In this document: in pieces, positions 1 to 64,000 of the stretch
How the letters are laid out: the number at the start of each line of letters is the position of its first letter
Position numbering within the stretch: position 1 is the stretch's first letter
From: a virus
Virus record (IMG/VR): IMGVR_UViG_3300022872_000001
Span: 32,001-96,000 of that record
Strand: one strand, 5' to 3'
Length of the DNA stretch: 64,000 nucleotides
Notes under the pieces: generated by a model
Databases searched by the model: none
What the model saw: only the letters and a program-made list of their open reading frames with translations
What the model was told of the DNA's origin: nothing
Made by a program: the position numbers and the translations under genes

Positions 1-345
1 TTCATCATCAAGATCCATATCCGAAGGATTCTCCGCGTTAAGAATTGCCGCATCCAATTCCGTATCCGAATCTACAAGTATCTCTGGAAGTTCCAGGATA
101 AGTTGCTGGAGTACGGACAACCGACCTTCCAAGGTATTATCGAAAGGTGCAGTCCACGATATGTCGCAATCCTCCAATGAGGAATAAACCATCAGAGTGG
201 GTTGATCCTCGTCCTCATCGGAATCGAATTCTTCGTCAGCCTCCTCAGATGCGGTGAATTCCCACACCAGATTTAATGCATATTTGGCAATTAAAGCTGC
301 CAGTACCTCGCTTACAGGAAGCGGCAATTCATTTGTATTAGACAT
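1..345 (-). CDS. acidic hypothetical protein (partial, runs off the window start)
   Basis: Manual translation from ATG at 345: MSNTNELPLPVSEVLAALIAKY...EEADEEFDSDEDED..., open to base 1; AGTAAATA motif 27 nt upstream. Confidence 0.75.
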   Translation of the reverse strand, partial: MSNTNELPLPVSEVLAALIAKYALNLVWEFTASEEADEEFDSDEDEDQPTLMVYSSLEDCDISWTAPFDNTLEGRLSVLQQLILELPEILVDSDTELDAAILNAENPSDMDLDDE

Positions 346-415
346 GGTAGTCTTTCGTCGTTTGTACCGTATATTTACTGCAAAGAGGAACAAAATTGAA
401 ATTTGCGGATGTGAA

Positions 416-1474
416 TCACACCAGATCGTCTTCCTCGTCCCACTCGTCAACGCCTAAGCGGCTAGTAGGTGTAGAGGGTGCAGCTGGAACCAGAACTGTG
501 TCACCATCTACCTGGGAGAAGTTAAACTCCTGGTAATTAATCTCCTTATCCTCGTCCTGCGTCTCTGTATCTATAAAGGATATAGTGGTTGAACGGATGA
601 ACATCAAATACTCCAAACTATTCGTATTGACGTCCATGGTGACGCGGGATTTAGTTGTACCTGGAAGTGGATTAATCTTAATACCCTTAGGGGTACGGTA
701 ATTCATTTCAGTAAGGAAATCATACGTCCCTACAGGTTGGAGCATCAACGCTGCCAGCAGTGCTTTATCAGAGGATGATGAAAATCCAGGGTAGATGCCC
801 TTCGTGTTAGAGTTCTCATCTTTATATACAGATCGACCCTCTATATCATACATGGGCTGGCTGACTGCATTAATGCATCCGGCTAGGAATACTCTAGGCG
901 TAGTCATTTGAGTGCTTTGAATAAAAGACAAATGACTAGGAAGAAAGCTACTCGGATATTGATTAATCTTTTTTACAAAAATTTCAAATTCCTCGGAAGT
1001 ACCTAGCTGCCTATCTTCCTTACCGTGTCCTGTAAGAAACCACAATTCTGTATTAAGCTCCCGAGCGAGCTTTTCCTTATCAGTAGAGAACTTGTAGCTA
1101 GGGGTGATGATTTCATCTGAAGGATCCATTCTGTACCGTTTACTAACTTTTTTAGGAGCCTCATCTGCGGAAAAAGGTAATTTATAATCGGAAGCACGAC
1201 TAGCTAAGGTGCGTAAACTCCTATTTTGGGCCAGATGATAATAAACGACATAGGGGAGCATGCGAGCACGCAAGGCTGCGAATTCAGCCTCATCAATAAT
1301 TAAAGCGCTTTCAATAGTCCAGATGAGGTCGTTTAAACCTCCCACCAAAGCAATAACATGCAATGGAATTTTCTGAGATTTAACCAGAGATTTTGTACCG
1401 AAGAAACGAACCATACGACCAAAACCAGGAATGCAAGCGCTGCATTGTTTCAATACTTCGAGAGTTGTGTACAT
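416..1474 (-). CDS. hypothetical protein, 352 aa
   Basis: Long ORF, SD-like AAGGAA upstream, acidic C-terminus; no family recognised. Confidence 0.8.
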   Translation of the reverse strand: MYTTLEVLKQCSACIPGFGRMVRFFGTKSLVKSQKIPLHVIALVGGLNDLIWTIESALIIDEAEFAALRARMLPYVVYYHLAQNRSLRTLASRASDYKLPFSADEAPKKVSKRYRMDPSDEIITPSYKFSTDKEKLARELNTELWFLTGHGKEDRQLGTSEEFEIFVKKINQYPSSFLPSHLSFIQSTQMTTPRVFLAGCINAVSQPMYDIEGRSVYKDENSNTKGIYPGFSSSSDKALLAALMLQPVGTYDFLTEMNYRTPKGIKINPLPGTTKSRVTMDVNTNSLEYLMFIRSTTISFIDTETQDEDKEINYQEFNFSQVDGDTVLVPAAPSTPTSRLGVDEWDEEDDLV

Positions 1475-1506
1475 GAGTTTTCCTTTTCGTTAGGGAAATG
1501 TGAGAA

Positions 1507-1529
1507 ACAGGCAGCCGTCATTAGCTGCC
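1507..1529 (-). terminator. putative intrinsic terminator
   Basis: AGGCAGC-N8-GCTGCCT stem followed by a T-rich tract on the minus strand, just after the 1541..1756 ORF. Confidence 0.5.
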
Positions 1530-1540
1530 TGAGGTAAAGC

Positions 1541-1756
1541 TTAAACAACTGTGCGGTTAAATGTTCGGACGATTGAACTCAGAACCTTGAGGCGATCTGT
1601 TTCCGGCATCTTTTGAATCAGACCAATTACGTAGTCTGTTTGATCATCAAACGATGTTTTATCCGGATAAAGAAGGGTAATAGGTACATTTACCATAGCC
1701 GGTTCCGTTACAGAGTGCGGAGCGGAAGTAATGGGGTTCCAATCTAATGAGGTCAT
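1541..1756 (-). CDS. hypothetical protein, 71 aa
   Basis: ORF with AAGGAA SD. Confidence 0.7.
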   Translation of the reverse strand: MTSLDWNPITSAPHSVTEPAMVNVPITLLYPDKTSFDDQTDYVIGLIQKMPETDRLKVLSSIVRTFNRTVV

Positions 1757-1785
1757 TTATTTCCTTTTAGGAATAGCGCAATAAT

Positions 1786-2403
1786 TTACAGAACGATGAC
1801 GAAAGCCTGCTTGCCCTTAGGCACTTCGATATCAAGCGTCGTAGCCTGCACCTTGAGAATAGGAACCAAAGTTGTCACCATCTTGTTACTGGTGAAGGTG
1901 CGCAGCGCTTCTTCGACTTGAGCACGGGTACGCAGCTTTGCTATGTACTCACCCACAAGATCAGCGTTCAAGGCTGAAACTGCAGGAGTTGCTGGCTTTT
2001 GTGGTTTGGACGTGGTAGCGCTGATCTTGTTTGGCGCGGTACTTGACGTAACGGAAGTGGAAGCAACACCAAGAGGATTACCAAAAATACTCACGCCATG
2101 ATATACTCCTTGACCGATCAGCGCGTACAACAAAGCTTCGGCTTCGGCTTTGTTGCAGATCAAGTCCGAATCATCGAAAACGTCAGGGTTGATACCGTAG
2201 GCTTCTACAGTAGCGTGGACATCACTGTTGCCTAACAGCCATTGATAATCATCAATGCTATTACTGATGAACACAACTTCCGCAGGGAACAGTGCGTCTT
2301 CAGGCCATTCTGCGCCATAGGTTTTCTTCAGGTAATTGAAAACTTTCGTGACGCGGTTTTGCAGAGCTGAGGATGCGCGCAACAGGGCGATAGATGTAAA
2401 CAT
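1786..2403 (-). CDS. hypothetical protein (start re-called to MFTSIALL)
   Basis: AAAGGAAATACC-ATG at 2403; AGTAAATA at 2436-2443. Confidence 0.75.
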   Translation of the reverse strand: MFTSIALLRASSALQNRVTKVFNYLKKTYGAEWPEDALFPAEVVFISNSIDDYQWLLGNSDVHATVEAYGINPDVFDDSDLICNKAEAEALLYALIGQGVYHGVSIFGNPLGVASTSVTSSTAPNKISATTSKPQKPATPAVSALNADLVGEYIAKLRTRAQVEEALRTFTSNKMVTTLVPILKVQATTLDIEVPKGKQAFVIVL

Positions 2404-2499
2404 GGTATTTCCTTTAATGGTTAATGTTACGTTGGTATTTACTACGTGAAACACAAATGCAGAAAATGAAAGGCTGCTGTGTAAGCCAGCCTGTCTGTA

Positions 2500-3038
2500 T
2501 TACTTGATTGCACCCAAACGCTTGCGGATATCTGCAAGAGTTTCAAAACGTTGCATTCTGGAATTAATAAACATCAATTCCAATTCACCCTCTTCTTCTT
2601 GATCCCAGGTTTGCTGGTCATACAGAACGTATGAATCATTTTCGATTTCCACGCGAAGCAAACCCTTTGCCGATTTCTTGGTGCCGTTATCAGTGATTGG
2701 GTCCTTAACCAATTCACGCGCTTCACCATAGACCTCGCCATATGTCGCTTTGATAGCAGCACCGTAGGTATCGCGTGTGATGTATTGATACGTAAACGAA
2801 CCAACACCAAAGACGATATTGTCGGCAGCAAAACCCTTACGATGTAATTCTTCCAGAATTGTGTTTTCCAATTCCAAGGTAATTGCATCGCCGTAGATCA
2901 AACCGACGTGTGAATCCAATGTACGGAAGCCTTGGGAATTCGTAGTACCTCCGAAGATTTCCCACAGACACTCGACCGCGCCCATGTATTCAGGGCTACC
3001 TACAGGAGCCAATGGATTACCGCAGATAATTTTGCCAT
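2500..3038 (-). pseudogene. nadV: C-terminal fragment of nicotinamide phosphoribosyltransferase (NAMPT/NadV)
   Basis: KIICG, LIYGDAIT, FGVGSFTYQYITRDTYG, KDPITDNGTKKSAKGLLRV are NAMPT C-terminal motifs; the N-terminal ~two-thirds are absent and the SD-preceded ATG (3038) is out of frame. Confidence 0.8.
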
Positions 3039-3046
3039 GATAATCC

Positions 3047-3505
3047 TTAGGCGAGTTTGAGGTTAGTGCCGTACTTCGAAGCCAACTTTTGCAGACCCGT
3101 GATACCACGTTCGGTCAACGTCGGCTGTTGCGGATGCAGACTGTCAGAGAGTTGACGGGAGAACGTGTAACCCTTATCCGGCGTGAATGCTGTTATTCGT
3201 AAGTGCTCATCGAGCAGAAGAGGAACCAACTTCTTGATCTCTTCCTCTACCTCACGTTCCAGCATCTTCTCGAAACGACGCAGAACCGAAACTGCAAAAC
3301 TGAATTTTTGAATCGCGTTATGCACCTTAGTTGGGTGCAAACGATACCAACCTCGACCACGATATACCAAGACAACATGATCAGGGAATTCAATCTGACC
3401 TGTTGCGTGCATGTATTCCTTCAAACGCATGTATTCAGTTTCGTTCATACGAACTGAAGCATGGATTGTGTCGTTGTTGGTTACATTATGAATTGCGATC
3501 TTCAT
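3047..3505 (-). CDS. hypothetical protein, 152 aa
   Basis: ORF with AAGGAG SD. Confidence 0.75.
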   Translation of the reverse strand: MKIAIHNVTNNDTIHASVRMNETEYMRLKEYMHATGQIEFPDHVVLVYRGRGWYRLHPTKVHNAIQKFSFAVSVLRRFEKMLEREVEEEIKKLVPLLLDEHLRITAFTPDKGYTFSRQLSDSLHPQQPTLTERGITGLQKLASKYGTNLKLA

Positions 3506-3547
3506 TTTGAATAACTCCTTAAAAGGTATAGTTACAATTCTTTAGTC

Positions 3548-3885
3548 TTAACATTCCATCAATAGCTTAATCAGAGTTTCTGCTTCCCAGATAAAATGAT
3601 CTGTTGCTGATGCATCAGCCCTTGCTGACCGTGCTACTGACCATACTATGGATTCGGATTCTGCTGATGGGAATACTGTTGCTGTTGCTGACCTTGCTGA
3701 CCAGCATGTGGAATGCTGATGTAGATCCTACTGCGGCTGCTACTGCTAACCATGCTGCTGCCTCTCTTTCAGCTTCAGTAGCTGTTCCATCAATCTTATG
3801 TTGACAATAGTCTATTACTTGTTTGATGGCAGCCTTACATTGGATAGTGTAAGGTTCATTATCCTTAAGTGACTTTAGGGACTTT
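3548..3885 (-). pseudogene. frameshifted Ala/Trp/Ser-repeat phage protein remnant
   Basis: Frame 1 ...KAAIKQVIDYCQ...EREAAAWLAVAAAV; a shifted frame continues WSARSATAT...VWSVARSARA...WEAETLIKLLMEC*; no in-frame start found. Confidence 0.55.
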
Positions 3886-3954
3886 GTATGCCTAAGTTAA
3901 GTCCTAAAGGTGGGATTGAAGGTAATTACCTGATATGCAACAACTTTAAATCGG

Positions 3955-4278
3955 CTATTCTTCCTGAGATTCTGAATCGTCTGGTTTAGAATTTGCTAAC
4001 ACCCCTTCGGGAGAACCGAAATAATTGATTTGCAGAGTTTGCAAATTCCCAATAAGCCGATCTATATCCTCGGCAGTCTTGAATGCAAGAAGCACGCAAG
4101 GAGTGGTCTCAGTTGAAGGATCAAGGGAATCCCCGGGAGCGTGACCTGCCACAATATGGTCTATAGTGAGAAAAGCATAATCGAATTCCGTAGCAGAGAC
4201 GGGCAAACCCACGGTGAGAAGACCGCGACCAAATACGGCGATAGCTGGATAGTCTTGAGCGGATAGGATTTTCTTCAT
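3955..4278 (-). CDS. hypothetical protein, 107 aa
   Basis: ORF with AGGAG SD, downstream of an early promoter. Confidence 0.75.
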   Translation of the reverse strand: MKKILSAQDYPAIAVFGRGLLTVGLPVSATEFDYAFLTIDHIVAGHAPGDSLDPSTETTPCVLLAFKTAEDIDRLIGNLQTLQINYFGSPEGVLANSKPDDSESQEE

Positions 4279-4377
4279 TAGTAACTCCTAAAAGGATTTG
4301 CACTACGGGGATTGTTAAACGCGTCATTACGTTTTGCTTGTCGATTCCTTTTCATAGGGAATCCGGAGGGGTACTAC

Positions 4378-4405
4378 ACGCCTTAATTATAACATAAAAA
4401 ACGCG
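4378..4405 (-). promoter_or_regulatory. sigma70-type extended -10 early promoter (copy 1)
   Basis: Minus strand CGCGTTTTTTATGTTATAATTAAGGCGT = TGn-TATAAT; 23 nt identical to 8857-8879. Confidence 0.7.
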
Positions 4406-4416
4406 CAATTTTGTCA

Positions 4417-4602
4417 TTATTTACGACGTTTTGCGTCAAAAATTGACGTTATTTGCTGCTGGATTTCAAGGTCCGAATGCTTGGACATGTATTCATCCTC
4501 ATTCTGTTCATTATTTACTACGATTCGCGTAAAAACGAACATTACCAAAACGAATGCACACAATAGAAGGAATGTAAAAATTCCGAATTCCATATCGCTC
4601 AT
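4417..4602 (-). CDS. small membrane protein
   Basis: N-terminal hydrophobic stretch FGIFTFLLLCAFVLVMFVF. Confidence 0.65.
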   Translation of the reverse strand: MSDMEFGIFTFLLLCAFVLVMFVFTRIVVNNEQNEDEYMSKHSDLEIQQQITSIFDAKRRK

Positions 4603-5135
4603 TTCGGCCCTTTGTAATTCTTTGGAATAGTTTGCGTGATTGCCAGATTCTTATTCTTATAACGCTTATCAAAGGTCACTTCCTTACCAACCCAATCAGG
4701 TTTGATGAACTTCTGATCTTCAGAATCAAGTTCAATCTCTACGATCTCCATGCCTGCCAATTTCTTGCGCATTACATCTACTTCCCAAATTTTAAAATCT
4801 TTGTCAGTTCCGTACATGACCTCAAAGCGGTGTTTATGCACAGTGTAATCCCCGCACTTTTTAAGAAGTGCTTTTGCCATCTTCAAAGGAATTTCAGGTT
4901 CCTGCTCACTACGGGCAAACTTCATACCTTCAATAGGTAACTTCAAACCTAGGTACGCCGTTTTCTCACCGATTGGTTTTAGAGTAACCTTATCCACCCT
5001 TTGCTCGATGCGAACACGTAATGTCCCGCCACCATTTGTGTAAAGGTACCCTTGTTTAATTTTGTAGACAAGCAGAACCTTGTCTATAGTTGGTTTCTTT
5101 TTAAGGAGAAACTTACGTTCAATCTCAATCGGCAT
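4599..5135 (-). CDS. CYTH / triphosphate tunnel metalloenzyme (CyaB-like)
   Basis: MPIEIERKFL (ExExK), IKQGYL, LRVRI, WEVDV, IVEIEL, PDWVGKEVT, RYKNKNLA. Confidence 0.88.
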   Translation of the reverse strand: MPIEIERKFLLKKKPTIDKVLLVYKIKQGYLYTNGGGTLRVRIEQRVDKVTLKPIGEKTAYLGLKLPIEGMKFARSEQEPEIPLKMAKALLKKCGDYTVHKHRFEVMYGTDKDFKIWEVDVMRKKLAGMEIVEIELDSEDQKFIKPDWVGKEVTFDKRYKNKNLAITQTIPKNYKGPK

Positions 5136-5394
5136 TCTTCGTCCTTTCTTTCTTCTTACGTTTATTGAGGCACGACCTACGAACTGTGAAATAGTAGTGC
5201 ACACAGGACATGATGACCCAGTACTTATTCCACGAATTCAGCTTTGATATTGGGAGGCCCATAAGCCTCTTATTTGAAAGTATAACATAGAACTGGAAAT
5301 GCGTTACATATCTCAATAACTTGAAAATCTTCTTAGCACATTTACGGATTACGTATAACCCAAACAGTATCGGGTGAAGCCATAGCATAGTCAA
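5125..5394 (-). CDS. hypothetical protein, 89 aa
   Basis: Fills the gap between flanking minus-strand ORFs with overlaps; no family. Confidence 0.4.
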   Translation of the reverse strand: MTMLWLHPILFGLYVIRKCAKKIFKLLRYVTHFQFYVILSNKRLMGLPISKLNSWNKYWVIMSCVHYYFTVRRSCLNKRKKKERTKNAD

Positions 5395-5843
5395 TAGAAC
5401 GAGGTTGGATTAAACAAGTCTTCCAGATTGGGAACACCTTCGATACGAATTATCGAGCGATCAATATCCTTGCGGCGGATGTATGCAGTAGCCATGACCA
5501 GGAGGTTTGGATCATTGGCAACATATACGTCAACACGACCAGGGGTAAGAATCTTATCCAGCGTGATAAAACGGGCGGTAGGACCCTTAGTACTTTGGTG
5601 AAAACCAGAATGCTGAACTTCAATGTAGTAATCAGTGATCGGACGGATGAACAACATCTTAGGACGCGCGGTATCGAAATTACCATCCGCATCCTCATGA
5701 TAGTGAACACCTGTGATCATGACCTCAACTGGAATACCAACCTCCGGTGTATCGGTGTGTTTGGGAAATACTGCAGGAATATCATTGACACGAACGTAGG
5801 AACGGGATGGATCGTTACGGTCTAGGATTGGGGTTACTTGCAT
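5391..5843 (-). CDS. hypothetical protein, 150 aa
   Basis: ORF with AAGGAG SD. Confidence 0.75.
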   Translation of the reverse strand: MQVTPILDRNDPSRSYVRVNDIPAVFPKHTDTPEVGIPVEVMITGVHYHEDADGNFDTARPKMLFIRPITDYYIEVQHSGFHQSTKGPTARFITLDKILTPGRVDVYVANDPNLLVMATAYIRRKDIDRSIIRIEGVPNLEDLFNPTSFY

Positions 5844-5855
5844 ACGAATTACTCC

Positions 5856-6206
5856 TTAATAAGAAAGTTCGTTACCGTGGGAATCTACGTGGGCCTCTTC
5901 CGCCATTAGACTCAACTTCTTCTGGGCGAGGTGTGAACGTTCCTGGTAGAGACCAGTCATCAACGTGTCCTCAGGATACTTATCCTTAACGTGTTGTAGA
6001 TTCATTGCGGCGGCAAGAAAGCTGCCGCGGTGCTTATGCAAATTACGGCGCTTACGTTCGATTGCTTCTTCCTGCTTTTGATATTTTGACTTAGGCATTT
6101 TAGTCCCGGTGTAAGGAGGGTTTCTGGAGAAGACGCTCACAAAAGTCATAACGAAGCATAACATTCCAACGAATAAGCCAGCGGTACTTGGTAGTACGTT
6201 GCGCAT
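5856..6206 (-). CDS. hypothetical protein (start uncertain)
   Basis: ORF within the minus-strand gene run. Confidence 0.6.
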   Translation of the reverse strand: MRNVLPSTAGLFVGMLCFVMTFVSVFSRNPPYTGTKMPKSKYQKQEEAIERKRRNLHKHRGSFLAAAMNLQHVKDKYPEDTLMTGLYQERSHLAQKKLSLMAEEAHVDSHGNELSY

Positions 6207-6224
6207 ATTTGTTGTTCGTATGTT

Positions 6225-6503
6225 TCAGCATTCGGCGAATCCATTTGTTTGGACGCTTACGTGAGGTACGCTCAATCTTTTTTCAGCATATTTGCTCCGT
6301 GCGTATTTTGCCTTACCTTGCTGAACGATGATAGCCAGCTTATACCCAACGAAGGCGTGTCGAGTATCTGCATTTTTGTACTGAATAAGAGGCTCAGGCC
6401 AAGGTAACCGGGTGAAGTCATAAAAGTTTGGATAGAGTGCCTCTAACTCTGTTTCAAAATCGATTTGAATCTGGGTCTTTGGTGGAAGTTTAATAACTGT
6501 CAT
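6225..6503 (-). CDS. hypothetical protein, 92 aa
   Basis: ORF with AGGAG SD. Confidence 0.7.
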   Translation of the reverse strand: MTVIKLPPKTQIQIDFETELEALYPNFYDFTRLPWPEPLIQYKNADTRHAFVGYKLAIIVQQGKAKYARSKYAEKRLSVPHVSVQTNGFAEC

Positions 6504-6512
6504 GCCGTTCTC

Positions 6513-7031
6513 CTAATATTCCAACATCATAAATTTGTAATCATTGACACTCGCGGCTTCCACGAATGCCGCATTCAATGCTGACAAACTATCTGGATTG
6601 ATTCCATGCAAGCGTAGAATCATAATCACTTGTGGCACCATTGCATGCCAGCGCAGTTGCACGCCAGATTGCTTATCGTCAGAGATAAAGGTATAAACAT
6701 CCTCCAACCGCCCACGTACCTCACCTTCGATCTGTGTCACCTGAGTAAGGTTAAAACGCTGCTTGGTTGTTTTCAGGTTAGCACGTAATAGATACGTTAC
6801 CAGATCGTTTGTATCGCGCAGGTAAGGGGAACGGTAATATATTCCATTCGATTCCTTTATGACACGCAAACGATTCGGTCTTTTGTAGAATTCCACCGTG
6901 ACCGTTTTCGTCATGTGCAGCACTGCGGGATTCACACCATCCGAACGTTTCGTATAGGCGACGATGAATCCCAGACGTTCCACAATGGTTCGAATATCTC
7001 CCGTCTTATATTTCAGATTGTTGATTATCAT
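6513..7031 (-). CDS. hypothetical protein, 172 aa
   Basis: ORF coupled to the upstream gene (TAATG overlap). Confidence 0.75.
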   Translation of the reverse strand: MIINNLKYKTGDIRTIVERLGFIVAYTKRSDGVNPAVLHMTKTVTVEFYKRPNRLRVIKESNGIYYRSPYLRDTNDLVTYLLRANLKTTKQRFNLTQVTQIEGEVRGRLEDVYTFISDDKQSGVQLRWHAMVPQVIMILRLHGINPDSLSALNAAFVEAASVNDYKFMMLEY

Positions 7032-7723
7032 TATTTCACCTTACCCTTCTTCACAGCACGCAAACCAATATCCACTTCCTTATTCAAGGTATCGAACTGC
7101 GCGGTGATTATCTCTTCTCCGATTTGTTTTTCCACAAAAAGGAAAACGCCAAAACCATCTACGTTCAATTCAGCATCCCGCCAAACCTCTTGATCGTAAT
7201 TCAGAAGAGACTTGGCGATCTGATCTACGTAACCTTTCATGAACAAATGATGAACTAGTTCCTTACGGTTCGCGCAATGTTTGAAAGCATTTTGAATCCA
7301 AGTTATTTCCCGTTGGATTTCCTTATCGTACTTAGGAATACGTGTAACTTCGGTCACAACCTCCTGCTCCGGTTCAGCCATTGCGTAGGCTGGCCATTCT
7401 ACAGGGATAGATATTCCGTAGGGAGCGAAGCAGATCATGGCTTGATGACTAGAGGATTGGGGGCGTACCTCGATCAATCCTAAGCCGTCAGTGGCAAGCA
7501 GGTAACCGTAACGAAACTCCTTGGAGGAAGCGTCCTGACCCTTCTGATATTGTAAGCCAAGCGCGGTAATAAATTTATTCACTTGCCAGTTTTCAATCTG
7601 GACGAATATAACCTGTTGTTTCTTTTCATACAGCATGCGTGAACCGAGAATACCATGCTGGATAAGGTACGCTTGGAGATCGGTTAGCAGTTGCTGATCT
7701 TCCGGGGATATTGCGGCTTCCAT
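7031..7723 (-). CDS. hypothetical protein, 230 aa
   Basis: ORF with AAGGAG SD. Confidence 0.8.
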   Translation of the reverse strand: MEAAISPEDQQLLTDLQAYLIQHGILGSRMLYEKKQQVIFVQIENWQVNKFITALGLQYQKGQDASSKEFRYGYLLATDGLGLIEVRPQSSSHQAMICFAPYGISIPVEWPAYAMAEPEQEVVTEVTRIPKYDKEIQREITWIQNAFKHCANRKELVHHLFMKGYVDQIAKSLLNYDQEVWRDAELNVDGFGVFLFVEKQIGEEIITAQFDTLNKEVDIGLRAVKKGKVK

Positions 7724-7763
7724 GAAATACTCCTTCTTAAGGATAATAAAGAACTATGGATGA

Positions 7764-8471
7764 CTAACGCCGACGATTCGCGTGGTACTCTTCGGTACCT
7801 ATAATTGCCTGCACCCAGTCAGGTAAGGTGCGCTCGAATTCCTCCGATAAGCGTTCTACGATACGGAAATGTTCCGCAGTTATTGCATTTGTACCACCCG
7901 GTGGACCTAATTCCTCTTGGGCTTTATCGAAAGCCCAATCTTGGGGTATGAATGCCCAATAAGAATCTCTACCATTATACCAATGATCAGATGCAAAAGG
8001 GTGGAGACGGTTGTAAGATTGTACCAAACCTTCACGAACATCCTTATGAAAGGAACGCAGCTCTAAGGGACGCGTCTCTCCTTCGACCTGAAGGACAGTA
8101 ACTGGGTCATTATTTCCTAAATCATTTCCGTAAGCCAGATCGGAAGGTACTGATCCGTGTAACCAGATCATATTGGCCCTTTCAGGCTGAGAAGGCGTAC
8201 CATCCGCGTTCTCCCATTGCCAAGTATCTACGGTAATAATCAAACCGGAATCACGTCGAGCAAAAACCAAAAAGCGGGTCTCATTGTGATGACTACGCCG
8301 AAGGAATTTGAATTCTCCTACTTGCTCGAAATGCAGATGATCGACAATCACCGCAATCTGTTCATCAGCCGTCTGACTATTATTGGTTTCACATTTACCG
8401 GAAGTTTGGTAAATGTCTTCATTTTCTTCAAAACCATCATAATGTTCAGAATCTGAAAAGTGGTTTGTCAT
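7764..8471 (-). CDS. hypothetical protein, 235 aa
   Basis: ORF with AAGGAG SD. Confidence 0.8.
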   Translation of the reverse strand: MTNHFSDSEHYDGFEENEDIYQTSGKCETNNSQTADEQIAVIVDHLHFEQVGEFKFLRRSHHNETRFLVFARRDSGLIITVDTWQWENADGTPSQPERANMIWLHGSVPSDLAYGNDLGNNDPVTVLQVEGETRPLELRSFHKDVREGLVQSYNRLHPFASDHWYNGRDSYWAFIPQDWAFDKAQEELGPPGGTNAITAEHFRIVERLSEEFERTLPDWVQAIIGTEEYHANRRR

Positions 8472-8504
8472 TTTGAATTACTCCTTGAAAGGTGGGATTA
8501 CGGA

Positions 8505-8828
8505 TTAATAACGATAAGTGGTTGTGTAGAGATAAATGCGGCTGTAGCTGGGACTGTATTTGGACTTGTTCGGGTATGTGTGAATGGAAATACTGCCGTT
8601 AGGGATTTTAGGGTGCATCAAGAATGTGATTTTATGGTTAACGTCCGCATTAGCCTTTCCGACAACTTCCCAACCTGCTTTTAGGAGACGTGATTTAAAA
8701 ACACCTGCTGAAAAGAGGGGAATAATCTCAATACTATTATTGCTGGTAATTCGGGCCTTAACGGGATCAAGGTTCAGGGAAGACATGAATTGATCCACGC
8801 GATTTTGTACGTTAGTTTGCTTAGCCAT
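8505..8828 (-). CDS. hypothetical protein, 107 aa
   Basis: ORF with AAGGAG SD directly after an early promoter. Confidence 0.75.
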   Translation of the reverse strand: MAKQTNVQNRVDQFMSSLNLDPVKARITSNNSIEIIPLFSAGVFKSRLLKAGWEVVGKANADVNHKITFLMHPKIPNGSISIHTYPNKSKYSPSYSRIYLYTTTYRY

Positions 8829-8856
8829 GATTAACTCCTTGAAAGGAGGTTTGTGT

Positions 8857-8883
8857 ACGCCTTAATTATAACATAAAAACGCG
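8857..8883 (-). promoter_or_regulatory. sigma70-type extended -10 early promoter (copy 2)
   Basis: Minus strand CGCGTTTTTATGTTATAATTAAGGCGT with an AT-rich upstream region. Confidence 0.7.
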
Positions 8884-8918
8884 TTTAAAACCCAATTTTT
8901 CGAATATTTTATCGAAAA

Positions 8919-8952
8919 AATAACCCCTAAATACAATGACTTAGGGGTTATT
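8919..8952. terminator. bidirectional-looking intrinsic terminator
   Basis: AATAACCCCTAA-N10-TTAGGGGTTATT perfect 12-bp stem flanked by A and T tracts. Confidence 0.75.
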
Positions 8953-8985
8953 TTGTGCATTTTTACAACATTTTTGAACTACGGG

Positions 8986-9708
8986 TTAATTACGCGTTTT
9001 GGCCTTAGGCGCTCCGAGTTTTTGCAGTGTGGAAGTAACGATAGTTTGAACACGCGGACTATTCGTCAGTTTTGCCTTCATGTAGTTCAATTCAGAACGG
9101 GTGTAGGAAGCTTTGTGGTTACGAACAGCGTTGGCAGCTTCAGCGTCACCCAACAAAGCGGTACGTTCGATCCACATATCAAACTGATCCGTAATACCCT
9201 TCGGTAAATCCCCGCCGCCGTCACCTTCAGTAGTCATGGTAACCAGACTGACAGGAATTTCCTGCTTCTCATCGCTATCGTCAGTATCACCAACCCCACC
9301 AACCACCTTAACGTCGGCAGTGATAGCACGCGAACCTGCCGCTTCATCAACATGGCGTTCTTCGGCTTCCAAACGGTCACGTTCGATCTGAGCATCATCT
9401 TGGGAAAGAATGCGTTCGGCATCTCGAACCGAAATGATGACAATCAGTTTCTTTTGAACCAATGCGCGGAATTCCGAAGATGCTAGCAACTGCTGGCGAG
9501 TTACTACGTCGGTGATATTTTGCGGCAACCACGTTTGGCGAATGCGCAAAGGATCTTTGTCCGCACCGTTACGTTTTGGAATGGAGAGATAGATATCGCC
9601 GTTCGCCTTAACAGCCGATTCGGTAGAACTATTCAAAACATAAATCGGCTTCGGAGAATTGCGTCCTTCTTTTTCCAATTCGGAAATGGTCATGAGTTGT
9701 GCAGCCAT
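8986..9708 (-). CDS. hypothetical protein (start re-called to MAAQLMT)
   Basis: AAGGAACAAATA-ATG at 9708. Confidence 0.8.
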   Translation of the reverse strand: MAAQLMTISELEKEGRNSPKPIYVLNSSTESAVKANGDIYLSIPKRNGADKDPLRIRQTWLPQNITDVVTRQQLLASSEFRALVQKKLIVIISVRDAERILSQDDAQIERDRLEAEERHVDEAAGSRAITADVKVVGGVGDTDDSDEKQEIPVSLVTMTTEGDGGGDLPKGITDQFDMWIERTALLGDAEAANAVRNHKASYTRSELNYMKAKLTNSPRVQTIVTSTLQKLGAPKAKTRN

Positions 9709-9736
9709 TATTTGTTCCTTGTAGTTAAGATTTAAA

Positions 9737-10201
9737 TTAGTGCAACTCACGGCGAACCGCTTCGAGCAATTCGCTTTTTAGAGAAGCCACCGTCTCTTCA
9801 TTTGGAACATGTTCACCCACAAGAGTGGCGAGTGACTGTATGGTTAGGTTTGTATCGGTACGGTACTTACAGTAACCGGTTGATCTATGTTTCCAGAAAC
9901 AAGTGCCTTTCGGCAGTGGACATTGCGCGGTGATCAATTGTTTATTGATGACACCGCAGAATGTTCCCTGCACGTCCGCATTAGATAGCAGTAGGGCATC
10001 TGTTCTCTGTAGATCGATTATTGGGATTACACGAGGAAGGCGTGTATCTTTTTTCTTTTTTGTTTCTACAGGTTGTTTGATCTTTTCGATTCTAACAACC
10101 GTCGGGTTTATCACTTTATTTACTGCAACTGGTTTAAGTGCAACTGGTTTAAGTGCAACTGGTTTAAGTGCAACTGGCGTTTTATGCTTTTTCGGTAACA
10201 C
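9737..10201 (-). CDS. hypothetical protein with PVALK repeats and a Cys-rich C-terminus
   Basis: GGAGG-GTG start; CPLPKGTCFWKHRSTGYCKY. Confidence 0.75.
   Translation of the reverse strand: MLPKKHKTPVALKPVALKPVALKPVAVNKVINPTVVRIEKIKQPVETKKKKDTRLPRVIPIIDLQRTDALLLSNADVQGTFCGVINKQLITAQCPLPKGTCFWKHRSTGYCKYRTDTNLTIQSLATLVGEHVPNEETVASLKSELLEAVRRELH
10124..10177. repeat. 15-bp tandem repeat x3.6
   Basis: TGCAACTGGTTTAAG x3 + TGCAACTGG, encoding PVALK on the minus strand. Confidence 0.95.
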
Positions 10202-11213
10202 GGTGTCCTCCCAGTAACTGTTCCCTCAAAACCTTGGCTCGATCCACAATGCGGGATTCTATGTTCTGCACCGATAACCATTTGTTGAAATGTTCCTCCG
10301 TCCGTATAACCAATTCCTCACCTGAGGTTAAATCTTCCGTAAGGATGGTTTGCAACTCGGCCTTAGTCTTAAAACCTTTAACGCTAACTATATTAGGCAT
10401 TTGGCATTCGGGCGACTCCGGATCAATATCTGAACCTTCCTCGATAATCAGCTTCACCAAATGCTTCGTATCGGTTGGTAGTTTCTTTAAATCCTTTTTT
10501 GCATGCACAATGCAGGTATACAACTTGTACTTAGGATCAAAAGGTATCGAATCGATCGAGTAGTCATCTCGATCCTTGAAGTTAATGTGGTGAAAGAATT
10601 TAGGAAGGGATTCACCGAAGTAGGTTTGATACAGAGTTCCTGAATAATAGGAATTACGGATTCTGTGGTTGGTATGCAGGTGACCGACTGCCACAACCGC
10701 CTTGGAATTGGAATGTTCCTCGTTATCGAAAACTCGTCCAGAATCCATTTTAGATCCTTGGACTTCTACGTGAGCAATATTCAAAAGCTTTTTTGAGAAA
10801 TCCTGGGAAGGCCAGGGATGAAAATGAATCTTGGTTCCATCGATCTTGATTACCTCAGGTTCGGTAATTATGTGAACGTGTGGAAAAGGATAACGCTGGA
10901 TGATCTCCAACGAATGACCTTGGCTAGAATCCTCGGCAAACTTATCGTGGTTACCTAGAATGATCCAGAATTTAAATCTCTTATTCCTATCTAGGAACTC
11001 TAGTAAGGCTAATTGCGCGTCGTAACTCATCCGAGGATTTTCGCATATATCTCCTTTGAAGAAGACATTGGAAATGCCATTCTTCTTAGCGTAACTAAGA
11101 ACCCTTTGGCACTCTGACATAACATACAAGTCAGGTTCCTCTATGTAGTTCGAAAGTCCTCCCTTACCTGAATCATCTGTGAGATGAAGATCTCCTATGC
11201 TAACTGCGTGCAT
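10182..11213 (-). CDS. SbcD/Mre11-like metallophosphoesterase exonuclease subunit
   Basis: IGDLH, FKGDICE, ILGNHD, AHVEV, VGHLH calcineurin-like motifs. Confidence 0.9.
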   Translation of the reverse strand: MHAVSIGDLHLTDDSGKGGLSNYIEEPDLYVMSECQRVLSYAKKNGISNVFFKGDICENPRMSYDAQLALLEFLDRNKRFKFWIILGNHDKFAEDSSQGHSLEIIQRYPFPHVHIITEPEVIKIDGTKIHFHPWPSQDFSKKLLNIAHVEVQGSKMDSGRVFDNEEHSNSKAVVAVGHLHTNHRIRNSYYSGTLYQTYFGESLPKFFHHINFKDRDDYSIDSIPFDPKYKLYTCIVHAKKDLKKLPTDTKHLVKLIIEEGSDIDPESPECQMPNIVSVKGFKTKAELQTILTEDLTSGEELVIRTEEHFNKWLSVQNIESRIVDRAKVLREQLLGGHRVTEKA

Positions 11214-11364
11214 TTATAATCCTTAAGAAGCCTAATTGGTATTTAATCATTCATACTTTATTTACTAGCTAAGGATTTATAGGTACCTAGGATAGCGAAG
11301 GATTTTTGAAGACTTGAGTGCCTGTCTCAATGGTTGGAGTTAGATTCCTTTCCTTCCGACAGAC

Positions 11365-11403
11365 ATGGAATCCTAATATGGAATCCTAATATGGAATCCT
11401 AAT
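11365..11403. repeat. 13-bp perfect tandem repeat x3 (iteron-like)
   Basis: ATGGAATCCTAAT x3 in a 620-bp divergent intergenic region. Confidence 0.95.
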
Positions 11404-11860
11404 TCAAATATCAATCCTACTGATTTTATATTTATAAAAGATTGGTTCAGCTCGAAGTGGAACGGAGAGATGTGGATCGTAAAATAGAGAGTGAGCGGAG
11501 CGATACTCTCTTTAGGAAGTTTAGGCAAACAGGCAACCCCAACCTAGGTAGCTGGTCGAGTTTATTTATCCTTAAGGAGTTTGGTTAATCCTAATCCATG
11601 GGATTGGAACCGTACTTAGTTAATACCATCTTCCGCTTCGCTACAGATGGTTAAAAGGACTCCGTCCTACCTAATAATTTTGAAAATCATGATAATTGAA
11701 AAGCTAATAATCCCTTTAAAAACCTAATCAAAACTGCGTTTTTAGGGAAATGTAATACGTCAACGCAGTTATCTATTATATGGACACTTATTACATAAAT
11801 TCATTCAAGTAAATAACGTACATAAATTCGATTTGCATGTATCTCTTCAGGAAGAAAATC

Positions 11861-14005
11861 ATGGAAGAAAAAGACCCTCACCGTAAACATCGCTCATATA
11901 TCAAACTTGTTGATTCTTTCCCTGGTATGGGAAAGACCGATGGTGCCATTATTACTATGAAAGAATGTGTAGAATCAAAGAAAGGTATTATTCTCTATGC
12001 AGGTCCAACTTGCAAACTTCTTAAGGAAGTTGAGAAGCGTTTATGTTCTGCGTTAGGTATAGATAAACATCCTTCGGTCATTCCCATTCATAGTAGTGCT
12101 ATGTACGGTTCCGGAGATCCTATGCATGAACGTGTGATTCATCTTATAGATGGCACTATAAAGGCTCGTTCACATTTGAAACTCGTGGAAGAAGGTTCTG
12201 TGGTTCTTATTACGCATAAGACATTTATGCAGTTACCTCGCTACCTAAAGAATAAAGAAAAAGTTACCGTTATTTTTGATGAAGCTTACAAGTGCGTTTT
12301 CGATCCAGTTGAGGTCAAACTTAAGGGTAAGGAAGTAAAAATCTTCGAAAGACATTTAGGAATACCTCGTGGTAATTCCAATGACTATTTGAAACTCGAA
12401 AAGATCTCGTCCTTGAATAAGATTCGAAAAGATTTGGCGCACCTTGAAACAAAAAAATCAGGTAAGCAGTTATTTGAGATTTTAGATTCGATACGTAAGG
12501 AGTCTTCGGAAGTGTATGTAAAAATTACAGGAGAATCCTCATCTCGTTTTGAATTTCAGGAAGTAAAAATTCCATCGACTATGTTTGATGGATGGGATTG
12601 CGTTTATTTGATGAGTGCATTTTTGAAGACCACTCAGCTTTGGGCATTACTAACACGTGGATATTTCAAGCTTGATGGGATTGTGTATAAACAAAAGATG
12701 GATAATTACGGCGATTGGGAAGTGCAGGAAAGTCGAAAGAAGCTCACACTTGATTCTCGAATGCTTTATGTGATTATGAATGACGTTACTGCTGACTTCA
12801 TTCCAAATTATGAGAAACGTCTGGAACAATTTCGTAAACGTTATGAGTCGGCAACGATCCTTGCGCTTACGGAAGGAACTATGCTATCTCGTAATCAATT
12901 GAATTCTGTACTAGTACCACAAGATACTTACGATGAGAAACAAGAAGAACTGCGTACCTTGATCAATAGTATGCGCGATAAGAAAGGTAGAGTTCTTGAT
13001 GGCAAACATCTACTACGTTTAACCCGTTCTGAATTATTCGAGTTTGCTTTCGCACCCGATAATCATCATACTATAACCAAACCAGTCCACAAAATTCTTG
13101 AGTGGTTTAACTCCTTGGATATAATCGCTCGTGATCCCTATAAATGGTACCTGAAGCATGCTGTCAATATGGCTATGCGTTGGATGGAGAAGCGCAAGTG
13201 TTTACATCTAAAACAGAAAATACCAATAGGTAAACGCTTTCATATCAATCTTGTTCCACAGAAGCCTCTTGTATTATTGAATGTGGCGGAACAAGATCGT
13301 GCAATGGCTAATAGTAAAATCATGGATCAGATTCAACTTCTACCATTTGAATGTGCAGGTATAAATGAGTTTCGAGATCATCGCGTAACCATCTTCTTGG
13401 CTGCGCTGAATGCCAGACCTTCACACCAGAATTTCTATTCCAGTATCTTACCTTGGTATAATCCGAAGCAAGACTATGCAGTAGCTTCTGCGGTGCAGGC
13501 AGTAACTCGTGGTATCTTACGCAATCATAAATCAAAGAAATCTGCATTGATTATTGTATCGGATATTGAAATGGCAATGATGTTGAAAGACCGTCTATTG
13601 GGTGCACCAACAATTGTCAAAGGTGCAGATTATGATATTCCTAATGTACGTGCTTTGGAATTTTCAGTACGCTCAATAAATGCTATTGATCGTCAAAAAT
13701 TCATTACTATCGATCCTATTAAGAAAGCGCAAAGAGCTAAGACTCAAACCAAGACAGGTAAGAAACGCTATGCCATATCTGAAGCCGACGTGCGTAAGAA
13801 TAGTCCGTACTTCGGCGAGATGAATAAAAATAATGTGCGTATGACGCGTATGAAAAAAGCTGCGGAAGTATCCATTCATACACAAGATGACAAAGCCGAA
13901 GTAATTGCACTTGAAAAACTAGTTAAATCTCTACGTCAACAACATTCCGACTGGGCTAAGCAGTATCGTAAAGAATTAAAAGCCAAACAATTCAACAGTA
14001 AATAA
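11861..14005 (+). CDS. SF2-like helicase / possible origin-binding protein
   Basis: Walker A DSFPGMGKT, Walker B VIFDEA, C-terminal QAVTRGILR motif VI-like; start re-called to MEEKDP. Confidence 0.7.
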   Translation: MEEKDPHRKHRSYIKLVDSFPGMGKTDGAIITMKECVESKKGIILYAGPTCKLLKEVEKRLCSALGIDKHPSVIPIHSSAMYGSGDPMHERVIHLIDGTIKARSHLKLVEEGSVVLITHKTFMQLPRYLKNKEKVTVIFDEAYKCVFDPVEVKLKGKEVKIFERHLGIPRGNSNDYLKLEKISSLNKIRKDLAHLETKKSGKQLFEILDSIRKESSEVYVKITGESSSRFEFQEVKIPSTMFDGWDCVYLMSAFLKTTQLWALLTRGYFKLDGIVYKQKMDNYGDWEVQESRKKLTLDSRMLYVIMNDVTADFIPNYEKRLEQFRKRYESATILALTEGTMLSRNQLNSVLVPQDTYDEKQEELRTLINSMRDKKGRVLDGKHLLRLTRSELFEFAFAPDNHHTITKPVHKILEWFNSLDIIARDPYKWYLKHAVNMAMRWMEKRKCLHLKQKIPIGKRFHINLVPQKPLVLLNVAEQDRAMANSKIMDQIQLLPFECAGINEFRDHRVTIFLAALNARPSHQNFYSSILPWYNPKQDYAVASAVQAVTRGILRNHKSKKSALIIVSDIEMAMMLKDRLLGAPTIVKGADYDIPNVRALEFSVRSINAIDRQKFITIDPIKKAQRAKTQTKTGKKRYAISEADVRKNSPYFGEMNKNNVRMTRMKKAAEVSIHTQDDKAEVIALEKLVKSLRQQHSDWAKQYRKELKAKQFNSK

Positions 14006-14029
14006 AAGATAGCAAACAAAGGAATTAAA

Positions 14030-14260
14030 ATGACTCAAACCAACAAAGATTATCTCGCATCCAAAGCTCCGGAATGGAATTATCCTCCCTTGGATCCTCC
14101 TGCACCTAAGGGTACCAAACTGAATTTGCTCACTATAGGAGGTGTTGCGGTTCTCGGTAACTGGCAGGACGACCAAGGTTACGTTGCATGGGCTCCCTTG
14201 ATCAAACGGAATCCTATCAAGGAACAACTGCTAAAGGACATGCAGAATGCAAATGCATGA
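14030..14260 (+). CDS. hypothetical protein, 76 aa
   Basis: AAAGGAA SD; AGTAAATA at 13997. Confidence 0.75.
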   Translation: MTQTNKDYLASKAPEWNYPPLDPPAPKGTKLNLLTIGGVAVLGNWQDDQGYVAWAPLIKRNPIKEQLLKDMQNANA

Positions 14261-14621
14261 TACAGAGATCCAACGTGTGCGCGATTTGCCATTCAATACC
14301 AAGCACGATGATATGGTATTTGTTATTCTGGTTCATGCTTTGATTCGTAATAGCCAAATTATTTTGGTAAAGTTGAAGGGCGTTGAACGGGAAGAATTGG
14401 CTATCAAGGTAGGTAGTGAATTCTATAACCACTATACGTTGCACGGCGCAGAATACCTACCGCAGTTGAGGTACGGGAAGAGCAAGTCATATGGTCATTT
14501 AGTGGAGGCTTCACGCGTGATAGAGGTTGAATGGTTACAATCGCGTCTCGACTTCTTCGGTGCGCAGCAGGTGATCAAACTCTTCCATCAATTGAAGGAT
14601 GAAAAGGAGACAGCGTGCTAA
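14247..14621 (+). CDS. hypothetical protein, 124 aa
   Basis: ORF in an operon-like run. Confidence 0.7.
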   Translation: MQMHDTEIQRVRDLPFNTKHDDMVFVILVHALIRNSQIILVKLKGVEREELAIKVGSEFYNHYTLHGAEYLPQLRYGKSKSYGHLVEASRVIEVEWLQSRLDFFGAQQVIKLFHQLKDEKETAC

Positions 14622-15061
14622 GCATGATAACCCCTATATTCTTTATAGAACCTCCGAGCATAGAGAATTCTTTTGACAAGCTACGCCGAGATGTTTCGGA
14701 ACGTGGAAGAGATATCTTTAATAAAGAATTCATAATCCACAATTTTGAACAGTGTCTTAATGAGATTGTGAGCGATCTTATCTTTTTCCAAACAAAAGAT
14801 ACAAGACATTATGAACTCCTGGTTGCTTCAAAAATTCAGGAGCTGATTAAGTATTATGTGTACCATGAAATAATCCTTAAGGGATTCCTTGAGGTTCCCG
14901 TTGTACCTGCTGACATAACCATTGGTACAGTTAAAAGGGATTGGGATTCTGGCAATTTAGTTGTCCCTGTCGTCGCCTCCGGTACGGTAGATACTAATCA
15001 TACCACAGGTTCACCTAAGTCCAAGAAACGCAAAGCCGGAATGAAAACGTCAAAAGAATAA
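14615..15061 (+). CDS. hypothetical protein, 148 aa
   Basis: AAGGAG-GTG start. Confidence 0.7.
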   Translation: MLSMITPIFFIEPPSIENSFDKLRRDVSERGRDIFNKEFIIHNFEQCLNEIVSDLIFFQTKDTRHYELLVASKIQELIKYYVYHEIILKGFLEVPVVPADITIGTVKRDWDSGNLVVPVVASGTVDTNHTTGSPKSKKRKAGMKTSKE

Positions 15062-15113
15062 GTAGCTAGTAAATACGGCATGTAAGATACATTCAACTGA
15101 AAAGGGAAATACT

Positions 15114-15563
15114 ATGACAACAGGAAGCATGCAGGAACTGCCAGAGAATGAGTTGCAGGATTTAGGAACAAACTTAATTGATGCTTTATTAGGCAAAGCA
15201 TCCCGTGAATCTCTTGATGTCATGGCTGAACTTCAGGAATCAATCATAGACGCCATCGATTCCCTTTCTACCTCTCTTGGCATTAGCTATGAAGACTCAG
15301 ATGACGAGGACGACGAAGAAGATGACACGGAAGATGGTGAAGACGGTGCTGGTACGGATATCGATGCTCTTGAAACCGAAGAGGAAGTGGAAGTTACCAC
15401 TACCGAAGATGTCGATCATCTGACAAGTAATCAATTGCGCAAGCTGTCTATTAGCATCGCAAATGAATTATTCGTCCGTGCTTCGCAGGCGGATGCAGAT
15501 GATTGTGATGAAGAGGACGAAACCGAGGATTCGGAAGCTGATGAAGAGGATTCGCATTTCTAA
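15114..15563 (+). CDS. highly acidic hypothetical protein
   Basis: D/E-rich; AGTAAATA at 15068. Confidence 0.8.
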   Translation: MTTGSMQELPENELQDLGTNLIDALLGKASRESLDVMAELQESIIDAIDSLSTSLGISYEDSDDEDDEEDDTEDGEDGAGTDIDALETEEEVEVTTTEDVDHLTSNQLRKLSISIANELFVRASQADADDCDEEDETEDSEADEEDSHF

Positions 15564-15584
15564 TTTGTTGCAGTAAATAAACAG

Positions 15585-16120
15585 TGAACAACACGAATGG
15601 AGGATCTTATGTTTTCCGGCATTCGTGCGATGTTGCAAGATTGGTACTACGTAATCTGTAATACAGATTACCAAGTCTTCCTTTATAAGGTTGGGTGTGG
15701 GAACCTAGTTGCTGCAACCTACGGCAGGTCAGCAACATACACTATTAGCCGACGCGCTAGCCACAGATTTTGGTATCTGTAAGGCTAGCGTGATCGTTAT
15801 ATAGAGCAGTACCCACACCGCACATCCTGCGACACGCGCACAGCCACAACTTTACAATTCAAGCATCAAACTAAAAGGCTCGTGCCTATTAGGACGTCCT
15901 AACTCTTACACAGTTATCTTGTTGATCGAAAGCTTCAAGGTTTCTATGTAAGACGGAATGTCCATTTATGCGTAGCGTGAGAGAACGCCGCCGGAAGCAT
16001 AATGCAGACAACTAGTAGTTGATATCGAGCGTAGTTATTTGGGTCGCTCCCGCTACATCCCGGTTTCATCCTATGCGTCGATTCACTGCTTCCGAAGCCG
16101 TTTTTAAATAGATTCAAATG
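15585..16120 (+). ncRNA. large structured non-coding RNA candidate of unrecognised class
   Basis: Own AGTAAATA (15572) and terminator (16121); at least 8 stems, a predicted pseudoknot (15694-15701 with 15812-15819) and a long-range helix (15609-15620 with 15990-16000). Confidence 0.65.
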
Positions 16121-16156
16121 AAGGGCGATTCAGAAATGGGTCGCCCTTTTCCTTTT
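16121..16156 (+). terminator. intrinsic terminator
   Basis: AAGGGCGATT-N8-GGTCGCCCTT followed by TTCCTTTT. Confidence 0.8.
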
Positions 16157-16221
16157 GTTCAGTAGTAAATAAAGTGTGCATCATTTAAATCTAAGCTAAC
16201 TAATTCTCGAAAGGTACTATC

Positions 16222-16704
16222 ATGGCAACTAAGAAATCTGCAACTAAGGCTCTATCCGCAACACGCACTACCTACGCTGTTGATCTGAAGAGTAAGAAAA
16301 CAGTACCTGCAAAAACATTCGTCACTGGCCGCCTGGAACAACCGAAGCAAGCCTCCCAAGAACCTTTACCTGAACCAGAAACGGCAGTAGACGCTGGTAC
16401 TTTGCTTGGTACCTATATTCCTCCAGGTGACGGGGACTCGTCTACTGTATCTACCCGTTCGGTAATTCTCTCCCGCATTTGCGGCATGGAACAGACGATT
16501 TTACACAATCGTGGGTTACTCGGTGACCTTATCGCTACCCTCAGTCCTATTCTGGGGGAAGACGCCGTGGTACCTCCTGCGCCTACTTCATGCTTTGAGG
16601 CAAATGTTCACTCTCATCTGCGTCTTCGTATTGAGAATATCATCGATACTCTGGAAGATCAAACACGCGTTATTGTTTCCCTAATTACGGCTGTGGAGTT
16701 GTAA
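16222..16704 (+). CDS. hypothetical protein, 160 aa
   Basis: AAAGG SD; AGTAAATA at 16164. Confidence 0.75.
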   Translation: MATKKSATKALSATRTTYAVDLKSKKTVPAKTFVTGRLEQPKQASQEPLPEPETAVDAGTLLGTYIPPGDGDSSTVSTRSVILSRICGMEQTILHNRGLLGDLIATLSPILGEDAVVPPAPTSCFEANVHSHLRLRIENIIDTLEDQTRVIVSLITAVEL

Positions 16705-16961
16705 TGCGTTGCGATGAAGTGGCTGAGTCCCTCATCGCACTGGCAAACCCTATTGAGGGTTTCCTTGTGACCAGGGATCAAATCGAAAGGCTTCTTGGGA
16801 CTGAACTACACTATGTCCTACAGATCAGTATCAATCAGTCTCTTGATCGCCTTGGTTACATCCTAATTTCTCTTGAGAATATATTCTCCGTCGTTTCCAA
16901 GCAGCACCTCAAGGAAATGCCGTGCGTCACAGACGAATCAATAACCCATCTCCTTTCTTAG
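16704..16961 (+). CDS. hypothetical protein, 85 aa
   Basis: TAATG coupling. Confidence 0.7.
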   Translation: MRCDEVAESLIALANPIEGFLVTRDQIERLLGTELHYVLQISINQSLDRLGYILISLENIFSVVSKQHLKEMPCVTDESITHLLS

Positions 16962-16971
16962 AAAGAAAATT

Positions 16972-17265
16972 ATGGCACTTCCTAAAAGTCTCAAACACCA
17001 TGCGCGGGCGGAATCCGTTCCAAAACTCTCCATTCTCCAGTTACGTTTGGAAGAGCATGATACGGCAATCAGTACGCTACACGATACAGCTAAGCTTCTT
17101 TCGAGTAGGCTTGATCCTGTTATGGAAGCGCCTTCCCCGACCGAGAAAGAATCACTAGACTCGGTATCTCATTCTCTCCTGACCGATACCATTGCCAACA
17201 ACACCAGGTCCCTGGCGTCCCTCAATTCTGTTCTCGAGGATATAATTTCCCGCCTGGTGCTGTAA
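16972..17265 (+). CDS. hypothetical protein, probable paralog of the 16222 C-terminal half
   Basis: Shared pattern LxxxLxP[IV][LM]...S.L...I...LxL. Confidence 0.7.
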   Translation: MALPKSLKHHARAESVPKLSILQLRLEEHDTAISTLHDTAKLLSSRLDPVMEAPSPTEKESLDSVSHSLLTDTIANNTRSLASLNSVLEDIISRLVL

Positions 17266-17282
17266 GTATTTTTAGGAATCGT

Positions 17283-19004
17283 ATGAAAAACCGTTTCAAG
17301 ATTGCGGCGAAACGGCTAATCGTTAATGTGGCGTCGTCTCACGGGATGGCGCCTCTCGACGTTTTGGCTATCCACAAATATGCTAGGACACAGAAATCCT
17401 ACAATCCTGCGTCCGTATTTGGTACATGTCTGTATGCTTACAAGGAGCAGCTATATCCTAAAACGATCAAACGATTCCTAAAAGGCAAAACTTCGGAAGC
17501 TTTGAAAGAAACGCAATACCTCAAAGCCAGAGATAAATTTGTTGATGGTCGTTACGGCTTTGCATTTGATTTTATAAATAATTTTTACGTCAAGCAATTC
17601 ATTGCTTTGTTCAATGACGAAGAGAAAAAGCAGCCTGTTTTCGGTTATACACAGTTGAATACTGCATTGACCAAACCTCAGCAAATTGTACGGGAACAGA
17701 TAAGGGAAAAGTCTCCCACATCTTCCTCTATAATTATTCCTACTTCGAAAGAAGTAGCGGCACTAACAAATAAGCTGCCGTCTCCTGTTATCTTTGATTC
17801 AATAAAATGGACTAAGCAACAGGCTAATGCCCTCAAACTTATCTATGCTTGGTTGCGCGACTCTAATCGAAAACCAATCTTCCGACTCTTCGGATACGCA
17901 GGTGTAGGTAAGACGTTCCTAGCCAAAGCTATTGCGGCTTTCGTTTATAACGAAGCAGGCAAACGTAATGTGCCTAAAGGGGATGTCCTATTCGCGGCTT
18001 ATACAGGCAAGGCTGCGTCGGTAATGCGACGTAATGAATGCGTAGGTGCCTCCACTCTCCACTCTTTATTATACAAACCTATCATCGATCCTGGTACAGG
18101 CAGGTGCACTGGTTTCATGCTTAATGGTGACTCGGTATTGGCACATGCCTCCGTTCTAATCGTAGACGAGGTATCCATGGTCAATGAGGAATTAGGTAAG
18201 GACGCGGAAGCTTTTAATATCCCTATCCTTTGCTTAGGTGATCCTGGTCAGCTTGATCCAATTGAAGGGTACGGATATTTCACCTCTGTGGAGCCGGACG
18301 TAATGCTCACAGATATTCAGCGCCAGGCAAAAGATAATCCCATCATTCACTTAGCAACCCGAGTGCGTGAAGGTAAATCTCTTAAAACTGGCAAGTATGG
18401 ATCCTCAAGAGTCATCGATACCTTATATACGCCAGCCTCCAAGATGGCTAAGTTCGATCAAATCATTGTTGGTCGTAATGATACTCGCAGGTCAATCAAT
18501 CAAACGATGCGCAAGCATTATGGATACTTCAAAGAATCCTCTATGTATCCTGTTGAAGGTGAACGGTTAATCTGTTTGAAAAATAATAAGACCAATGGTT
18601 TATACAATGGCACTATGTGGGTTGCCGGTAAATCGTCCATCCGTAAAGTATTGATTCCTAAATTCAAAGGATCTTATAGCAAGATTACAGGTTCTTTGGA
18701 TGTGTTAGCTTTCAAGGTAACCAGCGAGGACGAATTGACTCCGGAAGGTACACCAGTAATTATCGATACCCAATGCAGTCCTCATATGTTCAATCTTGGT
18801 TTACCTGAACCTGACTTTAGGGAACGTATTAGCTGTGATGAGTTCGCCTACGGTTATGCAGCCACTGTGCATAAGATGCAAGGGTCCCAATGTCGACGGG
18901 TGTTCCTAAAAGATGAAAGTGCCGCCTTTGGACGGAATGCATGGAAACATCTTTATACGGGAATCACGCGAGCTATTGAGGATATTACCATAGCGCTTGC
19001 ATAG
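17283..19004 (+). CDS. RecD/Dda-like SF1B DNA helicase
   Basis: GYAGVGKT, AYTGKAA, STLHSLLY, IVDEVSMV, LGDPGQL, YAATVHKMQGSQ, LYTGITRA. Confidence 0.92.
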   Translation: MKNRFKIAAKRLIVNVASSHGMAPLDVLAIHKYARTQKSYNPASVFGTCLYAYKEQLYPKTIKRFLKGKTSEALKETQYLKARDKFVDGRYGFAFDFINNFYVKQFIALFNDEEKKQPVFGYTQLNTALTKPQQIVREQIREKSPTSSSIIIPTSKEVAALTNKLPSPVIFDSIKWTKQQANALKLIYAWLRDSNRKPIFRLFGYAGVGKTFLAKAIAAFVYNEAGKRNVPKGDVLFAAYTGKAASVMRRNECVGASTLHSLLYKPIIDPGTGRCTGFMLNGDSVLAHASVLIVDEVSMVNEELGKDAEAFNIPILCLGDPGQLDPIEGYGYFTSVEPDVMLTDIQRQAKDNPIIHLATRVREGKSLKTGKYGSSRVIDTLYTPASKMAKFDQIIVGRNDTRRSINQTMRKHYGYFKESSMYPVEGERLICLKNNKTNGLYNGTMWVAGKSSIRKVLIPKFKGSYSKITGSLDVLAFKVTSEDELTPEGTPVIIDTQCSPHMFNLGLPEPDFRERISCDEFAYGYAATVHKMQGSQCRRVFLKDESAAFGRNAWKHLYTGITRAIEDITIALA

Positions 19005-19028
19005 TAAATAGAGGGTAAGGAGAATAGC

Positions 19029-19385
19029 ATGAATGTGAACAAGCAATTATTGGAAGAGGCTGCCTCGGCCGCAGGGCATACACTAGTATGGTCATACGAC
19101 GAGAGTTTATGTTTTCTTACCGATACCTGGGAGGGATGTTTTAACCATGACGAACCGTGGAACCCTATTCGTATGGATGCAGATGCCTTTCGTTTGCAGG
19201 TGAAACTTAAGATGTTAGTAATCTGGCTACCCCTACACGTGCGGGTTAGGTGTGGAAATATACATGCCCTAGAATTTATAGGAAGTTATGCTAATAGCGA
19301 AGATCCTTATAGAGACGCTGCACGCAGAGCTATTACACGGTGCGCAGCTAGGTATGCACCCACTAAGGAATTACACAATGCTTGA
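19029..19385 (+). CDS. hypothetical protein, 118 aa
   Basis: AAGGAG SD; WNPIRMDADAFRLQVKL phage-type motif; AGTAAATA at 19003. Confidence 0.75.
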   Translation: MNVNKQLLEEAASAAGHTLVWSYDESLCFLTDTWEGCFNHDEPWNPIRMDADAFRLQVKLKMLVIWLPLHVRVRCGNIHALEFIGSYANSEDPYRDAARRAITRCAARYAPTKELHNA

Positions 19386-21651
19386 CTCAAGTTTCACCTA
19401 TAAATTCGATAGTCCCAACGCCTATGATTTAACTCTTAAGCGTTGCTCGAATTGGAAGAATGAAAAGAAACGTGTGCTAATCATTATGCAGACGGTCGAT
19501 GGCCGCGATCTTCGCGCTAAGGCAATGCTGGGTGATAAGTTGACTAGTAATACAATGCATAATGCAATTAAGTACGCGCGCGGTATTGCTCGTACCTACA
19601 CAGAAAAAGGATTAAACGATGTAGCCTTTAGTGTTGTGCCCTTTCACCAATACAAACATCTCCATTTACCCTCCGGTCCTCGTCGCGCTGCCGAAGCTGC
19701 ATTCGCTCACCACGTCCACGCAATGATTGGTAAACTTAAACCAACGCACATATTGGTTTCAGGTGATAACGCAATGCATGCCTTGTTTCCAGCTATTGAT
19801 AAGCATGCATACAAACGCGGTTGGGTTCATGAATTACAATCAGGTGATCTTAAGGTAAAGGTAGTCTCCACGCTTGACATGGCACGCTTACTGGAGAAGC
19901 AAGGTCAACACGCAAACCTACTTGGATTTTGGTGCCGACATTTATGTAATCTTTTGATTGGTCGATTACCTCATGACCTTTCTCATGTTAAAGCAAAGCC
20001 TATCTATGTTAATACTCTGGAGAAGTTCGATAAGGTCATGGATCTCGTTGAATCTTCCTCTATCGTGGCAACGGATACGGAAACTGCCAACCTTACGGTA
20101 CTGCACAATAAAATCTATACAGTGCAGTTCGCTAGTGATAAATTGCCGTTAAATGGTTACATCATTCCATACAAGCATCCTCAGACGCCTTGGAATAAGG
20201 AAGAATTAAAACACGTCAGAAAACGTCTAACGAAGTTCTTTAGCAGTAAGAAAGGTCCAGAACTTGTTACGTTTAATGGTATGTTTGATTTACGTGTCAT
20301 TCGTCGGCAGTTCAAGCTTCCAATTATTTGGAATCGTGTTTGGGAAATTACAGCAGGTGAACACAACCTGGATGAGAATATTTCCTCCCTCTCCAGCTTC
20401 GGTGCCAAACCTGGTGGCTTGGCTGCTGTCTATTGTTCGTATGGTAATGAATTCTACTACACAGCCGAGTTCGGTAAGGATGAGAGAGCCACAATCTCTC
20501 ACGTAAATATTAATAAGAACAAAGGCTTTCAGTTTTACGCAGCTACTGACGTTGTATCTATTCTAGCGCTTAGAAATGCTCAGATTGAAAAAGCTGACCA
20601 TCAGTTTATCCAAGGTAAGAAGTACGGCCCGTATTTTAAACGCCATGTACTCTACCAAATGAGTGACACTGCGCATCAACTATCCCACTTAGCTGAGGAT
20701 GGTTCCTATGTTGACGCAAAATACCTGCGACATCTGATTGGTGCAGATTCTCCCTTGCGAAAGGAGTTGCGAGTCCTTGATAAGGATATGCGTAACTTCC
20801 CTGATATGCAGGAAGCTAATCGTGTACTTCTGGCTAATTCGGGTTTGAAATCCAAAGGCTTATTCGGTGCAGCTCGACAAGCCACTAATTGGATGCTTCG
20901 CGTATCTAAGACAGCGCATTTACGTATTCTGTTCTTTGATGTAATGAAGCTGGAAGCTGTATCTGAAACTGACGGTGGGGAACCTTCTACAGATAAGGAA
21001 TTCGTTAATGAATACAAGGATACCAACATCGTTGTGGACGCGTATGGTCAGTATGCAGCCTTAGCCAAGCTACTGAGTACCTACGCTAAGGGTTGGTACA
21101 AAAAACTAACTACATCAAAGGATTCGATTACTGACGGTCATCTTAGACCTCAGTACACCTTCTTTGATGTAGATACAGGACGTTTGGCTTGTAAGAATCC
21201 TAATCTGCAAACAATTCCATCCAGGTCTAAGCTAGCTAAGATCATTAAACGGATGTTCGTTGCTCCTCCGGGTGCCATGCTCGTAAGGTTCGATTATAGT
21301 GCCCATGAAGTTCGTGGTTGGTCGATTGTTAGTGGTGATAAGGCATTAGCCGAAGTGTTCCGAATGGGTCAAAAGCTTCGGCAGATCTTCATTCAAGATC
21401 CTTCGGAAGCAAATGCCAAAGCTGTCAAAGAAAAGGGCGATGTTCATCTTTTGAACGTAAAAAGATTATTTAATAAAATCGTCGAAAAGAAACATCCATT
21501 ACGTGATGCGGTCAAAGCTGTTATCTTTGGACTTTTATACGGAAAGTCTACCCAATCATTAGGTGTCGATACTAAGAAGGGTGACCTGGATGCTATCAAA
21601 GGCACGCTTAATGCCTTGCGTAAGGAACTCAAACAATTGGAGAAGGTATGA
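19378..21651 (+). CDS. polA: family A DNA polymerase, N-terminal part (UDG-like domain, 3'-5' exonuclease, motifs A and B)
   Basis: ATDTETANL, FNGMFD, YAATD exo motifs; TGRLACKNPNLQTIP; RFDYSAHEVR (motif A); RDAVKAVIFGLLYG (motif B); start re-called to MLDSSF. Confidence 0.93.
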   Translation: MLDSSFTYKFDSPNAYDLTLKRCSNWKNEKKRVLIIMQTVDGRDLRAKAMLGDKLTSNTMHNAIKYARGIARTYTEKGLNDVAFSVVPFHQYKHLHLPSGPRRAAEAAFAHHVHAMIGKLKPTHILVSGDNAMHALFPAIDKHAYKRGWVHELQSGDLKVKVVSTLDMARLLEKQGQHANLLGFWCRHLCNLLIGRLPHDLSHVKAKPIYVNTLEKFDKVMDLVESSSIVATDTETANLTVLHNKIYTVQFASDKLPLNGYIIPYKHPQTPWNKEELKHVRKRLTKFFSSKKGPELVTFNGMFDLRVIRRQFKLPIIWNRVWEITAGEHNLDENISSLSSFGAKPGGLAAVYCSYGNEFYYTAEFGKDERATISHVNINKNKGFQFYAATDVVSILALRNAQIEKADHQFIQGKKYGPYFKRHVLYQMSDTAHQLSHLAEDGSYVDAKYLRHLIGADSPLRKELRVLDKDMRNFPDMQEANRVLLANSGLKSKGLFGAARQATNWMLRVSKTAHLRILFFDVMKLEAVSETDGGEPSTDKEFVNEYKDTNIVVDAYGQYAALAKLLSTYAKGWYKKLTTSKDSITDGHLRPQYTFFDVDTGRLACKNPNLQTIPSRSKLAKIIKRMFVAPPGAMLVRFDYSAHEVRGWSIVSGDKALAEVFRMGQKLRQIFIQDPSEANAKAVKEKGDVHLLNVKRLFNKIVEKKHPLRDAVKAVIFGLLYGKSTQSLGVDTKKGDLDAIKGTLNALRKELKQLEKV

Positions 21652-22055
21652 ATGACATCGTAGTGGTTAAGCCAGGTGAAGGGGTCATAATTGATCCAGC
21701 TGCTAAACTTCAATACACCAAACACTTTCCAAATCGCTATACGGTAGTAGCAACTCCTTCAGATTACCATGTAGCTTATAAAATCTATGAAATCGCTGGT
21801 TGGGCAGGTAAGACTTCGGATAAGAATCTGGATACTCCTTTATACGGCGAAGACTTCACTGAAGGTATCGATGGGATTGATACGGTTATCAGTGGTTCGG
21901 TAAAATGGGATGGTTGCAGCAATTGGAGTTTTGATGAGACTGCACGCGGCCATATGACCCACGGATGTAGCAAAGAGGACATATTGAGTATAGGCCTTAT
22001 TCTTGGCGAATGCTGGGAATGGACGAAAGAACTTTGCCCTAATTGGAGTTACTAA
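21648..22055 (+). CDS. hypothetical protein between the two polA parts
   Basis: ATGA overlap with the polA-N stop; GSVKWDGCSNW motif. Confidence 0.8.
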   Translation: MNDIVVVKPGEGVIIDPAAKLQYTKHFPNRYTVVATPSDYHVAYKIYEIAGWAGKTSDKNLDTPLYGEDFTEGIDGIDTVISGSVKWDGCSNWSFDETARGHMTHGCSKEDILSIGLILGECWEWTKELCPNWSY

Positions 22056-22288
22056 TGGAATCACCTTCTCTAATTAGTTTTCTGATATACCTAGCAACCA
22101 GTGCGTATATAATTGCGGTCTATTTTGCAGGTGGGCGTCGCCGCAACGATAATTCGTTATCGTGCATATTTATGGCCATCTCCATATTTTGCATATTCAA
22201 CATCTTTATGCCTTTGAATCTGGCAGTGTGGTTAGCCATATCATGTATTTGTTGGTTCGTACTAATCATGAGGAATAGAAATGGCTAA
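22055..22288 (+). CDS. small multi-pass membrane protein between the two polA parts
   Basis: GGAG SD, TAATG coupling, three hydrophobic segments. Confidence 0.7.
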   Translation: MESPSLISFLIYLATSAYIIAVYFAGGRRRNDNSLSCIFMAISIFCIFNIFMPLNLAVWLAISCICWFVLIMRNRNG

Positions 22289-23159
22289 GGTACTAGAGAA
22301 ACCTGTTGAACTCACAGGTAAAGCAAGGCAAAAACGTATTGAAGAGATCAAAACTTTAATTAAGAAGGAAGAGAAAGCTTTAGCTGTTTTGATTGCCGAA
22401 GACCGTACACCTTATGCGCAGGACATTGTTGATCGTATGTTCACTGAATTCCCTAAGGGTGCGCAGTGGACTAACAAGATGAAGAAATTGGCGGAGGAAG
22501 AATTCTATGTCTTCTCACCAATCGGACGCAAGCGTAATCTCTTCGCAGCAATGACTCAAGATCAAGCTATTGTTGCACGCCAGGTTCGCCGTGGCACCAA
22601 TGCTCCTATTCAAGGTTTCGCTTCGGAGATTAGCGTTAAGGCTGGTCGCGTGGTTTATGAAACATACTACGAACACTTGCCGACCTTCTGTGAATTGATG
22701 GAGGTAGACTACGATCCGTGGGAATGGCGTGTACCTTACAATCGAATCGTACATGATGCTTCCTATTACGCCGTGCCCTTCAAAATGGTAATACCTTTCG
22801 TGCATATCCTGCAATACGATACTACATACGGAATTACCAAACGTTACAAAGAGGAATTCGGTGTTGCCTTTACAGTAGAGCCAGAGATCGAGATCGACTT
22901 TGGTGCTCGTGATGACAATACATTCGGTTGGGACTGGTCCATTCCTTCCATTGTAGATTCCATGGATAAGTCCTTGCAAGATATGATTGAATTGAAAATC
23001 CTTAGAGAAAATAAGGAGAAGATCATGAAACAAATTTTCAAGCCATGGGCGAATAAGAAGTTTCGCCATTACCTGCAAGAACATTTCCCCCTACTCGGTG
23101 TTACCGATTTAGATAAACAAATTGTGGACGCCATTCGCCCCATTTATAAGAAAGAATAA
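22281..23159 (+). CDS. polA: family A DNA polymerase, C-terminal part (motif C)
   Basis: SPIGRKRNL, RRGTNAPIQGFASE, RIVHDA (motif C); own SD GAGGA. Confidence 0.93.
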   Translation: MAKVLEKPVELTGKARQKRIEEIKTLIKKEEKALAVLIAEDRTPYAQDIVDRMFTEFPKGAQWTNKMKKLAEEEFYVFSPIGRKRNLFAAMTQDQAIVARQVRRGTNAPIQGFASEISVKAGRVVYETYYEHLPTFCELMEVDYDPWEWRVPYNRIVHDASYYAVPFKMVIPFVHILQYDTTYGITKRYKEEFGVAFTVEPEIEIDFGARDDNTFGWDWSIPSIVDSMDKSLQDMIELKILRENKEKIMKQIFKPWANKKFRHYLQEHFPLLGVTDLDKQIVDAIRPIYKKE

Positions 23160-23163
23160 ACCA

Positions 23164-23568
23164 ATGGACTCGCCTAATATTGAAGAACAGTACGGTAGGT
23201 ATCAGATTCGTATAATTAGTGCAATGACGTTAATCATAACTGATCTCTACCATACGCTGCATTATATGTTCTTCATAACCCCCGTCGAGTCCGGTTTCAC
23301 CAATTTCCAGATAACACTAGCATTGACCAGCACTCGCCCTGAGCATCTCCTGAATGAACGATTCGTTGTATTCGACCAGGAGATATTCTCGTGCTACGCG
23401 TTCCTTGCATATGATCGTGAGCGTATAAATATAACTCGCACCATCATTAGTCAGTTCACCAATGATTTTGAAATTTCAAACCCTGTTGAACTTGCAGCCG
23501 AGCTCGGTGGAACAATCTTCCACGAGACGTTCATGCTCCCTAAATTACCAAAGTCTTCCTACTCATGA
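23164..23568 (+). CDS. hypothetical protein
   Basis: ORF; start re-called to MDSPNIEE. Confidence 0.65.
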   Translation: MDSPNIEEQYGRYQIRIISAMTLIITDLYHTLHYMFFITPVESGFTNFQITLALTSTRPEHLLNERFVVFDQEIFSCYAFLAYDRERINITRTIISQFTNDFEISNPVELAAELGGTIFHETFMLPKLPKSSYS

Positions 23569-24266
23569 TAACCCAATTCTTCGCAGGAACTCTTGTCCTT
23601 CATGCGCGTCGGCGTGTATCTGATTTTGAGATTCCGGAATTCCGTGACTGCTACAAACAACGAGGACAACACGTTCCTGGTCAGTATAATGGTTACTGGA
23701 CTTTACATACCTCGATATCCGATTCTGCTTCCATATATCTGCCTCAGCGCTACAAGCATATGCAGACGCTATGCACCGATACCGAAATGATATGGCATAT
23801 TCAGAAAGGTCTTGAATCTCTTGATTCTTTGTATGAAGGTTCCCGACAGCTCTATAAGTTGCAGAAATTGATCGAATCCTTAGATTCCAAATCCTACGGC
23901 GCTGTAGTAAATATAGAAGCAACAACAGCAAATGGTCAAGCCACACCTGGCAGCTTCTATATTTTAAGCAACCGATTACCCGTATATGTGGCTTTAGTGT
24001 TTGACCAGGAAGAGGAATCTGTTCGCCTTGTTTGGGCTACCTTTGATATTGTTGCAAAGTTGCGAACATCAAGTATTAATCCGAATCGTTTTGTTTTCTT
24101 CCGATTTCCTGTAGCAGTTTCACGTCCTTTATTTCTGCCCTCTCAGGTACTATGTCAGCGTTGGTACAACTTCACGAAAACCTTTAAGGATAAACCTCTA
24201 GGTTTGCTGACGGCGTGTAATGCCTTTGAGAATTTTCTGTTTAAAGATCCTAAGATTGCCTATTAA
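23565..24266 (+). CDS. hypothetical protein, 233 aa
   Basis: ATGA overlap, long ORF. Confidence 0.75.
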   Translation: MITQFFAGTLVLHARRRVSDFEIPEFRDCYKQRGQHVPGQYNGYWTLHTSISDSASIYLPQRYKHMQTLCTDTEMIWHIQKGLESLDSLYEGSRQLYKLQKLIESLDSKSYGAVVNIEATTANGQATPGSFYILSNRLPVYVALVFDQEEESVRLVWATFDIVAKLRTSSINPNRFVFFRFPVAVSRPLFLPSQVLCQRWYNFTKTFKDKPLGLLTACNAFENFLFKDPKIAY

Positions 24267-24268
24267 TT

Positions 24269-25288
24269 ATGGATGCCGTCGAACGGTCAAAACGCTTAGC
24301 GTTCGTTAAAGAACAATTAGCAATGTACGGTGGAAAGAAGGTAGTTCATGCCGACTACCATTTTATCAGTTGTCCTTTCCATAATGAGAAGACACCCTCT
24401 GCCCGTATATTTCATTACCCTGATTCAAATAGCCCAGGTTCCATGAAATGTTATGGATGCGGTGCCAGCAAACCTTGGGATGAACTTGCTCCTGTAATTG
24501 GCCTCCTACCTTATAAACGAGGTAAGCCAAAGGATGAGTATGCAATGATGTCCCTATCTTCCGTGGAACGCTTGGTCGAATATGACGAGAGTTCCTTGAA
24601 GAAGGAGCGCATGAGATTTAAGAAACTGAAGGCAGGTCAGGTGTGGCGACATATTAAGACCGACCTTCTAATGCGATTCGAAGCAAAGCAGTGCAAGGTA
24701 TGGAGCGAGGAGTACCAGGCTTGGGGTGCAACGATGATGTACCTTCCGTGCCATATAAATGGTGAGCTTGTAGGTTACATCAAAGCCCGTTTGGAGAAAC
24801 ACGACACCAAACCTTCCTACATAAATGCCAGTGGTAAATGGTCTAAGACGCATGGTCTATTCCCTTTTGATTATGCGGTCAAGGTGATGAAACGCAAGAA
24901 GTCATCTACAATGATACTGGTAGAAGGTCCACGCGATGCTCTCAGGTTATTGCAAATGGGAATTCCTGCAATGTGTATCTTGGGTACACAATCATTCAGC
25001 CAGAATAAAGCAAAGCTGTTAGAGTTAGCAGGCATTACTCGTGTCGTTTTATTCTTTGATGGTGATGAAGCCGGCATCAAGGCAACCGAGAAGGTAAAAC
25101 CTATTGTTGAATCGATGCTAGCTGTCCGTGTTCTTAAGCTATGGTCAATGAAAGGTTCACCCTGGAAGAAAGTAAAGGACGCACCGAAACCAAAAGACGC
25201 TGCCAAGAAATTAGGCTTATCTTTATGGGATCCAGGTAACGTAGATAAGGCAATACTAAAGAAAATCAAGGAGAAATATTATGGCTAA
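24269..25288 (+). CDS. DnaG-type DNA primase
   Basis: Zn finger CPFH...CYGC; TOPRIM VEGPRD and FFDGDEAG. Confidence 0.92.
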   Translation: MDAVERSKRLAFVKEQLAMYGGKKVVHADYHFISCPFHNEKTPSARIFHYPDSNSPGSMKCYGCGASKPWDELAPVIGLLPYKRGKPKDEYAMMSLSSVERLVEYDESSLKKERMRFKKLKAGQVWRHIKTDLLMRFEAKQCKVWSEEYQAWGATMMYLPCHINGELVGYIKARLEKHDTKPSYINASGKWSKTHGLFPFDYAVKVMKRKKSSTMILVEGPRDALRLLQMGIPAMCILGTQSFSQNKAKLLELAGITRVVLFFDGDEAGIKATEKVKPIVESMLAVRVLKLWSMKGSPWKKVKDAPKPKDAAKKLGLSLWDPGNVDKAILKKIKEKYYG

Positions 25289-25655
25289 ACTGAACTGGTT
25301 ACGTTGGGTACCCGGGCGATTGAATAATGGGTATCGAAAGCTATGTATCATTAGTAGCAGGTATTTGAAGTTTGATATGTACCTTCTGCATTTTCCTGAA
25401 GGTGCAAGTGCACCACATCATCGTGACCCTGCATCTAGGGGATACGAACATCACCGCATTGACATCATCCTGAAAGATTCGGATGTTGGCGGCCGCTTCT
25501 ACATCGGCAAGTCCGCAGTGCGTGGACGTTTCTGCTACTTTCGTCCTGACCATCAAAGCCACAGTATCACTCCTGTACTTGCAGGATCTTTGTGGATGTT
25601 GAGCATTGGTTGGTTGCGGAAGGAAAAGAACGGAGGTGACTTCTATGTGTGCTAA
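25281..25655 (+). CDS. 2OG-Fe(II) oxygenase / cupin-fold protein
   Basis: HHRDP (HxD), GGRFY, FRPDHQSHSITPV (distal H). Confidence 0.65.
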   Translation: MAKLNWLRWVPGRLNNGYRKLCIISSRYLKFDMYLLHFPEGASAPHHRDPASRGYEHHRIDIILKDSDVGGRFYIGKSAVRGRFCYFRPDHQSHSITPVLAGSLWMLSIGWLRKEKNGGDFYVC

Positions 25656-25887
25656 TTGTGAAGGGCACGATACCTCTCACCTGGAGTTAGCTGTTCGAGT
25701 CATCGGTAATTCCGGGAGTGCCTTGGTTACACGGTTAGGTATTCAGGATAGGGACACCCGTAGCTTGATGGAAGCTTACGTGGTATTAAACAATGAATTG
25801 CGGTCTCTGGGAATTCTTATGAATAACAGTGAATTAGAGACTGCCATAGGTGATGAGGACTTGGAAGATGAGCTGGAAGATGATTGA
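25645..25887 (+). CDS. hypothetical protein
   Basis: GGAGGTGA SD, start MCANCEG. Confidence 0.65.
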   Translation: MCANCEGHDTSHLELAVRVIGNSGSALVTRLGIQDRDTRSLMEAYVVLNNELRSLGILMNNSELETAIGDEDLEDELEDD

Positions 25888-26122
25888 TCCCTCGGAATTA
25901 ATGACAGCCAAAGAATTAGCTTTATTGATTCTTTCCTTGCCAGAAGAACAACAGAATCTTCCATTTACATGGAATGATGACCACCGGCATCCAGTAACAT
26001 TCAAACAAGATATAGACCCTGTTCTAAAGGTTATAAACGTAGAGAACGATACTGCTCACTACTACTCAGCTAACCCATACAGGGAGCCCTCATTCAAGGT
26101 ATTGAGCCTTGGAGAATGTTAA
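25880..26122 (+). CDS. hypothetical protein
   Basis: Coupled ORF, start MIDPSEL. Confidence 0.65.
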   Translation: MIDPSELMTAKELALLILSLPEEQQNLPFTWNDDHRHPVTFKQDIDPVLKVINVENDTAHYYSANPYREPSFKVLSLGEC

Positions 26123-26160
26123 TCCTATAACGAGTTTTATCCCACACAAGAGGAATTAAA

Positions 26161-26556
26161 ATGAAATGGTATTACAAATTATTGGCTGTACTTGTTCTCA
26201 TCGGTATAATTGCAGCAGGTCTGTTTGCTCTGTACAGTTCAGGCGTCAATGCAGGCAAGTTGATTGGTGATAAGGAAGGATACACGCGTGCTTGGAATGC
26301 CCAGCAAACGGTTATCGACAAGTTGGTCAAGGATACGAATGACGAACGTACCGCGAAAAATGCAAAGATATCTAAGCTGGAGCAAGATGCTTCCATTCGG
26401 GATGCGAAGATTAATACGTTGACTCTTCAAAATCAAACGCATTCAGCTAGCGTCATTGCTGAATACGTCAAGGCTAATGCAACTACCTCAACAACATGCG
26501 GTATGGATAAGGCATCTATGGATGCTTTGATCGAAATTATGGGAGTTCAAAAATGA
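26161..26556 (+). CDS. i-spanin (Rz-like)
   Basis: Single N-terminal TM segment, coiled-coil periplasmic domain, C-terminal Cys, abutting a lipoprotein gene. Confidence 0.75.
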   Translation: MKWYYKLLAVLVLIGIIAAGLFALYSSGVNAGKLIGDKEGYTRAWNAQQTVIDKLVKDTNDERTAKNAKISKLEQDASIRDAKINTLTLQNQTHSASVIAEYVKANATTSTTCGMDKASMDALIEIMGVQK

Positions 26557-26867
26557 AAAACGCAATCATCATCCTAGCTTTGCTGCTTTCCGCGTGTGGT
26601 AGCCAATCTCAAGATGTTAAACCAAATGATCCTGTTCTCGTGCAGTCGAAGCAGACGGTAGTAATTCCTCAGGAACAGCTACAAGATTGTGCCCCTCTTC
26701 CTCCGCCAGAATCTCGTGACTATTCCAAGAAGGAAATGTTGGATCTTATGTCGCAATGGTGGAACATTCATGTCACCTGTTCGCTGAATAACTCCTCTTT
26801 GATCAAAACAGTCAAAGACGCCTTCAACATCACAGATCCTGCTCCTGTTTCCGTCCCTAGTAAATAA
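26553..26867 (+). CDS. o-spanin (Rz1-like lipoprotein)
   Basis: Lipobox LLLSAC, Pro-rich segment CAPLPPP. Confidence 0.8.
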   Translation: MKNAIIILALLLSACGSQSQDVKPNDPVLVQSKQTVVIPQEQLQDCAPLPPPESRDYSKKEMLDLMSQWWNIHVTCSLNNSSLIKTVKDAFNITDPAPVSVPSK

Positions 26868-26916
26868 TAGCAGTAACAAACAATTAACGCATTGACACAC
26901 CCTATAAGGAAATAAA

Positions 26917-27849
26917 ATGGATAGTATCGCTGATTTGGAATTGCTCACCGAAGGTTCTGTTTGGACCCGTACAAACGGTCAACACAATATCGTTCTTTGC
27001 GTCACCAACGAAAACCTTCCTCCGAAGGCTGTGAAAAGCAATCCTCGCCAAGTTGTCTACATCAATGAGAAAGGAGATATCTTCAATCAAACAGTAGGTA
27101 ACTTCCTTTCGACTCGCACCTTCTTCAATGTGCATCCGGTACTGGAATCGCGTCTGCTGGCTTTGCTCAAAAATCTGGATGAAGGTGAAGAAACTGAGAA
27201 TGAGGAAACCACTCTTCTCGTCGATGACAGCGAGGAAGAAAACGAGACAGTAATTGATCCGATCGAATCGATTGCATCTGAAACGCCAAAGAATCCGATT
27301 AAGTTCTTCCCGATGAACTCCGTGGAATTGCCAACTCTGATTCAACCACAGCGTCTCCAGGAACTGCTGGCATCCTACGAGGTTGTTCCTAATCTGGAAC
27401 GTAATTGGCTTGTACACACCCTGGCATTCCGCATTGAACCAGATGTTTCGGCAAATGACATCTTCAAAACATTCCATGCAAGTAACGTGGAGCACAATGT
27501 TCTGTTCGGTTTCGATGTCACCTCACCAGCCGTAGTAAATGGGCGTGACCACGTTGCTTGGGTTTATAGCCTCGGTACGTATCCCTACATTGTTGATGGT
27601 GACCAGTACACCCGCGTTATGTTGGCTACTAACTCGCCGGTCCCTACTGAAATCCCAGAAGAAACAGCAACGACAAGTTTTGCAGACTTCATCCCCGGGG
27701 AAAACACTGACACTCCTTTGGAATCGTCTTCCGACTTCGAGGACGCAAGTGGAGCGCCAGTAACTCTGCACGACGCGAACGGTTTTGCAACTGCGGATGC
27801 GGTCGCTGCGGTTCTCGAAAAAGAAGCACAAGAAACGCAGGCAGGCTAA
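26917..27849 (+). CDS. hypothetical protein, 310 aa, acidic
   Basis: AAGGA SD; AGTAAATA at 26859. Confidence 0.8.
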   Translation: MDSIADLELLTEGSVWTRTNGQHNIVLCVTNENLPPKAVKSNPRQVVYINEKGDIFNQTVGNFLSTRTFFNVHPVLESRLLALLKNLDEGEETENEETTLLVDDSEEENETVIDPIESIASETPKNPIKFFPMNSVELPTLIQPQRLQELLASYEVVPNLERNWLVHTLAFRIEPDVSANDIFKTFHASNVEHNVLFGFDVTSPAVVNGRDHVAWVYSLGTYPYIVDGDQYTRVMLATNSPVPTEIPEETATTSFADFIPGENTDTPLESSSDFEDASGAPVTLHDANGFATADAVAAVLEKEAQETQAG

Positions 27850-27876
27850 TCGCAGGCTATCGTAGTACGTAATACT

Positions 27877-27922
27877 AAGCCCGACCCTTAGGTATCAAAG
27901 CCTGACGGTCGGGCTTTCCTTA
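27877..27922 (+). terminator. intrinsic terminator
   Basis: AAGCCCGACC...GGTCGGGCTT followed by TCCTT. Confidence 0.7.
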
Positions 27923-27943
27923 ATTCAACTACAAAAATCCATC

Positions 27944-28972
27944 ATGCGAATTAATAAAGGTGATTACTTAATCGTTTCCAATACTTCTCAAAAGGGAAGC
28001 AAGAAGCATATGATTAAGGTGAAAGCTGTAGACAGCAAAGAGGTGCAAGGTGTTATGGAGCATATGCGCCATATTCCTAAATTGCGTCAATTCATTACCT
28101 GCAAAACTTCCGATGTACTCCTTAGCCTCGGTACTGATCCTGCTATCGGTAAAGTATATGGTGTAGAGGTAGGTGAACGTTACCAAGGTGCTAAGACACA
28201 TAAGCATTTTGGTGATATGCATCTTTTCTATCCTGCCGAGAAACAGGTGATCACGGATCTATTTGAAGCTTGTGATAAGGTTCATAAGATTCTATCCCGG
28301 CTAGGTCTTGAATTCCTGCTAGATGCCATCATTTGGGAAATTGTTCCCCACACGGGAGGTAAATGGGCAGGCAAGTATATCTATAAACGTAAAGGTGAGG
28401 AAGTTACTTGCCGAATTCGTCTGCAACTTGAACATTCTCCTGCTTCGGAATACGTGTACCTTCTGCTGCACGAAATTGCACACCATATGCATTTCATGTT
28501 CGCCACAGGTAAGAAGTTGAATGCTAAGTGGGTGCAACTATTCAATACGTCCATCAAGCCACAGACAATCAAAAAGGAAGTCAGCCAATCCCTTTTGGAG
28601 AATCTAATTGCAGGTGAGGACCTTCCTAGTGACTACCGCCGATTGATTCCTGAGGAGGATACGCTGAGCTATAAATGGATTCTTAGAACCATTAGTCAGG
28701 TACACGGCATTACAGTTCAAGAATTGGACATTCTTTTTGAAGCTGGCTATAAGGATGATATACGAGCTTTGTGGCCTACACGTACTATCTCTCATAAGGA
28801 GCTGGAGCCTGTAATTAGCGAATATAGTTGCGTCAACTGGCGTGAGACATTTGCGGAGGCGTTCTCCTTGCACTATGGTCGTAAGAAGAATGATGCAGCT
28901 TTACCAGACCCTGTAATCAAGCTACTGGAGCGTTCGATATCCTACGCCAAAACACAGCAGGAGAAATCATGA
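27944..28972 (+). CDS. zincin-like metallopeptidase-domain protein
   Basis: LLHEIAHH (HExxH) with distal ETFAEAF. Confidence 0.65.
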   Translation: MRINKGDYLIVSNTSQKGSKKHMIKVKAVDSKEVQGVMEHMRHIPKLRQFITCKTSDVLLSLGTDPAIGKVYGVEVGERYQGAKTHKHFGDMHLFYPAEKQVITDLFEACDKVHKILSRLGLEFLLDAIIWEIVPHTGGKWAGKYIYKRKGEEVTCRIRLQLEHSPASEYVYLLLHEIAHHMHFMFATGKKLNAKWVQLFNTSIKPQTIKKEVSQSLLENLIAGEDLPSDYRRLIPEEDTLSYKWILRTISQVHGITVQELDILFEAGYKDDIRALWPTRTISHKELEPVISEYSCVNWRETFAEAFSLHYGRKKNDAALPDPVIKLLERSISYAKTQQEKS

Positions 28973-29145
28973 AACTGCCTAAAATCTCGGAAGAGGAATT
29001 CATCAAGGCGTATTGTGAAGCTTCCGATATCTCCTGGGAAGAATTACAAAAGACACAGTTTGTTATTGAGTGTGAGTGTGACTACGCGGGGTGCCGTGGT
29101 TGGGTCATGGTATCCAAACAATTAGATTTTCTACCTGCACCGTGA
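28969..29145 (+). CDS. small hypothetical protein, 58 aa (below ORF-track cutoff)
   Basis: ATGA coupling; MKLPKISEEEFIKAYC...CECDYAGCRGW. Confidence 0.65.
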   Translation: MKLPKISEEEFIKAYCEASDISWEELQKTQFVIECECDYAGCRGWVMVSKQLDFLPAP

Positions 29146-29202
29146 ACTGAATCTAACTGATTCGCCAGTAAATACATAGTACCAATAACTGAAAGGAATT
29201 AT

Positions 29203-29694
29203 ATGTACCGCTCAACTAAAACATACGATCACAGTATCGGCATTAGCGCAGCATTTCGGCAATGGAGAGCTACGCATTCCCATTGTTCTTTCCTGCACGG
29301 GTATGCTCTTAAGTTTCATTTTGAATTTGAAAGTACAACCTTAGACTCGCGCAATTGGGTAATTGATTTTGGTGGTTTGGACTTCGTCAAGCAACTGCTC
29401 CAGGAAAACTTCGATCATAAGACAGTAGTAGCTTCAGACGATCCGCAGCTTGAATGGTTTAAGGAAGCAGAGAAACGAGGCATTCTCCAGCTTACTATTA
29501 TTCCTAACGTAGGCTGCGAGAAATTTGCGGAAGAAATTTACAACATGGTGACTACCGCACTAGCACAAAAGTTTCCCGAGCGTGCTAAGACAGTTAAGCT
29601 GACTTTGGTAACCGTTGCCGAGCATACAGCTAATAGTGCTTCCTACCTTCCTGACCATCCTCGTGAAATTGTTTATATTAACCAACCAGATTAA
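29203..29694 (+). CDS. queD: 6-carboxy-tetrahydropterin synthase (PTPS/QueD family)
   Basis: AFRQWRATHSHCSFLHGY, NWVIDFGGL, FDHKT, GCEKFAE, EHTANSA. Confidence 0.9.
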   Translation: MYRSTKTYDHSIGISAAFRQWRATHSHCSFLHGYALKFHFEFESTTLDSRNWVIDFGGLDFVKQLLQENFDHKTVVASDDPQLEWFKEAEKRGILQLTIIPNVGCEKFAEEIYNMVTTALAQKFPERAKTVKLTLVTVAEHTANSASYLPDHPREIVYINQPD

Positions 29695-29703
29695 GGATTT
29701 AAA

Positions 29704-30090
29704 ATGCCAATTACAAAACGTTGGATCGAAGTTAAGTTTGTCAAAGAAGGAATTCATTGTTACCCACAGGCAGCTACCGATCCTAAACTTGCCACTGGAG
29801 GGTGGGACGATGTCTCATTCTTAGGTTCCCCTCACTTCCATTATTTCCATTTTGTCGTCAAGGTAGCTGTAACATTCAACGACCGTGACATTGAATTCAT
29901 CCAATTCAAACGCTGGTGCGAACGCCTGTATTCGGAGGGTACTCTCGAATTGAATAGCCAATCGTGTGAGATGATGGCAGAAGCCTTGATTGGTCAGATT
30001 GCTTCTCAATATCCTTTGCGGCATATTCAGGTATCTGTGTACGAGGACAACATCAACGGCGCTACTTTGGAATATACGGCAGAGGCTTGA
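29704..30090 (+). CDS. QueD-like T-fold protein (possible DpdL-type CDG decarboxylase)
   Basis: KEGIHCYP...VSFLGSPHFHYFHF...RDIEFIQFKRW...SCEMMAE...VYEDNINGA. Confidence 0.7.
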   Translation: MPITKRWIEVKFVKEGIHCYPQAATDPKLATGGWDDVSFLGSPHFHYFHFVVKVAVTFNDRDIEFIQFKRWCERLYSEGTLELNSQSCEMMAEALIGQIASQYPLRHIQVSVYEDNINGATLEYTAEA

Positions 30091-30091
30091 C

Positions 30092-30901
30092 ATGTCTAAA
30101 CTAAACTTTGCGGACTTCACATTCCTCACCACTACATATGAAGGACGTGTTCCTCTTCTCATAAGTACCTTAACCTGCGTAATGAATTCGGTTGTTAATG
30201 GTGAATTCCAGGTTCAGTGGTACGATGATCAAACCTCTACTAACCTTGTAGCCTATAGCTATGCGAAAGACATGCTGTTGCGTATCGCGCGTGCCACAGG
30301 CAATATGGTATGCATCGTTCCTATCAACGAAGCTTTGTCCGTTGCTCACTCCAAGAAAATTAGTCTTAAACGGAATTATTTCGTTAATTTGGATGATGAT
30401 CTGATTATCTCTCCGAGGTCCCTGGAACGTTTATTGGAATCCACACAGAAAGGCATTGCTGACGTTATTACGATCGGCGTTATGGATGCCGATAATTCCC
30501 GAGGCTTTAAGGATTTTGATGAGGTTCGCTATACCTCAATGGAACATTTCCTACAGCATCATCCTCCAGGTAAAGCAAAGCATCATTATTTTGCTAACGA
30601 ATTTACGTTCCATAATCAAAAATGGATCTCTCAGTTATATTGCATGACCCAAGAGGTTTACCAAGACATGATAATTTGGCGTCCGGTATTGGATAAATTC
30701 ACGCAACGCGGCATCCGTGGCTACGACATTGTCCTTGAAAACCAGCTAGCTGCTAGCAAGTATTCCATCGCTTTGCATTCAGGTAACGAGGCGATCCATA
30801 TTGGTCTAGAAGAGCCTTACATTGGTGGTCAATGGACAGGGACAGATTCGATTGCTACAACGGTGGTATCCACCAAGGATGGTTTCAATGTCAGTCAGTA
30901 A
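30092..30901 (+). CDS. GT-A fold glycosyltransferase (GT2-like)
   Basis: FLTTTYEGR N-terminus, FVNLDDDLII DxD motif, YDIVL. Confidence 0.7.
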   Translation: MSKLNFADFTFLTTTYEGRVPLLISTLTCVMNSVVNGEFQVQWYDDQTSTNLVAYSYAKDMLLRIARATGNMVCIVPINEALSVAHSKKISLKRNYFVNLDDDLIISPRSLERLLESTQKGIADVITIGVMDADNSRGFKDFDEVRYTSMEHFLQHHPPGKAKHHYFANEFTFHNQKWISQLYCMTQEVYQDMIIWRPVLDKFTQRGIRGYDIVLENQLAASKYSIALHSGNEAIHIGLEEPYIGGQWTGTDSIATTVVSTKDGFNVSQ

Positions 30902-32033
30902 TCAAATAGAATATCCAACTCGGCATTTCTGGTTGAATGAAATGCAGAAAATGGTCAAACCCGTTCTGACCCGACTCTCAGAAATGCCATTGGTAAATTC
31001 AGGATCCTTGAATAGGGATTCCTGCACTCACCTAGAGGCTTTAGGCAGAGTGCTATGCGGTATAGCCCCTTGGTTGGAGGCCTACCTGGAAGATAGTGAT
31101 GAAAGAGATATTCGAAATGAATATCTCCATCTATCCTATTTAGCTATTATCGAATATTTTGCAATTGATAAAAAACCCGAGAAGCAAAATATCATCGATT
31201 TTGGATACCTGTGCCAAGCCTTTATTCGATGTCCTTCCTTATGGCGTAGTCTTCCAGATTCCACACAATTCCTTATTCGTGATTTTAATGCCAAGTTGGA
31301 TACCTTATTGCCTATAGCAAATAATTGGGTGGTCATGGATGCGATGCCCTCTGCTTTCTTCCTGAGCCTAGGTGAATCCATTAATCCAGCCAAGATTGAT
31401 TTAGCCTTACGTTTAACAGATACTTGGTATAAAGGGGATGGCATATACGGGGACGGCATTAACCTACAAAATGATTACTATAATTCATTGGTAATGCATC
31501 CCGGTTTGGATGATATTGCAGAGGTTATTTTTTATTCTTTTTATAAAGAGGAGTGGCACAAATTTCCGAGGTATATTCGTGCCCGGGCTTACCGATATTC
31601 GGAAATCCAGGAGCGTATGATATCTCCTGAAGGTACGTACCCTGTTCAAGGTCGGTCAATTACTTATCGGTTTGGTGTGTTTCACGCCTTGTCCCATGCT
31701 TTATGGAAAGGCTATTATCCCGGCAATCGTGCAGCCGCCAATCACGCTCTGGCAACCGTAGTGTCTCGCTTTATTCCTACAATGTATGATTCAAACGGTT
31801 GGTTAAAAATAGGATTCATTGGTGACGAGAATAAAGCAATCGCTGAACCGTATATCTCCACAGGTAGCTTGTATGCCGCTGCTCTAATCTTTCCTATACT
31901 GGGTACCTCTACCAGAGATCCTGTGTGGATATCTCCTACAAATACGGAGTGGACGTCACAATTAGCCTTCGGTGGTTCTTCCTTTCATAAGTACGTCGCC
32001 CTAGGTGATCCTGACCCTAAGCCCTTAGTCTAG
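30888..32033 (+). CDS. DUF2264 family protein (alpha/alpha toroid, glycoside hydrolase-like)
   Basis: THLEALGRVLCGIAPWLE, NNW, WYKGDGIYGDG, DYYNS, ISPEGTYPVQGRSITYR, GWLKIGF, YISTGSLY. Confidence 0.85.
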   Translation: MSVSNQIEYPTRHFWLNEMQKMVKPVLTRLSEMPLVNSGSLNRDSCTHLEALGRVLCGIAPWLEAYLEDSDERDIRNEYLHLSYLAIIEYFAIDKKPEKQNIIDFGYLCQAFIRCPSLWRSLPDSTQFLIRDFNAKLDTLLPIANNWVVMDAMPSAFFLSLGESINPAKIDLALRLTDTWYKGDGIYGDGINLQNDYYNSLVMHPGLDDIAEVIFYSFYKEEWHKFPRYIRARAYRYSEIQERMISPEGTYPVQGRSITYRFGVFHALSHALWKGYYPGNRAAANHALATVVSRFIPTMYDSNGWLKIGFIGDENKAIAEPYISTGSLYAAALIFPILGTSTRDPVWISPTNTEWTSQLAFGGSSFHKYVALGDPDPKPLV

Positions 32034-32070
32034 TAAATACTACATGTCAATATTGATTTAAAGGAACATT

Positions 32071-32670
32071 ATGTCTCTCATCTTTTCCAAGCTTACTGAA
32101 GCAAATAAGAAACATTTTTTGGGATTTATCGGAGTTGATCCTGCTGAATTCTTGGCAGCACAATCCGAGGTACCAGCTAAGGTAGCTACCGCTGTGCAGC
32201 GCATTAAAAACATGCCATTCGCTATTGAATCCACTTACGTTGGTCACTCCGGTGGCAAGGATTCAGTTCTGGTTCGGTACCTGGCGGATTTGGCAATTGA
32301 TTATTTGCCGACGGTACATTCAACCAAACTAGAGGGGGTTCCGAATGAAGTTCATCCTTTAACGCGTGAATTTTTGTATGAACAACCTCGCGTCATTACA
32401 TATTCTCCTTTGGATCTTATGCCTTCACTAGGCTATAAGACTCAGATTGATGGCACGCGCATTGCTGAGCACGATCGTTCCAATGGTCGCGCTGTGGACG
32501 TTGTGATTGACGGTAAGCAGGTCAGTCGTAAGGAACTACCGTTGTATTTGGAGAATGGTCTGTTCGGTTTAAACTTTGTTTATCCTATCTACGACTGGTC
32601 TGACGCTGAAGTATGGGCAGCCATTGCTCATTACGATATCCCATTTTCGGAGGAATATTTGTATGGCTAA
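32071..32670 (+). CDS. PAPS-reductase-fold PP-loop protein lacking the C-terminal Cys motif
   Basis: HSGGKDS, DGTRIAE, YPIYDWSDAEVW; ends at EEYLYG. Confidence 0.8.
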   Translation: MSLIFSKLTEANKKHFLGFIGVDPAEFLAAQSEVPAKVATAVQRIKNMPFAIESTYVGHSGGKDSVLVRYLADLAIDYLPTVHSTKLEGVPNEVHPLTREFLYEQPRVITYSPLDLMPSLGYKTQIDGTRIAEHDRSNGRAVDVVIDGKQVSRKELPLYLENGLFGLNFVYPIYDWSDAEVWAAIAHYDIPFSEEYLYG

Positions 32671-33352
32671 TAAATATGGATCTATCATTTTTGCTCCTCA
32701 CGTGGATGATGAGATAATCGGATGCTGGAGGTATCTCAAACCTCCATGCGCACATACGAAGGTTTTTTACTTTTATGAATTGTCAGCCACACGTCGGCGG
32801 GAGGCATTCGAAAGTAGCCTGGCTTTAGGTTTCGATATTAGTTTTGAACCTACTGAAAAAGAAATCCTCGCTCATGTAGAATCTGCGTTTATCGTTCTTG
32901 TACCTAGTCGCAAGGATAGCCACGCTGACCATAAAAAAATTAATGCCAAATATCGGCATTTGGCCACATCTTTTTATTCGGTGGATATGGTTGATGCTTT
33001 AACTCTTCCAGAGAAGGAAGCTAAGGATAAATTGGATGTACTGAATAAGTATTATCCATCCCAGGCTGAGCTGTGGCAGTCGAATGCCAAATACTATCTG
33101 TTTGAGAGTGTTCACAAAACAGATTATGATTCGTATTCGACCTGGACATTCCTAGATAACAATGAGGTAATTGGTAACCTTAAAATAACGGTAAAAACCG
33201 AATATAAGGAACAGGTGAGTGCTGCCTTGGATAAGCTACACGCCGTAGGTTGTTATTCGTTGAGCCATTTAATGGATATCGCCCTCAGTAATGCCCCGTC
33301 AGGTAAGGTCATTATTACAGACCCCGTAAATAACATTCGATTGGAAGCATAA
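32663..33352 (+). CDS. PIG-L/LmbE-family N-deacetylase
   Basis: FAPHVDDEIIG and DSHADH metal-binding motifs; YPSQ. Confidence 0.8.
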   Translation: MANKYGSIIFAPHVDDEIIGCWRYLKPPCAHTKVFYFYELSATRRREAFESSLALGFDISFEPTEKEILAHVESAFIVLVPSRKDSHADHKKINAKYRHLATSFYSVDMVDALTLPEKEAKDKLDVLNKYYPSQAELWQSNAKYYLFESVHKTDYDSYSTWTFLDNNEVIGNLKITVKTEYKEQVSAALDKLHAVGCYSLSHLMDIALSNAPSGKVIITDPVNNIRLEA

Positions 33353-33793
33353 ATGAAAATCGGAATTGAAGTTGAAGGACGTTTACGTGGTATCAAAACG
33401 ATCTTCATTGATCATACAGAGACTACCTCTCTTAAAGATTTATTGGATACGGATGCGCGTCTTGCTCATATAGGTCATATCTATATTTCGGATATTCCTT
33501 CGACTTGGGATGAATCTAACCTTATGCCCTTGGGTTGGGTATTTGATGGTTACACAATAACAATGGAGGTAACCAATAGCTTAATGGATAGATCCGTGTT
33601 GCCATCCAATATTTCCTTGATGTTGAATGTTGAAGGTATAGGTGACGACGGTTCTTCTTTTTATGAGCACATTGAAAACCTTCTACCTGATGACCAGGTA
33701 AAGTTCAATAACGGATTGAATGTTCTGTGCGTAAGCAAGCGGCATTTTATCCAAACCACTCCTGCTGAATTCCTGGATGATACGGAGATTTAA
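33353..33793 (+). CDS. hypothetical protein with degenerate QueE-like N-terminus
   Basis: IGIEVEGRLRGIKTIFI resembles the IQGEG..G.PSVFV of the QueE in this window, without CxxxCxxC. Confidence 0.6.
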   Translation: MKIGIEVEGRLRGIKTIFIDHTETTSLKDLLDTDARLAHIGHIYISDIPSTWDESNLMPLGWVFDGYTITMEVTNSLMDRSVLPSNISLMLNVEGIGDDGSSFYEHIENLLPDDQVKFNNGLNVLCVSKRHFIQTTPAEFLDDTEI

Positions 33794-34942
33794 ATGACTG
33801 ATCTTATAATCGTGCCACTGGAGCCCCTGGTTGAAAGATATACGGGAGCCTGGTACGAACATATACCAACCGAATTCCGGCGTGTAAACTTTAACGTCAA
33901 GGTAATTGATGGCGTTACACTTGCATCCGAAGTAGTAGTTGGTACGTTTTTGGATATTAACTCTACTGCAAATTACAAATTCTCGCAGTTGATGGTAATC
34001 TCCAAGATGTTTCACAATAAGGAAATTAAGGACGGTACCGTATTCTTCTTTTCGGATATCGAATTCTGGGGATTGGAATCCGTTCGCCTTCTTGCGCAGA
34101 TGAATGGTATCAAAGTATTTTTGACAGGTTTCCTACACGCGGCTTCCTACACCAAGGAAGACGCTTTTGCCATTGCGGCACCTTATCAGCAATACACTGA
34201 ACTTGGCTGGTTGGCTGCTTTGGATTTGATCTTCGTTGGTTCGCTATATCACAAGAAGCAGGTACTCAATCTCCGTATTCTACCTCTTGCACAATCGGAA
34301 AGGGAGGTCGTTTCCATGGGAAATAAGATTCGCGTAACAAAGAATCCTATATTCCTGCAAGATTACCCTGCACTTGATACAGGCAATAAAAAGAAGAAGG
34401 TCCTGTTGACCAATCGCTTTGATATTGAAAAACGTCCGAATGAAACGTTGGAATTATTCTTCCGACTGAAAATTGAATTTCCAGAATGGGAATTTGTGGT
34501 GACTACTTCCAGGTCTTCCTTCAAAGGCAATAATCAGTTGATTATTAAGGAAGCCTTGCAGTTAGAGAATGAAGGTGTAATCACCATCAAGGCAGGACTA
34601 ACCAAACTCCAGTATTATCAGGAGCTAGCCGAATCAGCAATTATGGTAACGCATTCAATTGAAGAGAACTACGGCTATTGCATAGCTGAATCTCTGATTT
34701 ACGGTTGTGCCCCTTTGATGCGTAAGGGGTTAAGTCACTCAGAATTTACCGACACTGATGCTTTACTATTTGATTCATCCGGTGCCGCTCCTTACATAGT
34801 AGCAGACCCCGGTTCGGATTACGTTAAGCTTCGGACGCTTATGGCTACCTTCGGTACTCCTGCTTTCCCTAAAATACCATTCTTGGATACTTCAGGTATG
34901 GCTAACATCATCAAAGAGATACAGAACCTCACGGGAACATAA
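33794..34942 (+). CDS. GT-B fold glycosyltransferase (GT4-like)
   Basis: LEPLVERYT, NRFDIEKRP, EENYGYCIAESLIYGC (ExFGxxxxEA-like). Confidence 0.85.
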   Translation: MTDLIIVPLEPLVERYTGAWYEHIPTEFRRVNFNVKVIDGVTLASEVVVGTFLDINSTANYKFSQLMVISKMFHNKEIKDGTVFFFSDIEFWGLESVRLLAQMNGIKVFLTGFLHAASYTKEDAFAIAAPYQQYTELGWLAALDLIFVGSLYHKKQVLNLRILPLAQSEREVVSMGNKIRVTKNPIFLQDYPALDTGNKKKKVLLTNRFDIEKRPNETLELFFRLKIEFPEWEFVVTTSRSSFKGNNQLIIKEALQLENEGVITIKAGLTKLQYYQELAESAIMVTHSIEENYGYCIAESLIYGCAPLMRKGLSHSEFTDTDALLFDSSGAAPYIVADPGSDYVKLRTLMATFGTPAFPKIPFLDTSGMANIIKEIQNLTGT

Positions 34943-34943
34943 C

Positions 34944-36254
34944 ATGTCAGTCAATTACGTTGCAGCTGGAATCGAAGCTTACTCTGGCACACCTGGGCAG
35001 CTTCACGTTACGTATGAAGCCAACGAAAAAGAATCCTCTCACTTTGGTAGGAAATATAAACAATGGCTTACCACAGATAAGACGATAACGTACGCCAAAG
35101 GAGGTGGTAAGAAATCCATTATGGCTGCACCCTCTGACGTAATGGTACCTATCGGTTCCGCTGCTTTCGTTAAGGCATGTGGCTTAACTAAGATTCTGGC
35201 AAATCCTATCCATAAGAGTTTTGATAAGACCGCGTTTGAAGCTTTAGGTATTGAATCTATTGTGGATTCAGGAGGCTTCCAGATGTTGAAAGGAACTGTG
35301 CCTTTCGTACATCCGGATGATGTGGTCAAACGCTATAACGACACAGCCAATATTGGTATGCCCTTGGACTTACCTGTGCGTGGTTCTGTTGAGCATCTGT
35401 ATTTTGATCCGGTATCCAAGATGATCAAAGCCAACGATAAATATATTCTGGATAGGCTGAATCCGGGTATTGATCTGGCTTTGATTAGTCATGGTACGTC
35501 CTTGGAAAGGCGCAAACGTCGCTTGGATGTCCTTGATCGGGATGCGAAAGTTATAGCCATTGCAGGTTTGAACATTAAACCTGCGCCGGGTGTTGACCAT
35601 GTCTACAATTCAGTAGAGAATTTGATGTACGTCATCCATAGGTATCATAAGACTGCACGATACTTCCACGTCCTAGGTGTTACGTCCAAGCTATGGATTT
35701 TTATATACGCACTTCTGGACGCTACAGGCTATGTGAAGTCTATTGGTGGAGATTCGGTCAGCCATAGACTGGGTGCCTTAGTAGGTATGTACGACACCTA
35801 TGATTTTGACTCAGTAGAATTGAATCGTAAGACGCCTTACAAAACATCTCTTCCATGCAATTGCCCTATCTGCTCGGTAGTAGATGATTCGCGCATCATT
35901 CAGGAATCTATGATCTTGGAGAGTCACAATCTATGGGTTAGGTCTAAGCAGACAGAATTACTGAGCGATATGGCAAAATCTTATGTCAAGGGAACCTTGC
36001 CTATACGGGAGGTTTATAAGATTCTCCGTCTCACCATGGGTGAACCTCGTTTCGTTGCCATGATTCGTTACATAGAGGAAATCATGGTGACCAATAAATT
36101 CAAACCATTAAGGCATGGTAAAAAGGCTGGCTCCTTATTTGCAGTAGCCCCCAAACATGAAATCTCGGATTCAACCAAAGCCTTAAGCGGTCACTACAAA
36201 GAGGTACTTTCGAAATATGAAAAATTCCACAAAGTTAGTTTCTTCAAAAAATAA
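34944..36254 (+). CDS. dpdA: DpdA / TGT-fold DNA 7-deazaguanine transglycosylase
   Basis: IVDSGGFQ, MPLDLP, FHVLG, DSVSH, Zn site CNCPIC...HNL; in a folE/queD/queE cluster. Confidence 0.85.
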   Translation: MSVNYVAAGIEAYSGTPGQLHVTYEANEKESSHFGRKYKQWLTTDKTITYAKGGGKKSIMAAPSDVMVPIGSAAFVKACGLTKILANPIHKSFDKTAFEALGIESIVDSGGFQMLKGTVPFVHPDDVVKRYNDTANIGMPLDLPVRGSVEHLYFDPVSKMIKANDKYILDRLNPGIDLALISHGTSLERRKRRLDVLDRDAKVIAIAGLNIKPAPGVDHVYNSVENLMYVIHRYHKTARYFHVLGVTSKLWIFIYALLDATGYVKSIGGDSVSHRLGALVGMYDTYDFDSVELNRKTPYKTSLPCNCPICSVVDDSRIIQESMILESHNLWVRSKQTELLSDMAKSYVKGTLPIREVYKILRLTMGEPRFVAMIRYIEEIMVTNKFKPLRHGKKAGSLFAVAPKHEISDSTKALSGHYKEVLSKYEKFHKVSFFKK

Positions 36255-36654
36255 GAAGGATAAGAGTAAAAATAAGAGTAAAAATAAGAGTAAGGATAAA
36301 ACCAAGAAGAAACCGTTGGTACGCACCTTAGGTGGTTTGGTATTTTATCCGAAACTTAAGAAAACCCGCACTGATATTTTTTATTCAGTTGCAGAATGGA
36401 TAGAAGCTAAGAAGCCAGACAATGTTTATATCCATGATGCCCTGGAAACCTTGAATACAGCGAACATTGAAATAGTTGACGCTGTGTGTCACAGAGGTGT
36501 TTATACGAAAACCATAGTTCGACCTATGGTTACAACCACAGTAAATAAGATAGGATTACGCAATTTGCATCCGCGACAAAGTCCTACAATGGTTAAAACT
36601 ATGGCCGGCATTCACGTTGCTGACGTGCGCGACCATCACAAAATGGTCTACTAA
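36217..36654 (+). CDS. hypothetical protein with Lys-rich N-terminal repeat (KSKN)
   Basis: ORF; AAGAGTAAAAAT-type short repeats. Confidence 0.55.
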   Translation: MKNSTKLVSSKNKKDKSKNKSKNKSKDKTKKKPLVRTLGGLVFYPKLKKTRTDIFYSVAEWIEAKKPDNVYIHDALETLNTANIEIVDAVCHRGVYTKTIVRPMVTTTVNKIGLRNLHPRQSPTMVKTMAGIHVADVRDHHKMVY

Positions 36655-36667
36655 CAAGGAATTATTT

Positions 36668-37330
36668 ATGCAATATTCAAAAGATGTGGAAGTAGGAATG
36701 GCTGTTCATGAACACCTAATTGCGCGTGGTGTTGAGACTCCCTTCACTTTCAAAGAGCCTAATAAGGCCTCGATTGAACAGCATTTCATCGGCATCATGC
36801 AGGAGATCGGTTTGGACCTAGCAGATGATTCATTGATCGAAACACCAAAACGATTAGCCAAGCTATACACTACCGAGTTCTGTTCTGGTTTAGACTATCG
36901 TAATTTCCCCAAAGCTACCGTGGTAGAAAACAAGATGTGCTATGACGAAATGGTTCTGGAACGGAATGTACAGGTATACAGTCTCTGTGAACATCATTTT
37001 TTACCTGTGGTAGGCGGAGCCTTCGTGGCTTACATTCCGAATGAAAAGGTAATCGGTCTGTCCAAGCTTAATCGTATCGTTGACTTCTTTAGCCGTCGTC
37101 CTCAGATTCAGGAACGGTTAACTGCGCAGATTCAGGAGACCCTTAAGTTTCTTTTGGAAACGGATAACGTTGCGGTAGTCATTCAAGCTGAACATATGTG
37201 CGTTAAGCTGCGTGGTGTTGAGGATGCTTGCAGTGACACTACAACATCGAAATTGAGCGGCACATTCAAGACCAATCCTACTACGCGGGCTGAATTCTTC
37301 TCCCTGTGCAAAGGCTTGTTGCCTGTATGA
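36668..37330 (+). CDS. folE: GTP cyclohydrolase I
   Basis: ETPKRLAK, SLCEHHFLP, GLSKLNR, RRPQIQERLT, AEHMCVKLRGV. Confidence 0.96.
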   Translation: MQYSKDVEVGMAVHEHLIARGVETPFTFKEPNKASIEQHFIGIMQEIGLDLADDSLIETPKRLAKLYTTEFCSGLDYRNFPKATVVENKMCYDEMVLERNVQVYSLCEHHFLPVVGGAFVAYIPNEKVIGLSKLNRIVDFFSRRPQIQERLTAQIQETLKFLLETDNVAVVIQAEHMCVKLRGVEDACSDTTTSKLSGTFKTNPTTRAEFFSLCKGLLPV

Positions 37331-37356
37331 TATCACCTGATTCCGAAGGACACATA

Positions 37357-37821
37357 ATGGCCATCCTTGAATTAACAAATAAGCCTATCATTGCAGATAT
37401 CGACGGATGCTGTTTAGATCCTGAGGAACGTATTCCTAACGCTGAGGCTAAGGATTGGGAAGGATACCATGCATTATGGCGCACAGACACGCCAATTATG
37501 GCGGGTTGCCTTACCTACGCCTTGTTCATCGAGTCAGGTCACAATCTGATTTTCGTTACAGCCCGGGAAGAAAAAGCCAGGGAATACACTCTGTTCCAAC
37601 TTCGGAAGTTCATATCACCTAACGTAACCTCTGATATGTTGTTGATGCGGCCCAATGACAGCTATTCCATTCCGGATGTGGTATTGAAACCCCAATTGGT
37701 TCAGGACGCAGGTTACAAAATTGAGGATATCTTGATGGTATTCGAAGACCGAACTGTAATGGTTAATGAGTGGCGACGATTGGGTGTCATCTGTTATCAA
37801 ACCGCACAACGCGACGATTAA
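37357..37821 (+). CDS. HAD phosphatase (PseT/PNKP phosphatase-domain-like)
   Basis: ADIDG, FVTAR, LLMRP, FEDR. Confidence 0.85.
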   Translation: MAILELTNKPIIADIDGCCLDPEERIPNAEAKDWEGYHALWRTDTPIMAGCLTYALFIESGHNLIFVTAREEKAREYTLFQLRKFISPNVTSDMLLMRPNDSYSIPDVVLKPQLVQDAGYKIEDILMVFEDRTVMVNEWRRLGVICYQTAQRDD

Positions 37822-37828
37822 GGCTCCT

Positions 37829-38089
37829 ATGGCTTTCTCTCTGTTTCCCAAATTGGTATATGGAATACAAAAGGTAACGTTTCATCCTAAATCAGCTATA
37901 GATTATATACTGGGTGATACGGTATACGTAATTATGGATCCCTTGGAACCTAGCATGGGAGCAGAGGGAATAATAACCCTAGTTTATCCGGATGACACAT
38001 ATCAGGTTGTTCTCACAGGTTTGAATGTTGGCGTATCTTTGCGCGTAAATAAGAAACAGTTAATAAATAAAAGGTTTGAAAATGAGTAA
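37829..38089 (+). CDS. hypothetical protein (SH3-like beta pattern)
   Basis: ORF between the HAD and queE genes. Confidence 0.55.
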   Translation: MAFSLFPKLVYGIQKVTFHPKSAIDYILGDTVYVIMDPLEPSMGAEGIITLVYPDDTYQVVLTGLNVGVSLRVNKKQLINKRFENE

Positions 38090-38888
38090 AGTTATCCCTA
38101 TAGTTTCTGTCATTCAAAATGTGGATCGTAACGTAAAAGCTAAGGAATATGATGCATTAGATGGCGATCTTCTCGTCACTTCCATATTCCGCACCATTCA
38201 AGGCGAAGGTCCCTACGCAGGTTACCCTTCTGTCTTCGTTCGGTTAGCTGGTTGCAACTTTGGTTCCAAGGATTCCAATTGCCAGTTTTGTGATTCTTTT
38301 TTCGGATTCGATCAAGGCCGGCGTGTTTCTTCCTTGCAGCTACTTGAAGAACTTACCAGTCTGCCAGGTTATAACTCTCAGGATGTGTTGGTCGTCACAG
38401 GCGGCGAGCCAACGCTGCAACTCGCACTTATCGAATTGTTGGTTAAGGCTAACCTGTATTTCGCGCATGTGCAGATTGAAACGAATGGTACTCAGTCTGG
38501 ATTCTTTAAGCGCGTAGAAGAATTGAATGTCCAGCGTCAGTTCATGACCGTGGTGAGCCCTAAGGCATCCTACCTAGCTAAGCGCTATTCGGAGCTTTCT
38601 CCTATCGTTATGTGGAACGCTACCTGTTTGAAGTTTGTTGTTGATTCCGATCCTGAAAGTCCACATCATATCGTGCCTCAATGGGCTTTTGATTCGCAGA
38701 AGAAGATCTACGTTTCTCCTATGGCAGTGTATCTCAAACCTTATGCTGGTGAAGTATCCAGCATCTGGGAGGACGGTTTGATCGATAAGGCAGCTACTGA
38801 AAAGAACTACAAATATGCGGCTGAGTACGCAATGAAACATAATGTCCTACTGTCGGTACAGACACATTTATTCCTGGGGTTGGCATAA
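38082..38888 (+). CDS. queE: 7-carboxy-7-deazaguanine synthase (radical SAM)
   Basis: FRTIQGEG, VFVRLAGCNFGSKDSNCQFCDS, VTGGEPTLQ, IETNG, VSPK, LSVQTH. Confidence 0.93.
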   Translation: MSKVIPIVSVIQNVDRNVKAKEYDALDGDLLVTSIFRTIQGEGPYAGYPSVFVRLAGCNFGSKDSNCQFCDSFFGFDQGRRVSSLQLLEELTSLPGYNSQDVLVVTGGEPTLQLALIELLVKANLYFAHVQIETNGTQSGFFKRVEELNVQRQFMTVVSPKASYLAKRYSELSPIVMWNATCLKFVVDSDPESPHHIVPQWAFDSQKKIYVSPMAVYLKPYAGEVSSIWEDGLIDKAATEKNYKYAAEYAMKHNVLLSVQTHLFLGLA

Positions 38889-39133
38889 TGGATGACGATC
38901 AACTTCTTCCGTACATAGATACGGTAGCACCTACTCATGAGCGCTTGAGCTGTACGGATACCTCGCCGTGCAACTCGCGCTATGCACCTGATGATTTTGG
39001 TGGTTGTTATCGGTGCACCTTGCTTGCAGCACGTAGGCAAGGTATAGAGGAGGCTGCGCAGTTTATTCTTACTCATCCAAAGAAGAATTCGCCCCGCGCC
39101 AAGTTGGTTAAAGACCTATTGGAGATACCATGA
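38888..39133 (+). CDS. hypothetical protein with Cys cluster
   Basis: SCTDTSPCN...GCYRCTLL. Confidence 0.65.
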   Translation: MDDDQLLPYIDTVAPTHERLSCTDTSPCNSRYAPDDFGGCYRCTLLAARRQGIEEAAQFILTHPKKNSPRAKLVKDLLEIP

Positions 39134-39236
39134 CCTCTGCTTCTAATCCGGTAATAATAAGGTGCACAATACCAAGGGTGACCGCAAGGCTAAAGCTAAA
39201 CAAGCAAAACAGTCACGCAAGAGGAATAGAAAATGA
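39130..39236 (+). pseudogene. frameshifted relic with GNNK...KQSRKRNRK tail
   Basis: SD-ATG at 39130 is out of frame with a module shared by the next two ORFs. Confidence 0.5.
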
Positions 39237-39481
39237 GTCCATTAGATGACGACGATCCTTTAATTACCCAGCCTACTGTAATTGATGAATCTTCTATTCT
39301 CCCAATATATCGTGCACCTACGGTAGATGATGAAATGGGTGGTATAGACGGGCGTAACCATAACGGTTTCTTTAAGAACTACGTAGAGCGCATTGGTAAT
39401 AATAAAGCACATCGCCCTATAAAGAAACGTAGGACTTTAGCCAAGCTGGTAAAGCAATCGCGCAGGAGGAATAGAAAATGA
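39233..39481 (+). CDS. small protein with basic C-terminal module
   Basis: Ends GNNKAHRPIKKRRTLAKLVKQSRRRNRK. Confidence 0.7.
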   Translation: MSPLDDDDPLITQPTVIDESSILPIYRAPTVDDEMGGIDGRNHNGFFKNYVERIGNNKAHRPIKKRRTLAKLVKQSRRRNRK

Positions 39482-39708
39482 ATACCCCAAGATATAACTT
39501 TATGTTGGCAGCCATAGCTGCATTAGGTACTGTAGGTACACCCGTAGAGCGTAAGGAATATCAGCCACCTAGTGAACCTAGTGCGGTTTACAAAGGCCCT
39601 GAAGGTGTTTGTCGCTGCGGTAACAACAAGAAATTCAAAACCTTTGATGAGCGTAAGGCGAAGAAGGCTGCAAAGAAGAGTCGGCAGCGTAATCGGAGAA
39701 TGAAATGA
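39478..39708 (+). CDS. small protein with basic C-terminal module
   Basis: Ends GNNKKFKTFDERKAKKAAKKSRQRNRRMK. Confidence 0.7.
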   Translation: MNTPRYNFMLAAIAALGTVGTPVERKEYQPPSEPSAVYKGPEGVCRCGNNKKFKTFDERKAKKAAKKSRQRNRRMK

Positions 39709-40232
39709 AACGCTGGAAAAGAACGGATGGATACGTTCGCTATTATAAACCGGACATATCAAGATCAAAACGCCGCAAGCACTATCAATCCAAAGGTCGT
39801 GGTTACAATGTACGTAGATCGGATCGCCCTCGTTATACCTCGAAGGCGTATAAGGAATACGTAGCTTTCTATTCGGCTGAATACCGTGGTTACACATTAG
39901 GTGAACTAATGGCAACCGAGCTTTACGAAGAATCCAATAGGCCTGGTTTTATGAGTCGCATCCTAGGGCTTAAGAATGTTATGACTCCCGAAACTCCTGA
40001 AGAGAAGGAACGTCGTATACGGAGAGAGATTTATAAGGAACACACAAAGCCGTATGATCGCCGTAAGAGTTATAAACTGACCGATGAAATGCGGGAAACC
40101 TACAAACGTAAGAAATCGGAAGCCGATGCGAAGTCTCCAGGAATGTTTCCTATACTCTCTTCTTGGTTAACAAATTCAACAGGTATGCGTCTGGAAGAAA
40201 TTCTACGGGACTCTTTCAAAAATTACCCATAA
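39705..40232 (+). CDS. basic hypothetical protein
   Basis: ATGA coupling, R/K/Y-rich. Confidence 0.7.
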   Translation: MKRWKRTDGYVRYYKPDISRSKRRKHYQSKGRGYNVRRSDRPRYTSKAYKEYVAFYSAEYRGYTLGELMATELYEESNRPGFMSRILGLKNVMTPETPEEKERRIRREIYKEHTKPYDRRKSYKLTDEMRETYKRKKSEADAKSPGMFPILSSWLTNSTGMRLEEILRDSFKNYP

Positions 40233-40245
40233 CTAAGGAATTATT

Positions 40246-40596
40246 ATGACTCAAATTTATAAAGACCACAACGGCGTTACTGTCACAGCTATTCCAGCGT
40301 CTGTTAAGATTGAAAATCTTCCTGTACAAGAGGGGCACGTCTACACTGTGGATTCAGGGATTCGCCAACAAGTTATTCACTTTCAGTCTGGTCCTGTCCC
40401 TACAAGTGGTGTCAACGGTTTGACCAACGAAGCTTTGCTAACCATCCTTATTCACCGTACAAAGATTCTTGATGCCAAATTCGGATGCGATGAGAACAAA
40501 CGTGCTATCCAACATATGGAAGAAGCCCTCGTAAACCTTGAGGTACGCACAGCACGTCGTATGGTTAGAGGTGTCGAAGGTAAGGAAGTTACATGA
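40246..40596 (+). CDS. tad1: Tad1-like anti-Thoeris immune-signal sponge
   Basis: IHFQSGPV...GVNGLTNEALL...CDENKRAIQHMEEAL..L..RTARRMVRGVEG matches the recalled Tad1 consensus. Confidence 0.8.
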   Translation: MTQIYKDHNGVTVTAIPASVKIENLPVQEGHVYTVDSGIRQQVIHFQSGPVPTSGVNGLTNEALLTILIHRTKILDAKFGCDENKRAIQHMEEALVNLEVRTARRMVRGVEGKEVT

Positions 40597-40749
40597 TTAA
40601 ATGTGAGGTTATAACTCCCTCTTTATCCTCTGCTGTAGCTGATTGGTATCAAAGGGCTGCCAATTCTCTAGAAGTTTCCCGTTTCCTATCTGGTTCCTCA
40701 TCTGTCTTTTGACCTACCTCCGGACAGCACCTGGACTAAAACATTTATA

Positions 40750-41109
40750 ATGGATACGTATCAGGAGGGACTTGCTATTCTAAGTACAGATAGAGCTTTC
40801 CCAGGTACAGTAAGCATTTGTCTTCATGTATTGCCTAGCACCCGTCAGAAATTGACCGCAGGTTCTCTAATAGCATTCTCTCATGACTATGCGAGATTCA
40901 ATCTTGCTTGTAAATACTTGGAATGGACGGTACATGGTACCAACGATAAGTGTCTATCTCTGTCCTTGATTAAAGCCACTCAGTGGGGACAGCGTGATGA
41001 CGTAATGTGGGATTCTGAATTAGGTGAGAGTGTTGCTGCTCATTCCTTCCGTTATAAATTAAAAGATAAGAGGTTATACCGTGGAAAAAGAAGTAATCAA
41101 GTTTCTTGA
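40750..41109 (+). CDS. hypothetical protein
   Basis: ORF in run. Confidence 0.55.
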   Translation: MDTYQEGLAILSTDRAFPGTVSICLHVLPSTRQKLTAGSLIAFSHDYARFNLACKYLEWTVHGTNDKCLSLSLIKATQWGQRDDVMWDSELGESVAAHSFRYKLKDKRLYRGKRSNQVS

Positions 41110-41524
41110 AACTGCCTGCAAACGTGCAGATTACAATCCTGCATTAACCATTTTGGTGGTGACTGCGCGGGAAGATGTTTTTGATGACATTCGCAAAGCA
41201 GTGCACAACATCTGTTTAACCGCCCTCAAGGCATCCTGGGCCTCGGATAACGGAGACTTTGATGAATTCTCCGTAGAACCTGTATCCACAGTTTGGCTTA
41301 CTCCCAATGATGAGTTCACACCGCGCGGGCACTCGTCAATTGCAGCCATTGTTGATGCTGAAACTAAACCTACTCCAGGTACGGTAAAAGCGATTGCCCT
41401 TTCCTTGGCCGATAAATCTCGTTCCTTGAAACTTGATGTTAAATCGATGATTCTGGAGGCTTCCTTATTTGGAGGCTACAGTAGAAACGATTGGACATCC
41501 GATGATCCTAAGGAATCAGCATGA
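41081..41524 (+). CDS. hypothetical protein
   Basis: GAGG-GTG start. Confidence 0.65.
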   Translation: MEKEVIKFLETACKRADYNPALTILVVTAREDVFDDIRKAVHNICLTALKASWASDNGDFDEFSVEPVSTVWLTPNDEFTPRGHSSIAAIVDAETKPTPGTVKAIALSLADKSRSLKLDVKSMILEASLFGGYSRNDWTSDDPKESA

Positions 41525-41736
41525 GTTACGGTGAAGGTCCCGTAATATACAGCCTTCCTAAACTTATCTTAGATAAGGAATATCAGGAACAGATTACTTC
41601 CACCTCTGTGTATTTGAACGGTAGGTGGGTACCTGCTCGCTGCACCCAACGTATCCCCGGTTTCTTCGGAAAACTTAAACTTGCCTATGGTGTATTCACA
41701 GGTAAATACGATGTTCTGGATTGGGACGGTCAGTAA
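41521..41736 (+). CDS. hypothetical protein
   Basis: GRWVPAR...KLKLAYGVFTGKYDVL phage-type motif. Confidence 0.75.
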   Translation: MSYGEGPVIYSLPKLILDKEYQEQITSTSVYLNGRWVPARCTQRIPGFFGKLKLAYGVFTGKYDVLDWDGQ

Positions 41737-41975
41737 TGGACAATAAGACACGGAAGAAACTAGCTAAACAGGTCATCAAGAATGTGTTTGGTGAATTACG
41801 GAATGATAATCCAAAAGAAGTAATTGACGCATTGGAAGATGCACATAAGGATAATGTCAAACTTATTAAGGATAACTCAAGACTTGAAAAGGAGAATGCT
41901 ATCTTAGCTGCTGAAAACCGTGAGCTGAAAACTAAACTTGGCTTACCTGTACCTACTTTGTCGGAACACGATTAA
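41736..41975 (+). CDS. coiled-coil hypothetical protein
   Basis: TAATG coupling. Confidence 0.65.
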   Translation: MDNKTRKKLAKQVIKNVFGELRNDNPKEVIDALEDAHKDNVKLIKDNSRLEKENAILAAENRELKTKLGLPVPTLSEHD

Positions 41976-41984
41976 GGAGTTATC

Positions 41985-42305
41985 ATGGCTGATTTCTTCA
42001 TTACTGAATCACAGGTTATTGGTAAGGTTCATGCTCTACGTAGTACTTGTAAACAGCATCATTTGAATCTTAAATACGGCTTTGTTATTGACGCTTTGTC
42101 TCGTGCCGTGGGCTGTAAGAGCCATGCTGATTTTCTAACGACAATCCGAAACCACAAACCAGTTAAGGCTTTCAGTTTATCTGTATTCATAGAACGCCTA
42201 TCTAGTCTAACCTCTCTTGAATTTGCAATTAAGGTAGAGGCAGTTCTTATTGATACGCAGTACGCAGAGAATTTTAATAACCATATCAAAGAAGCCGAGG
42301 AATAA
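41985..42305 (+). CDS. hypothetical protein
   Basis: AAGGAG SD. Confidence 0.7.
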   Translation: MADFFITESQVIGKVHALRSTCKQHHLNLKYGFVIDALSRAVGCKSHADFLTTIRNHKPVKAFSLSVFIERLSSLTSLEFAIKVEAVLIDTQYAENFNNHIKEAEE

Positions 42306-42456
42306 ACATATACGTGCTACAGATGCGGCCTCTATGAACAAAGCACATGTTCATCCTGTAATTCGAATTAATGCGCTGGATGATTTTCAGATCGAAACAA
42401 TATCGAACATCAATAAGCTTATCAAAAGTCTTAAAGATCAACTCAAGGAAATTAAA

Positions 42457-43134
42457 ATGCCTCAAGAAATTAAAGTTTTAAATCATGGATCCATTCGTTT
42501 GGTAGATCACATGGGTAGTGACCTTTCTGTTGTTAGGTCGGCCCGTGTTAGTTATGATGCTGAATGGCGCGCAGGGGAAGACGCAGGTAAAGATGCAAAA
42601 CTCATTAACTACCTGATGAAAAATCATCATACTTCTCCTTTCGAATCTGTTACCTTTACCTTTGAAGTCAAAGCCCCTATATTTGTGTTTCGCCAGTGGC
42701 ATCGTCATCGCACCTGGTCTTTCAATGAAATCTCTGCGCGTTACTCGGAATTACCGGAAGAGTATTACGTACCTGAGGTGTGCAAGATTACAAGCCAATC
42801 TGTAAATAATAAGCAGCAGCGAACTGAAGAAATTATTGAGTCAGCTATCTATGTAAAAGATCTTATAGATAGACAATGCGCGGGCGCGTTTGCTACCTAT
42901 AAAGAACTACTAGCCAAAGGTTGCCCGCGTGAACTTGCCCGAGGTGTTTTGCCAGTTAATACCTACAGTAAAATGTTTGCCACAATTGATCTGCATAACC
43001 TTCTTGGATTCATTCGTTTGCGTGATCATAGCCATGCCCAATATGAGATTCAGGTATATGCTCAAGCCATGCTGGAACTGATTGAACCTATTGTACCAGA
43101 ATCAATTAAGGCTTTTAAATCAACCTTGGTTTAA
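42457..43134 (+). CDS. thyX: FAD-dependent thymidylate synthase
   Basis: SARVSY, HTSPFE, RQWHRHRTWSFNEISARY (ThyX motif), ELARGVLP; start re-called to MPQEIKV. Confidence 0.96.
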   Translation: MPQEIKVLNHGSIRLVDHMGSDLSVVRSARVSYDAEWRAGEDAGKDAKLINYLMKNHHTSPFESVTFTFEVKAPIFVFRQWHRHRTWSFNEISARYSELPEEYYVPEVCKITSQSVNNKQQRTEEIIESAIYVKDLIDRQCAGAFATYKELLAKGCPRELARGVLPVNTYSKMFATIDLHNLLGFIRLRDHSHAQYEIQVYAQAMLELIEPIVPESIKAFKSTLV

Positions 43135-43299
43135 GAACGTTATGACCCCCTTAATGGTTCCGATCTACCTCTGGATGAAATGCGCAGTTACCGTCCTGTT
43201 GAATTTTTAATGCCTAAGGACGATGAGGTTTCAGCTCATCTCTATCTAAACCGAATGAACGTGCCACGTTACACGTTAAGCTGTCAACTTTACCAGCGT

Positions 43300-44454
43300 T
43301 CGATTCACTGAGCGCCTTTTCACAGTAATGTGATTAGCAAACCTTGTTAAACGGGGGATAGCTCACGTAGCCAATCCCGTGCTAACTTTCTAATTAATTG
43401 TAGGTGTACATTTTAGGTATCCAATTTAATATCGTTATTATTTAGCGAGGTTAATATGGATATACTATGTGGTGTTTATAAGATAACTAGTAAGGCGACA
43501 AAAAGGTTTTATTACGGAAGTTCTGCTAATATGCGTAAACGTAAGAAAGGTCACTTAAAGGCACTTTCAAACAATAGACATCATAATAGTAGACTACAGG
43601 CAGTGTACAACTCTTACGGGTTACATGACCTATCTTTTACCGTAGTAAAGCTATGTAGTATTACTAGAGCGCGAAAATTAGAGCAACAATACATTACTGA
43701 TAATTGTAAAAATAAGAAAATGCTAAATATAGGCTTAGGCGCCATAGGTGGTGATAACTTAACTAACAATCCAAACCGTAAAACTATAGTTGCGAAAATT
43801 ACTAAAGCTGTGCAGGACCGTATGAATACAATGACCAAGGCAGAACGAGTTGAAGCTTTTGGTAGACAAGGTCCTGCAAATGGTATGTATGGTAAAACTC
43901 ATACAAAAGAAGCTAGAGCAAAAATATCTAAAAACAATACTGGTAAAACTATAGATCATAGTGGTTGGGTTCCAACTTCTGAAAATGTCGCTAACTATCA
44001 AAAGGCAGCAAGACTAAGAGTTGCACAAGAGGATTACGTAAACCCTTTCACAGATAAAGTACACAGTAAGAAGACTTTAAAACATTTGTCTAACCTTGCT
44101 AAAGCTCGGTATGCTTCAGGCATACTTCCAGGTAATACACGCAAAGTTAAGATAGAAGGTAAAGTATATGAAAGTGTTTCTGCTGCAAGCCGAGCAATCG
44201 GCAAAGGTAAACCTACTATCGTATATCGCTTAAAATCTCCTTACTGGGACTACATATATTTAGATTAAATGCCTAACGACTATCGAACGCACGTATTAAA
44301 TACGGAAGCTAGTAGAGTAGAGCCAAGTGGCTCGAAGTGCAAGGATTCCTTTAGTTAGGAATGTGATATAGTCTACTCTGCATAGTGATATGCAGCAGCC
44401 TGTAACTGAGGACGACAGGCGGTTATAGTCTAACGAACTATAGCGAATATAATG
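43300..44454 (+). mobile_element. group I self-splicing intron (phage IA2-like); 5' splice site uncertain by a few nt
   Basis: P3 CCTTGT(43342)/GCAAGG(44339), P4 ACGGG/CCCGT, P7 GACTA(44278)/TAGTC(44369), P8 TTCCT/AGGAA, P9-9.2 hairpins, 5' exon ends in T, terminal G, in-frame rejoining QR|SCD. Confidence 0.9.
43456..44268 (+). CDS. intron-encoded GIY-YIG homing endonuclease (I-TevI/I-BmoI-like, NUMOD3)
   Basis: CGVYKI...FYYGSS..MRKR...H, EQQYI, LNI; NGMYGKTHTKEARAKIS; C-terminal HTH. Confidence 0.92.
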   Translation: MDILCGVYKITSKATKRFYYGSSANMRKRKKGHLKALSNNRHHNSRLQAVYNSYGLHDLSFTVVKLCSITRARKLEQQYITDNCKNKKMLNIGLGAIGGDNLTNNPNRKTIVAKITKAVQDRMNTMTKAERVEAFGRQGPANGMYGKTHTKEARAKISKNNTGKTIDHSGWVPTSENVANYQKAARLRVAQEDYVNPFTDKVHSKKTLKHLSNLAKARYASGILPGNTRKVKIEGKVYESVSAASRAIGKGKPTIVYRLKSPYWDYIYLD

Positions 44455-44744
44455 TCTTGTGATTCCTTCCTCAGCGTTCCGTTCAACATCGCCAGCTATG
44501 CATTGCTAACTGAAATGATGGCACAACAGGTAAACATGGTTGCTGATGAATTTATCTGGACAGGCGGCGACTGCCATATCTACTCCAATCATTACGAACA
44601 GGTGGAAGAACAGTTATCGCGTGAACCATTCCCGTATCCAACATTGAAGCTCAATAAAGCTGCATCAATTTTCGATTATAAATTTGAAGATATTGTTATC
44701 GAGGACTATCAATGTCATCCAGCGATCAAAGCGCCAGTAGCCGT

Positions 44745-45164
44745 ATGACCTCCCTTACTGAATCTAACGCCAACGACTATTTAGTTTGGTCAGACATGGT
44801 TCAGGATTATGATCCTGATTTAACTTGGGAGCGCATAAAGAATGCCTGGAATACGATCCTGTTTAATCCTGACATATACGGATATTTGATAAGGGTGGAC
44901 AATCAGATCGTAGGCTTCGCGCATTTGGTGTACCATACATTCCCATTTGCGGTAGGCACTACGTGTTATTTATCCGATCTCTACGTTAAGCGTGAGTTTC
45001 GACGTAAAGGAATCGCTACCGAAGTTCTTAATCAATTTATTCAAATTGCGAAAGACAGTAAATGGGAAAGGTTATATTGGGTTACTGAACACGGTAACCC
45101 GGCGCGTACTCTATACGACTCAGTTGCAAAGTGTGAGTTTGTGCGCTACCACACAGATTTTTAG
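44745..45164 (+). CDS. GNAT N-acetyltransferase
   Basis: YLSDLYV...RRKGIAT, LYWVT...NPARTLYD. Confidence 0.88.
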
Positions 45165-45171
45165 GAACAGT

Positions 45172-45543
45172 ATGGTCACCAAGGAATTCACCATAAGCTT
45201 GGATCTAATCAAAGACATAGGCCGGGGATACAATGACATCCTTACAGAGAGTATAACAATTACCGAAGGTCATCCGGAGGTTATTCGTCACATAGTAAAG
45301 AATGTCGTAAAGGGATATCTTCTAGCTTTGAATGCCAGTAACTTCCTGATTGATCAATTAACGGTTGATACGGCTATTCTTAACGTTGAAGGTGCCCTTG
45401 TCAGTTTCTTGCCTACCTTACTAGATACCATGACCATCCGCATTGTATGTAATAATCCTCCCAATGTTTTGGAGAAGAACCTGCTACGCTTATACGCGTA
45501 TTTTAGCTATGGTGACCAACCTTATGCAATCTATTTCAAATAG
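45172..45543 (+). CDS. hypothetical protein
   Basis: AGGA SD, start MVTKEF. Confidence 0.6.
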   Translation: MVTKEFTISLDLIKDIGRGYNDILTESITITEGHPEVIRHIVKNVVKGYLLALNASNFLIDQLTVDTAILNVEGALVSFLPTLLDTMTIRIVCNNPPNVLEKNLLRLYAYFSYGDQPYAIYFK

Positions 45544-45555
45544 GCCTTTTCGAAA

Positions 45556-46437
45556 ATGTTAACCTCTCAGAGAGTAGTTAATCCGAACTCCCTAAAATTT
45601 CATCCGTATGATGATACCGATCTTGTTGAACTGCGCAATCAGGTAATTAGTAGTTCTAAGCTCCTTGTTGATTCTCAATTGTTTAGTGAGGAGCACTCAT
45701 TTGATGATCTTCTGGAAAAGATCTTTAAGTTTAAAGGCTCGACCGATGCGCAGGTACAGGAAAAGGTTGATAAGTTATTTCAGTTTTCAAAATTGCCTTT
45801 CGACCCTTTTGTTATTGAGCATGAGAAGGGATTATTTGTATTAACGAATTCCGATAAGGGCATCAAATTTAAAGCTATCCATTCAGATGGTTCAGTTCAT
45901 CCTTTTGGCGCTTCTTTAGACAGGATTGTTCGGGAGAACAGTAAGCTTTCTCTAAATGCGCACAGTATATGTTCTCCTAGATATGAACTGCATGTTCGTA
46001 ATTCCTATGCAGCTCATATAAATGGTACATTCCAAAAGTGTTCTAAAAACACCGAGGGTGCGCGTTCCTTACACGATTGCGAGGCTCAATGGTCGGTAAT
46101 GTGTCTGGTGCAGGTAATGTACATTCTGATGCTGTTGAATGCTAAGAATGTAGGAACCACCAAGATAAAGCCTTCAAATAAAGAGTCTCAAAATGTTCCT
46201 AAATTCCTGCGCCCAAAATTTGAATATCATATTCTAAATTTGGATAGGCGCGTTAAGGAATTAAAAACATTAATGGATGTACAAAACTATTTTCTACATA
46301 TCCCTTCAGATCGTAGAATGCATATGGTGCGAGGTCATTTCAAATGTTTGAATGGTAATTTACATTGGTGGTCTCCCCACTTGCGCAATAAGACAGCTAA
46401 TGAGTTCCTGGACAAAGATTACAAATTAATTGTATGA
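45556..46437 (+). CDS. hypothetical protein with C-terminal RxHxVRGHF motif
   Basis: RRMHMVRGHFK...WWSPHLR. Confidence 0.75.
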   Translation: MLTSQRVVNPNSLKFHPYDDTDLVELRNQVISSSKLLVDSQLFSEEHSFDDLLEKIFKFKGSTDAQVQEKVDKLFQFSKLPFDPFVIEHEKGLFVLTNSDKGIKFKAIHSDGSVHPFGASLDRIVRENSKLSLNAHSICSPRYELHVRNSYAAHINGTFQKCSKNTEGARSLHDCEAQWSVMCLVQVMYILMLLNAKNVGTTKIKPSNKESQNVPKFLRPKFEYHILNLDRRVKELKTLMDVQNYFLHIPSDRRMHMVRGHFKCLNGNLHWWSPHLRNKTANEFLDKDYKLIV

Positions 46438-46446
46438 AAGATTTTC

Positions 46447-46683
46447 ATGACCTATAAAATCTTTTTCGCCGATACGATAGAAGAACTAGAAGCTATCGTA
46501 AATCAGAAACGCACAGAAGGGTGGAACTACGTAGGTGGTCCTGCTATTGTTCCTTCTCGCGCATTTGCTGTAGGTGCTTTAAAGGATATTAGAGATGACG
46601 TTGTTCTAAACCTTCAAGACTATAGCTATAAATTAACGTTCATGCAAGCCATGGACGATAAACCTATTGAACCTCAAAACTAA
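46447..46683 (+). CDS. small hypothetical protein
   Basis: GWNYVGGP...FMQAM pattern. Confidence 0.7.
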   Translation: MTYKIFFADTIEELEAIVNQKRTEGWNYVGGPAIVPSRAFAVGALKDIRDDVVLNLQDYSYKLTFMQAMDDKPIEPQN

Positions 46684-46693
46684 GGAGTATTAA

Positions 46694-46996
46694 ATGATTA
46701 CAACCGATCAAATTCGAATTATTGAAGTTCTTGATAACAATATCTGGGTGCAGGCTCAGTTGGTTCAAATGGAGGCGGGGGATATTTTCCGTATGACAGA
46801 ACCTGATGGTACACGTCTGACTTGCGCTCTACCTGACGGAAGCACTACCGAATTATTCCAGGCTACTTCTCAGGCACAGATTGGTTGTGAACCGTTCGTT
46901 CTAGGAGGTTTGCCATCTGCACCACCTTCAACAGATCAAGCACCTATTGACGGCCTTTCCTCGGGAGCTGATAATGCCCCTATCTCGGGAAGTTAA
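46694..46996 (+). CDS. hypothetical protein
   Basis: AAGGAG SD; GDIFRMTEPDG. Confidence 0.7.
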   Translation: MITTDQIRIIEVLDNNIWVQAQLVQMEAGDIFRMTEPDGTRLTCALPDGSTTELFQATSQAQIGCEPFVLGGLPSAPPSTDQAPIDGLSSGADNAPISGS

Positions 46997-47258
46997 AATC
47001 TTCTATGCGTTTCTGCTAAAGGAAGATGAAAGTACAAGTTCTTATGTAACCTCTGCAACTGCCACTATTTGCAAGGCAACTCGATTAGCTATAGATGCAA
47101 ATGGTAAGTGCCATGCTTTTAACAAACGTCCAGCCTTTGATGGTAAAGCATGGCAGCCTGCGAATCGTCATAAGGTATTTGTATTTACTCTTCCTAAGCA
47201 GGTTCCTTTCGTAGCTGCCGATACGCAATTCCAGTTTAGGAAGCAGGCTAATAAATGA
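46974..47258 (+). CDS. hypothetical protein
   Basis: GGAG SD; AIDANGKCHAFNKRP. Confidence 0.65.
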   Translation: MPLSREVKIFYAFLLKEDESTSSYVTSATATICKATRLAIDANGKCHAFNKRPAFDGKAWQPANRHKVFVFTLPKQVPFVAADTQFQFRKQANK

Positions 47259-47285
47259 CGCTATCCTGCCTACAGGGATTAAGAT

Positions 47286-47534
47286 ATGAAAATAGAACAG
47301 GTAATCAATGTTGAATGTAAGATTTTCGATACCTGGGTTCCATGCACGTGGAACCAACTGGAGTACGGAGACTTATTCCGTATTAAAGATTCATTTGGCA
47401 TGCCTGTTCTTCACAATGGTAGAGACGAACTAATATTTGTTTCGCAAACAATCATTGTAGACTATCCTAAGTCCGAACGTACACTATGGCACCGTATCAA
47501 ATCCTTCTTTACTCCTAAAACAATTCTCCTTTAA
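47286..47534 (+). CDS. hypothetical protein, probable paralog of 46694
   Basis: WVPCTWNQLEYGDLFRIKD vs WVQAQLVQMEAGDIFRMTE. Confidence 0.7.
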   Translation: MKIEQVINVECKIFDTWVPCTWNQLEYGDLFRIKDSFGMPVLHNGRDELIFVSQTIIVDYPKSERTLWHRIKSFFTPKTILL

Positions 47535-47544
47535 GGATTTTCAA

Positions 47545-48138
47545 ATGGCTGCAAAATTGATTGCCTTCTCCGGTGCGCACTCTACGGGTAAAACGTCTAC
47601 ACTTGATGCTATTAAGGCTGCGAATATATTCGATATCTACGTGGATGACTTCAAGGCTAGTCGGCAAGCTCAGGCAGAACTCGGCATGGAATTATCGGAT
47701 ATCATTGCTGATCCGAAACTGATGCGTGAATTTCAAACACGGATTTTGTATTCCAAATGGGAGCACGAGAAGGAATTGATTAAATCCCGGGAAGGTATCA
47801 TTCTGGTAGATCGTTCTCCAGCTGATATCTACGCGTATACGTATATGTGGAATGAGCAGCATCCAAATTTGACGTGGTTTGAGCCTTATGAGTTACGTCT
47901 CACCGTTATGATTCAGGAATATGCCTTCATTGTTGATTTTCCCATTATCGATGAAGTTCCCTTTGTTGAGGAATCTGGAAGAGCTACCTTGGAAACTCGT
48001 GCCCGGCATTCTCGCCTAACTACAGGATTCCTAAAACTTCGAGCACCCAATTCCCATCACAGGCTGAGCGCTGTATCTATAGACGAAAGAGTCACTGAGA
48101 TTGTTACCTTGGCTAATATCCTTCAAGTTGCAGCTTAA
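47545..48138 (+). CDS. P-loop nucleotide kinase (AAA_28 / dNMP-kinase-like)
   Basis: FSGAHSTGKTS, LVDRSPAD. Confidence 0.8.
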   Translation: MAAKLIAFSGAHSTGKTSTLDAIKAANIFDIYVDDFKASRQAQAELGMELSDIIADPKLMREFQTRILYSKWEHEKELIKSREGIILVDRSPADIYAYTYMWNEQHPNLTWFEPYELRLTVMIQEYAFIVDFPIIDEVPFVEESGRATLETRARHSRLTTGFLKLRAPNSHHRLSAVSIDERVTEIVTLANILQVAA

Positions 48139-48141
48139 ATT

Positions 48142-48474
48142 ATGGCTGATCTCCTTCAAGACAAATTCAACGTATTGGATAAACGAGTTAAGGAATTGGA
48201 AGTCCAGCTATCCCTGGCCCGTTCGGAAGTTGTTATGTACCGCAGGCAATTGGGCGATTTATTTCCTATAGACATAACCGTACTAAAGGTGGATTCCCAG
48301 GAGCTCCTGGAGGACATTGAAACCTTGCAGGACGCTTTGAGTAATACTGCGAAGAATATGTACATCGATGCAGGTAATATGGTAGGTCTAATTTCTGGCA
48401 AACATCGTAAGTTTCGTTTCTCCTCGCAACAAGCCAAGATTTTTAACGGCATAGTTATAATGGAAGACCTGTAA
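48142..48474 (+). CDS. hypothetical protein
   Basis: ORF in run. Confidence 0.65.
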   Translation: MADLLQDKFNVLDKRVKELEVQLSLARSEVVMYRRQLGDLFPIDITVLKVDSQELLEDIETLQDALSNTAKNMYIDAGNMVGLISGKHRKFRFSSQQAKIFNGIVIMEDL

Positions 48475-48511
48475 CAGTCTCAGGTATAAGTTGGCATTCT
48501 AGGAGAATAGA

Positions 48512-48925
48512 TTGGTAAAAGGCACTCTTTTTAATATCAACATGAATCTCTGTTCCAATCTTTTGATGGACATATGCGAGATGATAACGAACACTCGCAG
48601 GAAGATGCTTGTAGAAAAGGCAGTGGAACCGTGGGTCGATGAAATCTTTACCAACATATGTGATGAGTATATCCGAATACTGGCATCCTGCCTACTAAAG
48701 AACATTCCAACGGATATAATCCAAGGTGCCATAGAATCCAAGGTACGCTCTGCTGTTATCCGAACTCTTCTAAAGAATGACATTAAGATTCAGTACGAAA
48801 AGATTGTGGTAGTATGCGATAACTCCTTGATGACAAAACAGGATATAGAGGAGGATTATTATCTGTTCACAGCAGAATTCGCCGCAGGTCCTTCCTACTA
48901 TAGTATCAACTTCCGAAGGAAATAA
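48512..48925 (+). CDS. hypothetical protein (start uncertain)
   Basis: ORF in run. Confidence 0.55.
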   Translation: MVKGTLFNINMNLCSNLLMDICEMITNTRRKMLVEKAVEPWVDEIFTNICDEYIRILASCLLKNIPTDIIQGAIESKVRSAVIRTLLKNDIKIQYEKIVVVCDNSLMTKQDIEEDYYLFTAEFAAGPSYYSINFRRK

Positions 48926-48943
48926 TGATCCATATAACCTATC

Positions 48944-49378
48944 ATGCCAAAGTCTAAGAACAAACGCAAACAAGGCAGACCGGCCGCACCTCCCCGCATT
49001 CCTATTCTGTTAAGAATTAATCAGGAAACAAATGCAGGTATGAGTGCTCTTATAGGCTACGCAGAATTCACCAAACTAGAGCAGCGTGTACCTGATGAAG
49101 GTACCTGGCATCGTCTAGCCTTGCGCTTGAATATCGGTTCCCGCCTGTCTCTTATTTTCAATGATCCCATAATTAGTGAAGACATGCTGAAAAGTTTGGA
49201 CATGCTAATAAAGGTACATGAACGCTTTACCCGTACAGGCATTATGGTTGCAGGAGATCCTGAACTGCAGGTAATTCACCAAGGCCTCCGGTATGTAGAG
49301 GCTCTGCAGGCTAGGTGTACCGCCCGTGAAATTCAGGAAGCCTACAATTATGTATTAAAGCACGCAGCCACTACGTAG
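48944..49378 (+). CDS. hypothetical protein
   Basis: Basic N-terminus; TWHRLALRLNIG. Confidence 0.7.
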   Translation: MPKSKNKRKQGRPAAPPRIPILLRINQETNAGMSALIGYAEFTKLEQRVPDEGTWHRLALRLNIGSRLSLIFNDPIISEDMLKSLDMLIKVHERFTRTGIMVAGDPELQVIHQGLRYVEALQARCTAREIQEAYNYVLKHAATT

Positions 49379-49410
49379 AATTTCATGTGTGATCTACCTA
49401 GGAGTCAATA

Positions 49411-49857
49411 ATGGCAACGAAGAAACCTGCAGTCAAGAATCAAGGGATGACCTTATCCCAATTAGCGGCTCGAACCACCATGGATCGGATTGAAAGATCT
49501 CGATACGTTAAGCTCCTGAAGACCAAAATGGGACATGACGCAAATGGTTATGGTTTCATAGCCGCGCAAACTACGACTACAAAAGTTGTAGACCAATCTG
49601 GGCGTTTGGTACGTCACGTGGGCAGTAAATATATAACGATGGTAACGTTCTTCGATAAACAATTACATTGCCGCGTTTCTTGCTCCTGCGATGATAATCT
49701 GTTTCGATGGGAGGTTGCGAATACCAAACGCAATGCAGCAGAGATTGAATACTCAAATGGCGAACGTCCCAAGGTTACCAATCCCACCATGAATCCCGGA
49801 CTCTGTAAGCACTTATATGCGCTCTATGTCAGTGTGAGATTTAAACTACCTAAATGA
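49411..49857 (+). CDS. SWIM zinc-finger protein
   Basis: CSC...PGLCKHL. Confidence 0.8.
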   Translation: MATKKPAVKNQGMTLSQLAARTTMDRIERSRYVKLLKTKMGHDANGYGFIAAQTTTTKVVDQSGRLVRHVGSKYITMVTFFDKQLHCRVSCSCDDNLFRWEVANTKRNAAEIEYSNGERPKVTNPTMNPGLCKHLYALYVSVRFKLPK

Positions 49858-49858
49858 G

Positions 49859-50629
49859 TCAAGAAACGTATTCGATGTCAGGAAAGTTCTCTGAGTTTAA
49901 CTGATAGTGCATTGAGCTGCCATTAATTCCCAAATATTTGGCAGCAGAGGTCAGTGTACTAAAAATTTTAGAACCGATCCTGACATTTCTCCCATTCAAT
50001 TCAGTTTGAGCTTTTACCATGCGCTGTTTTGTTTCTTCTGAGAGTTTACGCCCTCTATTGGCTATACTAATCTTTCTACGAGATTCTCTTGACATTACCT
50101 TTAGGCTTGAGCGTTTTCCTATCAAGGCTTTTGTCTCAGCTGAGTGTTTCTTTCCGCGCTTCGCGTTTCCTATGTTTTTTACACCACTCCGGAGTTCTTT
50201 CCATATTCTTCATGAATCTGGACATACGCTTACGCGTCTTTGGTGACATGTTAATTACACCTTCACCACCGTCAGTTAAGTTAGTGAGCGGACCTGTGCC
50301 AAGATCGTAACGACCAATAGTTTTAATTAATTCTTTTTCACGTTTTATAACTTTGGACTTACTCTTTGTAGTAGGTGTGCGTACCACTATCACTTCGTGT
50401 CCTTCTTTCAGTATTTTTCGTATCTTATTGCACTTATGATCCTTGTACACAAAAGAATTTCTATTCGGCGTTGGGCCGCTCGCACATGAATTTCACTCCG
50501 ACTACCTTGACCTAAACCTACGTAGAAAGGTTCGTGGGTAAAATGAGTTTTTGAATCGTATCGAAATTTGGTTTTAGAGGGCTTCCTTGGGTCTAATAGG
50601 GCGTAACAATAATATTGATTTTTAGACAT
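49859..50629 (-). pseudogene. free-standing GIY-YIG-type homing endonuclease with two frameshifts
   Basis: YCYALLDPR...PFYVGLG...H | KIRKILKEG...REKELI..IGR..LGTGPLTNLTDGGEG | RGKKHSAETK, RGRKLSEETKQRM (NUMOD3), HTH; breaks near 50465 and at the A6 run near 50175. Confidence 0.85.
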
Positions 50630-50759
50630 AATGTACTCTCGTAAAGTAATTAACAGTAGATATCAGCTTTGTGATCTAGGTATGGTAGTTACGAGCTACA
50701 TCCAAGGGGATCAGTCCTCATCGTATCACAAGCTGACAAAATTAAATTAAACAAATCTT

Positions 50760-51776
50760 ATGTCTCAAAAACCGTACAGCCATAGTTTTGCTTTTGATAA
50801 AATGAAAAGAACCAAGGAAGAGATAACAGGCAATCTTACGAGCGCCCAGTATCTTCAAACCCTGGATCTTTTCATCTGGAATGCATTATCGCCAATAGCC
50901 GCCGAGTGCCCCTCCTTATTCCTGAATTACCTCGCCAAGGTGATTGCCCGTCAATCGCTTAAGGCTTCTGCAAAATATAGCTCCGACGATAGGACCCAAC
51001 TTCCTATCAGGTTATTTAATACCTTAACTTGCCAAGATCCTACGGTAATGATTAAGAATGCTCGGAAGCTTTATATCAACCGCGGTCTATTGCTAGGGTT
51101 CCTAACCCTATTTCAACGCCGCCTCATTTTCTATTCCAAATTGTGTTCAGGTACCAAACTGCCATATTCAGATCTAAACCGTAAGATACTTATTCTCAAC
51201 ATTGAGCGTTCCATAGGATTACGCGAAGGTGGCATGCTTTATCCTGCCTTAATGGAGGTAGAGTTCTGGGAAAAGAAGGCGCGTAACTTTAAGGCAGCTA
51301 TCGTCCAGAAATACACCAGACTAGCCTTGAATCATGCAAAGGGCGCGTATGAGGATTATTCACACGAAGTTGAGCTGAATGATATCGTGCAGATTTATCT
51401 AATTGTCGTTAACCGTGCCATTGATCGATGTGATTCTCGCCAAGGCGTTCTCACCATCTTCCTTACGAATTGGTTTAAATCTGCAAGGTCCGCAGTAGCT
51501 GAAATGGCTAAGGAGCAGAGACATCAATCCTACGAAGCTCTTACCGAGGAGTTAGGTGATTCAATCCATGAAGCTATTGGTGTCACTCTTCCTGACCTCG
51601 AATGGGAACTACAGCAACATATCGCCTATGTATCCAAGAATATTGATAAAACAGGATTGGTGCGTATTGCTTTAGGCATAAATGAATTTATTACCAAACC
51701 TCAGCAGGCTATACTGCACATGATGGCTTTGGAAACAGACCCTGATATGTACGAAACTCAGGAAACTTCCATATAA
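50760..51776 (+). CDS. divergent sigma70-family RNA polymerase sigma factor
   Basis: IVQKYTRLALNHAK...LNDIVQIYLIVVNRAIDRCDSRQGVLTIFLTNWFK resembles region 2 (DLIQEG..GL..AVD.FD..RG..FSTYA.WWI). Confidence 0.7.
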   Translation: MSQKPYSHSFAFDKMKRTKEEITGNLTSAQYLQTLDLFIWNALSPIAAECPSLFLNYLAKVIARQSLKASAKYSSDDRTQLPIRLFNTLTCQDPTVMIKNARKLYINRGLLLGFLTLFQRRLIFYSKLCSGTKLPYSDLNRKILILNIERSIGLREGGMLYPALMEVEFWEKKARNFKAAIVQKYTRLALNHAKGAYEDYSHEVELNDIVQIYLIVVNRAIDRCDSRQGVLTIFLTNWFKSARSAVAEMAKEQRHQSYEALTEELGDSIHEAIGVTLPDLEWELQQHIAYVSKNIDKTGLVRIALGINEFITKPQQAILHMMALETDPDMYETQETSI

Positions 51777-51785
51777 GGACATCTT

Positions 51786-52250
51786 ATGGTAAATCAAAAA
51801 GTTGAGGAACTCCGGGAGAAACAACGCGTTCAATCAATCGCCTCCCTAAACGTCCTTGTTGATGCCTTAAAATCTACGGTAAGTGACTACCTTATTCGTG
51901 CAGGTCAGGCAGAGGAACTTGCTGGTGTTTTGCTTAATGAGAAACTTACACCGGAGCAGTTATTCGAATTGGCTAGTATCACCATAGGCAAGCATGTTAG
52001 AGACAAAGCGAACGAACGCGCTGTTCACCAACAACAGATATTGCAGACCACTTCGCTTGCAGTAAATAATGTACAACAAATGCTAATTATGTCCGATGAA
52101 CACCTGGATATAATTAAGATTCGTAGTGCAGTAAATATCATAGTACAAGGGTTAGCAACAGCCCTAGGCAATATGAAACACTTTGAGAAGGCAGTGAAGC
52201 TTCCAAGGTCCGATCAACAATCAACGCAATCAACAACGGAGAATTCCTGA
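51786..52250 (+). CDS. hypothetical helical protein
   Basis: AAGGA SD. Confidence 0.75.
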   Translation: MVNQKVEELREKQRVQSIASLNVLVDALKSTVSDYLIRAGQAEELAGVLLNEKLTPEQLFELASITIGKHVRDKANERAVHQQQILQTTSLAVNNVQQMLIMSDEHLDIIKIRSAVNIIVQGLATALGNMKHFEKAVKLPRSDQQSTQSTTENS

Positions 52251-53797
52251 TGGGACAACAAGGGACGAGCCTAGAAGAGATGCGGGGTCCAGGTGGTAAG
52301 GATAAACCTCGCGTTGAAGATCAGGTTCAACTGTACAAATTCCCCAAGCAGAAATATGTGGAAGTTCGAATCTTCGGACCTGTATTCACATACGGTGGCT
52401 TTTGGGTGAACACCACACGCAAGGATGGCAAATCGAAGACCCAGTTCTTCGTCAACGCTCCTTCTTACGACCCAAAGACTCAGACACTTGATAGCTCGGT
52501 GTATGATCCTTGGCGTGATCTGTATGAACAACAGAAGGATTTGCCAAAGGAAGAACGGCAAGTTTCTTTCACAGTAAATGCGTATGTGAATGCAATTCAT
52601 CGGGCGACTCAAAAACAGGCTCCTAAGCATATGCCTAAGCCTACAAAGGCTGAACGCAAGTCTGGTTTTAAGGACAAAGATTCTGATTCATATACGCCGG
52701 TGGTGGCTCTTCGTTTACCATCTAGCGCAATTACCAAGCTCAAAGAGCAAGGTGCTTTGAATGTGCGTACAAAGAAAGGTGAAACTAAAACATATCCTTT
52801 GACGCACGAAAAATATGGCTGCAATGTTCGCGTTAAGTACGATGAAGAAAAATCCCCTGCGGATCGTTATTCGGTAGTTATCGGGGACAAGGCGGCCTTG
52901 ACTGAAAAAGAGTTGGAACTCTTGAAATGGGATTTATCGAATCTCGTTGAAAAGGAAACCGACGAAGAAGTGAAACGCAATTTTGAATCCTGGGCTAAAC
53001 GTAACGGAGTAGATATGGCAACCAAAGCAAAGAAACGCAAATCAGAAGAAGTTGAATTGGACGAAGATGAGGATGAGGACGAAGAAGAGACCTCCTCCAG
53101 CAAAAAGAAGGGTAAGGGCAAGAAAGCTGCCAAGTCCAAGAAGAAAGGTAAGTCCCGTGATGAGGACGACGAAGAAGATGAGGACGACGATGAGGACCTT
53201 GACGAGGACGAGGACGACGAGGATGAGCCTAAGAAGTCCAAAGGTAAAGCCAAGGCTAAATCTAAGTCCAAGGGCAAGAAATCTTCCAGTTCTGATGAGG
53301 ATGAGGATGAAGATGAAGATGAAGATGAGGACGACCTCGATGACGACGAGGACGATGAGGATGACGACGAGGACGACGAGGACGATGAGCCTAAGAAAAA
53401 AGGCAAGTCCAAGGTAAAGGCTAAGTCCAAGGGCAAGAAATCCAAGTCTGAAGATGAAGATGAAGATGAGGACGACGAGGACGAGGACGACGACGAGGAT
53501 GATCTCGATGAGGATGATGAGGATGATGAAGATGAGGATGATGAAGATGAGGATGATGAGCCTAAGAAAAAAGGCAAGTCCAAGTCCAAGGTAAAGGCTA
53601 AGTCCAAGAAATCTTCCAAGTCGGACGACGAGGACGAAGATGAGGACGAAGATGAGGACGAAGATGAGGATGACCTCGATGAGGATGAGGATGACGAAGA
53701 TGAGGATGAGGATGATGAGCCTAAGAAAAAAGGCAAGTCCAAGGTGAAAGCTAAATCCAAACCTGAAAAGAAAGCCGCAAAGAAGAAAAAGAAGTAA
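52250..53797 (+). CDS. putative single-stranded DNA-binding protein with long acidic/basic block tail
   Basis: ~260-aa folded N-terminal domain directly upstream of recA, then alternating D/E and K blocks; the SSB identity is inferred from context. Confidence 0.6.
   Translation: MGQQGTSLEEMRGPGGKDKPRVEDQVQLYKFPKQKYVEVRIFGPVFTYGGFWVNTTRKDGKSKTQFFVNAPSYDPKTQTLDSSVYDPWRDLYEQQKDLPKEERQVSFTVNAYVNAIHRATQKQAPKHMPKPTKAERKSGFKDKDSDSYTPVVALRLPSSAITKLKEQGALNVRTKKGETKTYPLTHEKYGCNVRVKYDEEKSPADRYSVVIGDKAALTEKELELLKWDLSNLVEKETDEEVKRNFESWAKRNGVDMATKAKKRKSEEVELDEDEDEDEEETSSSKKKGKGKKAAKSKKKGKSRDEDDEEDEDDDEDLDEDEDDEDEPKKSKGKAKAKSKSKGKKSSSSDEDEDEDEDEDEDDLDDDEDDEDDDEDDEDDEPKKKGKSKVKAKSKGKKSKSEDEDEDEDDEDEDDDEDDLDEDDEDDEDEDDEDEDDEPKKKGKSKSKVKAKSKKSSKSDDEDEDEDEDEDEDEDDLDEDEDDEDEDEDDEPKKKGKSKVKAKSKPEKKAAKKKKK
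53050..53795 (+). repeat. imperfect tandem repeat encoding D/E blocks and PKKKGKSKVKAKSK blocks
   Basis: GATGAGCCTAAGAAAAAAGGCAAGTCCAAG exact at 53384, 53555, 53714. Confidence 0.95.
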
Positions 53798-53825
53798 CCT
53801 GTTCGGCTGAATAGGTGTAGTCACG

Positions 53826-53860
53826 ACCCAGCCCTGATGGAAATCTCGGCTGGGTTTTTC
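53826..53860 (+). terminator. intrinsic terminator
   Basis: ACCCAGCC...GGCTGGGT followed by TTTTC. Confidence 0.75.
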
Positions 53861-53879
53861 GTTTCCACTGGAGTAATTA

Positions 53880-56489
53880 ATGGCCAAAGACAAGAAAGTA
53901 TCTAAATCGAAAGATGAGGATAAGAAGTCTAAGAAAACCAAAGCGGTAAAGCCGGAGAAGGTAGTAAAGGAAAAGAAATCTGCCAAGAAAGAAAAGGCAG
54001 GTTTTGATATGAATTCATTCATGGACAATACTCTTGATAGTATTGCCAAACGACAAGGATTCGAATCGTCTTCTCTTGAAGTATCTCCTCCCATGTCCAC
54101 AGGCTTGCTAGCCTTGGATCTGATTACAGGAGGAGGCATTCGTCCTTGCATGTTGACAGCCGCAGGCGGAGAACAGTGTGCGAAGACCACAGTCGCCTTG
54201 ACGGCTATGGGTGCAGCTATTCAAGAAAATATTCCATTGATTGCCTTCATCGATTATGAGGGCTGCGTTACTTCGGATACCTTAATAGGATATGGCAAAG
54301 GAAAACACGCACGTTTAGATGATCTCTTTGATCTTTCTATGGTTGGTACTTGGAAATCGGGCACCTGGCCAGGCCAAGTTCGTCGAGATATAGATACAGT
54401 TGAGCCGGGACATCGTTATGGAGGCACAGGTGTTCGTACCGGAGAACTCTTCTATAAGGGATTAAAGTCCACTACTGAGGTATCCTTTAACACAGGACAT
54501 AAACTTCGAGGCCATGGACATAAGATGTATGTACTCCGTAACGGCTATGCTACTGTTGTACCTCTCGAGAATTTGTGTGTAGGCGAACAAGTTCTCGTAC
54601 TCCGTTCTTCCAGTATCGAGGAAATATGGAAGCCTGTATTTGGGTATGGTAAGAAGATTTCTCAACGCTACGAAATATCTAATCTCGGGAATGTGCGTTC
54701 CCTAGACATGTTAACCGAGGATAGCCTAACCTCTTCCACAGGAAAAGCCTTTACCCGTAAGCGTCAAGTTAAAGGACGCATGTTGAAACCGCAGGCTGTA
54801 AAAGATGGACACGTGTGGGTATCACTCTGCGATGGAACAATTCAGAAGAAAGTTTTGGTACATCGTTTAGTTGCGCGGGCCTTTATAGGACCTGTTCCTG
54901 CAAATTCTCCTTTGGTTCTCCATTGGAACGATGATCCAAAAGACAATCGTGTTTCGAATTTGCGTTATGGAGACGAGATCGATAACGCCATGGATCGTAA
55001 GGTACGTGGACGTGCGTCAAAAGGTGCAGAAGTACACACCTCAGTTCTCACAGAAACTAAAGTTAAAAAGATTCAAGCCCTGAATGGCACAACCACCCTT
55101 CAGAAAACTGCTGATAAATTTGGGGTTTCGAATGCCACAATCTATCAGATATGGGCAGGTAATGCCTGGGAACATCTAAATGAGGAGCGTATTAGTCTTG
55201 ACCTGACTCAAGAAATTCTTGATGACTACGAAGTCGCATCCGTAGTATGCGTTAAGAAAACGGGCAAGAAGGAACACGTTTTTGATATTTCCTTGCGCGG
55301 TGTTGCTAACGATATCATGCCTCATTCAATCATAACTAATGGTGTTGTAACACATAACTCTACCAAAAACTCGAAAACCTATGTCCACAGCATCCTTAAG
55401 GGAATGGGCATCAAGCTCTCTATGGATGAGGTATTTGGTAAACAAGGTAAGGATGGCAAATGGGAGATTGCTCCTCGTGTGCGTTATCGTGCGGAGACAA
55501 TTCTTGAGCGATTCTATGAATGGTTAGGTTCCATTCTCCGTGAACTGCCTGATAAGCGCTATGTAGAAGGTGGTTGGTGGTTAGTATTTGAGGATAACAA
55601 AAAGAATAAACTGAAACTAGCCAACGACATGGACACTTCCATGACACGCAAATACGGCAATGGTATTTGGGTTCAGGCACAGGATGGAAAATTGCAAGGT
55701 ATCGTGTTCCTGGATTCCTACACTGCCATGAATCCAGAAGCAAAGGATGAGGAAGACATTAGCAATCAACTGTCTGTAAAAGCTTCGGCGTTCTCCAAGC
55801 AACTAGAGCGCATCAAGGGGCGCATGGCTCAAAAGATGGTTACCGTATATGGATTGAATCATCTACGGGATAATCCCATGGCTATGTTTGGTCCAAAGGA
55901 AACTGAAAAGGGCGGTAAAGCCTTGCAGCAGTTCTCTGACGTGCGTTTTCGTCAGACCTCTCGTGCCTTGTCCGCTCCACCCTTTAGCCCTAAGGCAGGT
56001 AAAAAGGCAGGCAAGGCTATCTACGATGAGGTAGAGAAATCGGCTGAGTTTGAGGGGGTTGATGTGTATCGTTACGTGCATGTCAAGGCTATCAAGAACA
56101 AACTGTGGACTCCTCAGCGGGAGTGCTATCTTCGTATCTGGGTAGAAGATGGGGCTGGTATTGCGCGGGGTATCGATCCGGTATTCGATACTATTTTCTA
56201 CCTCCGGGAAACTGGTCAGCTCTCTGGTAAACGTAAGGCATTCAAACTGGACATTGATGGTTTAGGTAAAGCTAAGAAACCTATTCCTTGGGAATTCCTG
56301 AAAAAATGGATTCTTGGTAACAAGGAAACGATGACCAAAATTTCCGCCGCAATGGGATATAAGCCAGTTAATCTACGCAAATATTGTTTCAAGCAAATTG
56401 TGAACGGTTCTGGAGAACGTCTTTTCATTGAATCTCAAACGGCAAGGCAAGGGGCTGTAGGTGGTGATGAAGAAGGGGATGACGAATAA
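53880..56489 (+). CDS. recA: RecA/UvsX-like recombinase containing an intein
   Basis: STGLLALDLITGGGI, GGEQCAKTT, IDYEG, FLDSY, NHLR, GGKALQQFSDVR. Confidence 0.9.
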   Translation: MAKDKKVSKSKDEDKKSKKTKAVKPEKVVKEKKSAKKEKAGFDMNSFMDNTLDSIAKRQGFESSSLEVSPPMSTGLLALDLITGGGIRPCMLTAAGGEQCAKTTVALTAMGAAIQENIPLIAFIDYEGCVTSDTLIGYGKGKHARLDDLFDLSMVGTWKSGTWPGQVRRDIDTVEPGHRYGGTGVRTGELFYKGLKSTTEVSFNTGHKLRGHGHKMYVLRNGYATVVPLENLCVGEQVLVLRSSSIEEIWKPVFGYGKKISQRYEISNLGNVRSLDMLTEDSLTSSTGKAFTRKRQVKGRMLKPQAVKDGHVWVSLCDGTIQKKVLVHRLVARAFIGPVPANSPLVLHWNDDPKDNRVSNLRYGDEIDNAMDRKVRGRASKGAEVHTSVLTETKVKKIQALNGTTTLQKTADKFGVSNATIYQIWAGNAWEHLNEERISLDLTQEILDDYEVASVVCVKKTGKKEHVFDISLRGVANDIMPHSIITNGVVTHNSTKNSKTYVHSILKGMGIKLSMDEVFGKQGKDGKWEIAPRVRYRAETILERFYEWLGSILRELPDKRYVEGGWWLVFEDNKKNKLKLANDMDTSMTRKYGNGIWVQAQDGKLQGIVFLDSYTAMNPEAKDEEDISNQLSVKASAFSKQLERIKGRMAQKMVTVYGLNHLRDNPMAMFGPKETEKGGKALQQFSDVRFRQTSRALSAPPFSPKAGKKAGKAIYDEVEKSAEFEGVDVYRYVHVKAIKNKLWTPQRECYLRIWVEDGAGIARGIDPVFDTIFYLRETGQLSGKRKAFKLDIDGLGKAKKPIPWEFLKKWILGNKETMTKISAAMGYKPVNLRKYCFKQIVNGSGERLFIESQTARQGAVGGDEEGDDE
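54264..55358 (+). mobile_element. intein (365 aa) with NUMOD4-HNH endonuclease
   Basis: Starts CVTSDT, block B HKL, ends VFDISL...ITNGVVTHN|S; internal EIWKPV..Y..SNLGNVRS and VHRLVARAF...H..DD..DNRVSNL. Confidence 0.93.
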
Positions 56490-56499
56490 AGGATAAGTA

Positions 56500-57204
56500 A
56501 TGCTCACAGTGAAATCGAAGAAGGTTAGAACTCAAGCTGAGGAATTGATCCTAACAGATCAAACGGAGATGGATAATGCAGACGCTGCCCTTCTTTCGAT
56601 TTCCGAACTTGCGTATTCTACCAAAGTCACCCCACCTAAATCTAAGGAAGCGCGGTCCGAAAGATCGCGTTTCTTTTTCACACCTAGTGAATCTCTGGAT
56701 GAGGAAATTAAACGTAGGAAGAAGCAATTCAAAAAACCTATAATATCTCATGTAGATACTCCTATACAAAAACGGGTTAAAAAATATAAGAAGCAAGTTC
56801 CCAAGGTACTTAAAGCAAATATTACAGTTGTTCGGGAATTCTTTCTGAAGGAAATTGCTCCTCGTACCCTGGCTATGGACGCAGGTTCCACGCAAGCGCG
56901 CGCTGTTGTACAGGAAATGCTAAAGACGGAAGTAGATGTAACCATGTTTAATCGTTTCGAACGCATGGTGAATTCCGCAGCCAATATTTCCATGGCTACA
57001 TTTATAGCCGCGTACTTTGGTTTGCCTAAACAGGCAGCAAACCAACTATTAGCTGAGCTAAATTTTAAACCACAGTTCATGTCTATGCCTCCCATACCGC
57101 AACTACAGCCTATGCCTGCGCCTAGGAATCGTAGGCATTCAACTACGCCCATGATGTCGAAACCTCGTAGGAGAAAAGAGCGTGAAGAAGAATTCGAGTT
57201 CTAG
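56500..57204 (+). CDS. hypothetical protein, 234 aa
   Basis: AAGGA SD. Confidence 0.75.
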   Translation: MLTVKSKKVRTQAEELILTDQTEMDNADAALLSISELAYSTKVTPPKSKEARSERSRFFFTPSESLDEEIKRRKKQFKKPIISHVDTPIQKRVKKYKKQVPKVLKANITVVREFFLKEIAPRTLAMDAGSTQARAVVQEMLKTEVDVTMFNRFERMVNSAANISMATFIAAYFGLPKQAANQLLAELNFKPQFMSMPPIPQLQPMPAPRNRRHSTTPMMSKPRRRKEREEEFEF

Positions 57205-59563
57205 TGTATTTACCATATTTGACTCAGCACGTCCCAAGAAAAAGAAAATAGTTGAGGAAGTACCTAAAAAGAAAAAGAAGAAAATCAAAACGTCTGAGTT
57301 AGTTGATAGGATCGTAGATGCCCCTGCTCTACACCTGAAAAAGAAAACTAATAAGGATTACGAAAAATCTTCCAAGAAACAGGATAAGAATGCTGCGGTA
57401 TTTGCCCAACTCTTTCCGTCCTTGGTAAATGAAGAGGACATAGAATCCGCACGGCGTTATAAACGCAGGATGGAGAAATTGAGTAGTTCCAAGGGAGGAT
57501 TGAATTCAATTGATGATATGTATTCGATTGATCCGAACACAGGAATTGCTATTCCAAAGGATAAGGAATTGATCCTCCCTGAGGATTTTGATATTCGTAC
57601 CTTAATGAACGAAGCTACGGATCCGGTAACTGGCGTGGTGCGTGATTTAAAGATTGATGATCGTGATCTTCCTTTAGCAAAAAATTATTATGATTTTGCT
57701 TTTGTTATCATTGGCAAAGATGCCCATCCTCCCTGGGCACGCCAGATGTGGACAGGCTTGATGCTATTTGGAGAAGTATGTCCCTGTTGTTCTAATCCTA
57801 AATATTTAGATATTCAGAATATATCTAAAACCATGCCAGCAAAGAATATTAAGGAACATCTGGTATTACTTGAGCATGGAAAATGTCCTAAATGCAAAAG
57901 GGAAAAATGGGATTTAATCAAGAATCATGGCTTACGTAATTATCAGCAACTGGTAAATCTACTTGGTCAGCGATCAGGTAAGTCATCTAGTGCGGCTTCC
58001 TACGCTGCGTACCTGACTCACCGTTACCTAAAGTTTCCTAATTTGGCAAGTCTTAGCACCTCAATGCAGGCATCAACGGAACTTACCTGTACCTTTGTTT
58101 CATTGAGCTTGACGAAAGCTATTGGTGTTCTTTGGACACCTTATCGGAAAATGATCGAAAAATCTAAATGGTTTTCCGAGTATTTTTCCTTGCTCGATAA
58201 TTACCGTGAAAAATATGGTAAAGAGTTGTACAGGGATTCCACTCTTTATCTTCGTGTATTTCATAAGAATTTGCATTTCTATCCTTCCGGTCCTCGTTCT
58301 TCTACTTTGCGGGGCGACACTCGTATATGCGCTCTGCTTGATGAATTGGGTTTGTTTCCTTTACCTAAAGGTGATGATGACGAAGATGAGACAAGTGAAA
58401 GAGCTAATGCCGACGAGGCTCACAAATCACTGATGAATTCCCTTACCACCGTACAGTCGGTAAGTATTAAACTTTTGAAGGAAGGCTATAATTCCGTACC
58501 TCCTGCTTTGATGATGTCTGTGTCTTCTCCTGCCTCCCAACGTGACAAAATGATGCGATTGCTTCGTGAATCCCGCACAGAGGCAGGAAGGGAATATATC
58601 TTAGGTATTAACCTTCCAACGTGGGAAGCCAATCCAGATATTGATAGAGATAATCCAATCATTGTTATGGCTTACAACTCAAATGCTGAAAAGGCAGAGC
58701 GTGACTTTGGAGCTAATCCTCCTATGGTTCACTCTACCTTCATCAAGCGCCACGTTGTTGAAACAGGTTTATTTATTGGTGGGCAAAATTCTCACATACT
58801 GAAATACTGTCTTGATAAACCTGGAGAATTGTACGGTACTATTGAACGAGTAAGGACAGTAAATTGGCCATCCATTATCTCCATTGATGCCGGACACGTC
58901 AATAATTCATTTACCATAACTGCAGGACATTTTGATTTTGTCACGCATAAAACCGTGGTATCTACCATTCTGGAATGCATGCCAATGGAAGGTCGAAGGA
59001 TCAACTTTAACCTTTTGTACCAATATGTGATTTTGCCATTAGCTAAGGATGTGAACGCTGTAGGACTAATTGCCGACCAATGGCAATCCATTGATCTACT
59101 GTATCGATTAGCAGACGATATGGGGAATAATCCATTGCAGAAACCAAGAGTTAAATCGGTGCAGTATTCGCCGCGCCGTAAGGATTTCACAAACTCTTTA
59201 GCCACTATGGAGAACAGAAATATTATTCTCCCTACGGTTAATAGCGAGGTAGCTCAAAGAATCTTTGATGGTAACATCGAGGATTATAGAATTGAGATGA
59301 AGGATCGTCCTGTGGAACATTTGATGCTTCAAATGCTTACCATTAAGGACGAAGGCGAAACCAAGACGCCTGGCAAGGGCGATGGTTTTACAGATGATAT
59401 TTACCGTGCCTTCGTTTTGATTGCATCTAAAATACACGATCCGAAAGTTATGGCTCGCCTGCAGGAAGCCCGTTCGTGGAAGTACGACGGTACGTCTAAC
59501 CGTAGAGGTATGCCGATGCCCGCCTTTGCCGGTCGTTCTGGTATGGGTTTCCGCGGTCGTTAA
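57182..59563 (+). CDS. terL: terminase large subunit
   Basis: GQRSGKSS (Walker A), LLDELG (Walker B), ISSPA-like motif C, SIDAGHVNNSF nuclease, DDIYRA; upstream of portal. Confidence 0.88.
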   Translation: MKKNSSSSVFTIFDSARPKKKKIVEEVPKKKKKKIKTSELVDRIVDAPALHLKKKTNKDYEKSSKKQDKNAAVFAQLFPSLVNEEDIESARRYKRRMEKLSSSKGGLNSIDDMYSIDPNTGIAIPKDKELILPEDFDIRTLMNEATDPVTGVVRDLKIDDRDLPLAKNYYDFAFVIIGKDAHPPWARQMWTGLMLFGEVCPCCSNPKYLDIQNISKTMPAKNIKEHLVLLEHGKCPKCKREKWDLIKNHGLRNYQQLVNLLGQRSGKSSSAASYAAYLTHRYLKFPNLASLSTSMQASTELTCTFVSLSLTKAIGVLWTPYRKMIEKSKWFSEYFSLLDNYREKYGKELYRDSTLYLRVFHKNLHFYPSGPRSSTLRGDTRICALLDELGLFPLPKGDDDEDETSERANADEAHKSLMNSLTTVQSVSIKLLKEGYNSVPPALMMSVSSPASQRDKMMRLLRESRTEAGREYILGINLPTWEANPDIDRDNPIIVMAYNSNAEKAERDFGANPPMVHSTFIKRHVVETGLFIGGQNSHILKYCLDKPGELYGTIERVRTVNWPSIISIDAGHVNNSFTITAGHFDFVTHKTVVSTILECMPMEGRRINFNLLYQYVILPLAKDVNAVGLIADQWQSIDLLYRLADDMGNNPLQKPRVKSVQYSPRRKDFTNSLATMENRNIILPTVNSEVAQRIFDGNIEDYRIEMKDRPVEHLMLQMLTIKDEGETKTPGKGDGFTDDIYRAFVLIASKIHDPKVMARLQEARSWKYDGTSNRRGMPMPAFAGRSGMGFRGR

Positions 59564-59580
59564 CTACAAGGAAATTCATC

Positions 59581-60024
59581 ATGACTCAAACACCAAACGT
59601 AAATCACGTAACGATCAGCCGCTTCGAGCATCTGCAATGGCTGATTGATAACCACATGAAGTCGCTGTTCGATATCGTGAAGCAGAATCATGCCATCTGG
59701 ATGCCTGATGTGCAAAAGGCTTATACGGCAATGCTCGAAGATGTCCGATGGCGAGTCATGCGCGACTACTGTACAGTTCGCGTCGGTCTGCCACAACGCT
59801 CCGGCCTGTCAGCATGGGCTAAGCGCAACATGACGGAAGAAGATTTGTTCGTTGGCATGTCGGGTGACGAAGGGAAAGCCTATACCTTGGCAAGCGCTCC
59901 AGAAGGATTCGTGCCGCGTTGGATCGTGATTCAGGATGCGAGTGTCCGCGCAACTCTGGTCGACTCGCTGTACAAGACTTTCGGCAGGGATCCCAAGCTG
60001 CAACTCTTCATCCTATTGAGGTAA
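59581..60024 (+). CDS. GC-rich hypothetical protein, possible degenerate P-loop
   Basis: AAGGA SD; VGLPQRSGLS, WIVIQDA. Confidence 0.7.
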   Translation: MTQTPNVNHVTISRFEHLQWLIDNHMKSLFDIVKQNHAIWMPDVQKAYTAMLEDVRWRVMRDYCTVRVGLPQRSGLSAWAKRNMTEEDLFVGMSGDEGKAYTLASAPEGFVPRWIVIQDASVRATLVDSLYKTFGRDPKLQLFILLR

Positions 60025-60068
60025 GCAATACAATTTCATCGTATAAGTAATTTGCGAGAGAAATCCAA

Positions 60069-60698
60069 ATGGCTAAAAAGAAACCAAGGAAGCCTAATGC
60101 AGCATACATGCTTCCTGACAAACCTTCAAAAAAATATGTAAAATGCCTTCTTGCTCTTGATCCAGGTAGCCGCAATATGGGAATTAGTTGCGTAGGAGTT
60201 ACCAAGAAGGGCAAGGTTCGTGTCCTTGCCAATTCCATTCTCACCAATCCTTTTACGACCATGGTTGGAGATATCAAGGAACAGAAACAACTTTTCCTTG
60301 GAGAGATTGATTCCTGGGTTAAGTTGTATAAACCTAACGGCATTATCATGGAGCGTTTCCAGTCCCGAGGCGGAATGGGTCCCTTGATCGAGTTGGTTAC
60401 TCTAATGCTAGGTATCCTAGTTGGCACCTATAATCTTCCAATCAAGATGATTACCGCCGCTACATGGAAAAACGCCTGGCATCGGAAGAATGAGGAAGAG
60501 TTGAATGATATGTACAAAGAATGCTTAACAACACCTCACCAGCTGGATTCGATTCTTATAGGTTGTTATGGTTTGCACGTAGCCACTGGTATGCCGACCA
60601 TAGGTAGTGCCAAAGGAATTATGAGACAGGCAGCCGATACATCTCTGTTACCATTGATTAAACGTAAGGGACTAAAATGCTTAAAGCCAAAGAATTGA
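60069..60698 (+). CDS. RuvC-like Holliday junction resolvase
   Basis: LALDPGSRNMG, IIMERFQ, HQLDSILIG. Confidence 0.8.
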   Translation: MAKKKPRKPNAAYMLPDKPSKKYVKCLLALDPGSRNMGISCVGVTKKGKVRVLANSILTNPFTTMVGDIKEQKQLFLGEIDSWVKLYKPNGIIMERFQSRGGMGPLIELVTLMLGILVGTYNLPIKMITAATWKNAWHRKNEEELNDMYKECLTTPHQLDSILIGCYGLHVATGMPTIGSAKGIMRQAADTSLLPLIKRKGLKCLKPKN

Positions 60699-60958
60699 AA
60701 ATGCCAGAAGTCTGGACGGCATCGAAGAAACCTGTTATTGCCTCAACCAAGGTTACTGCCCGCATTGATATGTCAGCCGAAGTTGCTGGTAAGGGTTTGT
60801 GCCCAGACTGTCGTGAGCCTATGGAAGACTCGCATACTTCGGGTATACCTGTAATTGCCTGCCACCCGTGTCGTATCGTTCTACCTAAACCTGATACTGA
60901 AGAATATAAACTTGAGATCGCCAAGAAAAAGGAAGAATCCAAGGAAGGTACTGAATAA
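60677..60958 (+). CDS. zinc-ribbon protein
   Basis: CPDC...CHPC. Confidence 0.75.
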   Translation: MLKAKELKMPEVWTASKKPVIASTKVTARIDMSAEVAGKGLCPDCREPMEDSHTSGIPVIACHPCRIVLPKPDTEEYKLEIAKKKEESKEGTE

Positions 60959-60981
60959 ATTCATAATGAATTGAGGTGACA

Positions 60982-61155
60982 ATGTTGGATTATAACTACT
61001 ATCATATTGATTCCCCGTTAGACGAAAGTGAGGTACGTTTAATGGAACAGGAACGGTATGAGAAACAGACTGCTGATATTTCCCGAGCCATGGAAAGCGC
61101 TATCAATAAGGAGCGTAAGCAGGCACGATTCCACAAAGCACAAAGGTTAGAATAA
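60982..61155 (+). CDS. small hypothetical protein, 57 aa (below ORF-track cutoff)
   Basis: GAGGTGA SD, MLDYNYYHID... Confidence 0.6.
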   Translation: MLDYNYYHIDSPLDESEVRLMEQERYEKQTADISRAMESAINKERKQARFHKAQRLE

Positions 61156-61156
61156 G

Positions 61157-61819
61157 ATGTCAATGATAAAAAAATCAGCGCGTAAAGCCTCCCTTCCCGG
61201 AGGTGTGCAGAAGAGTGGTGATGTAAGAGTTAAGGCTGGCTTGGTAGAATACACAGGATCCCTTAGTGGTGAGGTAGCCCCTAGGAAGATTTCCAAGCTC
61301 AAGAACGTTAAGAAGATGCGATCTATTGTTGGTGACTCCTCTGAGCAAATTTCTCAGTTGTTGGAATCCAATGAGACAGATCAGGCAGTTTCCTTAATGT
61401 ACAAAAGAATGCTCCAGACGCTTCTCGATCTGTTGTCGTATTCTGAACAGTACGTTAGAAAAACTAAGGCAGCCAAAGGTGTCTATCAGGTTAACGCGTT
61501 GATATCCAATATCCGTGAGTTAATGACCGACATCCAATCAGCGCAGGACAGGGGCATGCTTGGTGATGCCATGATTGAACGTATCCTTCAACCGTCCTTC
61601 CGCGAGATTGGTAGCCAGTTCGTCCAAGAATTCGCCACATTGGAATCGGATATACGGACTATTACGAATGCATCCATACAGACGGGTAATGCTTTAACCA
61701 AGGAAGATCAGAAAGAGATCAAGAAAGAGATCCTTGAAACGCGTGGTCACCTGGCTAGTGTTATGCAGACACAATATGAAGATATGAAGATGCAGATTGT
61801 TCAATTCCTACAGAGATAA
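61157..61819 (+). CDS. helical hypothetical protein (possible packaging-associated)
   Basis: Long ORF between terL and portal. Confidence 0.7.
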   Translation: MSMIKKSARKASLPGGVQKSGDVRVKAGLVEYTGSLSGEVAPRKISKLKNVKKMRSIVGDSSEQISQLLESNETDQAVSLMYKRMLQTLLDLLSYSEQYVRKTKAAKGVYQVNALISNIRELMTDIQSAQDRGMLGDAMIERILQPSFREIGSQFVQEFATLESDIRTITNASIQTGNALTKEDQKEIKKEILETRGHLASVMQTQYEDMKMQIVQFLQR

Positions 61820-61822
61820 AAC

Positions 61823-62473
61823 ATGGCAAGGTATCGTAGGTCCCGTAAGCGCCGTAATCATGAATCCGTAATTCAAGCCAACGCATCCTTGCAAGCAACA
61901 GCTACGAAACAGAAACGGGATGTCAGTGAATCGGAAAGACTGAGACACGCTATAGCAATGAAGTTCATGCCTAAGGGTTATGCCATCCACTACGAAGTGG
62001 GTTTGAATAAGAGTGGTAGATTACGTGCAGACATAATTGCGCTTAGCATGGGCGGCGTAATTACCATAGGTGAGGTAAAATCTTCGGTGGCTGATTTCCG
62101 AAATGACAAGAAGTGGCGTAAGTATCTAAAATACGCACACAGGTTTTCCTTTATTTTTAATGAGAATACCTATGAAAAGGTAAAGGATGAAGTCCCTAAA
62201 GGTATAGGTGTGTACGTAGTTGATGCCAACGGTAATGCCAAGTCAGTACAGAATTGTAAGCAGCGTGAAATGGGAGAGGCTTTTAACCTTCAGGTTGTTA
62301 CGCGCATTGCGTATAGGTCAGCAACCCTAAAGTCCATGCAACATAAAAACGCGCTAACCATTCCGTCCTTGCTTCTTAAGGACGTGCAATTACGGTTAAA
62401 GAATATTGATCCTCAAATACTGGATCAGGTTAAGGAAGCTCTAAGCGCCTCCATTCAAAGAATTACAGAATAA
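61823..62473 (+). CDS. MmcB-like PD-(D/E)xK endonuclease
   Basis: RADIIAL...GEVKSSVADFRNDKKWRKYLKYA. Confidence 0.85.
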   Translation: MARYRRSRKRRNHESVIQANASLQATATKQKRDVSESERLRHAIAMKFMPKGYAIHYEVGLNKSGRLRADIIALSMGGVITIGEVKSSVADFRNDKKWRKYLKYAHRFSFIFNENTYEKVKDEVPKGIGVYVVDANGNAKSVQNCKQREMGEAFNLQVVTRIAYRSATLKSMQHKNALTIPSLLLKDVQLRLKNIDPQILDQVKEALSASIQRITE

Positions 62474-62482
62474 GGATTCAAT

Positions 62483-64000
62483 ATGTTCCCAAAGAACAAA
62501 GTTACTGGAGTTGTAGGATCACGTATCAAAACTGATCATGGTTATAATGGTGCAAGTTTAGCACCTGTATCCTCTGGCCGTAACTATCAGGAGAACGGGT
62601 CCAAGGTTACCGCAGGTATGGCAGGTACTGGTCCTGTATCCTCCGGAGGAGGAGCTTCCTTATCCACCAATACATATTGGAATTCGCAGTACCAGTATAT
62701 GCTTACTGGTATTCTTCCTGCGGATCCTCAGTTTACCGACTCCTCGAGCTTAGCCCTTTTCTACCGTGACATCTATTTGTTCGATAACGTGGCCGGTTCA
62801 GCCGTAGACATCCAATCTACATTCCCTTTCTCGGATTACGAATTACGTGGTCTTGAAGATAAGGAATTGGATATTTATCGAGAAGCTCTAGACCAGCTGA
62901 ATATATCCCGTCATCTTCCAGAGATATCCAAAGCGTACCTGGTAGATGGCTTCTTTTGTGGCACACTGGTTTTTGATGCCAAAGCCAAGAAGTTTATGGA
63001 TACCTTGGTGCATGATGCTTTGCAGTGCACCGTCATTCCTGCCCCTCTATTCAATGTTCAACCTTCTATTCACGTTAGAGTCGGTTCAGCCACACAGCAG
63101 TACATGCATGCAGATGATCCGTATGCCCGCCGTACTATGGCATCGTTACCTCGTGAATTCCAACAAATGCTACGCGACGGCGATTTTCGTTTGAATCCTG
63201 TATCTACCTTGTACCTTGGTCGACGTTCTTTAACCGACCGTGCCTACGTGTCGTTCCTACATCGTATTCTTCCAATGTACCTTATTGAGAAGACGATGTT
63301 CCGAGGCACTTTGGTAGAAGCTGCTCGTCGCCAACGTGCTACCACTCACCTTACGGCAGGTGATGATTTATGGACTCCTACTTCCGAGGAATTGCAGGCA
63401 TTGGTACAACAATTCCAATTAGCCGAATATGATCCCTTAGGCGGTTGGGTATCTACTCGTAATGCTGTTCAAGCTACAGATATCCGCCCTGGTGGAGATT
63501 TCTGGAAATGGACGGACATGGCCGATATTCTTGTCCCTTACAAACTTCGTGCTTTAGGTATTTCAGAATCATTCCTGTCAGGTGATGCTTCCTACGCCAG
63601 TGCAGAGTCTGCCTATTCGACATTTTTGGAGACCATGAATGCTTATCGGAATGATCTGACCAACTCGATTTTCTACTCTACCTTGTTCCCTTTGATTGCT
63701 GTTGCTAATGGCTTGTATAAGGATGCTAAAGTTAAGGTACAAGGTAATGATGTATCAGGATTCTTACGCAACGCCTCGAATCGCGCGAACCTGAAAATGC
63801 CTCAGATCATTTGGCATAAATCTCTGGAAGCCAAAGGCGAGGACAACAAATTCGATATGTTGGAAAAGGCATCAGAGAAAGGTGTTCCAGTTCCATTGAA
63901 AACCTGGATGGCTGCCGCAGGTGTCGATCCAGAAGTCCTAGAAAAGGATTTGAAAGACGATAAAGAATACCGTGCGCAACTTGCAAAGTACACAGGTAAA
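62483..64000 (+). CDS. portal protein (partial, runs off the window end)
   Basis: Open frame from AAGGA-ATG 62483 to the window end: YRDIYLFDNVAGSAVD...FLSGDASYASAESA; position after terL. Confidence 0.75.
   Translation, partial: MFPKNKVTGVVGSRIKTDHGYNGASLAPVSSGRNYQENGSKVTAGMAGTGPVSSGGGASLSTNTYWNSQYQYMLTGILPADPQFTDSSSLALFYRDIYLFDNVAGSAVDIQSTFPFSDYELRGLEDKELDIYREALDQLNISRHLPEISKAYLVDGFFCGTLVFDAKAKKFMDTLVHDALQCTVIPAPLFNVQPSIHVRVGSATQQYMHADDPYARRTMASLPREFQQMLRDGDFRLNPVSTLYLGRRSLTDRAYVSFLHRILPMYLIEKTMFRGTLVEAARRQRATTHLTAGDDLWTPTSEELQALVQQFQLAEYDPLGGWVSTRNAVQATDIRPGGDFWKWTDMADILVPYKLRALGISESFLSGDASYASAESAYSTFLETMNAYRNDLTNSIFYSTLFPLIAVANGLYKDAKVKVQGNDVSGFLRNASNRANLKMPQIIWHKSLEAKGEDNKFDMLEKASEKGVPVPLKTWMAAAGVDPEVLEKDLKDDKEYRAQLAKYTGK

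Follow-up and report, generated by a model that had tools for sequence, protein, structure and literature searches.

Orphan non-coding RNAs have been described from the jumbo phage PA5oct, where ncRNA001-004, of 236-619 nt, were defined by RNA-seq (Lood et al. 2020, PMC7318152). The cassette described here resembles them in belonging to a jumbo phage, in measuring a few hundred nucleotides and in having no similarity outside its own phage species (PMC7318152). The PA5oct RNAs lack a plausible ORF, whereas the cassette carries a Shine-Dalgarno-led frame of 57 codons whose codon score is of non-coding type. They were also annotated without any known promoter, whereas the cassette, known from sequence alone, has both a promoter motif and a terminator. 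There is no sequence relationship between the two. With the large ornate RNAs ROOL, GOLLD, HEARO, OLE and raiA of phages and bacteria the cassette shares large size, phage association and multi-helix junctions. Families of the ROOL/GOLLD type are, on the other hand, defined by covariation across many genomes, while the cassette was found in a single near-clonal phage population, is strongly structured over only ~245 nt and left the Rfam models unmatched even at E <= 10. The cassette lies outside every described family; the kind to which it belongs, that of the orphan jumbo-phage ncRNA candidates, is already known.

The stretch of DNA analysed (the window, 64,000 nt) comprises bases 32001-96000 of an IMG/VR virus record of 192,170 bp, which has a GC content of 43.6% and a completeness of 82% according to CheckV. 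The phage is a jumbo phage and far kin of the phiRSL1- and BcepSauron-like phages (~24% identity in a 722-aa helicase). The cassette is placed in a block of + strand genes, with the 722-aa helicase gene (11837-14005) to the left and a Dda-like helicase gene (17283-19004) to the right, and a DNA polymerase gene is found downstream. The region between the helicase genes is hypervariable among the relatives and rich in orphan genes, and the proteins immediately neighbouring the cassette gave no family match in Pfam, PHROGs or PADLOC. Positions 15564-16221 (658 nt) constitute the longest stretch without an ORF of at least 70 aa in the whole 192-kb record. Stop-codon recoding was rejected, as the stops belong to more than one type and table 11 already gives a coding share of 92-94% for the genome. 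The gene directly upstream (15114-15563) encodes a 149-aa protein without family match, and has direct DNA repeats at 15506-15554; the C-terminal half of the protein is extremely acidic and repetitive, with runs of Asp and Glu. DNA-mimic and anti-restriction proteins typically have such a composition.

The left boundary of the cassette is a copy of the motif AGTAAATA, of which the genome has 43 copies where 12 would be expected. More than half of these copies (23/43) are intergenic, though intergenic DNA makes up roughly 8% of the genome; the copies match the orientation of the genes and are usually positioned 20-50 nt upstream of a Shine-Dalgarno sequence and ATG. The consensus of the extended motif is (T-rich)TGC-AGTAAATA-A. 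Copies in the window are found for instance at 10115, 11257, 11808, 13997, 15068, 15572, 16164, 19003, 29167, 32032 and 36540, the strand of the motif flips at the divergence point at 11.3-11.8 kb, and the motif is common to relatives (L008:2140-2155 and L032:15391-15405). We suggest that it is a phage-specific promoter, comparable to the T4 late promoters of the TATAAATA type, and by the same likeness transcription of the cassette would start near 15586. An identical 17-nt version of the motif (GCAGTAAATAAACAGTG) precedes an ordinary gene outside the window (G000:C1:22340-22883, minus strand). The product of this gene is ~134 aa long with very Lys/Ala-rich repeats (AKKEK/KAGK) and a histone-H1-like composition, and the gene has a strong terminator at its end; the idea of a second non-coding unit behind the identical promoter was rejected, the gene there being an ordinary one with a lysine-rich product.

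At the other end, the intrinsic terminator of the cassette is the sole strong terminator on the + strand in 14000-18000. The earlier note had claimed a discrete unit from promoter to terminator, and this is borne out by the motif at 15572, which is recurrent, strand-coherent and enriched between genes and probably acts as a promoter, together with the 13-bp terminator stem. No terminator was found between the upstream 149-aa gene and the cassette, so read-through transcripts from the upstream gene would also cover the cassette. This absence, along with the hypervariable and orphan-rich surroundings, would suit an explanation without any dedicated function, in which the cassette is the long 3' untranslated tail of the upstream operon (from the helicase gene through the 149-aa gene), or else an accessory gene that has decayed or was recently acquired, and its hairpins are incidental or merely generic 3' stabilisers. 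We find this explanation improbable, the presence of the cassette's own promoter motif being one argument against it. The features of the cassette are collected in the table.

Table. Predicted features of the cassette and its boundaries, numbered from the first base of the window
Feature	Position	Strand	Details
Phage promoter-like motif TTTGTTGC-AGTAAATAAA	15564..15581	+	motif enrichment, placement
5' hairpin hp0, 8-bp stem CACGAATG/CATTCGTG and inner GGA/TCC	15592..15627	+	in MFE structure; pair probability 0.54
57-codon ORF	15609..15782	+	GGAGG at 15599-15603, 5 nt before ATG; coding status doubtful
hp1, perfect 9-bp hairpin, 3-nt loop	15651..15671	+	pair probability 0.8-1.0
Small hairpin	15680-15690	+	in helix list of the core
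Three-way-junction domain	15694..15819	+	pair probabilities ~1.0
Junction closing helix GGTGTGGG(AAC)/(GTA)CCCACACC	15694-15704 / 15809-15819	+	GGTGTGGG/CCCACACC pair probability 1.0
Junction arm hp3, 7+4 bp (11-bp arm)	15708-15736	+	pair probability ~1.0
Junction long arm, ~26 bp with small bulges	15742-15804	+	includes hp4 (15753-92), probability ~1.0
C-/A-rich, G-poor tract	15812..15875	+	C 25, A 23, G 7, T 9; C/G 3.6
Untranslated 3' part, ordinary to moderate structure	15876..16119	+	includes TCTTACA/TGTAAGA hairpin (15904-15953), probability ~1.0
Intrinsic terminator, 13-bp stem, 4-nt loop and T-run	16120..16159	+	stem to T-run 16120-16149; pair probability ~1.0
Next promoter-like motif TTTGTTCAGT-AGTAAATAAAGTGTG	16153..16178	+	motif copy at 16164; serves downstream 160-aa gene; right boundary

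The whole unit was predicted to fold with a minimum free energy (MFE) of -198.9 kcal/mol, corresponding to z = -6.0 relative to shuffled sequences on the + strand and z = -5.6 on the minus strand. For the 5' core (15586-15830) the z-scores were -6.2 on the + strand and -7.0 on the minus strand, while the 3' part (15831-16119) gave -2.4 and -0.84, respectively. In a GC-corrected scan of the genome in 300-nt segments, 15601-15900 ranked 2 out of 1828 for structure and 15801-16100 ranked 1166 out of 1828. Among 112 random 245-nt segments of the genome the mean z was -0.55 (sd 1.33, minimum -4.17), and the core reached -7.2 with the same script. The most structured 300-nt segment of the genome (G000:C1:140100-140460) holds a perfect ~19-bp hairpin of terminator type between two + strand genes; this segment, starting at genome position 140101 in the scan, was rejected as a related element, the hairpin being unrelated. 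The unit had earlier been described as densely structured over ~550 nt. This description holds for the core and fails for the remaining ~300 nt, with their z of -2.4 and rank of 1166, and since only ~245 nt are exceptional the picture of an ornate 550-nt RNA is not upheld. The boundaries and the core of that observation are real, while its 3' ~300 nt were overstated. It should be noted that the unremarkable structure of this 3' half would fit a cassette of no dedicated function, whereas z-scores of -6 to -7 and five near-perfect helices with a closing helix are unexpected in decaying sequence.

The core contains five near-perfect Watson-Crick helices, among them a three-way junction. All stems listed in the earlier note were recovered at their positions, but not all of them are favoured in the predicted ensemble; the TTAGG/CCTAA stem has a pair probability of 0.01. 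A pseudoknot had been proposed between the loop of an AGGTT/AACCT hairpin and a downstream segment. The hairpin that it requires has a pair probability of 0.0, while GGTGTGGG and CCCACACC pair in a nested manner, and on the predicted fold the supposed pseudoknot is more plausibly the nested helix that closes the three-way junction. An 8-bp closing helix within flanks of 36 nt has a chance probability of p = 0.015, which argues for a junction architecture and not for a row of separate palindromes. Likewise, the long-range helix between the 5' and 3' parts, said to close a domain of ~390 nt, is not favoured in the ensemble (pair probability 0.19). Downstream of the junction, the last 30 nt at the 3' side of the C-/A-rich tract are predicted to be single-stranded, with a mean unpaired probability of 0.92 for 15846-15865.

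Only 2 of the 82 pairs in the core helices are G-U, as opposed to 13.6% in shuffled sequences. As the helices are near-pure Watson-Crick and equally stable on the minus strand, the fold yields no RNA- or strand-specific signature, and the same two properties would suit an element acting at the level of DNA, single- or double-stranded, whose palindromes might bind proteins or form a signal for replication or recombination in this replication-gene arm. The position of the unit between two helicase genes and upstream of a DNA polymerase gene agrees with such a role. Further, the top 6 bp of hp1 form the same ATCTGT/ACAGAT duplex as the top of hp4, and these two palindromes with the common half-site ACAGAT are the sole ones in the 192 kb. 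Their half-sites are, however, opposite in orientation and differ in spacing (6-3-6 versus 6-6-6), which makes a poor fit to one dimeric binder. One-sided bulges and a closing helix between segments 110 nt apart are an architecture of RNA type, iterons and an AT-rich unwinding tract are absent from the unit, and the minimum of the cumulative GC skew and the strand switch are found elsewhere, around 7000-11800. We consequently hold a DNA-level element to be very improbable, the least probable of the explanations weighed here.

The 57-codon ORF bears directly on whether the product of the cassette is an RNA or a protein. It had been dismissed as non-protein-like, and its codon score and odd composition agree with this, but the GGAGG Shine-Dalgarno sequence ahead of it had been overlooked. 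The ATG at 15609 follows the promoter motif at a distance of ~29 nt, a layout usual for the genes of this phage, and the frame is annotated as a gene in public collections. By a rough estimate the combination of GGAGG-N5-ATG, frame and promoter spacing is improbable by chance, of the order of 10^-3. These features form the case for a translationally gated small-protein gene, in which the cassette would give an mRNA for a 57-aa protein with its ribosome-binding site shut by the 5' hairpin until processing, refolding or a bound factor opens it; the long folded RNA would be an apparatus for control and stability. Such a gene would recall the mRNAs of hok-type toxins or phage genes under translational operators.

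The codon log-odds of the ORF, -0.069 per codon, are like those of spurious ORFs (-0.10 ± 0.14) and below those of chunks of real genes (0.20 ± 0.155). The orphan neighbour genes are clearly coding, with scores of 0.19-0.45, and other Shine-Dalgarno-led small ORFs scored 0.19 ± 0.17, although 3 of 18 such ORFs scored as low as the 57-codon ORF, and two small membrane proteins of the phage that look real had low scores as well. The composition of the peptide is atypical, with neither Glu nor Pro, a single Lys and 12% Tyr. Nor is the length of the frame evidence of coding, since this region has many open stretches of 48-64 codons. AlphaFold2 gave a pLDDT of 47 for the peptide, a single-sequence prediction and as such uninformative.

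Homologues of the peptide were sought widely. No true one was present among 5.8 billion clustered proteins, where a word-indexed search returned only the peptide itself, and there was no usable match in the ESM Atlas and none in Pfam, PHROGs or PADLOC. Three phmmer matches among 1.84 billion representative proteins were rejected as tandem-repeat artefacts, being sums of weak matches with 27-44% identity over one repeated unit. In the 3' part (15876-16119) no + strand open frame exceeds 48 codons and no frame gave a convincing family match, and at least 340 nt from the stop codon to the terminator are untranslatable. A match of a minus-strand frame to phrog_22217 (E = 0.0058) was taken as chance because the frame has a codon score of -0.15, no ATG and no Shine-Dalgarno sequence. 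A decayed gene was rejected, as no frame holds a remnant of a known protein family, and this also tells against the version of the no-function explanation in which an accessory gene has decayed.

The structure around the start codon can be read in two ways. Hairpin hp0 encloses both the Shine-Dalgarno sequence and the start codon of the ORF, and the stop codon is inside the long arm of the junction. The initiation region (-25..+25) has a dG of -15.0 kcal/mol and is more stable than that of every Shine-Dalgarno-led gene of the phage (147/147; mean -4.8, sd 2.6, minimum -13.1 kcal/mol). Such extreme occlusion counts against coding and for an RNA gene whose frame stays silent; on the view of a gated gene, however, it suits regulated translation better than absent translation, and some 5'-3' complementarity in the unit would fit the gated gene too. 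The parallel to hok/sok mRNAs is evident in that an ORF of ~50-60 codons lies in a highly folded RNA of several hundred nucleotides with a sequestered ribosome-binding site and a long untranslated 3' part. Unlike the type I toxins, the peptide lacks a hydrophobic stretch of transmembrane type, as read from its sequence, the helix folding the 5' end back on the 3' part is weak (P = 0.19), and no promoter-like site for a hok/sok-type antisense RNA was found on the minus strand within the unit. It seems rather doubtful to us that the frame is normally translated. The gated gene is the strongest competitor to an RNA gene, though we consider it unlikely on balance.

In the search for known families, the earlier failure to place the RNA was confirmed: Rfam gave no match in the whole window at gathering thresholds (4227 families, including ROOL, GOLLD, HEARO, OLE, raiA, tmRNA, RNase P, group I/II introns, 6S, pRNA and ribozymes). 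With Rfam 15 at E <= 10, positions 15400-16300 gave only chance snoRNA- and ctRNA-like matches, outside the element or at its edge. Neither tRNA nor tmRNA was detected in the window by ARAGORN and the Rfam tRNA model, and the two tRNAs of the phage are elsewhere in the genome. Relatives hold tRNA-like genes in comparable gaps, without similarity to the cassette. In one relative contig (L032:15391-15705, Logan SRR26348584) the promoter-like motif GTAGTAAATAAACAATG is followed by a 145-nt match to the Rfam tRNA model (50.4 bits), the length of which implies an insertion of ~74 nt; this tRNA was missed by ARAGORN and is followed by a second T-arm/acceptor-like stretch without Rfam match. A tRNA with undetermined anticodon was seen in another relative (L034:13942-14012).

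The identical ORF is present on seven contigs of at least 5 kb each, and for the two of them that were compared the identity is 100% over 3.6-6.2 kb. Beyond these identical contigs no DNA, protein or covariance-model relative of the cassette was found. A blastn search in 'distant' mode of 50,697 phage records gave no match, BLAST against five whole related records gave nothing similar to the cassette, and exact-pattern scans of IMG/VR and JGI metagenomes returned 0 matches. The 22 loci around relatives of the Dda-like helicase had neither similar DNA nor an equivalent gap, and no similar DNA was present on four contigs that carry relatives of the 722-aa helicase, only genes of 76 aa and 124 aa being common, with contig L035. 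The nearest relatives, whose helicases are 46-50% identical, are without the cassette and have other genes in this arm. A covariance model, R1, built from the core domain of the three-way junction matched only itself in its own genome, so that there is no second copy, and had no match in two whole relatives or the 22 loci. A conservation limited to identical contigs would be expected also of a cassette without dedicated function. An antisense regulator of phage genes was rejected, the complementarity to the rest of the genome being within chance (longest 13 nt), and so was an RNA of retron/DRT type, as a search of the 192-kb record (82% complete) in which the controls matched gave nothing for RVT_1.

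With its own promoter motif and terminator, its place among genes of the same orientation and its absence from the nearest relatives, the cassette has the traits of an autonomous unit of moron type. Classical phage morons encode protein, while here the sole frame is of doubtful status and over 60% of its length the unit cannot be translated. Our preferred explanation, to which we give a probability of about 0.45, is a stand-alone accessory transcription unit of moron type whose product acts mainly as a folded RNA. What the analysis shows is the boundaries as features of the sequence, the exceptional stability of the predicted fold, the weak coding signal and the lack of relatives; that the unit is transcribed, how its RNA folds in the cell and what it might do are inferred.

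Transcription from the promoter at ~15572 to the terminator at 16120-16149 would give an RNA of ~570 nt, the first 240 nt of which would fold into five very stable Watson-Crick helices. The hairpin at the 5' terminus would hide the sole Shine-Dalgarno/AUG, leaving the 57-codon frame silent or nearly so, and would be followed by the perfect 9-bp hairpin and then by the three-way junction with its long arm of ~26 bp. A helix of ~26 bp is of the size class cut by RNase III, and the arm may thus be a substrate in size. In being a quasi-continuous bulged helix of this length in a predicted phage transcript it is like the RNase III hairpins of the T7 R sites and of lambda sib and the N-leader; those are single hairpins between genes, whereas the arm of the cassette belongs to a three-way junction in a separate cassette. 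On the 3' side of the junction would follow the single-stranded C/A-rich tract, a loose 3' fold and the terminator. In this way the folded RNA would display its double-stranded arms, together with a single open C-rich platform, for a partner that is either a protein or another RNA, and it may serve as a scaffold, a decoy or a substrate for processing.

Further, we speculate, as a long shot well beyond the RNA gene as such, that the cassette could be the first representative of a class of large phage RNAs not yet described, very stable and with a three-way junction, a 26-bp arm and an open C-rich platform, acting as a decoy or scaffold during infection; it might for instance sequester a double-strand-specific nuclease of the host or an RNA-sensing defence protein. 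The Shine-Dalgarno-bearing 5' hairpin would then be a structural or ribosome-mimicking feature and not a start of translation.

The two main readings of the cassette are an RNA gene, which we tentatively prefer, and a tightly gated small-protein gene, which we judge the less probable. The restriction of the cassette to one near-clonal population of an uncultured phage limits its value and permits no generalising; its assets are that the boundaries are unusually clean and the predicted fold extreme. Jumbo phages make orphan ncRNAs of obscure role, and each well-delimited case is a handle on that question.

What the first reader, a model, noticed from the sequence alone, without database searches (positions are those of the whole stretch)
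21540..22400. DNA polymerase A split in the fingers by two unrelated genes, with an in-frame 6-bp direct repeat at the junctions
Seen: the N-part stops ~35 aa after motif B (...ELKQLEKV*), and the C-part (MAKVLEKPVEL...) has its own SD. Between them lie a soluble ORF and a membrane ORF, translationally coupled, with no endonuclease, intein or intron features. AAGGTA (codons AAG GTA) sits at 21643-48, immediately before the TGA, and again at 22287-92; deleting between them restores an in-frame ...LEKVLEKP.... Both ends are amphipathic K/E/L helices. Established: phage Aeh1 nrdA works as a split enzyme after an insertion, and T4 gene 60 is joined by ribosomal bypass at matched codons before a stop. 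Inference: a naturally heterodimeric PolA zipped by a coiled coil at an insertion-tolerant site. Less likely, the parts are rejoined by DNA excision or RNA processing.
Basis: partly seen in the sequence, partly recalled or inferred. Interest (0 to 1): 0.75.

Follow-up and report, generated by a model that had tools for sequence, protein, structure and literature searches.

The report
Phage DNA polymerase in two pieces
An uncultured giant phage encodes its only DNA polymerase as two separate genes, cut at the tip of a helical hairpin in the enzyme's fingers. Many related phages share this cut, and here two small unrelated genes sit in the gap, so it is a good new example of a known phenomenon and not a new principle.

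Summary
The split is real. PolA-N (19378-21651, 757 aa) carries the exonuclease domain and motifs A and B. PolA-C (22281-23159, 292 aa) carries motif C. Between them lie ORF1 (135 aa, phrog_33479) and ORF2 (77 aa, an orphan membrane protein). All four genes are joined by overlapping stop and start codons.

Seventeen nearer relatives, four cultured phages and 13 IMG/VR contigs, have one contiguous gene. Metagenomes, however, hold many N-part (~755 aa) and C-part (~290 aa) pairs cut at the same place. In some the two genes simply overlap, and in others a DUF7487 homing-endonuclease-like gene lies between them.

The cut falls in the loop of a length-variable two-helix hairpin after motif B. Split forms have longer arms: median 78 aa against 50 aa.

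The window's closest relatives are already split but show no ORF1 homologue. The split is therefore older than the two inserted genes.

The AAGGTA repeat is present but is best read as chance. The partner C-part of the closest relative has E-V where the window has K-V.

No intron, intein, bypass signal or second polymerase was found.

The best reading is a two-subunit PolA with two hitch-hiking genes. This makes it a new member of a known kind, alongside T4-like gp43A/B and the split PolA of marine phages.

The parts
19378..21651 (+). PolA-N gene (757 aa): 3'-5' exonuclease domain, thumb, palm motif A (21286-21315), fingers motif B (21502-21549) and the first hairpin arm
   Evidence: The ORF is. 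Pfam gives DNA_pol_A 115 bits on profile positions 30-230 and exo 22.7 bits. The start was set by alignment with relatives.
21580..21648 (+). First (N) hairpin arm: the last 23 codons of PolA-N, an amphipathic helix with a 3-4 hydrophobic spacing
   Evidence: It aligns to arm 1 (residues 755-772) of the folded contiguous relative. Only 0.7% of shuffles reach its hydrophobic moment.
21639..21646 (+). Shine-Dalgarno sequence (GGAGAAGG) for ORF1, lying inside the last codons of PolA-N
   Evidence: Read directly from the sequence. The matching L-E-K codons are kept near the end of the N tails of related split forms.
21643..21648 (+). AAGGTA, copy 1, immediately before the TGA stop
   Evidence: Judged to be chance.
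21648..22055 (+). ORF1, 135 aa, soluble, with conserved Cys and His residues; member of phrog_33479; function unknown
   Evidence: PHROG match at E 6e-24. There are 14 metagenomic homologues. A free-standing homologue exists in Ralstonia phage RP12, ORF172. The model has pLDDT 77 and no clear fold match.
22055..22288 (+). ORF2, 77 aa, with two or three hydrophobic segments; an orphan small membrane protein
   Evidence: The sequence is. It matches only itself among 1.84 billion representative proteins. It has a Shine-Dalgarno sequence at 22045-48.
22270..22274 (+). Shine-Dalgarno sequence (GAGGA) for PolA-C, 6 nt before the ATG
22281..23159 (+). PolA-C gene (292 aa): second hairpin arm, the rest of the fingers, palm motif C (22743-22769) and the C-terminal helices
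   Evidence: Pfam gives DNA_pol_A 32.9 bits on profile positions 236-311. It is 48-54% identical to the C-terminal third of contiguous PolA of cultured jumbo phages.
22287..22292 (+). AAGGTA, copy 2 (codons 3-4 of PolA-C)
22314..22406 (+). Second (C) hairpin arm, residues 12-42 of PolA-C, preceded by an 11-residue head
   Evidence: It aligns to arm 2 (residues 779-801) of the folded relative.

Best explanation
The window comes from an uncultured jumbo phage of the phiRSL1 / BcepSauron / Motura group. Its replicative family A DNA polymerase is made as two polypeptides.

The cut lies in the loop of a two-helix hairpin. This polymerase lineage carries that hairpin as an insertion in the fingers, just after motif B. 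PolA-N supplies the exonuclease domain, motifs A and B, and the first arm. PolA-C supplies the second arm, the rest of the fingers and motif C. Neither piece can polymerise alone. The active enzyme must therefore form by association of the two chains. The lengthened antiparallel arms and the native fingers-palm interface would hold them together.

The split is inherited and older than this phage. It is shared with the closest metagenomic relatives. In the wider group it is tied to selfish DNA: DUF7487 homing-endonuclease-like genes occupy exactly this site in some relatives, and the whole hairpin is swapped along with the split.

In this phage the junction between the two cistrons has since taken in two small genes that are not endonucleases. 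ORF1 belongs to a small jumbo-phage family of unknown function, and ORF2 is an orphan membrane protein. They ride in the polymerase operon, and overlapping stops and starts pass ribosomes from gene to gene.

Shown here: the gene anatomy, the conservation of the cut, its position in a predicted hairpin loop, the longer arms, and the absence of an intron, an intein or a second polymerase. Inferred: that the two chains assemble and are active, that the arms pair with each other, and the order of events.
For: 1. Anatomy and coupling.
2. Division of catalytic motifs. Pfam profile positions 30-230 fall in PolA-N and 236-311 in PolA-C. Motifs A and B lie in N and motif C in C.
3. Only polymerase found. 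The 192-kb record (82% complete) holds no other PolA, and no PolB or Pol III alpha.
4. Synteny. Cultured relatives have helicase, then PolA, then small genes, then primase, with one PolA gene of 1050-1075 aa. The window's downstream 148-aa and 233-aa genes are syntenic with theirs.
5. The same cut elsewhere. Stand-alone C-parts of 285-296 aa begin 35-50 aa before the conserved motif. In L021, L045/L091 and L054/L055/L108 the two genes overlap or abut with nothing between them.
6. Structure. In the folded contiguous relative (pLDDT 88; Klenow TM-score 0.80) the arms are residues 755-772 and 779-801 and the loop is 773-778. The window's break aligns to that loop.
7. Arm length. The distance from motif B to the next conserved motif is 73-87 aa (median 78) in 12 split pairs. 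It is 48-73 aa (median 50) in 87 contiguous proteins, Mann-Whitney p 8e-9, not corrected for phylogeny.
8. Order of events. The closest relatives are split: the N region is 81-87% identical and the C-part 74-76%. No ORF1 homologue exceeds 56% identity, and none is on a contig of matching length. No ORF1 or ORF2 homologue lies within 8 kb of PolA in about 100 related loci. The 12 split rows around the window can form one clade, AU p 0.44.
9. Selfish DNA at the site. Homologous DUF7487 / phrog_3339 genes (35% identical, E 2e-69) lie on the minus strand at the same spot in L030 and L062/L102. L102 and its contiguous twin L058 are 96% identical in the body of the C-part but 39% in the hairpin. P0067 and L100 are 98% against 44%.
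10. Composition. The insert's G+C content equals that of its flanks.
11. Independent assemblies. Identical ORF1 and PolA-C proteins occur on 8 and 7 contigs from JGI and Logan.
12. Precedent. Split gp43A/B of T4-like phages co-purify and are active, and a Pfu PolB split at the finger tip is fully active (PMC2988022, PMC3061061).
Against: - There is no biochemical evidence that the two chains associate or polymerise.
- No multimer prediction could be run, so pairing of the two arms is inferred from a contiguous relative.
- The C arm's amphipathicity is weak.
- The record is 82% complete, so a second polymerase in the missing part is not excluded.
What lies between their halves rests on contig-length matching and on the lack of close ORF1 homologues.
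- The tree needs at least 17 changes between split and contiguous states. The history is therefore complex, and a single old split in the window's clade is merely not rejected.
- Some 'stand-alone' metagenomic C-parts could be gene-calling artefacts.
Confidence: 0.8

Rival explanations
1. A recent insertion caused the split. A mobile two-gene cassette landed in a contiguous PolA gene of this phage, and AAGGTA is its target-site duplication.
For: The hexamer flanks the insert exactly and in frame. The strict coincidence has a probability of about 0.2%. The 17 nearer relatives first examined are contiguous.
Against: - The closest relatives already have separate N- and C-parts with the same N tail. 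The partner C-part starts with E-V, so the repeat is not shared.
- Relatives with directly overlapping halves show that the cut exists without any insert.
- Both arms carry extra residues that a simple insertion would not add.
- The insert has the same G+C content as its flanks and encodes no transposase, integrase or endonuclease.
- A looser count finds such repeats in 26% of random window pairs.
- Copy 1 overlaps the Shine-Dalgarno sequence of ORF1, which by itself constrains that sequence.
Confidence: 0.07
2. The two parts are rejoined into one chain, by DNA excision between the repeats, by RNA splicing, or by ribosomal bypass as in T4 gene 60.
For: Matched codons precede a stop and recur at the landing site, and deletion between them keeps the frame.
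Against: - Rfam finds no intron in 21000-23000 at E up to 1. The same tool finds a group I intron in relative L030.
- The 639-nt gap is filled by two ribosome-loaded ORFs, one of them with conserved homologues.
- Neither junction shows unusual RNA structure: z-scores are -0.25 and +0.30.
- No recombinase was seen in the operon.
- PolA-C has its own Shine-Dalgarno sequence and a Met that is conserved in relatives. In relatives the halves sit in different frames with stop/start overlaps of three different kinds.
- Known bypasses span tens of nucleotides (own knowledge).
Confidence: 0.03
3. The gene is broken and decaying, or the arrangement is an assembly artefact, and replication relies on another polymerase.
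For: The record is a metagenome assembly and only 82% complete.
Against: - Both parts keep all catalytic motifs. They are as similar to relatives (about 50-58%) as those relatives are to each other.
- The window's end branch in the tree is short: 0.10 against a median of 0.17.
- No PolA, PolB or Pol III alpha occurs elsewhere in the record.
- Identical proteins were recovered on 7-8 contigs from two sources.
- Both flanks are syntenic with relatives.
- The same split occurs in many independent assemblies.
Confidence: 0.03

Closest known systems
Split family B DNA polymerase gp43A/gp43B of T4-like Aeromonas and Acinetobacter phages (Petrov et al. 2006, as described in PMC3061061 and PMC2988022)
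   Same: The replicative polymerase is cut in the tip of the fingers, at a length-variable two-helix region. The two cistrons lie from 2 bp to about 3 kb apart. In some members a homing-endonuclease gene lies between them. There, the halves co-purify and are active.
   Different: It is a different polymerase family (B, not A) with an unrelated fingers architecture. Here the cut lies in a lineage-specific hairpin after motif B. The intervening genes in the window are not endonucleases, and no biochemistry exists.
Split nrdA of Aeromonas phage Aeh1 with mobE between the halves (PMC2988022)
   Same: An essential enzyme gene is fractured at a selfish-DNA site, and the halves reassemble without splicing.
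   Different: In Aeh1 the endonuclease is the intervening gene and the likely cause. The window holds no endonuclease, and its split predates the present insert. Relatives L030 and L062 match the Aeh1 pattern more closely.
Split family A DNA polymerases of marine phages: OM43 phages MEP401/402 with a small unknown ORF between the halves (PMC10580990), and an uncultured cyanophage lineage (bioRxiv 10.1101/325100)
   Same: A family A phage polymerase is encoded as two genes, in one case with a small ORF of unknown function between them.
   Different: These are small T7-like or Zobellviridae-like phages and a different PolA clade. The papers as read here do not give the cut position, so the same site was not shown. 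There the authors left open whether an intron is involved. Here an intron was tested for and not found.
Engineered split Pfu PolB (PMC3061061)
   Same: A stop/start overlap (ATGA) near the finger tip gives two coupled cistrons. Their products form a 1:1 complex with wild-type activity. Relative L021 has the same ATGA arrangement.
   Different: It is a laboratory construct in family B. There the split, together with a point mutation, widened substrate tolerance. No such effect is known here.
Translational bypass of T4 gene 60
   Same: Matched codons lie before a stop and at a downstream site.
   Different: The gap is 639 nt with two translated ORFs, against 50 nt in gene 60. There is no stem-loop at the take-off site, and the matched codons are not conserved in the closest relative.

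Membership tests
Family A (Pol I-type) DNA polymerase | Pfam DNA_pol_A match that covers the polymerase core | tested here: met
   PolA-N scores 115.1 bits on profile positions 30-230. PolA-C scores 32.9 bits on positions 236-311, alone just under the 34.3 cut-off. The own-genome search gives the same two pieces.
Family A (Pol I-type) DNA polymerase | Catalytic motifs A, B and C are present | tested here: met
   Motif A is at 21286-21315, motif B at 21502-21549 and motif C at 22743-22769. Motif B aligns to Klentaq motif B.
Family A (Pol I-type) DNA polymerase | Klenow-like fold with a 3'-5' exonuclease domain | tested here: met
   The model of contiguous relative L084 (51% identical to the window's parts) matches Klenow fragment 1d8y at E 6e-24, target TM-score 0.80. 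The window's exonuclease Pfam match is 22.7 bits against a cut-off of 23.6.
Natural two-cistron (split) DNA polymerase | Both halves are conserved as separate genes in several diverged genomes | tested here: met
   There are 12 N/C pairs plus loci L021, L045/L091 and L054/L055/L108.
Natural two-cistron (split) DNA polymerase | The halves associate and are active together | not testable with these tools
   This needs co-expression, pull-down and a primer-extension assay.
Gene fractured by a free-standing homing endonuclease (Aeh1 nrdA/mobE type) | An endonuclease gene lies between the halves | tested here: not met
   In the window, ORF1 and ORF2 have no endonuclease match in Pfam, PHROGs, NCBIfam or PADLOC. 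No DUF7487 remnant is present. The feature is met in relatives L030 and L062/L102.
Intein or split intein | Hint/intein blocks at the break, with a nucleophile at the +1 position of the C-part | tested here: not met
   Pfam finds only DNA_pol_A and the exonuclease domain in both parts. The termini align to hairpin arms of contiguous relatives with nothing left over for an intein.
Group I or group II intron | A match to an Rfam intron model between the exons, with exon sequence preserved | tested here: not met
   There is no Rfam match at E up to 1 in 21000-23000. As a positive control, RF00028 scores 54.2 bits in motif B of relative L030.
Programmed translational bypass (T4 gene 60 type) | A short non-coding gap, a take-off stem-loop and conserved matched codons | tested here: not met
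   The gap is 639 nt and coding. The fold z-score at the take-off site is -0.25. The matched codons are not conserved in the closest relative.

The most novel reading that the evidence does not exclude
The split is not just tolerated damage but is used by the phage. There are two versions of this reading. In one, the open fingertip with its long paired arms changes what the polymerase accepts. This phage carries a 7-deazaguanine DNA-modification cluster elsewhere in the window, and a fingertip split widened the substrate range of Pfu PolB. In the other, the arms are a docking site, and the co-translated ORF1 and membrane protein ORF2 are polymerase partners, for example tethering or regulating the replisome. 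The evidence excludes neither version and supports neither directly.
Probability: 0.07. Interest if true: 0.75.

Novelty: new member of a known kind. Interest (0 to 1): 0.4.

Why it matters
It shows that a family A replicative polymerase tolerates a permanent break in the fingers between motifs B and C, as family B enzymes are known to do. It also shows that one phage lineage has kept this state over long divergence.

The comparative set found here is a natural series for studying how selfish DNA rewrites the subunit structure of an essential enzyme, and how the enzyme compensates through longer paired arms. The series includes:
- contiguous twins;
- overlapping halves;
- halves separated by homing-endonuclease-like genes;
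- halves separated by unrelated cargo.

It also marks a safe split site for engineering two-piece Pol I-type polymerases. It assigns a likely role and a target site to the uncharacterised DUF7487 family.

Tried and rejected
- The DNA between the halves in the closest relatives (P0093/P0002, P0094/P0003) could not be read.
- **Close-relative search.** A search of IMG/VR with PolA-C alone found nothing. DNA-level search of GenBank phages found only a 113-nt match.
- **ORF1 function.** All of these gave no family beyond phrog_33479 and no convincing fold. The best result was Z 4.9, a weak GNAT-like arrangement that I do not trust.
  - Pfam, PADLOC and NCBIfam
  - Foldseek against PDB and the exhaustive VIA-align search
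  - ESM Atlas
- **ORF2.** It has no relative in 1.84 billion representatives.
- **L107.** The 337-aa ORF between the halves in L107 has no family.
- **PolA-C against solved structures.** PolA-C alone has no phmmer match to solved structures.
- **Signals at the junctions.** The promoter and terminator scan shows nothing notable there.
- **Considered and rejected:** target-site duplication, intron, intein, bypass, excision, pseudogene and assembly chimera. Reasons are given under the rival explanations and the membership tests.


Full report
**What is there.**
The + strand of 19378-23159 holds four tightly packed genes.
- PolA-N runs 19378-21651 (757 aa). Its start was set by alignment with relatives.
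- ORF1 runs 21648-22055 (135 aa).
- ORF2 runs 22055-22288 (77 aa) if the ATG is used. The longest frame starts at a TTG at 22043.
- PolA-C runs 22281-23159 (292 aa).

The junctions are an ATGA overlap, a TAATG overlap and an 8-nt overlap. Each downstream start has a Shine-Dalgarno sequence 5-6 nt upstream.

Pfam puts PolA-N on DNA_pol_A profile positions 30-230 (115 bits), with a weak 3'-5' exonuclease match. It puts PolA-C on positions 236-311 (32.9 bits). Motifs A and B are in N and motif C is in C. N ends 33 residues after the motif-B YGKS. The hexamer AAGGTA is at 21643-48 and 22287-92 as stated.

**Where it comes from.**
The window is part of a 192,170-nt IMG/VR virus record judged 82% complete. 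Its nearest cultured relatives, at 48-56% protein identity, are these jumbo phages:
- BcepSauron/BcepSaruman
- BCSR5
- phiRSL1
- Motura

All four have a single PolA gene of 1050-1075 aa in the same neighbourhood, with a helicase upstream and a ~230-aa gene and primase downstream. Thirteen IMG/VR relatives found first are also contiguous.

The own record has no other PolA, and no PolB or Pol III alpha.

**Where the cut lies in the protein.**
In the alignment the break falls inside a segment after motif B that varies greatly in length. It is absent in Motura, 36-50 aa in most relatives and about 100 aa in L018.

An AlphaFold2 model of the contiguous BcepSauron-type protein has mean pLDDT 88, and 74-82 in this segment. 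It shows two helices, 755-772 and 779-801, joined by a six-residue loop. The whole model matches Klenow fragment with a target TM-score of 0.80. The window's N tail aligns to the first helix and the C head to the second, so the cut is in the loop.

By alignment of motif B to Klentaq, and from my own knowledge of Pol I helix names, the hairpin sits between helices O1 and O2 of the fingers.

**The cut is shared.**
A search limited to proteins of about the C-part's length returned dozens of stand-alone proteins of 285-296 aa. They begin with Met 35-50 residues before the conserved motif that follows the hairpin, and several are on contigs of 20-250 kb.

Scans of metagenome and IMG/VR contigs gave DNA for several cases.
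- In L021 the two genes overlap as ATGA.
- In L045/L091 they overlap as TAATG.
- In L054/L055/L108 the start follows the stop by one base.
- In L062/L102 a 394-aa ORF lies between the halves on the opposite strand.
- In L030 the intervening ORF is 395 aa, also on the opposite strand.
- In L107 an unknown 337-aa ORF lies between them.

The 394- and 395-aa ORFs match Pfam DUF7487 and the PHROG 'homing endonuclease' family 3339. They are 35% identical to each other.

**Split forms differ from contiguous ones in a telling way.**
The distance from motif B to the next conserved motif is 73-87 aa (median 78) in 12 split pairs. It is 48-73 aa (median 50) in 87 contiguous proteins. This test is not corrected for relatedness. 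Both arms are therefore longer when the loop is missing.

Two near-identical pairs show how the state changes.
- L102 (split, with the endonuclease-like gene) and L058 (contiguous) are about 95% identical in flanking DNA and 96% in the body of the C-part, but only 39% in the hairpin.
- P0067 (split) and L100 (contiguous) are 98% against 44%.

The heads of split forms resemble one another more than they resemble the hairpins of their twins. The hairpin and the split therefore travel together as a cassette. That is what co-conversion during endonuclease-driven homing would give. This last step is inference.

**History in the window's lineage.**
A tree of the C-part body, with the hairpin columns left out, places the window with P0002, P0003 and P0004, all split. 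That group sits inside a group of mostly split forms. The 12 split rows can form one clade, AU p 0.44, while the whole tree needs at least 17 changes of state.

The closest relatives have the same N tail as the window. Yet the best ORF1 homologue anywhere is 56% identical, and none is on a contig of matching length. No ORF1 or ORF2 homologue lies near PolA in about 100 related loci. The insert has the same G+C content as its flanks.

I conclude that the split came first and the two genes arrived later. The caveat is that the relatives' DNA could not be read.

**The inserted genes.**
ORF1 belongs to phrog_33479, of unknown function. It has a free-standing homologue in Ralstonia phage RP12 and 14 metagenomic homologues, with invariant Cys, His and Trp positions. 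Its model (pLDDT 77) has no convincing structural neighbour.

ORF2 has two or three hydrophobic segments and no relative in 1.84 billion representatives. Neither gene matches defence or endonuclease models.

**The hexamer.**
A 6-nt direct repeat between two 39-nt windows at this spacing occurs in 26% of random trials. The exact post-hoc configuration has a probability of about 0.2%.

Copy 1 lies inside the Shine-Dalgarno region of ORF1. The L-E-K codons that carry it recur near the end of the N tails of related split forms. Copy 2 depends on a Lys that is Glu in the two closest C-parts.

I read the repeat as coincidence, not as a scar or a bypass signal.

**Rejoining mechanisms.**
- Rfam finds nothing in 21000-23000. 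It does find a group I intron in motif B of relative L030, so the negative result carries some weight.
- Pfam shows no intein.
- The RNA at both junctions folds no better than shuffled sequence.
- In relatives the halves lie in different frames, with three different kinds of stop/start contact. That fits coupled translation of two proteins, not frameshifting into one.

**Comparison with what is known.**
- Split PolB genes of T4-like phages are cut in the finger tip, lie 2 bp to 3 kb apart, sometimes hold an endonuclease gene, and give active two-chain enzymes (PMC3061061, PMC2988022).
- A Pfu PolB split by an ATGA overlap at the finger tip is fully active (PMC3061061).
- Split family A polymerases have been noted in OM43 phages, with a small unknown ORF between the halves, and in a cyanophage lineage. 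Neither has a mechanism (PMC10580990, bioRxiv 10.1101/325100).
- I found no paper on a split PolA in the phiRSL1-like jumbo phages, nor any paper on DUF7487.

The finding is therefore a new member of a known kind. The useful additions are the exact site, its recurrence, the longer arms and the link to DUF7487 genes.

**Verdict.**
- The two genes are passengers in an older split and did not cause it.
- Interest is moderate.

Noticed in passing
L030:6325-6545 (contig OUWB010007277.1, 249 kb): A group I intron (RF00028, 54.2 bits) interrupts motif B of this relative's PolA, between the FG and the YGK of the motif. The same gene also has the hairpin-tip split with a DUF7487 gene. Proteins P0058-P0060 start at the same motif-B position, which suggests the intron is common in another subclade.
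   Followed up: partly
L022:2698-6360 (also L079, P0209, P0167, P0198): This is a contiguous PolA of 1221 aa with an in-frame insertion of about 180 aa. The insertion carries HNH_3 and AP2 domains (residues about 738-843) between motifs A and B. It is a third kind of selfish insertion in this polymerase lineage. Whether it is an intein was not tested.
   Followed up: partly
L107:6963-7976: In a distant relative (35% identical C-part) the same hairpin-tip junction holds a 337-aa ORF on the same strand. It has no match in Pfam, PHROGs or NCBIfam.
   Followed up: partly
window 21635-21642 and 22041-22048: The octamer AATTGGAG, which carries the Shine-Dalgarno sequence, precedes both the ORF1 and ORF2 starts at nearly the same distance. 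It may simply be this phage's preferred ribosome-binding context.
   Followed up: no
window 19029-19385: A 118-aa gene (phrog_5086, unknown function) overlaps the start of PolA-N by 8 nt. The long upstream extension of the PolA-N frame to 19288 is probably not translated.
   Followed up: partly
window 21648-22055 (alignment A5): The ORF1 family keeps an invariant block with four Cys, one His and several Trp in its C-terminal half. This pattern could bind a metal.
   Followed up: partly

Follow-up and report, generated by a model that had tools for sequence, protein, structure and literature searches.

A gene cluster in an uncultured jumbo phage carries sugar-handling genes between those for making a 7-deazaguanine base and the gene that would place this base in DNA. 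We analyzed a 64,000-nt window (positions 32,001 to 96,000 of the 192-kb IMG/VR record IMGVR_UViG_3300022872_000001). Judging from sequence and from analogy with known pathways, we give a little better than even chances to the prediction that the cluster is a phage pathway for an amino-sugar-bearing, hypermodified 7-deazaguanine placed in phage DNA.

Gene layout and base-synthesis enzymes

The features of the cluster were as follows.

29167..29174, + strand, AGTAAATA promoter-like box, 28 nt 5' of the queD start
29203..29694, + strand, QueD (6-carboxytetrahydropterin synthase); PF01242 55 bits, phrog_2389 E 3e-42
29704..30090, + strand, DpdL-family QueD paralogue (QueD-like); phrog_17812, alignment, family profile
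30092..30901, + strand, GT-A fold family-2 glycosyltransferase; PF00535 23.4 bits (cut-off 23.3)
30888..32033, + strand, DUF2264/'GH154' protein; PF10022 222 bits
32032..32039, + strand, AGTAAATA box, 31 nt 5' of the PP-loop gene start
32071..32670, + strand, PAPS-reductase-like PP-loop ATP pyrophosphatase; phrog_2302/424, Atlas PF01507 clusters 0.96
32663..33352, + strand, LmbE/PIG-L-fold zinc hydrolase; fold model and motifs, Pfam weak
33353..33793, + strand, orf146, QueE-like, acidic; model pLDDT 91
33794..34942, + strand, GT-B fold, GT4-type glycosyltransferase; PF00534, alignments
34944..36254, + strand, DpdA-type DNA guanine transglycosylase; profile and motifs, pI 9.3
36217..36654, + strand, orf145, basic ORF, pI 10.2, Lys-rich N-terminus
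36540..36547, + strand, AGTAAATA box, 5' of folE
36617..37330, + strand, FolE, GTP cyclohydrolase I; PF01227 212 bits
37306..37821, + strand, HAD phosphatase, PNKP type; PF25109 46.9 bits, start uncertain
37766..38089, + strand, orf107, no assigned family
38076..38888, + strand, QueE, radical-SAM CDG synthase; PF04055 32.5 bits, NCBIfam QueE models ~70 bits (best)

As listed, all 14 named genes were found on the + strand with spacings of -56 to +37 nt (29203-38888 of the window), bearing out the co-oriented, tightly coupled 14-gene cluster of the preliminary description. Its promoter-like boxes at 32032 and 36540 were exact, and the first, described at 29168, starts one base earlier, at 29167. 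The window holds 20 copies of AGTAAATA against 3.3 expected, a number that no shuffle reached, and nearly every copy is oriented as the surrounding genes are. The box resembles the late promoter of T4, TATAAATA.

By homology, FolE, QueD, and QueE would convert GTP to 7-carboxy-7-deazaguanine (CDG). QueD carries the signature CSFLHGY and QueE the motif C-x8-C-x2-C at residue 58, and the start of FolE is likely the ATG at 36668. QueC was not found anywhere in the 192-kb record. The HAD gene is common to the window phage and Burkholderia phage BCSR5, and no relatives of orf107 were found among related loci. The DpdL-family paralogue contains LGSPHFHYF, with Phe instead of Arg at the motif centre. 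It is 49% identical to the ACP17 protein named DpdL by Cui et al., and a profile of its relatives matched the DpdL of Cellulophaga phage phiST (E 2.6e-29).

DpdA had no match in Pfam. A profile of 39 sequences matched the DNA-guanine transglycosylase PDB 7UI4 (1.2e-11) and bacterial TGTs (~1e-4); identity with the annotated TGT of the related phage Motura was 25%. The motifs DSGGFQ (residue 108), GGDS (268), and CNCPIC (305) are present, and by these sequence features the protein is a genuine, divergent TGT-superfamily enzyme, which by homology would swap guanine in DNA for the modified base. orf145 comes after DpdA in window-type clusters. DpdA and orf145 are the only basic proteins; the pI of all accessory enzymes is 4.5-6.0.

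Linkage of the sugar-handling genes to deazaguanine genes

GT-B is locked to deazaguanine genes across phages. The protein scored 25-26 bits against PF00534 in the window, and orthologues scored 42 and 30 bits. Its signature residues, R208-x4-K213 and E291-x7-E299, were kept in an alignment of relatives down to 23% identity. The database contained >7,500 relatives, and homologues occurred on 437 IMG/VR contigs. Among the best 80 of these 437, a deazaguanine gene lay within 10 kb of GT-B at 76 loci (DpdL at 69, FolE at 59, QueE at 53, and TGT at 47), and two of the four exceptions had FolE and DpdL farther out on the contig. All seven GenBank phage records matching GT-B placed it inside FolE/QueD/QueE clusters, DpdL adjoining it in most of them, and it was likewise placed in the PA5oct family, which was reached via the GT-B profile. 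GT-B abuts or overlaps the TGT/DpdA gene in many lineages, and one phage, complete by CheckV estimate, has GT-B and TGT as its sole cluster genes, without base biosynthesis.

The same pattern was observed for the PIG-L-like gene, which had GT-B within 8 kb at 76 of 78 loci and was fused to DpdL at 12-15 loci. Its product is likely a sugar de-N-acetylase, as suggested by a structure model (pLDDT 85.5) whose top 30 Foldseek matches were almost all of the LmbE family (best E 5.6e-6) and included TT1542, BC1534, BshB, diacetylchitobiose deacetylase, and MshB. The motifs PHVDDE (residue 12) and HADH (residue 87) were invariant across 24 sequences; Pfam PIG-L scores were below the gathering cut-off. 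The LmbE fold also includes non-deacetylases, such as the hydratase GalB.

Two further proteins accompany this pair. The PP-loop protein has SGGKDS at residue 60 and DGTR at 127, and a C-terminal redox Cys motif was absent from it in the alignment. The best VIA matches of orf146 were QueE of E. coli (Z 6.9) and B. subtilis (Z 6.4), and its top two Atlas matches were QueE clusters (TM 0.59); as modeled, it is a QueE-shaped partial barrel with a single Cys and without an Fe-S cluster. The block DpdL/PP-loop/PIG-L/orf146/GT-B lies between queD and dpdA in the window phage, BCSR5, and one further IMG/VR locus (L003), and the corresponding slot in Motura is occupied by QueC and AsnB. The T4-like phages BUDD and X1 of Xanthomonas carry the same module next to a DpdA of another type. 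QueC occurred together with DpdL or the PP-loop gene at 0 of ~158 loci.

The other two sugar-related genes behaved differently. GT-A carries DDD at residue 101 and resembled GT2 clusters in the ESM Atlas (features score 0.97, structure TM 0.70); no homologues were found in GenBank phages or ~160 related loci. The first 14 nt of the DUF2264 gene are also the last 14 nt of GT-A. This gene, too, was not found in GenBank phage deazaguanine clusters or at the ~160 related loci. The protein had been called glycosidase-like, a label that was not supported, as solved relatives are now interpreted as uronate dehydratases (PMC12269599). It matched the glucuronate dehydratases PDB 9O4U/9NWF at 8.6e-50, and by sequence it is likely a beta-uronate 4,5-dehydratase.

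These distributions bear on whether the glycosyltransferases and the deacetylase have other targets (virion proteins, the host envelope, or a different base of the DNA) and are in the cluster only because DNA-metabolism genes are packed together in phages. We consider this very unlikely. GT-A and DUF2264 would fit it, being in no other deazaguanine cluster examined, so that their link to the system is one of position and translational coupling alone. However, GT-B and PIG-L co-occur in phage lineages that are unrelated and that differ in DpdA type, some genes of the clusters are fused or have overlapping stop and start codons, and the 192-kb record contains no family-1 glycosyltransferase besides GT-B. 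That GT-B and the deacetylase belong to the deazaguanine system, and are not mere neighbours of it, was supported; the proposed two-glycosyltransferase layout, although present here, is specific to this phage among the loci examined.

We regard it as highly unlikely that GT-B lacks a catalytic or sugar-related function and instead assists DpdA, for instance in DNA handling or base delivery, with the LmbE-fold protein cleaving a non-sugar amide of the base. GT-B does stay with DpdA even where biosynthetic genes are absent, GalB is an example of another activity within the fold, and DpdA3 and DpdA4 are inactive alone in E. coli (PMC10516641). Nevertheless, the residues conserved in GT-B are a nucleotide-sugar-binding signature, its acidity is unsuited to DNA handling, and the pairing of GT4 with PIG-L has three independent sugar precedents.

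It is also quite unlikely that the cluster yields no DNA base but a small molecule, either a free deazapurine glycoside resembling huimycin or a modified nucleotide, that would inhibit defence, mimic a signal, or act as an antimetabolite. Huimycin and the dapiramicins are indeed sugar-bearing 7-deazaguanine free bases made by FolE/QueD/QueE/QueC and one glycosyltransferase, and a purine phosphoribosyltransferase is present in 8 related loci. Such a product is at odds with the contact between GT-B and TGT/DpdA genes and with the CheckV-complete phage having only these two. Moreover, PA5oct, in which GT-B adjoins DpdL, carries modified G in its DNA; this DNA resists enzymes cutting G-containing sites (PMC12191111).

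Predicted pathway and sugar attachment

In the pathway that we predict, the DpdL-family paralogue is the candidate for a CDG decarboxylase step, a role proposed for it in the literature. GT-B would move GlcNAc from host UDP-GlcNAc to the deazaguanine, and the LmbE/PIG-L-fold hydrolase would then deacetylate it to GlcN with a free amine; nucleotide-sugar synthesis genes were not found in the phage. We infer this order because GT4 and PIG-L pairs supply GlcN in mycothiol (MshA/MshB), bacillithiol (BshA/BshB), and GPI-anchor (PIG-A/PIG-L) synthesis, through GlcNAc transfer and then de-N-acetylation. The identity of the sugar as GlcNAc/GlcN is thus suggested by analogy, and the amino sugar proposed earlier is consistent with the pairing. 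In the mycothiol and bacillithiol pathways, an ATP-dependent ligase next acts on the freed amine. The PP-loop ATPase and the cluster-less, QueE-like orf146 may provide an extra ATP-dependent step, e.g., adenylation and then amide or amine formation, which would be required in QueC-less clusters only. In this phage only, the GT2 enzyme and the GH154-type dehydratase may add and dehydrate a beta-uronic acid, probably giving a disaccharide that ends in a 4,5-unsaturated uronate. In favour of the predicted pathway, phiST, which has DpdL and lacks GT-B, carries plain dDG (2'-deoxy-7-deazaguanosine) in its DNA (PMC10516641), and ACP17 dpdL and dpdA expressed in E. coli with GT-B omitted produced no dDG.

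The sugar had been placed on the 7-substituent, and this part of the earlier interpretation was not upheld. The C7 group is probably not where the sugar is attached, because the GT-B/deacetylase pair accompanies DpdL in some clusters (the phiST product is 7-H), QueC in others (7-cyano), and in others still only DpdA. CDG decarboxylation by DpdL, if real, leaves C7 without an obvious hydroxyl or amine handle. By analogy, N2 may be considered, as huimycin is the sole chemical precedent for the attachment atom. The acidic accessory enzymes fit a free-base substrate better than DNA. The canonical TGT pocket reads N2, so an N2-glycosylated base would not obviously be accepted.

Alternatively, the sugar could be a transient biosynthetic handle for solubility, channelling, or activation that is lost before or at insertion, leaving a plain base such as 2'-deoxy-7-deazaguanosine (dDG) in virion DNA, which we judge unlikely. 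The accessory enzymes are acidic with small-molecule-binding folds (the DpdL T-fold and QueE-like orf146), PIG-L is fused to DpdL, this phage encodes a dehydratase that would prime uronates for removal, and phiST DNA contains plain dDG. However, full dDG replacement in phiST takes place without any GT-B, indicating that the sugar is not required for dDG. Furthermore, the module has no conserved glycosidase to release a sugar, and the CheckV-complete phage with GT-B and TGT only has no biosynthesis that would need a handle.

Overall, a tie between GT-B, the deacetylase, and the deazaguanine genes was supported. In agreement with the preliminary description, our literature search found no description of a sugar-bearing deazaguanine in DNA. 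If the predicted amino-sugar base is real, a purine in DNA bearing an amino sugar would be a modification for which we found no published description.

Comparison with known systems

The phiST DpdL/DpdA3 system makes dDG (Cui, Hutinet et al., NAR 2023, PMC10516641). It shares FolE, QueD, QueE, a DpdL-family paralogue that belongs to the same family by profile, the lack of QueC, and a distant TGT-superfamily DpdA. However, four components of the window cluster, namely GT-B, the deacetylase, the PP-loop protein, and the QueE-like domain, are missing from phiST. The window-type DpdA (436 aa) profile did not detect DpdA3 (259 aa), and the published DpdL motif is HRH, whereas that of the window is HFH.

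The mycothiol, bacillithiol, and GPI pathways similarly pair a retaining GT4 GT-B enzyme with an LmbE/PIG-L zinc deacetylase. Their acceptors are inositol phosphate, malate, and phosphatidylinositol, none of which is a nucleobase, and the ATP-using enzyme of the phage is a PAPS-reductase-like PP-loop protein, not an MshC/BshC-type ligase. T-even glucosyl-hydroxymethylcytosine and other glycosylated phage pyrimidines likewise involve a phage GT-B transferase, a host UDP-sugar, a non-canonical base, and nuclease protection. In those systems, a pyrimidine receives its hydroxymethyl or hydroxyl handle at the nucleotide or DNA level, whereas in the window cluster a purine analogue would enter the DNA through base exchange.

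In mannosyl- and galactosyl-queuosine of vertebrate tRNA, the sugars are on the cyclopentenediol hydroxyls of queuosine. Like the predicted product, these are TGT-installed 7-deazaguanines that are subsequently decorated with sugar, but in RNA, not DNA, and the queuosine side chain is beyond the synthesis of these phages. That such sugar-modified queuosines exist is noted in PMC10690763.

Huimycin and dapiramicin of actinomycetes are the sole chemical precedent for a sugar on a 7-deazaguanine base. In huimycin (hui cluster, Kutzneria albida), 7-deazaguanine is N-glycosylated with GlcNAc (PMC7439116), and dapiramicin bears a disaccharide; both combine the GTP-to-CDG enzymes with a glycosyltransferase. 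In contrast to the predicted phage product, they are free secondary metabolites made with QueC and an O-methyltransferase, with no DpdA and no deacetylase reported.

Organization of the cluster and the base-exchange genes

The 192-kb IMG/VR record, which has an estimated completeness of 82%, was most closely related at the protein level, among named phages, to Burkholderia phage BCSR5 and, more distantly, to Achromobacter phage Motura, both of which are ~220-kb jumbo phages; no megablast match to the region was found among GenBank phages. All fourteen gene labels of the preliminary description, apart from "glycosidase-like" for the DUF2264 protein, were borne out by Pfam/NCBIfam, profile, fold and motif evidence, with plain Pfam or NCBIfam matches for QueD, FolE and QueE. 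The AGTAAATA box occurred in 20 copies in the window compared with 3.3 expected, a six-fold excess, and nearly all copies had the same orientation as the surrounding genes. This box, which we take to be similar to the T4 late promoter TATAAATA, is probably the late-type promoter of this phage, and its copies likely divide the cluster into three transcription units, of which queD, the PP-loop gene and folE are the first genes.

Gene cluster and promoter-like boxes in the window
29203-38888, plus strand: fourteen genes (queD, dpdL, GT-A, DUF2264, PP-loop, PIG-L-like, orf146, GT-B, dpdA, orf145, folE, HAD, orf107 and queE), with intergenic gaps of -56 to +37 nt
13997, 15572, 19003, 26859, 29167 and 32032: examples of the 20 AGTAAATA sites, many of which lie ~25-50 nt upstream of a start codon

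The QueD signature at residues 28-34 (29284-29304) reads CSFLHGY, compared with the published CxxxHGH. QueD of Acidovorax phage ACP17 likewise reads HGY, one of the two motif histidines being replaced in this clade. Downstream of the cluster, an ORF at 40246-40596 that had been described as Tad1-like gave no Pfam match at E 0.01; in the corresponding region of BCSR5 (locus L001, 15204-15524), a 106-residue protein matched the Acb2/Tad1 hairpin domain at 45 bits.

By hmmscan against Pfam, no TGT domain was detected in any of five DpdA types (that of the window and four from related clusters), and the window sequence had no PF01702 match. Single-sequence PDB searches with DpdA, GT-B, the PP-loop protein and the PIG-L-like protein gave weak matches only, so larger alignments were needed. 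A profile built from 39 IMG/VR relatives of DpdA matched PDB 7UI4, a solved bacterial DNA-guanine transglycosylase DpdA, at 1.2e-11, compared with about 1e-4 for bacterial tRNA-guanine transglycosylases. The window DpdA contains DSGGFQ at residue 108 and the zinc motif CNCPIC (CxCxxC) at residue 305, and its GGDS is aligned with SIDS of 7UI4, with D270 as the second catalytic Asp; D108, D142 and D270 were invariant in the 39 sequences. Judged from these sequence features, the protein is a member of the DpdA/TGT superfamily, and guanine exchange in DNA is its predicted activity.

The second T-fold protein of the cluster belongs to the DpdL family. DpdL is a proposed decarboxylase of 7-carboxy-7-deazaguanine (CDG), and its signature LxxxHRHxF stands in place of the CxxxHGH of QueD. 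A profile of relatives matched DpdL of Cellulophaga phage phiST (CGPG_00067) at 2.6e-29. In the window protein, the motif reads LGSPHFHYF, which retains the Leu, the two His and the final Phe and has Phe in place of Arg; the same replacement was observed in L003, the closest IMG/VR relative, and HRH in the other relatives. Furthermore, the protein was 49% identical to the ACP17 protein expressed as DpdL by Cui et al. (PMC10516641). FolE, QueD, QueE and DpdA are all present in its genome setting, and QueC was not found in the 192-kb record.

Association of the sugar genes with deazaguanine genes

In the window, BCSR5 and L003, queD and dpdA flank a block encoding DpdL, the PP-loop protein, the PIG-L-like protein, orf146 (33353-33793, labelled QueE-like) and GT-B; the corresponding position in Motura is occupied by QueC and an asparagine-synthetase-like gene. 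Two T4-like phages of Xanthomonas, BUDD and X1, have the same block, which there adjoins a DpdA without BLAST similarity to that of the window. All seven GenBank phage records matching GT-B had the gene within a FolE/QueD/QueE cluster, the carriers being BCSR5, BUDD, X1, ACP17, Sinorhizobium phage Phosso and Synechococcus phage BUCT-ZZ01. It is also inside such a cluster in the PA5oct family, which was found through its profile, and in most GenBank carriers, this family included, GT-B adjoins DpdL.

The IMG/VR scan detected GT-B relatives on at least 437 contigs. Among the best 80 loci from the 437 contigs, at least one deazaguanine gene was located within 10 kb in 76 (DpdL in 69, FolE in 59, QueE in 53 and TGT in 47), and FolE and DpdL lay farther along the contig in two of the remaining four. 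A second scan, with the deacetylase, gave 108 contigs; of 78 loci, 76 had GT-B within 8 kb of the deacetylase gene. Fusion of the deacetylase to DpdL was observed in 12-15 loci, as one reading frame of 247-306 residues with an N-terminal LmbE/PIG-L domain and a C-terminal DpdL domain; this connects the proposed CDG decarboxylase with the deacetylase-like enzyme.

Deacetylase-DpdL fusion frames in IMG/VR loci
L015, 8744-9583: fusion frame
L016, 8648-9565: fusion frame
L025, 7532-8284: fusion frame
L031, 7782-8522: fusion frame
Eight more IMG/VR loci: fusion frames

The proposed membership of the sugar genes in the deazaguanine system was thus upheld for GT-B and the deacetylase by co-occurrence (76/80 and 76/78 loci), fusions and synteny. 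Common occurrence of the glycosyltransferases without dpdA had been named as an objection to it; because of the co-occurrence in IMG/VR and GenBank, this was not the pattern for GT-B and the deacetylase. For these two sugar genes, comparative genomics lends strong support to a link with the deazaguanine system. When 185,579 prokaryote genomes were scanned with GT-B patterns, the pattern from one alignment (A1) gave 73 matches and no confirmed one; these patterns are narrow, and the result is not evidence of absence. Another variant of the DpdL cluster was observed in Rhizobium phage RHph_I1_18 (L010, 8408-9232), in which a macro-domain (Appr-1-p processing) protein follows DpdL and no GT-B was found within 8 kb.

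Families of the accessory proteins

The window GT-B scored 25.4 bits against PF00534 by hmmscan (cut-off 26.4) and 26.3 bits by genome search, or 26.7 bits when neighbouring matches in frame were included. Its orthologues scored 42 and 30.3 bits, and PF00534 was present in most of the 120 best database relatives. Within the nucleotide-sugar motifs R-x4-K and E-x7-E, R208, K213 and E299 were invariant in seven sequences, down to 23% identity, and E291 was Glu or Asp in the same alignment. By its sequence, GT-B is classed as a GT4-type GT-B glycosyltransferase.

Since the PF02585 scores of three orthologues of the PIG-L-like protein (18.3, 24.3 and 20.3 bits) were all under the gathering cut-off of 28.2, we assigned this protein by fold and motifs. 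Its AlphaFold model (pLDDT 85.5) found almost exclusively LmbE-family structures among its top 30 Foldseek matches, including TT1542, BC1534, BshB, diacetylchitobiose deacetylase, MshB and teicoplanin deacetylases (best E 5.6e-6, probability 1.00, TM 0.42-0.50). In the motifs PHxDDE and HxxH, P12, H13, D15, D16, E17, H87 and H90 were invariant in 24 sequences. The model and motifs point to a divergent branch of LmbE/PIG-L, an assignment by fold and motifs and not by curated family membership.

GT-A scored 23.4 bits against PF00535 (cut-off 23.3), has DDD at residue 101, and its Atlas structure gave a TM of 0.70 to a cluster that is 98% PF00535. It is a family-2 (GT2) glycosyltransferase of the GT-A fold; GT2 enzymes invert and yield beta linkages. 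The DUF2264 protein matched PF10022 at 222 bits over 350 of the 353 profile positions, which classes it by sequence in the DUF2264/"GH154" family, and it matched the solved glucuronate dehydratases PDB 9O4U and 9NWF at 8.6e-50 and 6.2e-49, respectively. Considering these matches and the present reading of "GH154" as beta-glucuronate 4,5-dehydratases (PMC12269599), the term "glycosidase-like" was rejected. Given the beta linkages of GT2 enzymes and this dehydratase family, GT-A would plausibly add a uronic acid, which the DUF2264 protein would then dehydrate.

The GT-A and DUF2264 genes overlap by 14 nt. No homologue of either was found in about 160 related loci, nor of GT-A in GenBank phages, and the pair occupies a variable slot. 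In BCSR5, this slot has a P-loop kinase-like gene, and in L003 it has another gene resembling GT-B. The latter (L003, 5797-7158) encodes a 453-residue protein with an E value of 7.6e-7 to the GT-B profile; the same locus has a second PP-loop paralogue after folE (13223-13801). P-loop kinase-like proteins were observed inside the deazaguanine clusters of BCSR5 (L001, 8138-9064, AAA_28; also in seven other loci) and phiST (L091, 46381-46860; CGPG_00066, AAA_18), which hints at a phosphorylation step outside every published pathway. The GT-B/DpdL clusters of BUCT-ZZ01 (L008, 3093-3554) and seven other loci, including PA5oct, contain a homologue of xanthine-guanine phosphoribosyltransferase, which suggests that the base is also made as a nucleotide in some of these phages.

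The PP-loop protein contains SGGKDS at residue 60, which was invariant across the alignment. It matched phrog_2302 at 6.5e-11, viral PF01507 clusters in the Atlas scored 0.96, and it grouped with viral PAPS-reductase-like proteins; the PDB profile search gave weak matches to FAD synthase and CysD, and no Pfam match was found at E 0.01. By its P-loop motif and family similarity, it is classed as a PAPS-reductase-like PP-loop ATP pyrophosphatase. For orf146 (146 residues, model pLDDT 91), the best matches in two independent structure libraries were QueE (Z 6.9 and 6.4; TM 0.59), with nothing significant in PDB by Foldseek (best E 0.0098, TM under 0.45) and no PDB match by sequence profile. Because the Z values are modest, we call the modelled protein QueE-shaped and no more. 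Its single Cys, at residue 126, leaves it without the cysteine triad for a 4Fe-4S cluster, so that a second radical-SAM QueE was ruled out. Complex prediction for the PP-loop protein with orf146 gave a score of 0.00, which speaks neither for nor against a complex; family chemistry and the mutual exclusion with QueC are the sole basis for any roles proposed for these two.

A candidate amino-sugar base and its relation to known systems

Across about 158 loci, QueC never occurred together with DpdL or with the PP-loop gene. GT-B was found in three main layouts: with DpdL (ACP17 and PA5oct type), with QueC and the deacetylase, and, as in the window, with DpdL, the PP-loop gene, the deacetylase and orf146. 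It also overlaps a TGT/DpdA gene, alone, in a 70,905-base IMG/VR phage record that CheckV estimated as 100% complete (L051, 9986-11892). No FolE, QueC, QueD or DpdL gene, and no member of the PTPS family, was found in that whole record, so this phage would have to take a host-made deazaguanine base. Since GT-B accompanies DpdL, QueC or TGT alone, it appears to work with very different C7 groups, which argues against a sugar on the 7-substituent; this site, proposed in the preliminary description, was thus rejected.

Cells recurrently make glucosamine glycosides with a GT4-type transferase together with an LmbE/PIG-L deacetylase; mycothiol, bacillithiol and GPI anchors are examples. The mycothiol and bacillithiol deacetylases, MshB and BshB, were among the best structural matches of the phage PIG-L-like protein. 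From this pairing and these matches, we infer that GT-B would transfer GlcNAc from host UDP-GlcNAc and that the LmbE/PIG-L protein would then remove the acetyl group. By this analogy, there is a good basis for reading the sugar as an amino sugar. UDP-sugar dehydrogenase and nucleotidyltransferase genes were searched for in the 192-kb record and none was found; the phage is without nucleotide-sugar genes of its own.

Within the cluster, a basic pI was confined to DpdA (9.3) and the Lys-rich ORF that follows it (10.2). All accessory enzymes were acidic, and two of them have pterin- or deazapurine-binding folds, so that addition of the sugar to the free base, ahead of insertion, is favoured. If N2 is the attachment site, however, addition after insertion is favoured, because N2 is read by the canonical TGT pocket. 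For a sugar on 7-deazaguanine, huimycin is the only chemical precedent, with GlcNAc N-linked to its 2-amino group (PMC7439116). That virion DNA contains the sugar is a prediction, as are its attachment site and the timing of its addition. As a tentative proposal, which we consider rather improbable in its full form, the DNA base would be a 7-deazaguanine with an alpha-linked glucosamine, extended in this phage to a disaccharide ending in a 4,5-unsaturated uronate. The sugar would be attached other than at C7, either through an N-link to N2, which is the huimycin arrangement, or through a C-link to the electron-rich pyrrole ring, and the base would be made in free form by the acidic small-molecule-type enzymes and inserted ready-made by an enlarged DpdA. 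If true, this would give the first example of a glycosylated purine in DNA from any source, and base exchange would for the first time be seen to insert a bulky glycoside made beforehand.

In phiST, all G is replaced by plain 2'-deoxy-7-deazaguanosine (dDG) (PMC10516641), and this phage has DpdL and no GT-B. When ACP17 dpdL and dpdA were expressed and the neighbouring GT-B was not included, no dDG was obtained, and the authors proposed a possible need for further enzymes (Cui et al., PMC10516641); omission of the adjacent GT-B may explain this failure. In the PA5oct group of Pseudomonas aeruginosa jumbo phages, the DNA carries a modified G (PMC12191111). No report of a sugar-bearing deazaguanine in DNA was found in the literature, and the phage X1 paper does not mention the module genes.

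The module is not a one-contig curiosity, considering the IMG/VR contigs with GT-B and the cultured carriers, which infect Pseudomonas, Burkholderia, Xanthomonas, Acidovorax, Sinorhizobium and Synechococcus; the prediction is directly testable in these cultured phages. To our knowledge, all characterized sugar-bearing DNA bases are pyrimidines, and a glycosylated purine analogue, if real, would open a new chemical class among genome modifications. Such a bulky, positively charged base would bear on phage escape from restriction, CRISPR and glycosylase defences, as well as on sequencing artefacts and enzymatic DNA labelling tools. Deazaguanine base exchange and glycosylated phage DNA are both known already; the system described here is a variation on these and is not categorically new.

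Follow-up and report, generated by a model that had tools for sequence, protein, structure and literature searches.

The window analysed here is a 64,000-nucleotide stretch of the virus record IMGVR_UViG_3300022872_000001 (positions 32,001 to 96,000 of 192,170 bp). The locus of interest encodes, in order and on one strand, a complete thyX gene, the tail end of a thyA exon 1, a group I intron that contains a gene for a GIY-YIG homing endonuclease, the second exon of thyA and a GNAT acetyltransferase gene (Table 1).

Table 1. Features of the thyX-thyA locus, in window coordinates, with the evidence or characteristics that define each.
Feature	Coordinates	Strand	Basis
thyX, complete flavin-dependent thymidylate synthase gene	42457..43134	+	Pfam Thy1; RHR-x7-S-x-R motif
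thyA exon 1 tail, putative pseudogene remnant, 55 open codons	43135..43299	+	tblastn; thyX frame; ends LSCQLYQR
Group I intron, td/IA-like, 1155 nt	43300..44454	+	insertion 3' of the YQR Arg codon; I-BmoI-type site
GIY-YIG homing endonuclease gene, 270 aa, uninterrupted	43456..44268	+	Pfam GIY-YIG, NUMOD3, I-TevI_DNA-bd
thyA exon 2, 97 codons + stop	44455..44748	+	Pfam Thymidylat_synt; intact to natural C-terminus
GNAT acetyltransferase gene	44712..45164	+	Pfam Acetyltransf_1, E 2.5e-15

The Thy1 family (PF02511) covers the thyX product over positions 1-191 of 191 (E 2.6e-56; 190.9 bits against a curated cut-off of 24.8), and a profile search of the whole record gave the same result, with one thyX copy in the 192 kb. 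The RHR-x7-S-x-R motif is the defining mark of the ThyX family and is present at residues 83-95 as RHRTWSFNEISAR. The ATG is preceded by an AAGGAA Shine-Dalgarno sequence, the TAA stop lies at 43132-43134, and the C-terminal end of the protein falls no more than one codon from the ends of its closest relatives. The thyX product is predicted to be the working thymidylate synthase of the phage. The closest ThyX proteins are 82% identical in amino acid sequence and are encoded on viral contigs that have no other gene in common with the window; the likeness to the best relatives at the DNA level is limited to the coding sequence (42454-43116), and no donor with more than 82% amino acid identity was found. 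Composition proved uninformative as a marker of foreign origin, and thyX is flagged neither by its GC3 (0.34; genome mean 0.43, standard deviation 0.06) nor by its codon score, which for fit to the genome lies at the 89th percentile of the genome's long ORFs. Since its codon usage is already genome-like, either the donor would have been of similar composition or thyX would have been in the genome for more time than the undamaged stump beside it suggests.

Directly after the thyX stop, and in the same frame, 55 codons remain open up to the sequence LSCQLYQR. The first-pass annotation had read all of these as thyA; the open frame and its ending stand, but a likeness to ThyA can be demonstrated for the last 20-36 codons only (tblastn, jumbo-phage ThyAs, E 6e-5 to 4.5e-4). 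The rest of the remnant matches, in both position and length, a variable insert of 37-47 amino acids that is located between PCHAxFQFY and LSCQLYQR in the relatives, and it is because they fall within this hypervariable, lineage-specific insert that the first ~20 codons cannot be assigned. The thyX/thyA junction is placed within about 43125-43195. The GAACGTT immediately 3' of the thyX TAA is common to L166, the collinear relative described below. Two further candidates were rejected as junction markers, namely a GTTTA match to L166, which requires a 2-nt gap and is too short for interpretation, and the (S/T)L-x-ER motif found in the insert of ThyA, which straddles the thyX stop only loosely.

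The repeats that flank thyX are short and imperfect. Neither the pair at 42157/43100 (14/16) nor the pair at 43206/44265 (16/19) was accepted as a signature of recombination, given our estimate that ~2-5 such pairs would be expected by chance in 6.5 kb. The 43206/44265 repeat resembles the J6/7-P7 region of the intron. Promoter and terminator counts were not above those for shuffled sequence, and no terminator was found between thyX and the intron.

Exon 1 ends in CAGCGT and the intron ends in AATATAATG, so that the predicted spliced product joins YQR to SCD. There is a U at position -1 of the 5' splice site, a U.G pair in P1 (GCGU/GCGC) and a terminal G at 44454. Part alignments recovered P1, P2, P4, P5, P7, a hairpin located between P7 and P3', P8, P9 and P9.2, and alignments of ORF-deleted sequences recovered P3 and P9.1. 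In the part alignments compensatory changes are seen at 9/20 and 12/32 pairs (21/52 together). P10 covaries with the first codon of exon 2, for Ser: where this is UCU the guide has an additional GA, and where it is AGU/AGC the pairing is with ACU. The Rfam RF00028 score is 22.3 bits (E 0.016; gathering score 50), a low value explained by the 813-nt ORF that splits the intron core; the ORF-less intron that L178 has at the same site in thyA scores 77 bits. The intron is homologous to those in thyA of phiP4-3, L051, L058, L081 and L166 and to that of T4 td. Its first 17 nt are identical to the L166 intron, and it matches the thyA intron of Dickeya phage JA29 at 78.9% over the 3' core (E 7e-23). 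The intron would still splice out of a thyX-to-GNAT transcript, since the exon bases required for P1 and P10 are few and are retained.

The endonuclease gene has a GAGG Shine-Dalgarno sequence 5' of its ATG, and its product scores above the cut-off for all three Pfam families (GIY-YIG, 27.5 bits against 22.6; NUMOD3, 28.6 against 20.4; I-TevI_DNA-bd, 30.9 against 27). From end to end the protein aligns collinearly with T4 I-TevI (23% identity, pairwise E 1e-16), and it matches both of the solved I-TevI domains (structures 1mk0 and 1i3j). The full-length alignment shows counterparts of G4/Y6, Y17, R27, H31 and H40, which we take to be the catalytic residues. The homologues in L166 and L179 are 47.5-48% identical. 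With the core helices of the intron recovered and these families above cut-off, the first-pass description of an intact group I intron with an uninterrupted GIY-YIG ORF is upheld. It is plausible that the predicted enzyme remains able to cleave thyA without the intron in relatives that infect the same cell, and the two exon stumps may serve as homology arms in homing.

Downstream of the intron, exon 2 matches Thymidylat_synt (PF00303) at positions 169-266 of 266 (E 8.9e-40). The invariant residues of the C-terminal region (R, S, D and N of YQRSxDxxLGxPFN; H and Y of GDxHxY) are all retained, with the sole exception of a Gly to Ser change that turns FLG into FLS. This substitution had been spotted at the outset and is genuine: the Gly is invariant in 83 homologues and is kept by L166, while Ser occurs in 0/82. 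It is the one deviation among 26 columns that are at least 95% conserved. A relative-rate count gave 4.2 lineage-specific changes for exon 2 of the window versus 8.2 for that of L166; this count replaced a pairwise dN/dS against L166, for which synonymous sites are saturated at 72% nucleotide identity. In a search of 5.8 billion protein clusters the best match to exon 2, an identical 77-aa fragment of the same phage aside, was exon 2 of L166 (76% identical). With a single change at an invariant residue and no excess divergence, the truncation of thyA looks recent; the lack of excess divergence and the 55 open codons would also fit continued selection on the fragment.

In the whole record, ThyA is represented by its C-terminal third only (PF00303 positions 168/169-266). 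Neither a PF00303 search nor tblastn with four full-length ThyAs detected the N-terminal half with the catalytic Cys, in the window or in the 192,170-bp record, in agreement with the earlier statement that the part bearing the PCH is absent. The completeness of the record is estimated at 82%, which leaves some room for an N-terminal half elsewhere. With an incomplete fold, no catalytic Cys and a changed invariant Gly, the ThyA encoded here is predicted not to be a functional enzyme. For annotation, the consequence is that the 98-aa 'thymidylate synthase' ORF would be a pseudogene exon.

The gene directly 3' of thyA in L166, L177, L179 and L008 encodes DHFR. Here that slot is occupied by the GNAT gene, the start of which overlaps the 3' end of thyA, either at ATG 44712, with a GAGGA Shine-Dalgarno sequence, or at ATG 44745, in an ATGA shared with the thyA stop (44745-44748). 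No DHFR was found in the 192-kb record at E <= 1. Lineages with ThyX tend to be without DHFR. Its absence here is as the biochemistry would predict, and a record with thyX and without DHFR fits a switch from ThyA/DHFR to ThyX. PHROGs and Pfam searches of the small flanking ORFs returned no function bearing on the rearrangement.

Comparison with relatives places an intact gene at this position. To the left and to the right of the locus, L166 and the window are collinear (window positions 32119-38885 and 49444-53038, 35-58% amino acid identity), and in the same slot it carries a complete thyA, comprising an exon 1 of 237 aa, the intron, the endonuclease gene (47.5%) and exon 2 (76%), followed by DHFR. 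The same thyA/intron/DHFR module is present in L177 and L179, and all the other genomes examined that have an intron in this position (L051, L058, L081, L177, L178, L179, JA29 and phiP4-3) retain exon 1. In L008 and L005 the radical-SAM gene that they have in common with the window lies ~3.4 kb upstream of an intact thyA. Across the wider clade, thyA is found in Motura, L005 and L008, while BcepSauron has thyX only and no DHFR. A ThyA remnant near thyX was found at 0/80 thyX loci, and thyX within 6 kb of ThyA at 0/80 ThyA loci. The left edge of the replaced segment cannot be placed; none of the small genes at 38889-42456 is matched in the relatives. A megablast search of the locus against 50,697 phage records returned no near-identical phage, and the flanking genes at 45556-46437 and 41081-41524, used as queries, revealed no closer syntenic relatives among viral contigs.

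We interpret the gene content and synteny of the locus, its junctions, the architecture of the intron, the undecayed state of the remnant and the agreement among separate assemblies (see below) as the probable outcome of a recent in situ non-orthologous displacement, in which thyX supplanted the 5' portion of thyA and stranded the intron and its endonuclease gene. We put the probability of this reading at roughly 80%. Such a displacement had been proposed when the sequence was first annotated, and it is now supported by the synteny with L166, by the presence of exon 1 in the other carriers and by the finding of one thyX without DHFR or a ThyA N-terminal half. The ancestor would have been a large phage similar to phiRSL1 and BcepSauron with a thyA-DHFR module, its thyA containing, immediately 3' of the YQR Arg codon, a mobile group I intron with a gene for a GIY-YIG homing endonuclease. 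Recombination would then have brought in a foreign thyX and deleted ~180-190 codons of thyA, including that for the catalytic Cys, leaving at most 55 codons of exon 1. DHFR would have been lost in the same event or a separate one, and thyX would now supply dTMP without it. The leftovers of thyA (165 nt of exon 1 and 294 nt of exon 2) would constitute a young pseudogene around an intron and endonuclease gene that were left untouched. The further suggestion of the first-pass annotation, that the displacement was an escape from the intron, finds no evidence here and is unsupported because a spliced intron is phenotypically neutral.

One alternative, which we regard as quite unlikely, is that the thyA fragment is selected for a function of its own, whether as a 137-aa mini-ThyA starting at ATG 43180, as a 98-aa ORF starting at ATG 44452, or as a leader that couples translation to GNAT. 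The open frame with its one deviation at conserved columns, the shorter branch of exon 2 compared with that of L166, and the overlap of the GNAT start with the end of thyA (at the ATGA, or at ATG 44712 inside exon 2) are what such a function would lead one to see. However, the sole deviation hits an invariant Gly, neither ATG 43180 nor ATG 44452 is preceded by a Shine-Dalgarno sequence, and both the catalytic Cys and the greater part of the fold are missing from the fragment; coupling of translation, for its part, would keep a frame open and not preserve an amino acid sequence. The same absence of a Shine-Dalgarno sequence speaks against the earlier idea that the spliced mini-ThyA acts as a dominant-negative subunit, for which we know of no precedent.

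The order of events could also have been the reverse, with thyX resident first and the intron copied in, together with flanking pieces of thyA, by aborted or illegitimate homing, such that nothing was overwritten. Co-conversion tracts have lengths like those of the 165- and 294-nt stumps, exon 2 has a fresh appearance, and mobile elements are abundant in this genome. This account is nevertheless very improbable, since the collinear relatives carry thyA in exactly the same slot and exon 2 extends to the natural thyA stop. Moreover, the best match to exon 2 among the protein clusters comes from the closest relative of the genome, at a divergence that fits vertical descent, and homing requires a homologous target, which a phage with thyX only would not have offered.

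We consider it highly improbable that thyA is a functional split gene, with its N-terminal two thirds encoded in the missing ~18% of the genome and the two parts assembling. The incompleteness of the record allows for this, but profile and tblastn searches of the 192 kb located no N-terminal half, the break lies right against the stop of thyX and bears neither an intein nor a start signal, DHFR is absent too, and thyA would be redundant given thyX. An assembly chimera of a thyX phage and a thyA phage, a concern with any metagenome assembly and one raised at the first annotation, can be dismissed, as three contigs from other samples (L169, SRR31153004; L170, SRR7549133; L172, JGI 3300036378) span the junction with 100% identity to the window and two more (L167 and L171) agree on its 3' side.

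The genes thyA and thyX are the textbook pair of unrelated enzymes that replace each other, and their replacements have mostly been deduced from presence and absence on trees. If the displacement reading is correct, the locus provides a dated example of such a swap in a phage at the level of single bases, with the incoming gene abutting the outgoing stump and a collinear relative that keeps thyA-DHFR. It would also amount to a natural test of the homing-endonuclease life cycle, in which a mobile intron sits in a dead host gene and its splicing is irrelevant to the carrier. It is conceivable, if unlikely, that the displacement of thyA is itself spread by a gene drive made up of the stranded intron and its endonuclease. 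During co-infection the endonuclease would cut the intron-less thyA of a relative, and resection beyond the 165-bp exon 1 stump would force repair from upstream homology, thereby copying thyX together with the thyA deletion; the carrier would be immune, having no target site and no dependence on thyA. In that case a non-orthologous replacement would travel through phage populations by means of a selfish element, which would double as a weapon against phages with thyA. In practice the locus is of modest use: besides its bearing on annotation, it offers studies of specificity a further GIY-YIG enzyme for the I-BmoI site.

All components of the locus are already known, and what it presents is an evolutionary snapshot, not a new system. 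As in the thyA intron of Bacillus mojavensis that encodes I-BmoI, the intron lies directly after the conserved Arg codon. Bases G-2 and G+7 of the I-BmoI target have been called critical (PMC3664794), and both are present here, as base 2 of the Arg codon and base 1 of the Asp codon, in CGT followed by TCTTGTGAT. Unlike B. mojavensis thyA, the host gene is truncated and encodes no enzyme, and the carrier is a phage of Gram-negative type; the likeness to I-BmoI rests on the site and the target bases. The T4 td intron has a homologous core, nearly identical in places in the P4-P6 and P7 regions, and td adjoins frd (DHFR) much as thyA adjoins DHFR in the relatives of the window. The td intron is, however, inserted 21 nt further downstream, between FLG and LPFN, in a gene that is complete and functional, I-TevI has zinc finger cysteines that the window's endonuclease does not, and the window, in contrast to T4, carries thyX and is devoid of DHFR. 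The introns of JA29, phiP4-3, L166, L177, L179, L051, L058 and L081 are homologous, occupy the same site and encode endonucleases of 35-48% amino acid identity, but in all of them exon 1 is complete, catalytic Cys included, and no thyX lies nearby. At a broader scale, reciprocal replacement of thyA and thyX through lateral transfer, for which viruses are often the vehicles, was found in a survey that inferred displacements from presence and absence on trees and saw no thy pseudogenes in 19 checked genomes carrying both genes (Stern et al., 2010; PMC2826268). In contrast to the genomes of that survey, the window holds the stump of the displaced gene directly against the incoming one.

The components of this locus are all of known kind; it is their configuration that is unusual, with an incoming analogue directly abutting the stump of the gene it displaced and a live-looking mobile intron apparently stranded in a dead host gene. 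Thy pseudogenes have been sought in genomes with both genes, and none was found (Stern et al., PMC2826268).

Features of the thyX/thyA locus (window positions)
Feature	Position	Length	Description
thyX	42457-43134	225 aa	Pfam Thy1 end-to-end match, E 2.6e-56
thyX stop (TAA)	43132-43134		
Intron	bounded by CAGCGT/TCGATTCAC... (43294-43308) and ...AATATAATG/TCTTGTGAT (44446-44463)	1155 nt	insert
Endonuclease ORF	43456-44268	270 aa	uninterrupted; GIY-YIG, NUMOD3 and I-TevI DNA-binding domains, all exceeding Pfam cut-offs
thyA exon 2	44455-44748		ThyA profile positions 169-266 of 266 (last third), E 8.9e-40
GNAT acetyltransferase gene	44712-45164 (alternative start 44745)		occupies DHFR position of relatives

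The source record, a linear IMG/VR virus of 192,170 bp with an estimated completeness of 82%, of which the window spans bases 32001-96000, contains a single thyX, whose product carries the RHR-x7-S-x-R motif. Its stop is followed in the same frame by 55 sense codons terminating in LSCQLYQR, a shared frame that is uninformative by itself. These codons are the counterpart of LSCQLYQR and the variable insert before it in the nearest ThyAs (Erwinia jumbo phages and metagenomic relatives), where 37-47 aa between PCHAxFQFY and LSCQLYQR account for a length of ~335-350 aa. The first-pass annotation had assigned all 55 codons to thyA; similarity is demonstrable for the last 20-36 (E 6e-5 to 4.5e-4) and not for the remainder. 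Because thyX ends within one codon of its closest relatives, and because the GAACGTT immediately 3' of its TAA is common to the window and L166, a 56-kb contig from a relative, the junction can be placed only to a range of ~43125-43195. The composition of thyX gives no sign of recent arrival, which is in mild tension with a recent event and is compatible with a donor of similar composition.

Of the 26 columns with conservation of 95% or more across 83 aligned exon-2 equivalents, the window departs from one: the Gly of FLG, altered in no other aligned sequence and kept in L166. Compared with 82 outgroups, it also has fewer lineage-specific changes than L166 (mean 4.2 versus 8.2). Because of this low count and the single column hit, the fragment seems to have been under constraint for nearly the whole time since the two lineages split, and the truncation is likely to be recent; relaxation shows only in that single change of an invariant residue. 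A function of its own retained by the fragment would also agree with an exon 2 without decay, but is improbable given that the fragment has no start signal and that its only conserved-column change falls on an invariant residue.

Truncation of a resident thyA is the reading to which the relatives point. Setting apart an identical 77-aa fragment of the same phage, which ranks first, a 99-aa ORF on L166 (76% identity) comes closest to exon 2 in a set of 5.8 billion protein clusters. That contig is collinear with the window on both sides, at 35-58% amino acid identity (window 32119-38885, a deazaguanine-type cluster with FolE and a radical-SAM protein confirmed by Pfam, and 49444-53038), and between the blocks it holds a thyA exon 1 of 237 aa with PPCH, an intron with the same first 17 nt, a GIY-YIG gene (271 aa, 47.5% identity to the window endonuclease), exon 2 and, beginning 9 nt past the thyA stop, DHFR. 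Endonuclease gene, exon 2 and DHFR follow one another on contigs L177 and L179 as well, with exon 1 upstream; thyA is complete in L051, L058 and L081, interrupted at the same codon as in the window, and L008 has an intact thyA followed by DHFR. In the wider clade, represented by phiRSL1 and BcepSauron with RecA-like proteins ~50% identical to that of the window, Motura carries thyA and BcepSauron only thyX; a search for DHFR in BcepSauron found none. A ThyA remnant lies near thyX at 0 of 80 thyX loci, and thyX within 6 kb of ThyA at 0 of 80 ThyA loci. Taken together, L166, the other relatives and these two sets of loci make the arrangement unique among what was sampled and show that the window lineage formerly carried a thyA(intron)-DHFR module at the same place. 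The synteny check proposed in the first-pass annotation thus found its complete counterpart, and speaks against an ectopic arrival of the intron plus its exon flanks, which is unlikely.

The reported absence of the ThyA N-terminal part holds for the whole record, in which a profile search matched exon 2 alone and tblastn with four full-length ThyAs (E up to 5) only exon 2 and the remnant; DHFR was not found even at E ≤ 1. A split gene would require its N-terminal half to lie in the 18% of the genome that the record does not cover, and is a very slim prospect. An assembly chimera has next to no probability: misassembly is excluded by contigs from other samples, retrieved by exact look-up of the ThyX and endonuclease proteins, of which L169, L170 and L172 cross the thyX/thyA junction at 100% identity and L167 and L171 support the 3' side (endonuclease gene, exon 2, GNAT gene). 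The GNAT start overlaps the 3' end of thyA and has two candidate positions, the ATG at 44712 preceded by GAGGA-N6 and the ATG that shares an ATGA with the thyA stop at 44745-44748; the assemblies' gene callers differ in their choice (150 or 139 aa).

Excision of the insert would fuse the reading ...YQR to that of exon 2. Its Rfam score (22.3 bits, gathering score 50) is low because the ORF splits the intron core. The 3' core is matched in 297 phage records (blastn). Annotated introns that share the thyA insertion site and carry GIY-YIG genes are those of Dickeya phage JA29, at 78.9% identity (E 7e-23), and of Proteus phage phiP4-3. Alignments of the 5' and 3' parts from the window, JA29, phiP4-3, L051, L058 and L081 contain 48 and 62 invariant columns and yield P1 (GCGU/GCGC with a U.G pair), P2, P4 and P5, and P7, a hairpin between P7 and P3', P8, P9 and P9.2, with compensatory changes in 9/20 and 12/32 pairs, respectively. 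RNAalifold on ORF-deleted sequences additionally recovered P9.1 and P3, the latter covarying (CCUUG/CAAGG in the window, CUCCAU/GUGGAG in JA29, CCUCUC/GGGAGG in L051). The guide sequence varies in step with the exon 2 Ser codon: an extra GA stands opposite UCU or UCA in the window, JA29 and L166, and ACU opposite AGU or AGC in L051, L058 and L081. Homology and helices alike bear out the earlier call of structural completeness, and on this sequence evidence we take the insert to be a real, complete group I intron.

The 5' splice-site region (43294-43302, GCGTTCGAT) is perfectly complementary over 9 bp to 44282-44290 (ATCGAACGC), directly downstream of the P7 strand; L166 shows this complementarity too, JA29 in imperfect form, and it could be an alternative pairing competing with P1, or chance. 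The thyA of contig L178 has an ORF-less group I intron at the shared site (735-1052; Rfam 77 bits), which contains a called small ORF on the opposite strand and may represent the homing-cycle stage following endonuclease gene loss. The jumbo-phage contigs L058 (4071-4366) and L081 (4044-4315) have a second thyA interruption of ~270-300 nt near codon 86-88, probably a second, ORF-less intron.

ThyX yields tetrahydrofolate, and thyX would now provide dTMP without need for DHFR. The intron is probably transcribed together with thyX and the GNAT gene, since no terminator-like site lies between thyX and the intron, and splicing should persist because little exon sequence is required, four terminal bases of exon 1 for P1 and a few initial ones of exon 2 for P10. 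The GIY-YIG ORF proved uninterrupted as first described, with its own GAGG Shine-Dalgarno sequence, and its product keeps residues aligning with those we take to be catalytic in I-TevI. The endonuclease is probably active against, and would cut, the intron-less thyA of co-infecting relatives; the carrier genome has no target site, and the 165-bp and 294-bp stumps could act as homology arms.

Inteins and introns have heavily colonised the phage group of L166 and the window. An 869-aa RecA/UvsX-like recombinase ORF (53880-56489) aligns in two segments, over only ~53% of the ORF, to the RecA-like proteins (~480-500 aa) of phiRSL1 and BcepSauron, with an in-frame insert between the segments (NUMOD4 and HNH_3 domains, residues ~248-365) that is probably an intein or in-frame endonuclease insertion. 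On L166, a gene at 13255-15054 has intein-splicing and LAGLIDADG domains, and the radical-SAM (QueE-like) gene (4788-6617; 609 aa versus 270 aa in the window) has a large insert, since only its two ends match. Upstream of thyX, a 116-aa protein (40246-40596) strongly matches PHROG 2428, a family of unknown function (E 1.5e-30); in one precomputed table it has a 'faint' Acb2/Tad1-hairpin Pfam match, a Pfam scan at E ≤ 0.001 gave none, and the protein could be an anti-defence sponge. Two 54-nt direct repeats (39183-39236 and 39428-39481; 74% identical, 245 nt apart) both terminate in AGGAGGAATAGAAAATGA, a Shine-Dalgarno sequence plus start codon, and look like tandem paralogous small genes.

The insertion point lies immediately 3' of a conserved Arg codon, with the G-2 and G+7 described for I-BmoI (PMC3664794), whereas the td intron of T4 sits 21 nt further downstream, at FLG/LPFN. 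The window endonuclease and I-TevI align from end to end (23% identity, pairwise E 1e-16), and both of the solved I-TevI domains are matched as well.
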